From assembly GCA_016182335.1 (NCBI GenBank), contig JACOXK010000010.1, positions 1-32,328 on the forward strand: a stretch of DNA of 32,328 bases, given 5' to 3'. A program made the position numbers and the translations under genes. This document shows positions 1 to 32,328 of the stretch, piece by piece (within the stretch, counting starts at the first letter, position 1; every line of letters begins with the position of its first letter). Below the pieces are notes generated by a model that was not told the DNA's origin, did not search any database, and saw nothing but the letters and a program-made list of their open reading frames with translations. Origin of the DNA: Deltaproteobacteria bacterium. GTDB lineage: Bacteria > Bdellovibrionota > JACOXK01.

Positions 1-47
1 ACCTGCTGCTTACAAATCAGCTGCTCTACCAACTGAGCTACGCCAGC
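1..47 (-). tRNA. tRNA-Thr (anticodon UGU), 5' portion only; the 3' half lies beyond the window edge
   Basis: The reverse complement of 1-47 reads GCTGGCG-TA-GCTC-AGTTGGTA-GAGC-A-GCTGA-TTTGTAA-GCAGC-AGGT. This gives a 7-nt acceptor strand, a canonical D arm, and a 7-nt anticodon loop TT-TGT-AA. One A.G mismatch closes the anticodon stem. Confidence 0.75.
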
Positions 48-72
48 ATAGGACACTTTAATTTATATTACT

Positions 73-762
73 CTATAACATTGAAAGAATTTTTTTTACA
101 AGGGCCTTTTTGGGAGAAGCTTCATGAATGGGTCTTCCAATGACAAGATAATCTGCCCCCAGTTCACATGCCTTTTTTACCGTTGTCACTCGAGATTGAT
201 CACTTGGTGTTCCAGAATCCAAACGAATTCCAGGTGTCACCGTTATAAAATCCTTTCCACATACCTTCTTAATACTTGGAACTTCCCAGGCAGAGCACAC
301 AACTCCATCTAAGCCAGCTTTTCTCACACGTTCTGAGTATTGCACAACTCTCTCCTCTAAACTTTCTCCCCATTTGCCAAAACCCTCTTCAATAAGATCG
401 CTCTGACTAAAACTTGTGAGTAATGTGACCCCAATAAACAGTACCTTTGGGTAACATTTTTTTAATTTTGCAATCTCATCTAAATTCTTTGAAGAAAGAA
501 CTGTATGAAAATTAATCATGAAAACGCCCAACTCACATCCTGCTTCTAAACTTCTGATAGTAACGGTAGGAATATCAAAGAATTTTAAATCCAAAAAAAC
601 TTGTTTGCCCTGGTCTTTGAGCCATTTCACAACTGGGGGGCCCTCTTTGACGAAAAGGGGGAGCCCAACTTTATAATAAGTTCCCAGCCCCCCTATTTCT
701 CGTACAAATTTTCTCGTTTCTTTAAAATCTTTAGTTTCAAGAGAAATAATGAGCTTAGTCAT
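73..762 (-). CDS. pyrF: orotidine 5'-phosphate decarboxylase
   Basis: 229 aa. Signature FLDLKFFDIPTVT (the DLKFHDIPNT-type catalytic Lys/Asp motif), TPGIR and VIGRPI near the C-terminus. Typical length. Confidence 0.9.
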   Translation of the reverse strand: MTKLIISLETKDFKETRKFVREIGGLGTYYKVGLPLFVKEGPPVVKWLKDQGKQVFLDLKFFDIPTVTIRSLEAGCELGVFMINFHTVLSSKNLDEIAKLKKCYPKVLFIGVTLLTSFSQSDLIEEGFGKWGESLEERVVQYSERVRKAGLDGVVCSAWEVPSIKKVCGKDFITVTPGIRLDSGTPSDQSRVTTVKKACELGADYLVIGRPIHEASPKKALVKKILSML

Positions 763-771
763 GAGATAAAT

Positions 772-2124
772 TCATTCCCCACATTTGATATCGTACTGTT
801 TCAATTTTCGGTGCAGATGAGTCCGTTCAAGGCCAATCAATTTTGCTGTTCGAGATATATTTCCTTGACATTGCTGCAGTTTGTTCAAAATAAAAACTCT
901 CTCAAAGTGCTCGCGAGCTTGTCTGAGCTGCGCAGGATAAGACGGGCCTTCCAGGCGCCCACCCTCTGGCAAGATAATATCTTCTTCACCAATCGTTTGT
1001 CCACGCGCCATAATAGCAAATCTTTCAATAAGATTTCGAAGTTCTCTAATATTACCAGGCCATGAATATTTTTTCAGTTTATCAATGGCATGCGATGTAA
1101 ACTTCATACCCCCTCTTGTATTTTCCCGAGTTACTTCTTCTAAAAAAAAATGGGCCAGTGCTTCAATATCTTCTACTCTTTCACGCAATGGGGGAATATG
1201 AAAGGGAATGACATTGAGTCTGTAGTAAAGATCCTCCCTAAAAAGCCCTTTCTCGATTTCTACTTTCAGATTTTTGTTTGTGGCTGCACAAACCCGAACA
1301 TCAATTTCAATTGTTTTCTGCCCACCAACACGAATAAATTTTCTCTCCTGCAAAATTCTCAATATTTTCGCCTGAGCATTAAGACTCATATCAGCAATTT
1401 CATCTAAGAAAAGAGTGCCCCCATCTGCCATGTCAAACTTACCTTTTTTGGAACCAATAGCCCCCGTAAATGCTCCTTTTTCATAGCCAAAAAGTTCGGA
1501 TTCAATAAGGCTTTCTGGAATTGCAGCACAATTAACAGCCACAAAAGCCCTCTGGCACCTGCGGCTTAATCGATGCAAAGCTCTTGCTACTAGTTCCTTA
1601 CCAGTTCCATTTTCACCCGTGATCAGAACCCAACTATTAGTAGGAGCAACAAGTTCAATCAGTTTTTTTATTTCTAAAATAGCCTGACTGCTCCCAAGCA
1701 ATTCCTGATGTACACTTCCATCACTTCGAAGTCTTTGATTTTCTTCCTTCAAATCCTGATGAGAGGAAAGATTACTCAAAATCACAAGAAGCTTTTCTAA
1801 TGAAAGAGGCTTTTCGATATAATCAAAAGCACCTAGCTTCGTTGCAGTAACAGCTGTTTCGATAGTCCCATGCCCACTCATCATAACGACACCACAATGG
1901 GGAAACTTCTCTTTAATTTTTTTGAGAACTTCAAGCCCGTCCATAGGCTCCATCCAAATATCAAGCAGAACAATATGAATGGGAACTTTTGAAAGAACAG
2001 ATAAAGCTTCAGATCCGCCTGAAGCTTTAAAAACCTCATACCCTTCCTCTTTTAAAATAGCGCCCAGACTCTCCAAAATAGATATCTCATCGTCAACTAT
2101 GAGAAGCGTTTTTTTCGTACTCAT
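772..2124 (-). CDS. sigma-54-dependent response regulator (NtrC-family enhancer-binding protein)
   Basis: 450 aa. N-terminal receiver (LIVDDE ... VLLDIWMEPMDG), AAA+ domain with Walker A GENGTGKE, sigma-54 contact loop GAFTGA (YEKGAFTGA), Walker B LFLDEI, and a C-terminal HTH (ISRTAKLIGLERTHLHRKL). The ATG overlaps the stop of the upstream kinase gene (ATGA). Confidence 0.92.
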   Translation of the reverse strand: MSTKKTLLIVDDEISILESLGAILKEEGYEVFKASGGSEALSVLSKVPIHIVLLDIWMEPMDGLEVLKKIKEKFPHCGVVMMSGHGTIETAVTATKLGAFDYIEKPLSLEKLLVILSNLSSHQDLKEENQRLRSDGSVHQELLGSSQAILEIKKLIELVAPTNSWVLITGENGTGKELVARALHRLSRRCQRAFVAVNCAAIPESLIESELFGYEKGAFTGAIGSKKGKFDMADGGTLFLDEIADMSLNAQAKILRILQERKFIRVGGQKTIEIDVRVCAATNKNLKVEIEKGLFREDLYYRLNVIPFHIPPLRERVEDIEALAHFFLEEVTRENTRGGMKFTSHAIDKLKKYSWPGNIRELRNLIERFAIMARGQTIGEEDIILPEGGRLEGPSYPAQLRQAREHFERVFILNKLQQCQGNISRTAKLIGLERTHLHRKLKQYDIKCGE

Positions 2125-4376
2125 ACTGTTCTTTCCCCAATCCCTGGCACCCAGGGCGCAATAGTATCTTCAACGGGGAGCTCTATGATAAACATGGCTC
2201 CTTTATCTTCACTCGAAACAATACGAATAACTCCGTGGTGCTCTTCAATAATTCTTTGAACAATGGCAAGCCCTAGCCCCCCACCTTTCATTTTAGTTGT
2301 AAAATACGGAAGAAAGATTTTGCTGCGAAGATGATGATCAACTCCACACCCAGAATCACTAATCTCAATCACAGTGTGTTTTAAATAAGGATTGTATTTG
2401 ATGCATATCTTCATTTTTCCGGTCTTTTTCATAGCATCAATGGCGTTGTCAAAAAGGTTAATAAACACCCTTTTGATCTGATCCCTATCAACAAGCTGAA
2501 GCGGAACATCAGGCTGCTCTTCAAATAGAATTTGCACCTTTGGGTGAGCGATTTGATAGAGATCTATCACTTCCTTTAAAATAAGAGACACTCTATGGTT
2601 GTGAAATTTGGGTTGAGGTAACCTTGCAAAATCTGAAAACTCATCAATCATATCTTTTAAATCATCCACCTGATTAATAATGGTTTGCACACAGTCAGAA
2701 AAAACTTCCTTCTCAGGAATATCTGAATAACGCTTTCGTAAACGCTGAGCAGATAATTTAATGGGAGTCAGCGGGTTTTTAATTTCATGCGCAATTTGTT
2801 TGGCAATTTCTCTCCAAGCAGCCACTTTTTGAGCAGTGAGAAGCTCTGTTAAATCCTCAATAACTACAACCATGCCACTATAATCATTATCTTCGTTGCG
2901 AACACCAGCAACACTTGCAAGAAGGGTTTTGATCTGCCCTCCTGATGGAAATTGAAATTGTTTTTCATGGATAGCAATAGAATCCTTCTCGATGATATCG
3001 CACATAAACTCATCTACGGCTTTGAGGTATATTTGAGGGATGACTTCATGATAATGCCTCCCAACTACGTCTTTAGCACTCACACCAAATAGAGCTTCAG
3101 CCGAACGATTGATAGTTGTCATAAGTCCATAGGCATCCAAAGAAATGACCCCTGCAGTAATATTTCTTAAAATAGCCTCTATATATTTTCTGCGCTGATT
3201 TAATTCTTTATTAGCCTCTTGAAGACTGCTATGAGCTTGGGCTATTTGCGCTCGATGGTTCTTAAGATCCAATGTCATTTGATTAAAGGATTGAGTGAGT
3301 GAATCAAATTCTTCAGCTGCCATTTGAGAAGGCAGATGTTGCAAATGAACATCAAGATTCCCAGAGGCAATTTCTTCTGTGGCTGAAGCTAAATTTTTAA
3401 TGGGTGTCGTTAATTGCCTCGCTAAATAAAATCCAAACCAGGTAGCCGTAAAAACGATCAGCAGTGTCATTAAAATGAGTAGGAGAAAATAGCTTGATTG
3501 AATTGATGGTGCAAACGGGTAGGTCGAAGAATAATCCTTATAAGTCGACTCAATTTTTTCCATGTGCATAGCCAGAGCCAACGGTGTAAAAAAATTGACG
3601 ACTAAAATACCATCCACTTTTTTTGAAGAGACCTCACGAAATACGGGAACAACGACTCGAACTAAATTTCCCTCACCAATGTTTTGCGTAAATCCAGAAG
3701 AGACACCCTTTAAAGCATTCAGAAGAGTTTCTTCTGGAGGTCTTGGAAAACTGTAGTCTGCATACCGAGAATCAGTGCTTGAATCATAGAGGGAGAGATC
3801 CCTAAAATAAAACTCTAGAAATGAAATTTGAAATTGTTCTCTGAAATGACTAAAACTTTTCTTAAAAAAATCTTTTTTACTATGTCTTAAAAGTTTTTCA
3901 GAGGAGACAAAATGGGAAATAACACCTGCGTACTGCTCCCCTCTTTCTTGAAACATTTTATAATAATTTCTGGAGATCTCTACCCCTCCTTTTAAAGATG
4001 CTTTTACTTGTGTATTAAACCATTTTCCAAAACTGTTATGAATGTAGAGAGCGGAAATTGTAAAAAGCAAAATAGTTGGAATAAGAGCAAAGCCCACAAA
4101 AACAACAATGAGTTTGGATTTTAGTTTGGCACCAAAAACACTATCTTTTCGTTCCAAGAAAATCTTAATAATATTTCTAAAAACAAGGAAAACTAATAAA
4201 CCTAAAAGCAATATATTAATATTAACGATGACAAAAAAAAGTAAACTTGTGACAAGTGATACCTTGGAAGAAAGTTTCGAAAGAGAAACCTCCAAAACTG
4301 TAAGTAGAGAAAAGACAAGTGTACATAAAAAGATAAGTCTTTTTTCTCGGCGTCTTCGCTGAATCTCAGATGACAT
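2121..4376 (-). CDS. ntrY: NtrY-like sensor histidine kinase (multi-TM, HAMP, PAS, HisKA, HATPase)
   Basis: The ORF is open to 4436 (TTG). The ATG at 4376, preceded by AAGGAA, starts at MSSEIQRRRREKR, a typical NtrY N-terminus. There are several hydrophobic segments. The H-box IAHEIKNPLTPIKLSAQRLRKR closely matches the NtrY signature. N box FDNAIDA and G box GGGLGLAIV are present. Confidence 0.85.
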   Translation of the reverse strand: MSSEIQRRRREKRLIFLCTLVFSLLTVLEVSLSKLSSKVSLVTSLLFFVIVNINILLLGLLVFLVFRNIIKIFLERKDSVFGAKLKSKLIVVFVGFALIPTILLFTISALYIHNSFGKWFNTQVKASLKGGVEISRNYYKMFQERGEQYAGVISHFVSSEKLLRHSKKDFFKKSFSHFREQFQISFLEFYFRDLSLYDSSTDSRYADYSFPRPPEETLLNALKGVSSGFTQNIGEGNLVRVVVPVFREVSSKKVDGILVVNFFTPLALAMHMEKIESTYKDYSSTYPFAPSIQSSYFLLLILMTLLIVFTATWFGFYLARQLTTPIKNLASATEEIASGNLDVHLQHLPSQMAAEEFDSLTQSFNQMTLDLKNHRAQIAQAHSSLQEANKELNQRRKYIEAILRNITAGVISLDAYGLMTTINRSAEALFGVSAKDVVGRHYHEVIPQIYLKAVDEFMCDIIEKDSIAIHEKQFQFPSGGQIKTLLASVAGVRNEDNDYSGMVVVIEDLTELLTAQKVAAWREIAKQIAHEIKNPLTPIKLSAQRLRKRYSDIPEKEVFSDCVQTIINQVDDLKDMIDEFSDFARLPQPKFHNHRVSLILKEVIDLYQIAHPKVQILFEEQPDVPLQLVDRDQIKRVFINLFDNAIDAMKKTGKMKICIKYNPYLKHTVIEISDSGCGVDHHLRSKIFLPYFTTKMKGGGLGLAIVQRIIEEHHGVIRIVSSEDKGAMFIIELPVEDTIAPWVPGIGERTV

Positions 4377-4447
4377 GTCTTCCTTATATGTTGCAGATTT
4401 ACAACAGGCAAGTCCTAGGTATTTTGTAAAACTCAAGCCTAAAGTTT

Positions 4448-5398
4448 TTAAGCAACAGAAGCTAAAAGTTCCTGATCACACAATAGTGAAGAAGATAGTC
4501 CATTCTCGGAATGTACAATTTGGTCATAGGTCATCATTTTCCATGCATCTTTACTTTTAAGCGTTTTTTCAACCAACTGATGGTGCAAACTGTGACCTGA
4601 TCGATAAGTGATGAGATGCCCTATGACTTGCGCTCCTACTAGAGCCAAATCCCCAATGGAATCAAGTACTTTATGACGAACAAATTCGTTCTGCCATCGC
4701 AGCCCCTCACGATTCACAATAGAATCCTTATCAAGAACAACAGCATTCTCAAGACTTGCCCCCAACGCCAATCCTCTACTTTGTAGATACGAAACATCAT
4801 CTAAGAATCCAAATGTTCGGGCCTGTGCTATTTCCTGACAATAAAAATGAGAGCCCCCTTTATAAGATAAAAACGGAATTCGAAAGTCAAAATTCTGTTT
4901 ACCAATACAAGTATGAGCAAACTCAATTCTGCAAGTTACTTTGAACTCTGTTGATGGAAAGAGGTAACAAAACCTATCTTTATTACGAACAGCAACAGGT
5001 TTTGTAATAATAAGAAATTTTTTTTGACTTTTTTGTTCTTTCAAACCAGTTTGAATGATGGCTTCGATAAAAGCAGCGGCACTTCCATCAAAAACAGGAA
5101 TTTCAGGGCCTTTGACGTCAATGTGAACGTTGTCCACCTGAAGACCCATCAGCGCGGAAAGAAGATGCTCAACTGTACCAATGCTCACACCCTCTTTACC
5201 CAAAGTTGTTGCCATACTTGTATCTACAACATTCGAAGCATGCGCCCGTATGGAAGGCGAAGAGGAGAGATCTGTTCTTTTGAAGACAATTCCATAATCC
5301 ACTGGAGATGGGCTCAATGTAAGCTCAACATCTTTTCCAGAATGCAAACCTTTGCCATTAAGTTGAATTACTTTTTTTATAGTTTTCTGTTTGTACAC
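4448..5398 (-). CDS. lpxC: UDP-3-O-acyl-N-acetylglucosamine deacetylase
   Basis: The N-terminus KQKTIKKVIQLNGKGLHSGKDVELTLSP parallels E. coli LpxC ([27 protein letters not shown]). TVEHLLSAL and HHQL motifs are present. The ORF is open to ATG 5431, which has no SD. GTG 5398 is preceded by GGAG at about 6 nt and gives the canonical N-terminus. Confidence 0.9.
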   Translation of the reverse strand: MYKQKTIKKVIQLNGKGLHSGKDVELTLSPSPVDYGIVFKRTDLSSSPSIRAHASNVVDTSMATTLGKEGVSIGTVEHLLSALMGLQVDNVHIDVKGPEIPVFDGSAAAFIEAIIQTGLKEQKSQKKFLIITKPVAVRNKDRFCYLFPSTEFKVTCRIEFAHTCIGKQNFDFRIPFLSYKGGSHFYCQEIAQARTFGFLDDVSYLQSRGLALGASLENAVVLDKDSIVNREGLRWQNEFVRHKVLDSIGDLALVGAQVIGHLITYRSGHSLHHQLVEKTLKSKDAWKMMTYDQIVHSENGLSSSLLCDQELLASVA

Positions 5399-5562
5399 AA
5401 ACGCTCCATTAGAACATAAGGCAAAAATCATGCCAGAATAAAAAAATTAATTATGTTAATGAGTTATAAAGTTATATTGTAAACAGAATTCTTTTTCTGT
5501 TGCATTTTTACAACAGCAAACCTCCAATCTGTTACTAAATAAATACAATTTTATTATGTAGA

Positions 5563-5709
5563 TTAAACTGGTTTTTTAAGAACAAGAATTTTGCCCTCAG
5601 ACATTTCCTCAATAGCACTTCGCACACCTTCGCGCCCGATACCAGAATCTTTAATCCCACCGTAAGGCATCTGATCCGCTCTGAAAGTAGGAGTATCATT
5701 GATAATGAG
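5563..5709 (-). pseudogene. C-terminal 48 codons of the same aldehyde dehydrogenase, displaced by one nucleotide
   Basis: Hand translation of the minus strand from 5709 gives [48 protein letters not shown]-stop (TAA at 5565-5563). This is the conserved ALDH C-terminal PYGGxKxSGxGRE motif. It joins the upstream frame if the G8 run were G7. Confidence 0.8.
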
Positions 5710-6985
5710 CCCCCCCCACTTCTAATGTTCTGTATGCCTTCCATATGTGACTCCAATTATTAGAAAATAATCCAGCTTGAAGTCCGTACGGAGTTTGATT
5801 GACGCGGTTTAGAACATCATCGAAGTTTTCGTAAGAATTAACAGAACAAATGGGACCAAAAGCCTCTTCACAGGAAATCTTTGCCTCACTTGAAACATTC
5901 GTTAAAACCGTAGGCCAATAATAAGAACCTTCTCTTTTATTGCCACAGTGAAAGCGTGCTCCCTGTGACAACGCCTCATGAACCCATTCCTCAACCCGTA
6001 AAGCTGCACTTTCAGATACAAGAGGACCCACTTGAGTTGTATCGATGAGAGGGTCTCCGACTTGAAGCCGTTCTGCACCAGCAACAAATGAATTAAAAAA
6101 TTTGTCATACATTGTTTTATGTACATGAACCATTTGCGTAGAAATACAGGATTGCCCAGCATTCGTGAATGCACCCCTCAAACATTTCTTAACGATATCA
6201 TCAAGATTTGTATTTGCATCCACGATTAAATGGGCAACACCGCCTAATTCTAAAACTACTTTTTGCTTGTGCGCACTCTTCTTCAGATGCCATCCAACCT
6301 TGGCGCTTCCCGTAAAGCTTAAAAGCTTTACTTCATTCAAAAAAGCGCCGTATTCTGCCACTTCATTTGAGCATGGTACAACACTCACAACTCCAGAAGG
6401 GACTCCTACCTCTTCAATAATCTCTGCCAAGATCAGAGCACTCGAAGGACATTGTAACGGTGGTTTTAAAACAATCGTATTTCCTAAAGCTAAAGCTGGA
6501 GCTATCTTGTGGGCTGCAAGATTAAGAGGATAATTAAAAGGGGTGATCCCAAATACTACGCCTATGGAAAAGCGTTGATAAATACCAAAACGGTCTTGAC
6601 ATGTCGCAATTGTATCTAAGGGAAGAACACTTCCCTCAATTCTTTTAGATTCTTCCTCTGCTATTTCGAAAGTATTGTAAGCTCGATCTACTTCTCCATG
6701 AGCCTCTGTGATGGTTTTGCCCATTTCAGTTGTAACAGATTTAGCCAACTCTTCTCTACGTTTCCCAATTCCTTCTTTGATTTTCTTCAAATATTGGGAG
6801 CGATCATAAGAAGAAGTCTCTCGAAAGTTTTTAAAGGATTGGTGGGCGGCCTTAACTGCCAATTCCATGTCTTTTTTCGACGCCAAGCAGATCCTGGACA
6901 GAATCTGAGCGGTTATAGGAGATCTCACATCATGAATTTCTTGAGAGGTCTTCCAGGATCCAGCACAGAAAAAAGGCTTTATCAT
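5696..6985 (-). CDS. aldehyde dehydrogenase family protein, N-terminal 429 codons as read (reading frame breaks in a homopolymer near the 3' end)
   Basis: ALDH superfamily motifs are present: VVLELGG (the catalytic Glu region), [10 protein letters not shown] (catalytic Cys) and EEAFGPI. The frame ends 5 codons after a G8 run (C8 on the plus strand, 5710-5717). The expected C-terminus continues in another frame. Confidence 0.85.
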
Positions 6986-6992
6986 ATTTATT

Positions 6993-8156
6993 TTATGAGA
7001 TGTTTTTTTCGTAAATTCTATATTTTTTGTAGAGTTTTACACCTAGGTGCCGAAGCGACTTATTTAGCTTTTCATTATCTTCTAAGACCCATGAAAGCTC
7101 TCCCTTGAGCATATTCTTCTGATGCCCCCTCTTCACTAATTCATCGTAACAGACGGCACCCAAGCCAGAATGATGATATTTTTGTAAAACACCCAGTGCA
7201 AAAACACGCAAAGAAGATATTTTTTTCATTCCATGCAAAAGCTTCCACCACCCAAAAGGCAGAAGCCTTCCATTAATGTTTTTCAAAACCTCATTGACAT
7301 TAGGAAGAGCAAGACAAAAGCCGGCGGGTTCGCCGTCCACCTCTACAACAAACGTAAATTCGGGCATTGCTACCCCTCGTAAACCTTGAAGCATGAAATA
7401 AATTTCTTCTTCAGAAAGGGGTGTAAAATCCCAGTTTTCCTTCCATGCATCGTTATAAATTTTTGAAGCCAAGCGCACTTCTTTCTCAAAATTTTTCTTA
7501 AGATCAATGTTTCGAACAACAATGTTCATTGATTCCCTGACATAACCAGCAATATTGCTTAAAGCTTCAAGACCAGTTGGATCAGCTTGAATATCAAGAT
7601 AATAGGCAAAAAGATCCTTACTTTTTTTAAGCCCATGGCCTTCTAAAAGAGTTGGATAATAAGAAGGATTGTAAGACATCATGATGTAAGGAGAACTATC
7701 AAAACCCTCAATAAGAAGCCCAGCTTCATCATTCATCGTTGGGCTAGTGGGGCCTAACAATTTATTCATTCCCAGCAAGCGCCCCCAGCTAGACACGGAC
7801 TTAAAAAGTTCAGAAGCTACATTGGGATCATTAATACATTCAAAAAAACCAAAAAAAACAGTTTTTTCATTTGAAAATTCGTTATGTCTTTTATTGAGAA
7901 TGGCGGCAATGCGCCCTACCATCTTGCCATCTTGATAAGCTATAAACAATTCTTTTTGTGCATTTTTGAAGAGAGGATTTTTCTTTTCATTGAGAAGTTT
8001 TTTTTGTTCAGTCAAAAGAGGAGGCACCCAATAAGTGTCATTCTTATAAATTTTCCACGGAACTTTTAAAAAATCACCTAAATGACGCGCTACTTCAATT
8101 TTAATCATTGGCTCAATTAAACAAAAGTGCTTGTTCTTGACAAGATGTATTTCCAT
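6993..8156 (-). CDS. putative GNAT-like N-acyltransferase (function tentative)
   Basis: 387 aa. The N-terminal pattern FLKVPWKIYKNDTYWVPPL and the C-terminal GxG-containing segment (VLQKYHHSGLGAVCYDEL) resemble a ~380-aa GNAT-related family, recognised from memory only. An alternative start is Met17 (8108). Confidence 0.5.
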   Translation of the reverse strand: MEIHLVKNKHFCLIEPMIKIEVARHLGDFLKVPWKIYKNDTYWVPPLLTEQKKLLNEKKNPLFKNAQKELFIAYQDGKMVGRIAAILNKRHNEFSNEKTVFFGFFECINDPNVASELFKSVSSWGRLLGMNKLLGPTSPTMNDEAGLLIEGFDSSPYIMMSYNPSYYPTLLEGHGLKKSKDLFAYYLDIQADPTGLEALSNIAGYVRESMNIVVRNIDLKKNFEKEVRLASKIYNDAWKENWDFTPLSEEEIYFMLQGLRGVAMPEFTFVVEVDGEPAGFCLALPNVNEVLKNINGRLLPFGWWKLLHGMKKISSLRVFALGVLQKYHHSGLGAVCYDELVKRGHQKNMLKGELSWVLEDNEKLNKSLRHLGVKLYKKYRIYEKNIS

Positions 8157-8162
8157 TAGAAA

Positions 8163-9290
8163 ATGGTAAGAACAATGAAAGGTTTCTGCAAGTCACCTGT
8201 TCACGCTCTGGCTTTTCATCATTTTCAAAATTTATCCTTTTATAAAAAAAAGCTACTCATTGAAGAAATAGGTGATTTTCAAAAAATTTTTGAAACGCCC
8301 GTGTCCTCCCTTCAGAAAATGTCTGACCTCTCTGCCGAAGAAGCCTATCGAATTCAAAATTATAAAGAGTTTCACCGTTTCGAAGTGGAGCTTTCGAATA
8401 TTCAAAAAAAAGGGATTCATCTCATCACTTATCTTGATAAGAAATTTCCAGAAAAAATTCGCCACATTTATGACCCACCGATGGCAATCTGCGTTCAAGG
8501 CCAGCTGCCCGCTCTACAGCAACCCTCGTTGGCTGTTGTAGGATCCCGCCAGGCTAGTTTTTATGGAAAATCTGTTACTACAAAGTTAATTCCTGACTTC
8601 ATCGAAGCTGGTTTTGCTATCGTCAGCGGGGGAGCCCGGGGTATAGATACCCAAGCTCATCGGATTGCCTTAGAAAACGGGGGAACTACTATTTCTATTT
8701 TAGGATGTGGCCTCAATCAAGTTTATCCGATGGAAAATAAAGACCTTTTTCAAAGAATCTCTCAGCATGGATGCCTCGTTTCAGAATTTAGTCTCTGTGC
8801 ATTTCCTTCTAAACAAAATTTTCCACAAAGAAATCGACTGATCAGTGCCTTAAGTGACGGAGTTCTCGTGGTTGAGGCTGGAAAGAAAAGTGGTTCTCTT
8901 ATAACAGCGCGGTTTGCACTGGAACAGGGAAAAGAAGTTTTTGCGATACCCGGTCCTATACTTTCACATCATTATGAGGGAACAAATCATCTTCTTCAGG
9001 ATGGAGCAACATTAGTATGTGATTCTTCTGATATTTTTTTGGCTCTCGGCATTGACAAGAAAAAGAATCGAAGCCTATGCAAAGATCTGCCAAGTAGTTT
9101 TGAGAAGGAAGATTTAAATTCTGAAGATGAGAAAATATGGAACACGTTAACTCAAGGAATCAGCTACTCGGTAGATGAAATAGGAAGTATGGTCGATGTG
9201 CAGGTTCCTCAAATACAAGAAACATTGATGAAACTCTCATTACATGGGTATATTAAAGAAGTTCACGGTAAGAAATTTGTTAAGAACTAG
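8163..9290 (+). CDS. dprA: DNA-processing protein DprA (Smf)
   Basis: 375 aa. Rossmann-like core with AVVGSRQAS, IVSGGARGIDTQAHRIAL, and QRNRLISALSDGVLVVEAGKKSGSLITA. Followed by smg and topA, as in many proteobacteria. Confidence 0.92.
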   Translation: MVRTMKGFCKSPVHALAFHHFQNLSFYKKKLLIEEIGDFQKIFETPVSSLQKMSDLSAEEAYRIQNYKEFHRFEVELSNIQKKGIHLITYLDKKFPEKIRHIYDPPMAICVQGQLPALQQPSLAVVGSRQASFYGKSVTTKLIPDFIEAGFAIVSGGARGIDTQAHRIALENGGTTISILGCGLNQVYPMENKDLFQRISQHGCLVSEFSLCAFPSKQNFPQRNRLISALSDGVLVVEAGKKSGSLITARFALEQGKEVFAIPGPILSHHYEGTNHLLQDGATLVCDSSDIFLALGIDKKKNRSLCKDLPSSFEKEDLNSEDEKIWNTLTQGISYSVDEIGSMVDVQVPQIQETLMKLSLHGYIKEVHGKKFVKN

Positions 9291-9299
9291 GGGGGCGCG

Positions 9300-9737
9300 T
9301 TGAACAAGAAGATTGTTGAAATGGTGGGCCTTATTCTAAAGAATCTAGATCACCAAGTTGAAAAAGAAAAAGACCTCATAGATCATCTCCTTTTGCGGGG
9401 CTACTCATTAAAAGAAATTGAAATAGCCTTTAAGTGGCTGGCAGAAAACACTCTTGCCAGAGCAGCCAAAACTCAAACAAACTCTTTTAGAATTTTAACT
9501 TCTTATGAAAAAGCGCGTCTTAAACCCGAAGCATGGGGTTTTTTGTTAAAACTTAAGAATTTTAGTGTTATTGACGATGAATTGCTTGAGGAAATTCTGG
9601 AACAGGCTTTGAACTATGGACCTGAGGATGATGAGATCAATGCTGACCAAATGAAAACGATAGCTCAATTCAAGATTTTAAGCGGTCGTTGTAAATCAAA
9701 TATTCAGCGTTCGCATGTTAGTGTCCTCTATCATTAA
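9300..9737 (+). CDS. smg: Smg-like protein (DUF494 family)
   Basis: 145 aa, immediately after dprA. LLLRGYSLKEIEIAFKWL and FRILTSYEKARLKPEAWGFLLKL parallel E. coli Smg ([37 protein letters not shown]). The start is uncertain: TTG at 9300, alternative ATG at 9321. Confidence 0.6.
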   Translation: MNKKIVEMVGLILKNLDHQVEKEKDLIDHLLLRGYSLKEIEIAFKWLAENTLARAAKTQTNSFRILTSYEKARLKPEAWGFLLKLKNFSVIDDELLEEILEQALNYGPEDDEINADQMKTIAQFKILSGRCKSNIQRSHVSVLYH

Positions 9738-9792
9738 AAACAAGATAGACCCCAGATCAAGTCTGGGATGACAATTGATTAAGGAAAAAGAT

Positions 9793-12003
9793 ATGTCCCA
9801 TTTGGTTATTGTGGAATCTCCTGCCAAGGCACGAACGCTTGAAAAATATTTGGGTAAGAATTTTCACGTCAAAGCTTCCGTCGGTCATGTCAAAGATTTG
9901 CCAAAGTCGAAACTAGGCGTTGATGTTAAGAAAAAATTCAAACCCGAATACGTTGTTCTGAAAGATAAGCAAAAGGTTCTTGATGAAATCAAAAAAGCCG
10001 CTAAAAAGTCAGATGCAGTTTATCTTGCCCCTGATCCTGACAGAGAGGGTGAGGCTATAGCGTGGCATATTCGAGATGAGTTGAAGAAAATCAACACGAA
10101 TATTCAACGGGTAAGCTTTAACCAAATTACTAAAAATGCTGTTTTGGAAGCGTTCAAACATCCCTATGAACTGGATGAAAATAGATTTAATGCTCAGCAA
10201 ACCAGGAGAATTTTAGATCGTCTCGTGGGTTATATGATCAGCCCAGTTCTTTGGGATAAAGTGCGGCGCGGTCTTTCTGCAGGTCGAGTCCAATCTGTCG
10301 CTGTTCGACTCATTGTTGAAAGAGAAAGAGAGATTCAAGCCTTTAAACCTGAGGAATATTGGACGGTCAGTTGTTTCTTCGAAAAAAATAATACTCTGTT
10401 TGAAGCAAAGCTCTTTAAAATTAATGACGAAAAGCCCGAAATCAAAAATGAACAGCAATCTGGGCTTATTACTCAAGACTTAAACAACGGAAAGTTTCAA
10501 GTAACTTCCATTGAAAGGAAGGAAAAAAAAAGGAATCCTCTTCCACCTTATATTACGAGCACTCTACAACAGGACGCTTATTCCCGATATCGGTTTACAA
10601 CAAAAAAAACAATGGGATTAGCACAGAAACTCTATGAAGGAGTTGATCTGGGAGACTTAGGAACTCATGGTCTTATTACTTATATGAGAACAGATTCTAC
10701 CAATATTGCACCTGAAGCTGTCCATCAAGCCAGATCCTTTATCACTCAAACCTATGGAAAAGATTTTATTCCACAGGCGGCTCATATGTATAAATCTGCA
10801 AAAGCCGCCCAAGAAGCGCACGAGTGTGTGCGCCCTACCTCTGTGGATTTTGAACCCTCAAAAGTTAAAAGATATTTGGCTCCAGATCAATTTAAACTCT
10901 ATCAGCTCATTTGGAATCGCTTTCTGGCCTGTCAAATGTCTGCAGCCGTTTTTGATCAAACGGCTATAGATATTTCTTGCTCGCAGTATGTTTTAAGAGC
11001 CAACGGTTCCATTCTTAAATTTGAAGGCTTCTTAAAAGTTTACGGAGAAAGGGAAGAATCAAACACTTTACCTGAATTAGTCGAAAAAGAACTTCTCTCA
11101 CTGAATAAGGTTGATCCTAAACAACACTTTACCCAACCTCCACCACGATTTAATGAAGGCAGCCTTGTTAAAGACCTTGAAAGCAAAGGAATCGGCAGAC
11201 CTTCAACGTATGCGAGTATTCTTTCAAACATTGTTGAAAAAAAATACGTGGAAAAAAATGAGGGTAGATTTCAACCCACTGAGTTAGGTTTATTAGTTAC
11301 AGATCTTCTCGTTAAAAGCTTTCCGGAAATCTTAGATATTGCCTTTACAGCTGATATGGAAAACCAACTTGATGCCATTGAAGAGGGGAAGGCTGATTGG
11401 ATTAAGCTTCTGGATGAATTTTATAAAAGCTTTTCACAACATGTTAAAAAAGCAAAGAAAGAGATGAAAGATGTCAAAGGACAAGAAACCCCAACTGACT
11501 TAAAATGCACGACATGTCATGCAAGTATGGTTATCAAGTGGGGTAGGCGTGGAAAGTTCCTTGCCTGTTCAAATTATCCTGAATGTCGTGAAACATCGGA
11601 TTTTAAAGAAGTGGATGGCATAATTGAAATCGTAAAACCTGAAGTTTCAGATGAAAAATGTGAAAAATGTGGTAGTCCCATGCAGGTCAAATCCGGACGA
11701 TTTGGAAAGTTTCTTGCTTGCTCCAAATACCCAGAATGTAAATCTACAAAATCGCTGGGTATTGGAATCAAATGCCCACTCGAAGACTGCGGTGGGGATG
11801 TTGTACAGCGCCGTTCTAAAAGAGGCAGATTTTTCTATGGTTGCTCTAAATATCCAAAATGTAATTTTGTAAGCTGGTACAAACCTATCTCGCAGGCATG
11901 CCCAAAATGTAAGGCCTCGTACGTTTTAGAAAAAGTCTCAAAGAAAGAGGGCACAATGATGATTTGTTCCCGTAAAGAATGCGATTACAAGAAATCACTC
12001 TAG
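9793..12003 (+). CDS. topA: DNA topoisomerase I
   Basis: Toprim N-terminus LVIVESPAKA, DPDREGEAIAWH, active-site region ITYMRTDS, and four C-terminal CxxC...CxxC zinc ribbons. The ORF is open from TTG 9775. ATG 9793 is preceded by AAGGAAAAAG. Confidence 0.95.
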   Translation: MSHLVIVESPAKARTLEKYLGKNFHVKASVGHVKDLPKSKLGVDVKKKFKPEYVVLKDKQKVLDEIKKAAKKSDAVYLAPDPDREGEAIAWHIRDELKKINTNIQRVSFNQITKNAVLEAFKHPYELDENRFNAQQTRRILDRLVGYMISPVLWDKVRRGLSAGRVQSVAVRLIVEREREIQAFKPEEYWTVSCFFEKNNTLFEAKLFKINDEKPEIKNEQQSGLITQDLNNGKFQVTSIERKEKKRNPLPPYITSTLQQDAYSRYRFTTKKTMGLAQKLYEGVDLGDLGTHGLITYMRTDSTNIAPEAVHQARSFITQTYGKDFIPQAAHMYKSAKAAQEAHECVRPTSVDFEPSKVKRYLAPDQFKLYQLIWNRFLACQMSAAVFDQTAIDISCSQYVLRANGSILKFEGFLKVYGEREESNTLPELVEKELLSLNKVDPKQHFTQPPPRFNEGSLVKDLESKGIGRPSTYASILSNIVEKKYVEKNEGRFQPTELGLLVTDLLVKSFPEILDIAFTADMENQLDAIEEGKADWIKLLDEFYKSFSQHVKKAKKEMKDVKGQETPTDLKCTTCHASMVIKWGRRGKFLACSNYPECRETSDFKEVDGIIEIVKPEVSDEKCEKCGSPMQVKSGRFGKFLACSKYPECKSTKSLGIGIKCPLEDCGGDVVQRRSKRGRFFYGCSKYPKCNFVSWYKPISQACPKCKASYVLEKVSKKEGTMMICSRKECDYKKSL

Positions 12004-13505
12004 ACAGCGACAGCGAGAATTTTTTGATTTAGTCCTTGGAATTTATCTAGCCATGCGTTTCTTGATTTCTTAAGCTCTTTTACAGCATTTTCATATTCCT
12101 GCACCTTAAAGTACTGTGACACCTTCCACTGCGACATATCACGTCCTAATATCTTCTGCGGAACGAGAAACTTGAAATACGGGTCTTGCTCCCATTCTAC
12201 GTGTCCTAATAAAGTATTTCTGAAGAAGAAAACGGTGTCATCAAGTTTTACTTTTTTGTCCTTAGAAGATCCTATATACCCGGTATTAACAAGATAAGAT
12301 TCTAGATGATTTTTTTTGATGATCCCATAAATGCGATTTCCCTCTTCTGCGCAAGAACCCATAATAAATGGGTTGGTCCCAACTTCTCTGACAGGCTCAC
12401 CCTTGGCTTTAGGGTCTGCCGCAGAAGTTTTGATAGATTCACCCAACATAAAATAAAGTGCTCCCTGCTCTTCACTTAGTTTTGCAATCGGTGGCATGAG
12501 AGGGTTTCTCGTAATAAAAAACAACTTATGCACTTTTTCACAATCAATATTTTCTGGACAAGTATGATCAATCTCCCTGACAGGAACTACGGCACGTCCG
12601 TTCGAAGTAAGTTCTGAGTTAAAAAAATCAATTTTACCATTTTTCTCAACCCATACATTTTCTAAAACTGCCTCTGGATGGGAAACTGCTCTATACAAAA
12701 GAGGTTGTTCTTCGGGTGTGATTCCATCCGTTTTAATATAAAACCCTCTGGCTTCGGTACCAAAACAGTGAGCATTTTCGTCGATCAAGACAACATCATC
12801 CTGCTTAATGACAGTAGTTTCCTCTCCCTTGTTGAAGCCAAAATCATGACATGTCAGAGAGGTTTTTCCCGTGCCACTCAAGCCAAAAAGTAAAAGACAT
12901 TCTGTTTTTTTAACACCATTCTTATCAATAAAAGTAACTTCTTTAGAGCCAGCATGAAGACCAAGCCCACCTTTTTCTTTCATACGATACATCGCCATTC
13001 TAAGAATAGACTTTTTTACTTCTCCGTAATAATCGCTTCCCAATACGAAAGAGACACCACAGTCTGCAAAGACAAGAATTCGTCTTTCTCCCTGGTTCCA
13101 TTCTGGAATATCAACTGTAATAAAATCAGGATTATGATGAGAATCAGTCCATGGCTCTAAGCTTCTGACGCACTCAAGAGCAAGCCTTGAAAACTTTTTT
13201 GTTACATACAATCTCACATGAAAAGCGTGCTCGCCCTGCCCTAGCTTTCTATCAATTTGAACAAACTCATGTTGAGCAATACTTTTTCGTAAATCTTCGA
13301 TGAAACCTAAATCTTGGGGAAGTATGTTTTTATCAACGGTTGTTCTGGTAAATTGAGCGCTTCGAGACCGGAATTTATCAACGTAACTAGCTGAACCAAA
13401 CTGTGTTGTTGTTTCATCATGTTTAGCAAAGCGTCGGATTTCATCATCCGTTGGGTTAGTAAAAACTTTTCCGAATTTCCAGGACCTTACGTCATACATA
13501 TTCAT
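12000..13505 (-). CDS. pckA: phosphoenolpyruvate carboxykinase (ATP)
   Basis: Kinase-1a loop FGLSGTGKTS and overall PckA-like length. The ORF-track start at 13517 is a TTG inside the SD GGAGG. ATG 13505 lies 5 nt downstream of GGAGG. Confidence 0.9.
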   Translation of the reverse strand: MNMYDVRSWKFGKVFTNPTDDEIRRFAKHDETTTQFGSASYVDKFRSRSAQFTRTTVDKNILPQDLGFIEDLRKSIAQHEFVQIDRKLGQGEHAFHVRLYVTKKFSRLALECVRSLEPWTDSHHNPDFITVDIPEWNQGERRILVFADCGVSFVLGSDYYGEVKKSILRMAMYRMKEKGGLGLHAGSKEVTFIDKNGVKKTECLLLFGLSGTGKTSLTCHDFGFNKGEETTVIKQDDVVLIDENAHCFGTEARGFYIKTDGITPEEQPLLYRAVSHPEAVLENVWVEKNGKIDFFNSELTSNGRAVVPVREIDHTCPENIDCEKVHKLFFITRNPLMPPIAKLSEEQGALYFMLGESIKTSAADPKAKGEPVREVGTNPFIMGSCAEEGNRIYGIIKKNHLESYLVNTGYIGSSKDKKVKLDDTVFFFRNTLLGHVEWEQDPYFKFLVPQKILGRDMSQWKVSQYFKVQEYENAVKELKKSRNAWLDKFQGLNQKILAVAV

Positions 13506-13708
13506 TTTTTCCTCCAAGATTGTCGTATCAGATTCAACTCAAAAATCCAAAGTTTTTTTCTCTAATTTCGACGCGGAAAATGCTTGATGTTTTTCTCTCT
13601 CTAACATCACTATCGTTGCCGGAATATTTTATGTGGGGAGGCTCCATCGAAGAACCAGTGAATATTGAGCTTGATTAATAACATCTCCTGATATAAAGTT
13701 CTGAAAAA

Positions 13709-13736
13709 TTGACGCGCGTTGTGCGCGTCATAATAA
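13709..13736 (+). promoter_or_regulatory. sigma-70-like promoter (TTGACG-16 nt-TAATAA) whose spacer is a GC-rich 8-bp inverted repeat, TGACGCGC-gttgt-GCGCGTCA
   Basis: Read directly. The -35 is at 13709-13714 and the -10 at 13731-13736. The inverted repeat arms are 13710-13717 and 13723-13730. It lies 23 nt upstream of the ATG at 13759. On the opposite strand the same hairpin is followed by ATTTTT. Confidence 0.45.
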
Positions 13737-13758
13737 ACACATAATAGGAAAGGAAAAC

Positions 13759-15504
13759 ATGAATAAGTACAATAAAATTAATATGTTAGTTTTTAGTCTA
13801 TTTTTTTCTCTTTTTATCAAAGTCTCATTAGCTTATGAAATACCTACTGAAATTGTCACAAAAGCCTCCGAGCTTATTGAAAAAACCAACAACTCACGCC
13901 ACAAGCAATTACTGACCCATTTTATTAATAAAAAAATTGAATTCTCCATTCAAAACCCTATTATTACAGATTTTGAAGACCAATATCCTGATCGCGATAT
14001 TCCACTGAATGAATTAGATTACTTCCAAGTTTTAACCTCTTTGATTGTTCCAACTCCGATTAAGTTTCTTCGCAATGAGATCAAAGATTATGAAAAGTTT
14101 TTTTCTGATCATATTAAAAGCTTCATTCCTTTCCGAATGTTTTCAAATCGCTATGATTCTCAAACAAATATTATGAGCGTACATGTGGAAGTACCGGAAG
14201 CTTTAAAAATACGACATGTACTTGAAGAATTGTATCTTAATTACACTATTGTTGCAGCTAACGACACGTACAGTTTTATTCTTAATATGGAATTCCCTAT
14301 TAATGTTAATATTCGAGATAGTCTTATTAAGATTTCTCTTGAAGATATACCAAACTCTGATTTTTGTATTGCTCATTTCAGCGCCTTGACACATTACAAT
14401 GGTGACGACGCCGGTAAAATCAAAACCGCAAAGACTGAAACACTCGTCAGTCCAGACCGGGATAAGAAAATTGAGGGTTTTGCCAACAAGCTTCGTAAAA
14501 CCATGCAACCTTTGATACTTGATATTCAAAAAGCCTTATTTCAAAAATATGAAGCTATAGAATCTAATAATCTTGTGACTCTAGCTTCGCTCCTCAAAAA
14601 AGACGTTCTAGATTATGGAAAATTCGTCATCGATGAAGATAAAGTTGTGTTTGCAAAAAGAGCTGAATTGGCGAGACGACTCCTGGATTTAAGAACGCAA
14701 GTTGTGGAGTCAAATACTGAATCGATCAAGGCTTTTAATGACGTTGTCTATACAGCTTCAAGACAAAAAGCCTATGGAAGAGAATATATTAATGAATACT
14801 TTCCACTCATCAAAGACCCTCTTCTTGCATCCAAGAGTTTACTAACCGATATTTTCATTCTGACGGGCTATGCTGATGAGGAGGAATCTTCTTTCTTTTC
14901 TAAGGTAGCACAAGCTCTATTCAATTTTCATGAGTATACAAGTCCCCTCACTCAATCTTATGCTCTTAAAATAAAATTCAAGTTCCAAGTAGAATTACTT
15001 CAAGAACTCCTACTGTTGGGTTTTGAAGAAGACCATAGCTTGTTTCAACAGGTGGGACTCATTAATAATTCTTATGCTGCTTCTGTATTTCATCATCTTT
15101 TGCAAAAAGGATCTCAGTATATATCAAAAAGCTTTAATAAACATTTTAATGTTTATTCTCAACCCTATGTTTGGTACATCTATTTTCCAGACTCTGAATT
15201 CTTTGAATTAGCCACGCAAGTTAAAACTCTTGTGCAAAAGAAAGCCTTTAAAACCCTTCTCTATTCCTATAATCCATCAGTTGAATCTACTTATAAAGGT
15301 GAGGTTGCGCATGAAATCCTGTCGATTGAAAATGATTACGCTTTGAATGTATTTAATGAGCTCCTCATTCAGGGTGTAGAAGAAAGTGTCTATTATGTCT
15401 ATGCTGCACGCGTCCGAACCCAGGCACAGGAAAAGCACTTCCTAACATGTTATTTTGAGTACAGAGACAGGGATCCAAAACTATTTAAGAGTATTGTGGA
15501 GTGA
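13759..15504 (+). CDS. hypothetical secreted protein
   Basis: 581 aa. SD AGGAAAGGA upstream. Signal-peptide-like N-terminus MNKYNKINMLVFSLFFSLFIKVSLA-YE. No motif recognised. Confidence 0.85.
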   Translation: MNKYNKINMLVFSLFFSLFIKVSLAYEIPTEIVTKASELIEKTNNSRHKQLLTHFINKKIEFSIQNPIITDFEDQYPDRDIPLNELDYFQVLTSLIVPTPIKFLRNEIKDYEKFFSDHIKSFIPFRMFSNRYDSQTNIMSVHVEVPEALKIRHVLEELYLNYTIVAANDTYSFILNMEFPINVNIRDSLIKISLEDIPNSDFCIAHFSALTHYNGDDAGKIKTAKTETLVSPDRDKKIEGFANKLRKTMQPLILDIQKALFQKYEAIESNNLVTLASLLKKDVLDYGKFVIDEDKVVFAKRAELARRLLDLRTQVVESNTESIKAFNDVVYTASRQKAYGREYINEYFPLIKDPLLASKSLLTDIFILTGYADEEESSFFSKVAQALFNFHEYTSPLTQSYALKIKFKFQVELLQELLLLGFEEDHSLFQQVGLINNSYAASVFHHLLQKGSQYISKSFNKHFNVYSQPYVWYIYFPDSEFFELATQVKTLVQKKAFKTLLYSYNPSVESTYKGEVAHEILSIENDYALNVFNELLIQGVEESVYYVYAARVRTQAQEKHFLTCYFEYRDRDPKLFKSIVE

Positions 15505-15510
15505 CCTTTC

Positions 15511-15595
15511 GTCATTCAGAGGCGCAAGCCGATGAGTCCAATATTAGATTGCCACGGTCTACATACGCTAGGCACGTTGTAGACCTCGCAATGAC
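15511..15595. repeat. nested palindromic (REP/MITE-like) element filling the convergent intergenic gap
   Basis: The outer arms GTCATTCAGAGG (15511-15522) and CCTCGCAATGAC (15584-15595) are near-complementary. The inner stem GGTCTACA (15556-15563) / TGTAGACC (15578-15585) is perfect, with a 14-nt loop. The GTCATTCNGAG core recurs elsewhere in the window. Confidence 0.6.
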
Positions 15596-15604
15596 ATCAT
15601 AAAT

Positions 15605-16954
15605 CTATAATATATACCTACTCAAATCTTGGTTTTGAGCAATATTCTGAAGATGTTTGAGGACATAGTCCCCATCCACAACAATATCTTTTTCTTGAAG
15701 ATCAGGAGCATCAAAGGAAACCTCGTCAAGAAGACGCTCCATAATCGTATGAAGTCTTCTTGCCCCTATGTTTTCTGTTGATTCATTGACTGATGTCGCA
15801 ATTTCAGAAATTTTCTCAATTCCCTCTTTTGTAAATTTCACATTGAGAGTTTCTGTTTTGAGAAGCTCTTCATATTGGCGAGTTAAAGAATTTTGCGGCT
15901 CTGTTAAGATTCTTACAAAATCACTTTGAGTCAGAGACTTTAATTCTACCCGAATCGGAAACCTGCCCTGCAATTCCGGAATGAGATCAGACGGTTTTGA
16001 AATATGAAAAGCACCAGCTGCTATAAAGAGAATATGATCCGTTTTGACCATTCCATATTTTGTAGCCACATTTGAGCCCTCAACAATAGGCAAAATATCA
16101 CGCTGCACTCCCTGGCGAGAAACGTCAGCACCATGAGATTCACGTCCTGCAATTTTATCAATTTCATCAAGAAAAATAATGCCATTGTTTTGCACGCGCG
16201 CAAGAGCCACGTCTACGACTTTATCCATATCTACTAAACGATAAGCTTCGCGATGTTTTAAAATTTTCAAAGCTTCTTTGATGGCTAAGTTTTTTCTTTT
16301 TTTTCGCTTTGGAATCATATTTGAAAACATGTCCTTAAGATTCAAGTCCATTCCCTCCATACCTTGAGGTGTCAAAATTTCGATAATGGGAAAGGCTCTT
16401 CTATCTTCTACTTCAAGCTCAACAAGCCGTTGGTCCAAAAGACCATCTCGTAGCATTTTTCTAAATTTTTCACGAGTGGAAAGCCCGGGTTCTTCCCCAG
16501 GACTTTCTGCCAGTGCCGCAGTACGCTCAGCTGCAGATAACGGAGGTAAAAGCAAATCTAGAATACGCTCTTCTGCCAATTCCGATGCTTTAGAAGATAC
16601 TTTAGCCTGTTCTTCTTCTTTAACCATATTGACGGAAATTTCTGTCAGATCTCGAATCATGGATTCAACATCTTTTCCCACATATCCAACTTCAGTATAT
16701 TTTGTTGCTTCGACTTTTAAAAATGGAGCATCGGCAAGCTTTGCAAGGCGTCTGGCAATTTCTGTTTTACCAACCCCTGTAGGGCCGATCATAATAATAT
16801 TTTTAGGCGCTATTTCGTCTCGCAGAGGAGGTTGAATTTTTTGTCTTCGCCAACGATTTCGAAGTGCAATAGCCACAGCTCTTTTAGCATCAGCCTGGCC
16901 CACAATGTATTTATCTAATTCAGAAACAATGTCCGCAGGTTTTATGTTCTTCAT
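15605..16954 (-). CDS. hslU: ATP-dependent protease ATPase subunit HslU
   Basis: 449 aa. [29 protein letters not shown], Walker [16 protein letters not shown], and [10 protein letters not shown]. Confidence 0.95.
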
Positions 16955-17487
16955 ATAGTCTGAACTTCTATCTTATCATTCGTATAGATACAAATATCCG
17001 AAGCTATTTTCAAAGAAGCTTCACACATGGTTTGAGCAGTCATTTGATGGCCAGGATTAAGTTTGAAAGCACGAGCAGCAGCCAACGCGTAAGCGCCCCC
17101 TGAACCAATAGCTATGACATCGTCATCGGGTTTCATCACGTCACCAGAACCAGAAAGCATGTAGATTTCTGTATTGTCAGCCACGAGCATAAGAGCCTCA
17201 AGCCTTCTTAAAACCCTGTCTGTTCGCCATTCTTTGGCAAGTGCTACGGAAGACTTTTTCAAACTTCCATGAAACTGCTCAAGCTTTCCTTCAAACTTTT
17301 CGAATAGAGTTAAAGCATCGGCAGTGCTTCCAGCAAAACCTGCCAGGACTTGGTTGTTATAAAGCCTTCGAATTTTCTTTGCAGTTTTTTTGACAATGGT
17401 GTGACCAAAACTGACCTGACCATCGCCACCAACAGCAGTCACGCCAGCATGTCTTAAAGCTAAAATTGTTGTTCCATGAAACTGCAT
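16951..17487 (-). CDS. hslV: ATP-dependent protease subunit HslV (CodW-like N-terminus)
   Basis: 178 aa. The [11 protein letters not shown]...GGDGQVSFG pattern is present. The catalytic TT is preceded by the 5 residues MQFHG, as in Bacillus CodW (MSSFHATTI). The stop overlaps the hslU start (ATGA). Confidence 0.92.
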
Positions 17488-17496
17488 TGTACTCTG

Positions 17497-18423
17497 TCAT
17501 TCAGAGTCCGACGGGATTTTTTTCTTACTCCGAGGATGAGCTTTGTCATACATTTCAACAATCTTGTCAATGGAGAGATGGGTGTATTTCTGTGTCGTAG
17601 AAAGGCTTTCATGACCTAAAAGCTCTTGCACAAGCCGCAGATCAGCACCCGCTTCAAGCATATGTGTTGCAAATGAATGCCTCAAAGCATGCGGGCTTAT
17701 TTTTTTAGAAATGCGCGCACGATAAGAATATTTTCTGACAATTCGATCTATCTGGCGACTGGAAAGGCGCCTTCCAAGACAACTTAAAAAAAAAGCATCA
17801 CAACTTTCACCTTTTTTTTGCAAAACATTTCTCACATCGTAAAACTGTTTGAGAGATTTTTGAGCAAAACTCCCAATAGGAAGGATCCTCTCTTTTCTTC
17901 TTTTTCCAAAGACTTTGACACTGGAAAAATCACTTCCAAAACTAGAAAGATTCAAACCAACAATCTCAGAAAGCCTCATTCCTGTCGCATAGAAGAGCTC
18001 CAGCAAAGCTCTATCTCTTGCTTCTACTATTTTTGATTTGTCATTCTGAGCGATAGCGAAGGATCTCCCATCCAACACATTAAAAACCTCATCCACATTG
18101 AGAAAAACAGGTAATTTATGCCTTCTTCGTGGAAGAGAAATGCTTGAAAAAATATCTTCTAGAATATATCCCTCTCGTTTCAGGTACTTAAAAAAAGATT
18201 TCAAAGCGGATAACTTTTTTGAAATCGTAGCCGAATCTAGGTCAGTAAACAAAGAAGCCACGTAAAGTCTAGCTTTTGAAATAGTAAGATTTTCAAGCTC
18301 CACTCCTTGTTGTTGAAGCTGCTGCAAAAAATCTAAAATATCTTTTCTATAAGAACGAAGTGTCAGAGGCGATGAATTTTTTTCATACTTAAGATAATTT
18401 AGGAATTTTTCCAATAGACTCAT
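17497..18423 (-). CDS. xerC: tyrosine recombinase XerC/CodV-type
   Basis: Core-binding N-terminal domain (YLKYEKNSSPLTLRSYRKDI), ARDRALLELFYATGMRLSE, HALRHSFATHML, LGHESLSTTQKYTH. ATG 18423 is the second Met of the track ORF. It overlaps the upstream stop as TGATG. Confidence 0.9.
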   Translation of the reverse strand: MSLLEKFLNYLKYEKNSSPLTLRSYRKDILDFLQQLQQQGVELENLTISKARLYVASLFTDLDSATISKKLSALKSFFKYLKREGYILEDIFSSISLPRRRHKLPVFLNVDEVFNVLDGRSFAIAQNDKSKIVEARDRALLELFYATGMRLSEIVGLNLSSFGSDFSSVKVFGKRRKERILPIGSFAQKSLKQFYDVRNVLQKKGESCDAFFLSCLGRRLSSRQIDRIVRKYSYRARISKKISPHALRHSFATHMLEAGADLRLVQELLGHESLSTTQKYTHLSIDKIVEMYDKAHPRSKKKIPSDSE

Positions 18424-19757
18424 CAAAAAAATAGGTGCCCCATGATAAAGAAGGAGTCAGATGGCGTAATATTTGTGCCAGCATTAAAGCTCTCTTCATA
18501 TCGATAATAGGGCTCAAGAGCTGCATTTTTCCAAAACTTCCAACGCCCGCCAAGAGTAACACGATGTGTGTAGTCAGCCAAAAACTGGGCATCCTCAACA
18601 AATCCATCATAGCGTGCAAGCACATTTAAATTTTTAAGAAGATCATAGGATAGGCCCACATAAGCCGATAAAGAATTTTTAGCTGCAGTAGGTTTATCTT
18701 TGGCAAAAGCTGCCTCTGCAAATAATGAAACAGCTCCCCATCTTAAAGAACCATAAGCATCAAAGACTTCAATGTTTCGATCTTGATATTCTTGCGAAGA
18801 CGCATTTCTTTCATAAATAAAAGAAAACCCAATGAGTGACGACAATTTCCAGATTTGACCTTGATAACCAAGGTTTGCGGTCAAAACCTGCTCACTTTTT
18901 GTCACTGTTGTGGGCTGAATTTCGTATTTTTCAGGATACCTTTTTCCAAATGTAAGACTCATCTTATAAAACAGGTCGTGCGTCGATCCAAACATAAGTC
19001 CCAGATCTCGCGTATCAATTCCAACGTGGAGTTGATCAATTAAAAAAGCTGTATGGTCTTCGTACCCAAATCCAAACGGAACTTGAAACATACCTGCCTG
19101 AACATAGTGTTTTTGTAAAAATTCATATTGTAAATAAGACGTAAGCAGTGGGTTAGGTACATTGTATGACAGTACAAGCTGTAGAGAATCTAGAAACTTC
19201 ACAGCTACTCCAGGTTCTGCCTGCATCATGAAAAAAGTTTTGGGTTTTGGCCCTCCTTTGATGATCATAGACCAAAACCTCGCATTTCCAAAAAAACGGG
19301 TCTTATCCCAAAGAGTTTCAAAATAAGTTTTTTGAGATTTGGGTGCAACTGCCGTTTTCTGAGGAGAAGTTTTGTGCATTCCTCGCTTTAAGCGTTGTGC
19401 AACAATGATGGGTGGCTTCTTTTTAAGAGGTCTTTTTTTCTGTACTGTGACTATTTTTTTAGGGTGTGTTTTTTTCTCCTGATATCCCACAAGCGAATTA
19501 TTATTTCTATAATAAACACCTGCGTCGTTGAGTGGGCCTCCACCCTTTTGGCTGATATGGCAATAGCAACACTTTTTTTTCTCAAGAATTGTATATCTCG
19601 GAAGAGCCTGCAGAGAGCCACTATAAAATGTCATGAGGAGCAATATCGCGCAAAGCACTGCAATTCTTACATTCCAATGAAATTTATATAGACGCTTGCG
19701 TAGACTTAGTTTCAAAAGATTCGTCACACAGGATGTCACAAGAGTTATTTTTATCAT
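18423..19757 (-). CDS. putative outer-membrane beta-barrel protein with an N-terminal CxxCH motif
   Basis: 444 aa as tracked. Signal-like segment VRIAVLCAILLLMTFYSGSLQA-LP, then KKKCCYCHISQKGGGP, a Lys/Pro-rich linker, and alternating amphipathic segments. It ends in HLFF (aromatic C-terminus typical of OMPs). The start is uncertain: ATG 19757 or in-frame TTG 19715, neither with a clear SD. Confidence 0.65.
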   Translation of the reverse strand: MIKITLVTSCVTNLLKLSLRKRLYKFHWNVRIAVLCAILLLMTFYSGSLQALPRYTILEKKKCCYCHISQKGGGPLNDAGVYYRNNNSLVGYQEKKTHPKKIVTVQKKRPLKKKPPIIVAQRLKRGMHKTSPQKTAVAPKSQKTYFETLWDKTRFFGNARFWSMIIKGGPKPKTFFMMQAEPGVAVKFLDSLQLVLSYNVPNPLLTSYLQYEFLQKHYVQAGMFQVPFGFGYEDHTAFLIDQLHVGIDTRDLGLMFGSTHDLFYKMSLTFGKRYPEKYEIQPTTVTKSEQVLTANLGYQGQIWKLSSLIGFSFIYERNASSQEYQDRNIEVFDAYGSLRWGAVSLFAEAAFAKDKPTAAKNSLSAYVGLSYDLLKNLNVLARYDGFVEDAQFLADYTHRVTLGGRWKFWKNAALEPYYRYEESFNAGTNITPSDSFFIMGHLFF

Positions 19758-19869
19758 CTACAAGAGTTTTCAAAAATTTCTCATAATCTACTTGTGTCAC
19801 AAGTTTATAAGAAATATTTTTCGCAACAACTCTCTTATCATACAAAATCTCATCAAAATTTCTAGTCAT
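19684..19869 (-). CDS. small hypothetical protein (61 aa)
   Basis: The ATG is preceded by GAGAGGAGA at about 6 nt. It overlaps the rhomboid stop as ATGA (translational coupling). No recognisable motif. It overlaps the 5' end of the next ORF. Confidence 0.45.
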   Translation of the reverse strand: MTRNFDEILYDKRVVAKNISYKLVTQVDYEKFLKTLVDDKNNSCDILCDESFETKSTQASI

Positions 19870-20699
19870 AAATTTCTCCTCTCTCCAACCCAGCTACCAC
19901 ACCCTCCACAACGTAGGCAAGTAATCGGAAACGGGTCCTGTCTGCCTTCACCCCCAATAATGTGTAATTTTTTTTTCAACTTTCTTATTTTCCACCATCG
20001 AAATAAATCTTTGATTCCTGGTGGGCGTCTTCCTCCCTTCCAAAAATGAAGATAGGCCAATCCTATAAACAACCCACCTAGGTGCGCAATATGAGCAATA
20101 GAACTTCCTGGTTGAGTTAATAAGAAGAAAAGTTCAAGCAAGGCTGTAACCATGACGAGAGTTCTTGCACGAATCGGTATTGGTGGAAAAATCAAAAGAA
20201 GCATGCGATTGCCAAAATAATAGCCATAAGCCCCCAAGACTCCAAAGATGGCACCACTTGCTCCCAACACAACACTTCCCTGCGCAGCAACATCTGCAGA
20301 AAGATTGATTTCATTCAGATGGGTTATGAAAAAAAAGAAAATAGCACCTATGCCCGTAATGAAATAATATTTTATAAACTCTCTTGAGCCCAATTTTCTT
20401 TCGATATCAGGACCAAACATCCAGAGAGCAAACATGTTAAAAAAAATGTGGGCAAAGCTTCCGTGAAGAAACATATAAGTTATGATTTGCCACAAGTATA
20501 AATCGTTCCACACTCGGTGCACTGAAAATCCAAAAAAATGATCAAAAAAAACCAGACCAGGTACACCCCAAAAAACAGTCATAAAACTTCGTAAAATAAA
20601 ACTTGCGACATTGAAAACAAGGAGAAATTTTACAACAGGAGTCATACTACTGGAACCAAATCGAAATTGATCAGAACGATAAAACCTTTGAAAGATCAT
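19866..20699 (-). CDS. rhomboid family intramembrane serine protease
   Basis: 277 aa, multi-pass. HGSFAHIFFNM (the HxxxN motif), catalytic GASGAIFG, and a downstream HIAHLGG histidine. The C-terminal tail carries CLRCGGCGSW. Confidence 0.88.
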   Translation of the reverse strand: MIFQRFYRSDQFRFGSSSMTPVVKFLLVFNVASFILRSFMTVFWGVPGLVFFDHFFGFSVHRVWNDLYLWQIITYMFLHGSFAHIFFNMFALWMFGPDIERKLGSREFIKYYFITGIGAIFFFFITHLNEINLSADVAAQGSVVLGASGAIFGVLGAYGYYFGNRMLLLIFPPIPIRARTLVMVTALLELFFLLTQPGSSIAHIAHLGGLFIGLAYLHFWKGGRRPPGIKDLFRWWKIRKLKKKLHIIGGEGRQDPFPITCLRCGGCGSWVGERRNL

Positions 20700-20860
20700 C
20701 CTTTTATCCTATCTTGAAATTCTTATTTTGGAGAGAAAATTTCATAGACTCTAGTAAAATTTACACATTATAATTTTGATATTCGTGAATCTTCACCCTA
20801 AGTAGCTATGCAATTAGTTGAAATTATTAGTTTTTTAAAAATTTAATAATTCTTCCTCAC

Positions 20861-20876
20861 TGGCATAAGCTTTGCT
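20861..20876 (+). promoter_or_regulatory. sigma-54 (-24/-12) promoter match TGGCAT-aagct-TTGCT
   Basis: GG at 20862-20863 and GC at 20874-20875 are exactly 12 nt apart. 9 of 10 fixed consensus positions of TGGCAC-N5-TTGC match. It lies about 100 nt upstream of the PilZ gene. Confidence 0.65.
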
Positions 20877-20977
20877 CTTACAAGTGATCGTAAGGTATCA
20901 ATGTTCCAGCTAGGAACAAGCTAGGTAAGTGTCGTTGTGTTGTCAAACGGTAGGATCTGACAGAAGGGTATTCTTTT

Positions 20978-21319
20978 GTGAATCGAAGAAAGCATCAGAG
21001 AGCCCCAGTCGAGATTTGGGTTAAAGAAGAAAACGGTGATTTCTTCTTTACCCATCGGGCTAGTAATATCAGCGTCGGTGGTTTTTTTCTGGAAAAAAAA
21101 GTTTTTAGGATAAAGAGTTCAGCAACTTTTTTTTTTCGACTTCCCACTTCAGATGAATTAATAGTTGTGCGCGGGCGAAGCGTTTATGATACGGCATTGG
21201 ACCCTGACAAAACATCAATTGGAACCGGCATTCAGTTTACCGATCTCTCCTTAGATGCAAAAAAGCTGATTCACGAATATGTCACAACTTTTTCCCGTTC
21301 AAAACGTTCAACCAGTTAG
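20978..21319 (+). CDS. PilZ domain protein (putative c-di-GMP receptor)
   Basis: 113 aa. RxxxR motif (RKHQR) at the N-terminus and the (D/N)xSxxG motif (NISVGG). GTG start with GAAGGG about 10 nt upstream. Confidence 0.8.
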   Translation: MNRRKHQRAPVEIWVKEENGDFFFTHRASNISVGGFFLEKKVFRIKSSATFFFRLPTSDELIVVRGRSVYDTALDPDKTSIGTGIQFTDLSLDAKKLIHEYVTTFSRSKRSTS

Positions 21320-22534
21320 AATAACAGAATGATATTCCTTGTTTTTGAGAGCAGCAAGAATCTGTTCAATATGCTCTTGACCTTTCGTTTCAAGAGCTAA
21401 AATGACATCTGTTTCTCCAAAAGCCAGTCCTTTGGCCAACCTATCATGTTCGATTTGTAAAATATTAGCGGATACTTTGAACAAAACTTCAGTAAGTGCG
21501 TGTAAACTTCCGGGCTTATCAGGCAGCTTCACACTAACACGAAGCAGCCTGCCCTCATGAGCAAGGCCACGTTCAATAATTTTGGAAATCATGGTGACAT
21601 CGATATTGCCACCACTTAAGACAACAACCGTCTTTCCTTTAACATACCCCTTGAGAGCAGCCGCCATGGAGGCAGCTCCTGCTCCCTCAACGACCGTTTT
21701 AGATCGCTCCATAAGAAGTAAAATAGCTTGGGCAATCTCTTCTTCAGAAACAAGGACGATATCATCCACATATTTTTGAATGATTTCTAAATTTTTTGGA
21801 CTTACTTTTTTAACAGTAATACCCTCTGCAATAGACCCTTTGGGGTTGTCTGCGTCATTCCGAGTGTAAAGAGAAGTCGATATTTCTTCTCTCTTAAACA
21901 TTTCATACATCGAAGGGCAGGCTTGAGTCTGAACACCAATCACTTGCGTCTTTGGGGAGAGCTCTTTAAGTGCAATAACAATTCCAGAAATAAGTCCACC
22001 TCCACCTATTGGAACAAGAACTCGATCAAAACCTTGGAGGTCTTCTATAAGCTCCAGAGCAATCGTCCCTTGCCCTGCAATAATATCGTCATCCTCATAG
22101 GGGTGAACAAAAATACACTTTTCTTCTTCACAAAATTTCTTGGCCCCGTGATAAGCTTCATCATAATTACTTCCTTGAAGAACAACGCGCGCTCCAAAAC
22201 CCTTTGTGGCAATAACTTTCACATAGGGTGTTGGTTCTGGCATAAAAATTGTAGCTTTAATCTCCATCCGATGAGCAATAGAGGCAACACCTTGAGCATG
22301 GTTACCAGCTGAGGCAGCAACGACACCTCTAACTTGTTCTTGTTTAGAGAGTTTCATAATTCTATTGGTAGCTCCTCGTATTTTAAAAGAGCCTGTGTGC
22401 TGAAGGTTTTCCATTTTCAGATAGAGAGGGGATCCCACCATTTTTGAAAAATGACGCGTCTCTTTAAGCGGGGTTCGAACAAGCTGATCCTTGATCAACT
22501 CATATGCTTCTTTGATGTCTCTTAAATTAATCAT
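21308..22534 (-). CDS. ilvA: threonine ammonia-lyase (threonine dehydratase) with C-terminal ACT-like domain
   Basis: 408 aa. PLP-lysine motif HTGSFKIRGA, ASAGNHAQGVA, and the glycine loop PIGGGGLISG. The C-terminal ~80 aa is regulatory-domain-like. Confidence 0.9.
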   Translation of the reverse strand: MINLRDIKEAYELIKDQLVRTPLKETRHFSKMVGSPLYLKMENLQHTGSFKIRGATNRIMKLSKQEQVRGVVAASAGNHAQGVASIAHRMEIKATIFMPEPTPYVKVIATKGFGARVVLQGSNYDEAYHGAKKFCEEEKCIFVHPYEDDDIIAGQGTIALELIEDLQGFDRVLVPIGGGGLISGIVIALKELSPKTQVIGVQTQACPSMYEMFKREEISTSLYTRNDADNPKGSIAEGITVKKVSPKNLEIIQKYVDDIVLVSEEEIAQAILLLMERSKTVVEGAGAASMAAALKGYVKGKTVVVLSGGNIDVTMISKIIERGLAHEGRLLRVSVKLPDKPGSLHALTEVLFKVSANILQIEHDRLAKGLAFGETDVILALETKGQEHIEQILAALKNKEYHSVILTG

Positions 22535-25302
22535 TGCAAAAATTCTGCTGCACGAAGTTCAAGAACTTTCCTATCCTCTAAACCCATGCGATACTCATGC
22601 TGCAAATCATGCATTTTGGCAAGAGAAACGGCACCCGAGTGTGCTAGTTTTTGCATATTTTCAATCTTGTGGCGATAGACCGCTATGTTTTCAAGAGTCA
22701 GCTTAAGCTGCTGCGGATTAAAATTCTTGGACTTAGCTTCTTTTTCCATAAGATCTAAAAGATAGAGATTTTGTTTAGCCTGATAGGCATAGGCTGTAAG
22801 ATTGATTTCTTCCCACTTAATGGCAGAAGGACTTAACTCATACAAACCCTTCGGCTTATTTTGAATTTCTCTTTGAAGGTTCTTTTTTTCTGCCGTTAAT
22901 TTTTGCAAAGCACTCGACTTATTATTTTGAATTTCTTGCATCCAAGTTTGCAACTCGCGTTTCCAATCGCTTCTGAGTCGATAGGGTTCTAGAATCTTCT
23001 TCAACCCTTCTTTATCGTTTCGGTCTAGATATTGTTGCACCGTTTCTGATAAAGAAGCTGATTGATTGTCTATTGTTCTGAATTTCAATAATTTGTTATC
23101 TGCAAATACACTTTTAAAAAAAAGAAACTCTTGAAGAAAAGATTGCCACGCCTGCTGTCGCAGGCTCGCAATGACAGAAAAAGTATCCCTTCGCAATTTC
23201 TCTCTCTGTGCCAACCCCTGCTCCATAATCCTACGCGCAACATCGGGTGCCGTAGGGATAATAGTGTACATATACTGTAATTTCTGAATCCTATTCATCA
23301 CATTATTATATTCTAGAATGGCTTCATTTCTTCTTTCATAAAAACGCGCTATGCGAGAAGGCCTATAACCACCTCTGAGAAGCCCCCCACGGGTAGAGAG
23401 ATTTCTTTTATTTGTTTGATACTTTTCAATAAGCGATGGAAGCTTGCGATACAGTTGTTCCACCTCCACTTCAATGAGACTTCTGGCAGAGTTAATAGCA
23501 ACAAGTGGGTCCACAATGGCACTGGCAGGAGGAGTTTGGCCTGCTTGCGCATTATTGGCCGCCGTTTGAACATTATTTAAGTTTTGTAAACTCGAATCCC
23601 AACCGAAAACTTCAGAATTTCGAAGTTGAGCAGCCCGAAGATGTGAGCCAAACGTAACGTTATGGGGGCTACTTCGTGTAAGCCTCTGGTTGTACTCTGA
23701 GGAAGATTGACCCATGTCGGAAATCCCTTGATTTAAGTGATCCACAAACGTTCTGCCCCTGCGACTATCGAAAACCTGGCCTCTGACCGCATTTGAAAAT
23801 CTGTTATCAGTCGGTCTGTATGAAAGTGCATTAGAGTCAGCTCGTGGCAATAGCCCATTGTAGCCTAGGCCGGCCAAATTTCTGGCGGATGGGTCCGTCA
23901 TGTTAAATCCCTGTGCACCCTGGGGATAAGGATTTCCACCCAGTCCTGCTAAAGCCAAACGTTGTTCAGGACTCAAAAGATGGGGTGCTATGCCACCTCC
24001 TGTAAAAGGATTGCCACCAACCATCAAAGCCTGGTTCAAAGCATCGTCTGGGATAACATCAGCATCGATAGGGGGCCTCATAAAAGATGCAGCTGGGTCC
24101 AGAGGTTGCCCATCTTCACTTGAAATGGCTGTAAAGGCCATGGCTAAACCACGCGCTGCTTGAAATGTATTGTCATCTGCCCCATCGTTATAAAGGCGGT
24201 ACATGGCAATTCCACTTGTCAGAGCCCCAGCAAGGCTTGAAAGCGCTCCCACCGCTTCTGGGCTCGCAATGGATTCTGAAAGACTCTCCCATGTTCCTTC
24301 ATCTTCAATTCCATAAACTCTTTTACACACCTGTTCATAAGAAAGATTATCTGCAGGGTGTGTTCCGTGAGCATTGTTCTTTTTTTCTTCATGAAAAATT
24401 CCCGCCAATGATTCTCTAAGTAGAAGACCTTCTTCCGTTTCTGCCTTTTCTCGACCTAAAGCTACAGCTTTTTCTAAACGAACTAATTCAGCTTTTTCTA
24501 GCTTTTCAACCTTCAAAGCTTGAGTAGGTAAAAGACTTTTTCCATCTCTTTTAATTTCTACTTCATTGAGTAAATTTTGACTTAAACGTGCAAATAGGTC
24601 TTTTCTTTCTGTCAACATTTGTTTGCGAGCATCATTTTTTTCATTCTTAATTTTTTCATCTATGACTTTGATATAATCATTAAAAACAGCTTTTCTCCAT
24701 TGGGAGACGTATTCAGCTCTTTCTGAGTTAAAATGACCGTTTTCATCTGTTAAATTATTTAATTCACTATTCAAAGCATTTAACCAGGTTTTATCTAATT
24801 CTAAATCTTCTCTTGTATAGGCGCCATTTTTTGCAGTTGTTGATTCTTCAAAATCATTCATGAATTTGTATTCAGTATGAAGAAGATCACCCCTTGCCTG
24901 AAGGATATGAATTCGATACAGAGCTTCTATATTCTTTTTATTTTTCTCTAGATTTTCAAGCTTAGATAACAAATTACTAATTGCCTTTTTTCTTTCCGCT
25001 GACAATTTATTAAAAACTTCTCTGGAGAATTGAGAACCTGGTCCCCAGAGAAACTTTGGCTGTACTAGTGGTACACTGATTGCCCTCTCCACTTCTGAGC
25101 GTGTTTTTTTAATCTCTTCCTCAATTCCCACCAAAGTATCCAGCTTCGTCTTTGCATCTTCATTAAAATTCTTTTCAAAAAAAGCAGGACTGTCTGCCAA
25201 TCGAAGAGGCATGGCCACATCTGGTGCTATAAGACGATAGGACACGTAAGAATACCCAGGCCAAAATGCTAAGAGCACAATGATAAAAACAACACGTTTC
25301 AT
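22531..25302 (-). CDS. large exported coiled-coil protein with a central Gly/Asn/Pro-rich low-complexity region (hypothetical)
   Basis: 923 aa. SD AAGGAG 8 nt upstream. N-terminal hydrophobic segment MKRVVFIIVLLAFWPGYS. There are long E/K/L/N-rich helical stretches. The central segment is GGNPFTGGGIAPH...AGLGGNPYPQGAQGFN...LAGLGYNGLLP. The stop overlaps the ilvA start (ATGA). Confidence 0.85.
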   Translation of the reverse strand: MKRVVFIIVLLAFWPGYSYVSYRLIAPDVAMPLRLADSPAFFEKNFNEDAKTKLDTLVGIEEEIKKTRSEVERAISVPLVQPKFLWGPGSQFSREVFNKLSAERKKAISNLLSKLENLEKNKKNIEALYRIHILQARGDLLHTEYKFMNDFEESTTAKNGAYTREDLELDKTWLNALNSELNNLTDENGHFNSERAEYVSQWRKAVFNDYIKVIDEKIKNEKNDARKQMLTERKDLFARLSQNLLNEVEIKRDGKSLLPTQALKVEKLEKAELVRLEKAVALGREKAETEEGLLLRESLAGIFHEEKKNNAHGTHPADNLSYEQVCKRVYGIEDEGTWESLSESIASPEAVGALSSLAGALTSGIAMYRLYNDGADDNTFQAARGLAMAFTAISSEDGQPLDPAASFMRPPIDADVIPDDALNQALMVGGNPFTGGGIAPHLLSPEQRLALAGLGGNPYPQGAQGFNMTDPSARNLAGLGYNGLLPRADSNALSYRPTDNRFSNAVRGQVFDSRRGRTFVDHLNQGISDMGQSSSEYNQRLTRSSPHNVTFGSHLRAAQLRNSEVFGWDSSLQNLNNVQTAANNAQAGQTPPASAIVDPLVAINSARSLIEVEVEQLYRKLPSLIEKYQTNKRNLSTRGGLLRGGYRPSRIARFYERRNEAILEYNNVMNRIQKLQYMYTIIPTAPDVARRIMEQGLAQREKLRRDTFSVIASLRQQAWQSFLQEFLFFKSVFADNKLLKFRTIDNQSASLSETVQQYLDRNDKEGLKKILEPYRLRSDWKRELQTWMQEIQNNKSSALQKLTAEKKNLQREIQNKPKGLYELSPSAIKWEEINLTAYAYQAKQNLYLLDLMEKEAKSKNFNPQQLKLTLENIAVYRHKIENMQKLAHSGAVSLAKMHDLQHEYRMGLEDRKVLELRAAEFLQ

Positions 25303-25442
25303 GGTTTGTTCTCCTTATCGTCACTTCAGAAGAAAAAATAAACCTGAACTTCTTCCAATGTAATTTCTTCATGTTTAAGTTCACGGGCATATCATAGAAT
25401 TTGTAACTTGTTGTATTGAATGACTTTTTTTATTTTGTGCTG

Positions 25443-25458
25443 GGGCATAGAAGTTGCA
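25443..25458 (+). promoter_or_regulatory. sigma-54-like (-24/-12) promoter gGGCAT-agaag-TTGCA
   Basis: GG at 25444-25445 and GC at 25456-25457 are 12 nt apart. It departs from TGGCAC-N5-TTGC at two positions (G for the first T, T for the last C). It sits in the divergent intergenic region, oriented toward the 591-aa gene. Confidence 0.5.
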
Positions 25459-25555
25459 AAGAAGCGTCATTCTAAACCCATTTTTTCTGAAGAAGAAGGG
25501 TTTGCAATGACAATAGAGGAAGGGCCGAATTTTAAAATTAAGAATTCAAATCTTT

Positions 25556-27331
25556 TTGATATCTTTTTTTGTTCTGTTTCATCAGGGCTTTGCACTTCCG
25601 CCTGAAGCCCAACCTAATGCTGCCGTTATAGAATCTTTTCTAAAACACCCGGATAATCACAGCGTACGCATGTCTGAAAAAGCCATGAATGACCTCATTC
25701 AATTTTATTTTAATGCAACGAATATTCGACTCCTCTTGTCTTATCTCAAATTACTCAATTCAAGAAATCATCTTTTTACGACCTTTCCAGATTTGGAAAA
25801 ACAACTAGGACCAGTTAAAACCAAAGATATCATCTCCCATCTTGATATTCGAAATGAAGAGTCTTCAAGTGAATCTGCGCATCTATACTTGCCAGAAACT
25901 CGATTTCGCTTTGCAACACAGAAAAGCATATCAAGATTAAAATTAAGATTAGATGCCCAGAACATTTGGGGTTCTCTTGATTTTCCGGAAAATAGTTTTC
26001 GTGTTAGTCTCGTCATTCTTGATGGGGTTCCAGCCATCAGATGCGATGTTAACATTCCTCTTGAATTTCGAGTCAGCGTCCGCGGCACAGCACGGCTGAA
26101 AGCATTCGGCTCCTTCCGACTAGGTTCAGTGAGTGGCAGAGTGAAGGTTCGAGATTTTAGAGGAGCCTTCTACATTCAACTTGCAAAAAATCCCACAAAG
26201 GGACAACTTCAGCTGGTCTTTAAAGAACATGAAAACCCAGATAAAAAATTAGCCTTCAAAGATTTTGGGTGGGAAGGCAACAACCTAGGAAATATTGCCT
26301 GGAAACGCTTTTTCAGAGCCAAAGTAAAGAAAATTTTTGACAATATTGCGTTGGATTTTCAAAGTGGAATTCTTTATGCCTTCAGAGAAATTGTACTAGC
26401 ACAGCCAGCGAATTTTATGCTTACAAATCATGTGAATGGTGTGCGTCTTCTCTATAATATAACGACTTCTACAAAACTCTCACCTCTCGACCCAATCGTG
26501 CTTCATGACGCATACGGTGCTCCAGAATCGAAACAATTATTGTTTAGATATCAAACAGAATATACCTATTCATCAGAGAGCGCTTTACTTCCAGAAAGAT
26601 GTGCTCAGGAGGTGTTACCACCCGCTGAGTTATTCCAATTTTCGACAGAATATTTTCAACCCAATGGAGCGCAGGGCGCTTTTAAAAATCTACTCGAAAG
26701 CAGTGATCAAGTTGACTTTGGTGTCCAATTACCCGCTTCATTGATTGGAAAAATAATTTATTATCAAACCATGCGAGGCGCATTTTGTTTCAATTGGGAC
26801 ACTTACTACTACAATCACACTTTTCACAGACTTCAGGCCTTACCTTTTGGAGCACTCGAAATTAAAACTAACAAATCTCTGCTTGAAAATAAAAATTTTC
26901 AATTTTCGCTCCCTATGCGATATCAGTTTAATTCCCGCGCCACTTGGCAAGACAGCTCTTGTTTTAATAGAGAATGCATCGGTACGCTGGTTGGTACCTA
27001 TGGGGTTAGATTCGGCAATGGCCACATTATTTTAAATTTAAACAATCTTGTGCTTTTCGATTCAAATAATCAAAAAGAATTTGAGTTTGGTATTGATGGC
27101 AGTCCAGTACAATTGGGACAGATTTTACGAGCTTCTATATCGATTTTCTCAAACTTCTATTCTCATCTTTCCGATTATTTTTCGGACCCTTTTCCTGGGT
27201 TGATAGAAACGCAAAAATTAAAATTTACAAAAATGCTTTCTCTTGATCCGGCTATCGATGATGGTGATGACAACTTCAGAACTCCCGAAAACTTCTTCTT
27301 TACTTTTAAACTGCCAGACTCTTTGTTCTAG
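25556..27331 (+). CDS. hypothetical exported protein (591 aa as tracked); the 5' end is unresolved
   Basis: Long ORF with no recognised motif. The tracked TTG start has no SD. The frame is open from 25517 and there encodes a good signal-like segment (ILKLRIQIFLISFFVLFHQGFA). An SD-preceded ATG at 25507 is one nucleotide out of frame (see findings). Confidence 0.8.
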   Translation: MISFFVLFHQGFALPPEAQPNAAVIESFLKHPDNHSVRMSEKAMNDLIQFYFNATNIRLLLSYLKLLNSRNHLFTTFPDLEKQLGPVKTKDIISHLDIRNEESSSESAHLYLPETRFRFATQKSISRLKLRLDAQNIWGSLDFPENSFRVSLVILDGVPAIRCDVNIPLEFRVSVRGTARLKAFGSFRLGSVSGRVKVRDFRGAFYIQLAKNPTKGQLQLVFKEHENPDKKLAFKDFGWEGNNLGNIAWKRFFRAKVKKIFDNIALDFQSGILYAFREIVLAQPANFMLTNHVNGVRLLYNITTSTKLSPLDPIVLHDAYGAPESKQLLFRYQTEYTYSSESALLPERCAQEVLPPAELFQFSTEYFQPNGAQGAFKNLLESSDQVDFGVQLPASLIGKIIYYQTMRGAFCFNWDTYYYNHTFHRLQALPFGALEIKTNKSLLENKNFQFSLPMRYQFNSRATWQDSSCFNRECIGTLVGTYGVRFGNGHIILNLNNLVLFDSNNQKEFEFGIDGSPVQLGQILRASISIFSNFYSHLSDYFSDPFPGLIETQKLKFTKMLSLDPAIDDGDDNFRTPENFFFTFKLPDSLF

Positions 27332-27347
27332 AGACCCTGACAAAACA

Positions 27348-27689
27348 CTAAAATTCTCCTAAAAGCCTCAGCTTGTCTTTAATTTCCCTAAAGAGAATAA
27401 GGGGAAGTTTTTTAAGCTCCTTTTTGAATCGTTTATTGTCAATCGAACGACTTTGATCTATCATGACTTCGCAATCAAAACTATTTCCAGCACATCCTGA
27501 AGCTACAAATACCCTTAAAATATTCTCACCCACTAGCTTTGTTGTGCACGGCAATACCCATGTTGAAGAATGGTAAAATTGATTTAATAAATCAGTTTGA
27601 ATCACTAAAACGGGTCTGGATTTTCCAGCTTCGGGTCCAAATTGAGGGTTTAAATCTGCAAGGTAGAGATACCCGTGCTTAACCTTCAA
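27348..27689 (-). CDS. mazF: type II toxin, MazF/PemK family mRNA interferase
   Basis: 113 aa. GYLYLADLNPQFGPEAGKSRPVLVIQTD is the classic PemK/MazF N-terminal motif. The start overlaps the antitoxin stop (ATGA). Confidence 0.88.
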   Translation of the reverse strand: MKVKHGYLYLADLNPQFGPEAGKSRPVLVIQTDLLNQFYHSSTWVLPCTTKLVGENILRVFVASGCAGNSFDCEVMIDQSRSIDNKRFKKELKKLPLILFREIKDKLRLLGEF

Positions 27690-27943
27690 TCATCTATTCC
27701 TTCATTGGACAGGGGATCCAGATCTTCTTTTTCACTTTCGTAAGTTTGCGACACAGCTTGAGAAGCCTTATGATAAGCCTGGGAGAGGAATTCCTTATCT
27801 TTCTTTTCTTTTAATAAATAAAGACCTCTTCGAATTATCTCCACTTTGCTTTTTGCATGATAGGCCTTTACAAGATCCTGAACCAATTTCAGCTCCTTAG
27901 GAGGGAGTGTAATACTTGATTTCTTAACGGTATTTAATTTCAT
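27686..27943 (-). CDS. ribbon-helix-helix type antitoxin partner of MazF
   Basis: 85 aa from ATG 27943. The beta-strand plus two-helix pattern KSSITLPPKELKLVQDLVKAYHAKSKVEIIRRGLYLL is followed by an acidic C-terminal tail. The tracked start at 27979 is the TTG of the TTGACA -35 box and is rejected. Confidence 0.75.
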   Translation of the reverse strand: MKLNTVKKSSITLPPKELKLVQDLVKAYHAKSKVEIIRRGLYLLKEKKDKEFLSQAYHKASQAVSQTYESEKEDLDPLSNEGIDD

Positions 27944-27949
27944 ACCTTC

Positions 27950-27979
27950 ATAATACCTTAAGATGAGCCGAGATGTCAA
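27950..27979 (-). promoter_or_regulatory. sigma-70 promoter TTGACA-18 nt-TATTAT, ending 6 nt before the antitoxin ATG (leaderless or near-leaderless)
   Basis: The minus strand reads CATAATACTTGACATctcggctcatcttaaggTATTATgaaggtATG. The direct repeat AAGGTAT-tatg-AAGGTAT spans the -10 box and the start codon. Confidence 0.6.
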
Positions 27980-27993
27980 GTATTATGAAGTCC

Positions 27994-28425
27994 TTAGTGT
28001 TTCAACGGATCAATTACTTTGAGTCCCGGTATTTTTACAAAATTCTTGTCATGAGACCAGAGGCGGCTGGCTCCGTTTTCAAAACAGGTCAACCCTATTT
28101 GAAGATCAAAAAGGCGATACCCTACAATTTCAAGATCTGATGCTAGTTGTACTAACCTCTGTGAAAAACCTTGGTGTGGATACCACATTTGAAGTCCCAC
28201 ATCATTTTGAAGATTTTCAATAAATTCTTTGGCCTCATGTTGGGTCGATGGGCGCTCTGCCGAGGGATGAGTGATAACGCTAAAGAATTCAACAAAAGAC
28301 GCTAATGCAACGCCCCATCCTTGCGGATTTGCTGCTGCCTTTTCTATTATTTTTTGAGATTCCCTATGTTCTGAGCAGCTAGAGCGATGGGCATAAACAA
28401 GAATATTTGTATCTATCCCTATCAT
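27994..28425 (-). CDS. vapC: type II toxin VapC (PIN-domain ribonuclease)
   Basis: 143 aa. N-terminal MIGIDTNILVYA (first PIN acidic residue). A later acidic residue lies in WSHDKNF. The start overlaps the antitoxin stop (ATGA). Confidence 0.85.
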   Translation of the reverse strand: MIGIDTNILVYAHRSSCSEHRESQKIIEKAAANPQGWGVALASFVEFFSVITHPSAERPSTQHEAKEFIENLQNDVGLQMWYPHQGFSQRLVQLASDLEIVGYRLFDLQIGLTCFENGASRLWSHDKNFVKIPGLKVIDPLKH

Positions 28426-28685
28426 GTTAATTTTTTGTTTTTAAGCCATGCAACCATGCTTTCGCGATTTTGTAGCTCCAAATCTGGGGAAAGCTTACCC
28501 GAAACCGTCACCCAATGAATTATTTTAGGCTGCTTACGACTCTGCTGTTTTTGAAAAAGTGCTGCTTTAAGATAATTTCTCAGCGCTACCTCGACGACAC
28601 TCCTCAGGGGAATACGCATTTGAGCGGCTCTTTGTTTTGCTCGAATGAAGAGATTGTCCTGTATTTCAAGTGTCGTCTTAGCCAT
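28422..28685 (-). CDS. vapB: VapB-type antitoxin (Arc/RHH-like N-terminus)
   Basis: 87 aa. MAKTTLEIQDNLFIRAKQRAAQMRIPLRSVVEVALRNYL matches the MxTTLxIDDxL...AK...VVxxALR pattern of PIN-associated antitoxins. Confidence 0.75.
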   Translation of the reverse strand: MAKTTLEIQDNLFIRAKQRAAQMRIPLRSVVEVALRNYLKAALFQKQQSRKQPKIIHWVTVSGKLSPDLELQNRESMVAWLKNKKLT

Positions 28686-28691
28686 AAAACC

Positions 28692-28720
28692 ATATTCCCA
28701 TAATTATGGGTATATGTCAA
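28692..28720 (-). promoter_or_regulatory. sigma-70 promoter TTGACA-17 nt-GAATAT with a 14-bp perfect palindrome operator CCCATAATTATGGG, ending 6 nt before the vapB ATG
   Basis: The minus strand reads CATAATACTTGACATatacCCATAATTATGGGAATATggttttATG. The palindrome is at 28697-28710. The 15-nt CATAATACTTGACAT is identical to the mazEF-like promoter. Confidence 0.6.
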
Positions 28721-28746
28721 GTATTATGGAGCCTCTGATGTTCTTT

Positions 28747-30471
28747 CTATCCCGCAAAATTAAAGTCTGGTCTTACAATTCCTTGTGGCGGCATGGGAGG
28801 TATGCCCCTGCCATCAAAAGGTTGTCCTGGCCCAAACGGTGAAAAATACATGTCAGGACGCTGTTGCATGAGATTATTTTGAAATCTCATAAGAGACCTA
28901 TTGGGTTCTGAGAATTGCAGCGACAAACCACCGCCAAATTGATTTTGATCAAAAGAACCACCCAATCTATAAGGTGCCCCATTGTGAGTGTATGGCGCAT
29001 TAAAATCTAACCCAAATTGACTGCCGCCTGAAAGTTGCGGATTAAAACTTTGAAAATCTGGGCCACCAGGTCCAAACATTCCGCCTGGACCACAATCCTG
29101 GCAAATAGTTCCAGGAAAACTCATTGTTGGAAATTGTGGGAACCCACCAAACGGGTCTCGCATATCAGGAGAGCCACCTTGAGAAGCAGTCTGAACCAAC
29201 CACATAGCAGCTTCTGCTCTTGATTTTAATTCCCACGCTTCGCGGGCGATTCTTTCTGCATCTTTCTTTGCACCCACTCCGTGCAGCGCTTCTGCTTCAT
29301 CAAATAATTTTTCAGCACGCACCATAAGAAGTTGGGCTTCATTCCAGTTGGCTTCCATTCGCACAGCTCTTGCATCTTCAATAGCCATGGGAAGCGGCTT
29401 TCCCTCTGCAATGTGGGATGTAACGAGCATCGAATCACGCAATTCTGTGATTTTTTTCAATTCTTCTTCCATCGCACGTTGAAATTCACAAAGTGCTTTG
29501 AGATCGTCACTTCTTTTCTTAAGATTTTTGTTGATGGACTTAATTTTCCCATCTTTAAGCTTTATTTCTTCTTCATGTTTTTCGGAAAGCTCAATGAGGC
29601 TTTGCAAATAACTAATTTTGTCATTATTACTTGCAATTTCTGCATCAATTCTTTGAATATCTTTAACTAGGGTATTTTTTCTTTCTACACTTCCATTATT
29701 TCCCGCAAGATAATCCAGTTCTTGAGTAGCCCTTTCTCTCTCTGTTTCTAAAATTTTTCCCTCTACTTCTAAACGAGATTTTTCAACCGCACTTGATGTG
29801 CCCACAATTTTTTGTTTTTCGTTTGTGAGACTCTCCATTTTATCTATGAGTGTCTGGTCTTTTCTGGACCATTTTAAAAGCTCTTTTTCATCAATCACGT
29901 GTGAGCCCTCTGCATTTATATTGGCTGAACGTAAAGTTGGAGTTACGTGCCCAGATGTTTGCCCTTGTTTCAATTTCTGGCTGCTTAAAGGGCCAAACGA
30001 ACCTGGCAAGAGACTTACATTGGAAACTTCTAAGTCCTCAATTTCGCTTAAATCATGCGCTTGAGTCTTCTTTCTATTTTCACTCTTATCTTCAATAATA
30101 ACCAGCTCTGACCATATCAGACGGCTCATGTGACCTGTATAAGTAGGATCCGACACTCCTGTATGTCTTTTAAGTTGTGTATCAATACTAGTAAGTCCAG
30201 AAATAAGCTTTTCCTGCGTTTCAGATCCAATATCAAGAAAACGCTCATCTGAAGTACTCAGCGGTTCTATTAAAGTATCAAGGCTTTTTTTAAGTTTAAA
30301 ATACTGCCTTTGTTCAAATGAATTTTTGTGATATCTCAAAAAATCTTTCATACTCACGAGTGTTTTTTTCACATCTGAAGTTTCATATCGATGGATAACA
30401 GTTTTTTCTGCATAACCGCTTAACAGCGGCATGCTAAATAGTAACAACAGAGCTAAACTGATATTTTTCAT
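28747..30471 (-). CDS. exported coiled-coil protein with a Gly/Pro/Phe/Gln-rich C-terminal low-complexity tail (hypothetical)
   Basis: 574 aa from ATG 30471 (AAGGAG 8 nt upstream). The tracked ORF extends to 30510. Signal peptide MKNISLALLLLFSMPLLSGYA. The long E/K/L-rich helical middle is followed by a tail: FGGFPQFPTMSFPG...FGPGGPDFQSFNPQ...QFGGGLSLQF...SPFGPGQPFDGRGIPPMPPQG. Confidence 0.85.
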   Translation of the reverse strand: MKNISLALLLLFSMPLLSGYAEKTVIHRYETSDVKKTLVSMKDFLRYHKNSFEQRQYFKLKKSLDTLIEPLSTSDERFLDIGSETQEKLISGLTSIDTQLKRHTGVSDPTYTGHMSRLIWSELVIIEDKSENRKKTQAHDLSEIEDLEVSNVSLLPGSFGPLSSQKLKQGQTSGHVTPTLRSANINAEGSHVIDEKELLKWSRKDQTLIDKMESLTNEKQKIVGTSSAVEKSRLEVEGKILETERERATQELDYLAGNNGSVERKNTLVKDIQRIDAEIASNNDKISYLQSLIELSEKHEEEIKLKDGKIKSINKNLKKRSDDLKALCEFQRAMEEELKKITELRDSMLVTSHIAEGKPLPMAIEDARAVRMEANWNEAQLLMVRAEKLFDEAEALHGVGAKKDAERIAREAWELKSRAEAAMWLVQTASQGGSPDMRDPFGGFPQFPTMSFPGTICQDCGPGGMFGPGGPDFQSFNPQLSGGSQFGLDFNAPYTHNGAPYRLGGSFDQNQFGGGLSLQFSEPNRSLMRFQNNLMQQRPDMYFSPFGPGQPFDGRGIPPMPPQGIVRPDFNFAG

Positions 30472-30534
30472 AATTCCTACTCCTTCTTTCACTTCACTTC
30501 TCATCTTCATATTCTCTCTGCATAGAAAAAAATT

Positions 30535-31941
30535 TTATAAAAAATCTCCTGTTCCTATCAAAAAACTCATTCGATCAAATCCTACTTGTGGCCCACTAAA
30601 TGCTGAAGAACCAGGAAAACCAAATCCATCATTAAAACGTGGTGCTGGCTGTCGTGACAATACGGGCACTTGCGATGCATCTGCAGGCCGCGCATCTCGT
30701 GATGGCGCAGACCCTGCGATGGCATCTCCAAATGTTCTGGCGGGGCGACTTTGAGATGCAGCACCCCTTCCATAACGCCCACCGCCACCACGAATTCTAG
30801 AAATCATTTCATCATAGCGTTGTGTTTGCTCTGCATTGGCCAATTGAGCTTCACGAATCAATCTCAATGCTGAGCCTGACTGGTTGATATCTGCAGAAAT
30901 CTCTCTGAACTCAACTTCAAACCCTTGCATTTTAGACTGAATCCCAGCTTGAGCTGCCATGTATTCTTGCGTCCACGTTGCAATTCTCTCAGTGAGTGCT
31001 TTTTTTCTATCTGTGTCTGCAGTTTTGAATTCGTCATCCAACTTTTGTCTTTCTGCAACGAGTGCTGCCACAGCTGCTTGATCTTGATTCAAAACAAGAC
31101 GAGCTTTTTGTTGAATGGCATGTCCCACTTCAGAAGCTTTTTGTTGAATTTGCATATCAAGGGAGGCTGCTGCTTCCAAAAGATATTGACGCTGCTCAGG
31201 GGTTGACTGTGCTATTTGCGCACTCACCTGGTCACGTTGAGATTTGAAACTGGCTAATTGTTGTTTTAAATTGGCAATGAATTGATCTGCACGATTAGTT
31301 TCCATCACAAGTCCAATGCTTTGAAACATTTTTTCAAAACCAGATTTTAAATCTTCAATTTTATTATCGTAATTATCTTTAAGAGATTTGATTGTTTCAT
31401 TAAGAGCCGCTATCTGCTGTGTAAAACCTTCTTGCATGACAATAACTGCTGCGCAGAGGGCTTTCACGAGGGGGCTTTCTTCTTTTTTCTCTTTAGATTC
31501 TTCGGACTCGCTTTGCTCATCCTCTGAATGACTGGTTACAAGTAAATCTTTATTGTCTTCTTGAATTTTTTTTATTTTCTTATCCAGTACAATTACTAGC
31601 TCATCTTTACTGGTAAAGGCTTCCAAGTCTAATGAGGAAAAGGTGATTTCAGCAAAAACTTTAGCTTTGCCTTCTAATGCAATTTCAACATTTGTTGCTT
31701 TTCCAGAAGCAATTGCCAAAATTTCAGCCTCTGAAAAGGTCTTTGATTCGACAAACTTTCTCACAGCAACGAGCTTTAGTAGCTCTTCTTTTTTCTCTAT
31801 TTTTCGAGCTTGATTATGATTTTTTACGTCCTCCAATCCTGTACCGGCTAGCGCAGCACTTAAAAAAACACTTAAAGCGGCAATAGCCACCACAATTCTT
31901 ATTAAAAATTTCCAATCAGCAACTTGTTTGATTGTTTTCAC
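30535..31941 (-). CDS. membrane-anchored or exported coiled-coil protein with a Gly/Arg/Pro/Phe-rich C-terminal tail (hypothetical)
   Basis: 468 aa. GTG start with GAGGAGG about 8 nt upstream. Hydrophobic N-terminal segment FLIRIVVAIAALSVFLSAALAG. An acidic Ser/Glu patch (SEDEQSESEESKEKKEE) precedes Q/A/E-rich helices. The tail is RGGGGRYGRG...PRFNDGFGFPGSSAFSGPQVGF. Confidence 0.85.
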   Translation of the reverse strand: MKTIKQVADWKFLIRIVVAIAALSVFLSAALAGTGLEDVKNHNQARKIEKKEELLKLVAVRKFVESKTFSEAEILAIASGKATNVEIALEGKAKVFAEITFSSLDLEAFTSKDELVIVLDKKIKKIQEDNKDLLVTSHSEDEQSESEESKEKKEESPLVKALCAAVIVMQEGFTQQIAALNETIKSLKDNYDNKIEDLKSGFEKMFQSIGLVMETNRADQFIANLKQQLASFKSQRDQVSAQIAQSTPEQRQYLLEAAASLDMQIQQKASEVGHAIQQKARLVLNQDQAAVAALVAERQKLDDEFKTADTDRKKALTERIATWTQEYMAAQAGIQSKMQGFEVEFREISADINQSGSALRLIREAQLANAEQTQRYDEMISRIRGGGGRYGRGAASQSRPARTFGDAIAGSAPSRDARPADASQVPVLSRQPAPRFNDGFGFPGSSAFSGPQVGFDRMSFLIGTGDFL

Positions 31942-32006
31942 TTCAGATTCCTCCTCAACATCAGCAACCTTCTCCTCACATAGGGTACTTCCACACTTAT
32001 TATCAA

Positions 32007-32022
32007 AGCAAGGGATGTGCCA
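32007..32022 (-). promoter_or_regulatory. sigma-54 (-24/-12) promoter, exact core consensus TGGCAC-atccc-TTGCT
   Basis: The reverse complement of 32007-32022 reads TGGCACATCCCTTGCT. GG (32021-32020) and GC (32009-32008) are 12 nt apart. It lies about 67 nt upstream of the GTG at 31941. Confidence 0.75.
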
Positions 32023-32245
32023 TGGCCCAAAAATAAATTTTAATATAATGATTTCAGTAAGTTAAGCTACTTACCCAGGGCGAGTGCACGGGATGCCTAA
32101 ACGTTATCTTATTTAGAAAGAGTGCTTAGAAAATAGTCACAGACTTGTTATTTTTTAATAATAACATAGAGTTATATAGTTTTTAAAACTCCTGAGTCGG
32201 TTGACTAATTATTGGACAGAATTTGATGGGGAAGATGAACATAAG

Positions 32246-32328
32246 ATGACAGACTCGTGCTTACATGAGAAAGTCGTACCCATGTTCATTACCTTTGAAG
32301 GCATTGAAGGCTGCGGCAAGTCCTTACA
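32246..32328 (+). CDS. tmk: thymidylate kinase, N-terminal fragment (runs off the window)
   Basis: MFITFEGIEGCGKSL is the Tmk P-loop start (FITFEGIDGAGKS-type). In-frame ATGs are at 32246 and 32282; the latter gives the canonical N-terminus. Confidence 0.8.
   Translation, partial: MTDSCLHEKVVPMFITFEGIEGCGKSL

Follow-up and report, generated by a model that had tools for sequence, protein, structure and literature searches.

Two adjacent genes on the minus strand of a 32,328-nt stretch of DNA (the window) raise the question of whether they form a genuine regulated unit and what their products, here called A and B, might do for the cell. The host belongs to a small, uncultured groundwater lineage of Gram-negative bacteria, classified as 'Deltaproteobacteria' at NCBI. 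An earlier, sequence-only reading had proposed that a sigma-54 promoter drives the pair, and that it encodes an undescribed system of exported coiled-coil proteins with FG-like tails.

The promoter region of the A-B pair

The minus strand at 32022-32007 reads TGGCACATCCCTTGCT, which can be divided as TGGCAC-ATCCC-TTGCT. This is the exact -24/-12 core of a sigma-54 promoter, as the sequence-only reading had stated. Within the window there is one exact match to TGGCAC-N5-TTGC, whereas 0.02 are expected from shuffled sequences. The C of the -12 GC dinucleotide (32008) lies 67 nt from the GTG start of gene A at 31941, and a GAGGAGG Shine-Dalgarno sequence (31950..31956, minus strand) ends 8 nt before this start, so that the spacing and the ribosome-binding site given earlier are both correct.

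The same region was compared in a small sample of five genomes, consisting of the window genome and those of L002, L007, L082 and L083. A -24/-12 element is present upstream of A in all five, at 67-114 nt from the A start. The 16-mer of L002 is identical to that of the window, at ~26% identity between the two A proteins, and the three other genomes carry TGGCAT-N5-TTGCT. In the five-genome intergenic alignment, the promoter is the best-conserved block, while the A proteins share 22-32% identity. Both the low number expected per window and the retention of the element upstream of the A orthologues indicate that the match is not due to chance. At the sequence level, a conserved sigma-54-dependent promoter of A-B is thus supported.

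Besides the promoter region, this alignment contains a single conserved block (32170..32221, minus strand), with the consensus TGT.TA.A.A.TAGTCAACC..CT.AAGATTT...TAAC. In each of the five genomes, TAGTCAACC is located 182-187 nt upstream of the -24 element, and the block is kept although the divergent neighbour varies (tmk, RNR or a gene for a 204-aa hypothetical protein). The block shows weak dyad symmetry. It is a candidate enhancer (UAS) for an enhancer-binding protein. Alternatively, it could be a second promoter of the sigma-70 type, given the TGnTAnAA-like sequences inside it. A search of the intergenic regions against Rfam returned no known RNA.

An NtrC-type enhancer-binding protein is encoded at the other end of the window (772..2124, minus strand). 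The domain search identified a receiver, an AAA+ sigma-54 interaction domain (Sigma54_activat, 1e-70) and an HTH_8 domain; the GAFTGA motif is intact at residue 217. Its sensor kinase is encoded at 2121-4436. The presence of this protein indicates that the genome uses sigma-54; which activator drives A-B, and where it binds, we can only infer. The overall arrangement is that of sigma-54/bEBP promoters of the glnAp2, pspA, zraP and pilA type: the canonical TGGCAC-N5-TTGCW element, with a GG-to-GC spacing of 10 nt, is followed by a long 5' UTR, a conserved block lies near -185, and the genome encodes a GAFTGA activator of the NtrC family. Unlike in those systems, the A-B genes fit no known sigma-54 regulon class and, to our knowledge, the upstream block fits no known enhancer consensus.

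Predicted architecture of proteins A and B

Gene A (30535..31941, minus strand) encodes a protein of 468 aa from its GTG start, as delineated from the ORF list, an AF2 model and alignments. The N-terminus carries one hydrophobic segment, with a Kyte-Doolittle maximum over 19 residues of 2.47 at residue 13, and no second one. Residues 8-32, a peptide followed by the hydrophobic helix (DWKF..R..AI.ALSVFLSAALA), are highly conserved, except in L007, the most distant orthologue. Since the segment ends in A-L-A|G, it may be cleaved instead of anchoring the protein, and it would thus act either as a membrane anchor or as a signal peptide. It is followed by a small N-terminal region, an acidic Ser/Glu linker (~139-156) and three long amphipathic helices (157-385 in the AF2 model), whose hydrophobic periodicity of 3.64-3.68 is significant. 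The disordered tail (386-468, nt 30538-30786) consists of 17% G, 13% A, 12% S, 11% R, 10% P and 10% F, and contains the short conserved motifs RTFGDA, [ND]DGF and a C-terminal G..[DN][FI][LI].

Gene B (28747..30471, minus strand), delineated in the same way, encodes 574 aa. It starts with an ATG at 30471, 63 nt past the stop of A, and is preceded by an AAGGAG Shine-Dalgarno sequence (30480..30485, minus strand). Residues 1-22 are predicted to form a Sec-type signal peptide. Residues ~24-194 are an insert specific to the window genome, and the helical coiled-coil region (195-430) contains confident AF2 helices, the longest with a significant hydrophobic periodicity of 3.44. The disordered tail (431-574, nt 28750-29181) has 18% G, 15% P, 12% F and 10% Q. 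The outline drawn earlier for both proteins (an N-terminal hydrophobic segment, an acidic Ser/Glu patch, long helices and a G/R/P/F tail for A; the start site, signal segment, helices and a tail of ~150 aa for B) was recovered in full.

A and B lie in the same frame with one TAA between them. They are regarded as two genes because B has its own signal peptide and its own Shine-Dalgarno sequence, and because separate B genes are found in the orthologous loci. The two genes are adjacent in all five loci, with gaps of 63, 2, 1, 19 and 31 nt. A two-gene operon with conserved adjacency is therefore supported by the gene order, and the pair had rightly been taken for a unit that related genomes should share.

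The AF2 models were obtained from single-sequence input and have a pLDDT of 53 for A and 67 for B; as monomers, they are silent on oligomers. In both models the helices are confident and the tails have a pLDDT below 50. Across all orthologues, the A, B and C proteins (gene C is described below) each contain only one hydrophobic segment, located at the N-terminus, and a helical region with a disordered tail is common to all A and B orthologues. These predictions support export, together with a helical-plus-disordered-tail design, as conserved features of the family.

The orthologous tails retain their composition but not their sequence. They are rich in F, M, P and Q, with 0-18% charged residues and a G content of 11-24% in full-length tails (55% in the 22-residue fragment of L084). 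In one B orthologue the tail is made up of GGM repeats, and others have Met-rich tails. The aromatic residues of the B tails show a weak trend towards even spacing, with P values of 0.07-0.13 in three of four orthologues. The FG-like repeats that had been described in the B tail turned out to be an effect of composition only: FG and GF together occur 6 times in the window protein, compared with 6.4 +/- 2.2 in composition-matched shuffles (P=0.64), and enrichment at P<0.05 is seen in one of five tails. The B tail thus does not consist of FG repeats in the motif sense. The tail DNA contains no tandem repeats. It is richer in G+C than the rest of each gene (45.7% versus 38.1% for B, 50.4% versus 38.5% for A) and is overlapped by three antisense ORFs (30431-30754, 30639-30800 and 29035-29223), both of which had already been noted. 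The CxxC motif reported in B is present in the window protein as CQDC but absent from all B orthologues, and is therefore genome-specific. When every Cys was listed across the orthologues, essentially one conserved Cys per mature protein was found, which in L007 is displaced, not lost.

Relatives of A and B and their genomic context

Searched exhaustively with HMMER, a collection of 1.84 billion proteins yielded only four true relatives of A, and the A-B family is spread over about five lineages among these representative proteins. The related loci were reached via the neighbouring ilvA gene; a genome scan with protein B returned nothing. Word-indexed searches with A, with B and with the alignment of the C family returned the query alone. 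This outcome was treated as uninformative, since the saturated prefilter (8000 candidates) missed even members of the query alignment itself, such as C' of L002, a sequence that the collection does contain. Two other candidates were discarded. L081, the one match of a metagenome scan with A, is a high-GC actinobacterial solute-binding protein sharing 'DLDMQIQQKA' by chance, and P0007, picked up by the exhaustive search, is an artefact caused by repeats. Paralogy of A and B was also rejected (hhalign probability 3.7%).

Neither protein has a match in Pfam, NCBIfam, PADLOC, PHROGs or the PDB, and for Pfam and NCBIfam this holds even at E<=1. Homology to TolA or to flagellar or pilus families was looked for and not found. 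The PADLOC and PHROGs models gave no phage or anti-phage defence match for A or B, and scanning viral contigs with the A alignment revealed no relative of A. Sequence and profile searches of the PDB, as well as Foldseek, yielded only generic coiled-coil or helical-bundle noise. In the literature, no description of such proteins was found. The absence of matches in the family and structure libraries, together with the narrow distribution, bears out the view that the pair is undescribed.

The product of gene C (22531..25302, minus strand) is a similar protein of 923 aa, in which a signal peptide is combined with coiled coils and the central region is rich in G/P/N/F/Q. In L002 and L007, C comes directly after B and is in turn followed by ilvA, to which it is coupled; in the window, B and C are separated by an insertion of toxin-antitoxin genes and one further gene. 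In L002, the interval between B' and C' contains a hairpin and a sigma-70-like promoter. C is probably a functional partner of A-B that is separately transcribed. Because C has its own promoter and sits apart from B in the window, an assembly of all three proteins is a conjecture. The tmk|A-B-C-ilvA synteny persists even where IlvA is only 50% identical, which argues for a core gene set of the lineage and not an accessory island. Neither the conserved gene C nor this gene order had been recognised in the sequence-only reading. The window genome also encodes many other exported proteins without known domains.

A possible envelope scaffold and its alternatives

It is very probable that A-B is a genuine sigma-54-dependent operon for exported helical proteins with disordered tails, belonging to an undescribed family. 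As an explanation of the whole, an inducible envelope scaffold produced via this operon fits best, with about an even chance of being right; the specific scaffold mechanism is more doubtful and is put forward tentatively. An enhancer-binding protein, probably positioned at the block ~185 nt upstream, would activate the sigma-54 holoenzyme parked at TGGCAC-N5-TTGCT, upon which A and B would be co-produced and both exported by the Sec route. A would probably stay tethered to the inner membrane by its unusually conserved N-terminal peptide and helix, and B would be released into the periplasm. The long amphipathic and coiled-coil helices of both proteins would then assemble, with the single conserved Cys in each as a possible lock. 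The low-charge Gly/aromatic/Met/Pro/Gln tails might engage in weak, multivalent interactions among themselves, with the comparable region of C, or with the wall or the outer membrane. The outcome would be an inducible scaffold or meshwork at the cell envelope. The assembly of A with B (and C), the disulfide bond, the part played by the tails and the physiological function are all inferred; a role as adhesin, matrix or condensate would be purely speculative.

Several other readings have to be weighed against this scaffold. The locus might be written off as a promoter-like match arisen by chance, as low-complexity ORFs that are spurious or in decay, or as both, an impression created by the low-complexity tails, the antisense ORFs and the word-indexed searches that found only A and B themselves. 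The search result is the prefilter artefact described above, and four further genomes keep the pair with uninterrupted ORFs, a corresponding architecture and the conserved promoter, so that this reading is effectively refuted. A and B could instead be envelope-stress effectors, i.e. periplasmic holdases or membrane-stabilising proteins, which we consider unlikely. The psp and zraP genes are sigma-54-dependent envelope-stress genes, and the control of A-B by sigma-54 and an enhancer-binding protein would be of the same kind. PspA/IM30 and ZraP/Spy/CpxP are likewise all-helical, oligomeric or coiled-coil proteins that work at the envelope and are switched on through sigma-54. The amphipathic helices of A, with their 11/3 periodicity, would lie on membrane surfaces, and flexible Gly/Met/Phe tails, such as the GGM-repeat and Met-rich ones of the B orthologues, would bind unfolded or hydrophobic clients in the manner of the GroEL GGM tails. 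The Foldseek resemblance of B to the helical hairpins of PspA, Vipp1 and ESCRT-III is, however, very weak (E>1, not significant), no PspA_IM30, Spy/CpxP/ZraP or other chaperone family is matched by sequence, and psp or zra partner genes are missing from the vicinity. Moreover, PspA is cytoplasmic, whereas B is an exported protein, as A probably is too. Both are also larger than ZraP or Spy by a factor of three to five, and they carry long Gly/aromatic-rich disordered tails.

That A and B act as secreted or surface adhesins, matrix or prey/host-interaction proteins, which takes in the proposal of the sequence-only reading, or that they form with C a three-component alpha-helical pore-forming toxin like those of the ClyA/Ahl/Hbl type, is improbable. 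Three adjacent genes for exported helical proteins recall the ClyA-family and tripartite toxins (AhlABC, SmhABC, Hbl, Nhe, XaxAB/YaxAB), which are exported long helical bundles from adjacent genes, and the genome is rich in exported proteins of no known domain. The top Foldseek matches of A are AhlC, XaxA and YaxB (E 0.07-0.5), and the profile search lists HlyE with E=0.37, but these values are below significance and usual for any long helical bundle. A and B lack an internal hydrophobic head or beta-tongue segment and any HBL/ClyA-type Pfam match, while the toxins lack long disordered tails. No dedicated secretion system is found nearby, and the stable synteny with tmk and ilvA is more in keeping with a core role in the envelope than with an effector. 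Very unlikely, too, is a TolA/TonB-like tether or energy transducer spanning the periplasm, with A fixed in the inner membrane, its C-terminal tail extending to the outer membrane or the wall, and B acting as its partner in the periplasm. The topology is shared (N-terminal anchor, extended A/Q/E/K-rich helices, C-terminal interaction region), the strong conservation of the N-terminal helix is expected for contact with a membrane partner, and the tail contains conserved short motifs. Yet no TolA (domain III) or TonB_C domain is detected in A, B (Pfam/NCBIfam, E<=1) or their orthologues, TolQR/ExbBD-like motor genes are adjacent in none of the five loci, and the tail is disordered, not globular. 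In addition, the anchor of A lacks the His of SHLS, the TolA/TonB-type anchor motif, and the helices, predicted in three segments, suggest a bundle more than a rod.

Significance and resemblance to FG nucleoporins

The logic of sigma-54 and enhancer-binding proteins is textbook knowledge, while the protein family that it would control here has never been described. Within its uncultured groundwater lineage, this family nevertheless belongs to the core genome and keeps its synteny, and it may represent a lineage-specific envelope structure built from exported proteins in which coiled coils are joined to low-complexity tails, an architecture for which few extracytoplasmic examples are documented. 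Its practical impact is limited until a function or structure is shown. The locus also illustrates that promoter conservation can validate 'ORFan' genes where protein searches fail.

A further resemblance is to the FG nucleoporins (Nsp1/Nup62-Nup57-Nup49) and to prion-like domains, in which a coiled-coil anchor is likewise combined with a low-charge G/F/Q/N/P/M region in three proteins, and towards which the trend in aromatic spacing also points. In contrast to the nucleoporins, the proteins here are bacterial and exported, the low-complexity region is C-terminal, and an FG, FxFG or GLFG repeat unit is absent; the resemblance is purely compositional, with no homology. That interlocking low-charge Gly/Phe/Met/Gln/Pro tails join A, B and C into a cohesive, low-complexity gel or condensate, either periplasmic or on the cell surface, is highly improbable. 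If they did, they would be a sigma-54-switched, extracytoplasmic bacterial analogue of the coiled-coil-anchored FG-nucleoporin barrier, and would provide this lineage with an inducible selective-permeability or protective envelope layer.

A conserved sigma-54 promoter upstream of genes A and B

Gene A (30535-31941, minus strand) encodes a 468-aa protein and gene B (28747-30471, minus strand) one of 574 aa. A starts at GTG 31941 behind a GAGGAGG Shine-Dalgarno sequence, B at ATG 30471 behind AAGGAG, and 63 nt separate the TAA stop of A from the ATG of B. These starts, ribosome-binding sites and spacing, proposed in a sequence-only reading, can all be read in the window. Upstream of A, the minus strand at 32022-32007 is TGGCACATCCCTTGCT (TGGCAC-ATCCC-TTGCT), with 67 nt from the C of the -12 GC to the GTG. 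The exact pattern TGGCAC-N5-TTGC occurs once in the window against 0.02 expected, which bears out the -24/-12 core claimed about 67 nt before GTG 31941.

The window is a fragment of a bacterial chromosome (GC ~39%) with the housekeeping genes pyrF, lpxC, dprA, smg, topA, pckA, hslUV, xerC, ilvA and one for a rhomboid protease. A partial tRNA (1-47, minus strand; Rfam 31 bits, not called by ARAGORN) is clipped by the window end. The window also encodes an NtrC-type two-component pair, and this genome uses sigma-54, since the response regulator (the activator, 772-2124, minus strand) has a Sigma54_activat domain with an intact GAFTGA motif.

The nearest genomes, reached via IlvA similarity, are all uncultured MAGs: locus L002, labelled 'Deltaproteobacteria bacterium' NC_groundwater_499 at NCBI (IlvA identity 68%), MAG GCA_964373325 (L001 and L082; 69%) and GWA2_38_16 (L007; 50%). 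A sigma-54 element precedes A in 5/5 genomes compared. The 16-mer of L002 is identical to that of the window (TGGCAC-ATCCC-TTGCT), and the elements are TGGCAT-ACCAC-TTGCT in L082, TGGCAT-AGTGC-TTGCT in the related locus L083 and TGGCAT-GGCCC-TTGCT in L007. Identity among the A proteins is only 22-32% across lineages, so the constraint on this element is far stronger than that on the coding sequence.

The five-way alignment contains two conserved islands. One is the promoter with its immediate flanks, TTGCTTTATTT...GTGAG. The other, the upstream block (32170-32221, minus strand), reads TAGTCAACC..CT.AAGATTT. Its distance upstream from the -24 element is 182-187 nt in each of the five genomes, while both the divergent neighbour and the distance to it vary. 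A block so placed resembles an enhancer for an activator and is a candidate for that role; possibly it is a second promoter. The case for sigma-54 control of A-B is strong, at the limit of what comparative genomics can give.

Operon structure and gene order

The two-gene A-B operon is well supported. The thymidylate kinase gene tmk diverges from A in the window (start ~32245), and the same side of the locus is occupied by tmk (minus strand) in L002, by tmk and RNR (minus strand) in L007 and by RNR (minus strand) in L082. In L002, A' (419 aa from its ATG) is followed after 2 nt by B' (440 aa), then by C' (1060 aa) and ilvA; in L007, A'' and B'' are 1 nt apart and precede C'' (1175 aa) and ilvA. 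The gap is 19 nt in L082, whose contig stops within B, and 31 nt in L083 and L084. The pair predicted as a conserved unit is thus adjacent in every related locus, with gaps of 1-31 nt. L002 has a hairpin between B' and C', and with it a good sigma-70-like promoter (TTGATC-17-TATAAT). The sigma-54 unit is therefore A-B; C, coupled to ilvA, forms a separate transcription unit. The conservation data exclude A-B as a chance sequence or artefact.

In the window, A and B share one reading frame, a single TAA (30535-30537, minus strand) being the sole separator, and two further ATGs in this frame, at 30510 and 30504, precede the favoured B start on the minus strand. Readthrough or a fusion protein is conceivable, but B has its own signal peptide and the genes are separate in the orthologous loci, both of which argue against fusion.

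Architecture of the A, B and C proteins

The A and B proteins and their orthologues match nothing in Pfam, NCBIfam, PADLOC or PHROGs. PDB sequence and profile searches with A and B return only coiled-coil noise, and Foldseek with their AF2 models yields no match below E=0.05. An exhaustive phmmer search of 1.84 billion representative proteins finds only four true relatives of A; those with public names are called 'hypothetical protein', and the others are nameless. The suspicion that the pair was undescribed is thus upheld: the A-B family is an undescribed one, with extremely few members in public data, yet it is core to one uncultured lineage. A and B were also compared directly and rejected as paralogues.

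Each A, B and C orthologue contains a single hydrophobic segment, located N-terminally. In A, this region (VLDWKFFLR-AVAI-AL-FLSAALA) is nearly invariant in four lineages while the remainder has diverged, which points to more than a disposable signal peptide. It would stay in the membrane as an anchor and carry a short cytoplasmic docking peptide; cleavage at the A-L-A/G site is also possible.

AF2 models A with three long helices (157-245, 248-307 and 310-385), with a significant hydrophobic periodicity of 3.64-3.68 in the first two and 3.50 in the third. The predicted B helices fall at 195-430, the longest with a heptad-like periodicity of 3.44. An N-terminal insert of ~170 residues sets the window's B apart from its orthologues, none of which has it. 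C shares the A/B design, with a signal peptide, coiled coils and a central G/P/N/F/Q-rich region. The CxxC (CQDC) noted earlier in the window's B is not conserved in the orthologues; mature A, B and C each keep essentially one Cys (C163 in A and C328 in B), which would fit intermolecular disulfides.

The C-terminal tails, at 386-468 in the window's A and 431-574 in its B, have AF2 pLDDT <50 and keep composition, not sequence, across orthologues. Gly makes up 11-24% of full-length tails and 55% of the L084 fragment of 22 residues; Phe, Met, Pro, Gln and Asn accompany it. Charged residues amount to only 0-18%. Composition counts, GC values and ORF calls agree with the earlier description of tails and helices: the tail-coding DNA has a GC of 45.7% and 50.4% versus ~38% in the rest of the genes, and it contains antisense ORFs. 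The proposed repeated FG dipeptides fare less well, as FG and GF are no commoner than composition predicts. No tandem repeats were found in the DNA. The A tail keeps the short motifs RTFGDA, [ND]DGF and a C-terminal G..[DN][FI][LI], one B orthologue has GGM repeats, and the aromatic residues of the B tails show a weak tendency to even spacing. The exported architecture of A and B, helical with disordered tails, is well supported.

Possible function

The favoured model is an inducible, envelope-associated A-B assembly. A would be anchored in the inner membrane and B soluble in the periplasm, the two assembling via their helices, while the low-charge tails would provide multivalent contacts, possibly with C too. 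The control logic is the classical one of known sigma-54-controlled envelope helical proteins. That sigma-54 control, together with the GGM/Met-rich tails, suggests the rival of a Psp/ZraP-like envelope-stress or holdase role. A TolA/TonB-like tether is a further rival, against which stand the lack of a C-terminal domain and of motor genes. The remaining rival would make the proteins secreted adhesins, matrix components or toxins, among them a tripartite alpha-pore-forming toxin; the lack of a hydrophobic head and the core-genome synteny speak against it. The A-B operon offers a solid, clean lead, combining a testable promoter with an unusual extracytoplasmic design of coiled coils and low-complexity tails; its host organisms are not currently cultivable.

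Other genes and elements around the locus

A second perfect sigma-54-type element, TGGCATAAGCTTTGCT (20861-20876, plus strand), lies ~100 nt upstream of an ORF (20978-21319, plus strand) whose 113-aa product has a PilZ domain (Pfam 1e-9). The site suggests a c-di-GMP receptor as a member of the same sigma-54 regulon as A-B; no counterpart of the site was seen in L002. A one-mismatch site, GGGCATAGAAGTTGCA (25443-25458, plus strand), lies ~113 nt upstream of an ORF (25556-27331, plus strand) that is not present in the syntenic loci L002 and L007, and whose 591-aa product is matched by nothing in Pfam, PADLOC or PHROGs.

The window differs from L002 and L007 in carrying two inserted toxin-antitoxin pairs between B and C (27348-28685, minus strand), with PemK/MazF and PIN/VapC toxins, each with an upstream partner. 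In the L083/L084 lineage the insertion is an MNT/HepT pair (956-1577), placed between tmk and A, and the locus seems to be a toxin-antitoxin insertion hot spot. The tmk-A' intergenic region spans ~690 nt in L002 versus ~300 nt in the window; because it contains GC-rich sequence that can form hairpins and has no Rfam match, L002 3106-3560 may be an inserted element or unannotated RNA.

C (22531-25302, minus strand) and the start of ilvA (21308-22534, minus strand) overlap by 4 nt, as do C'' and ilvA in L007 (6465-11203), and C' and ilvA abut in L002 (6818-11203). This coupling of an envelope protein gene to an amino-acid catabolic (threonine dehydratase) gene is odd but conserved in three genomes. 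A 444-aa protein (18423-19757, minus strand) carries CCYCH, a CxxCH haem-binding motif, close to its N-terminus, and its C-terminal half, which ends in ...HLFF, is weakly porin-like. The protein is possibly a beta-barrel of the outer membrane that bears a haem-binding motif.
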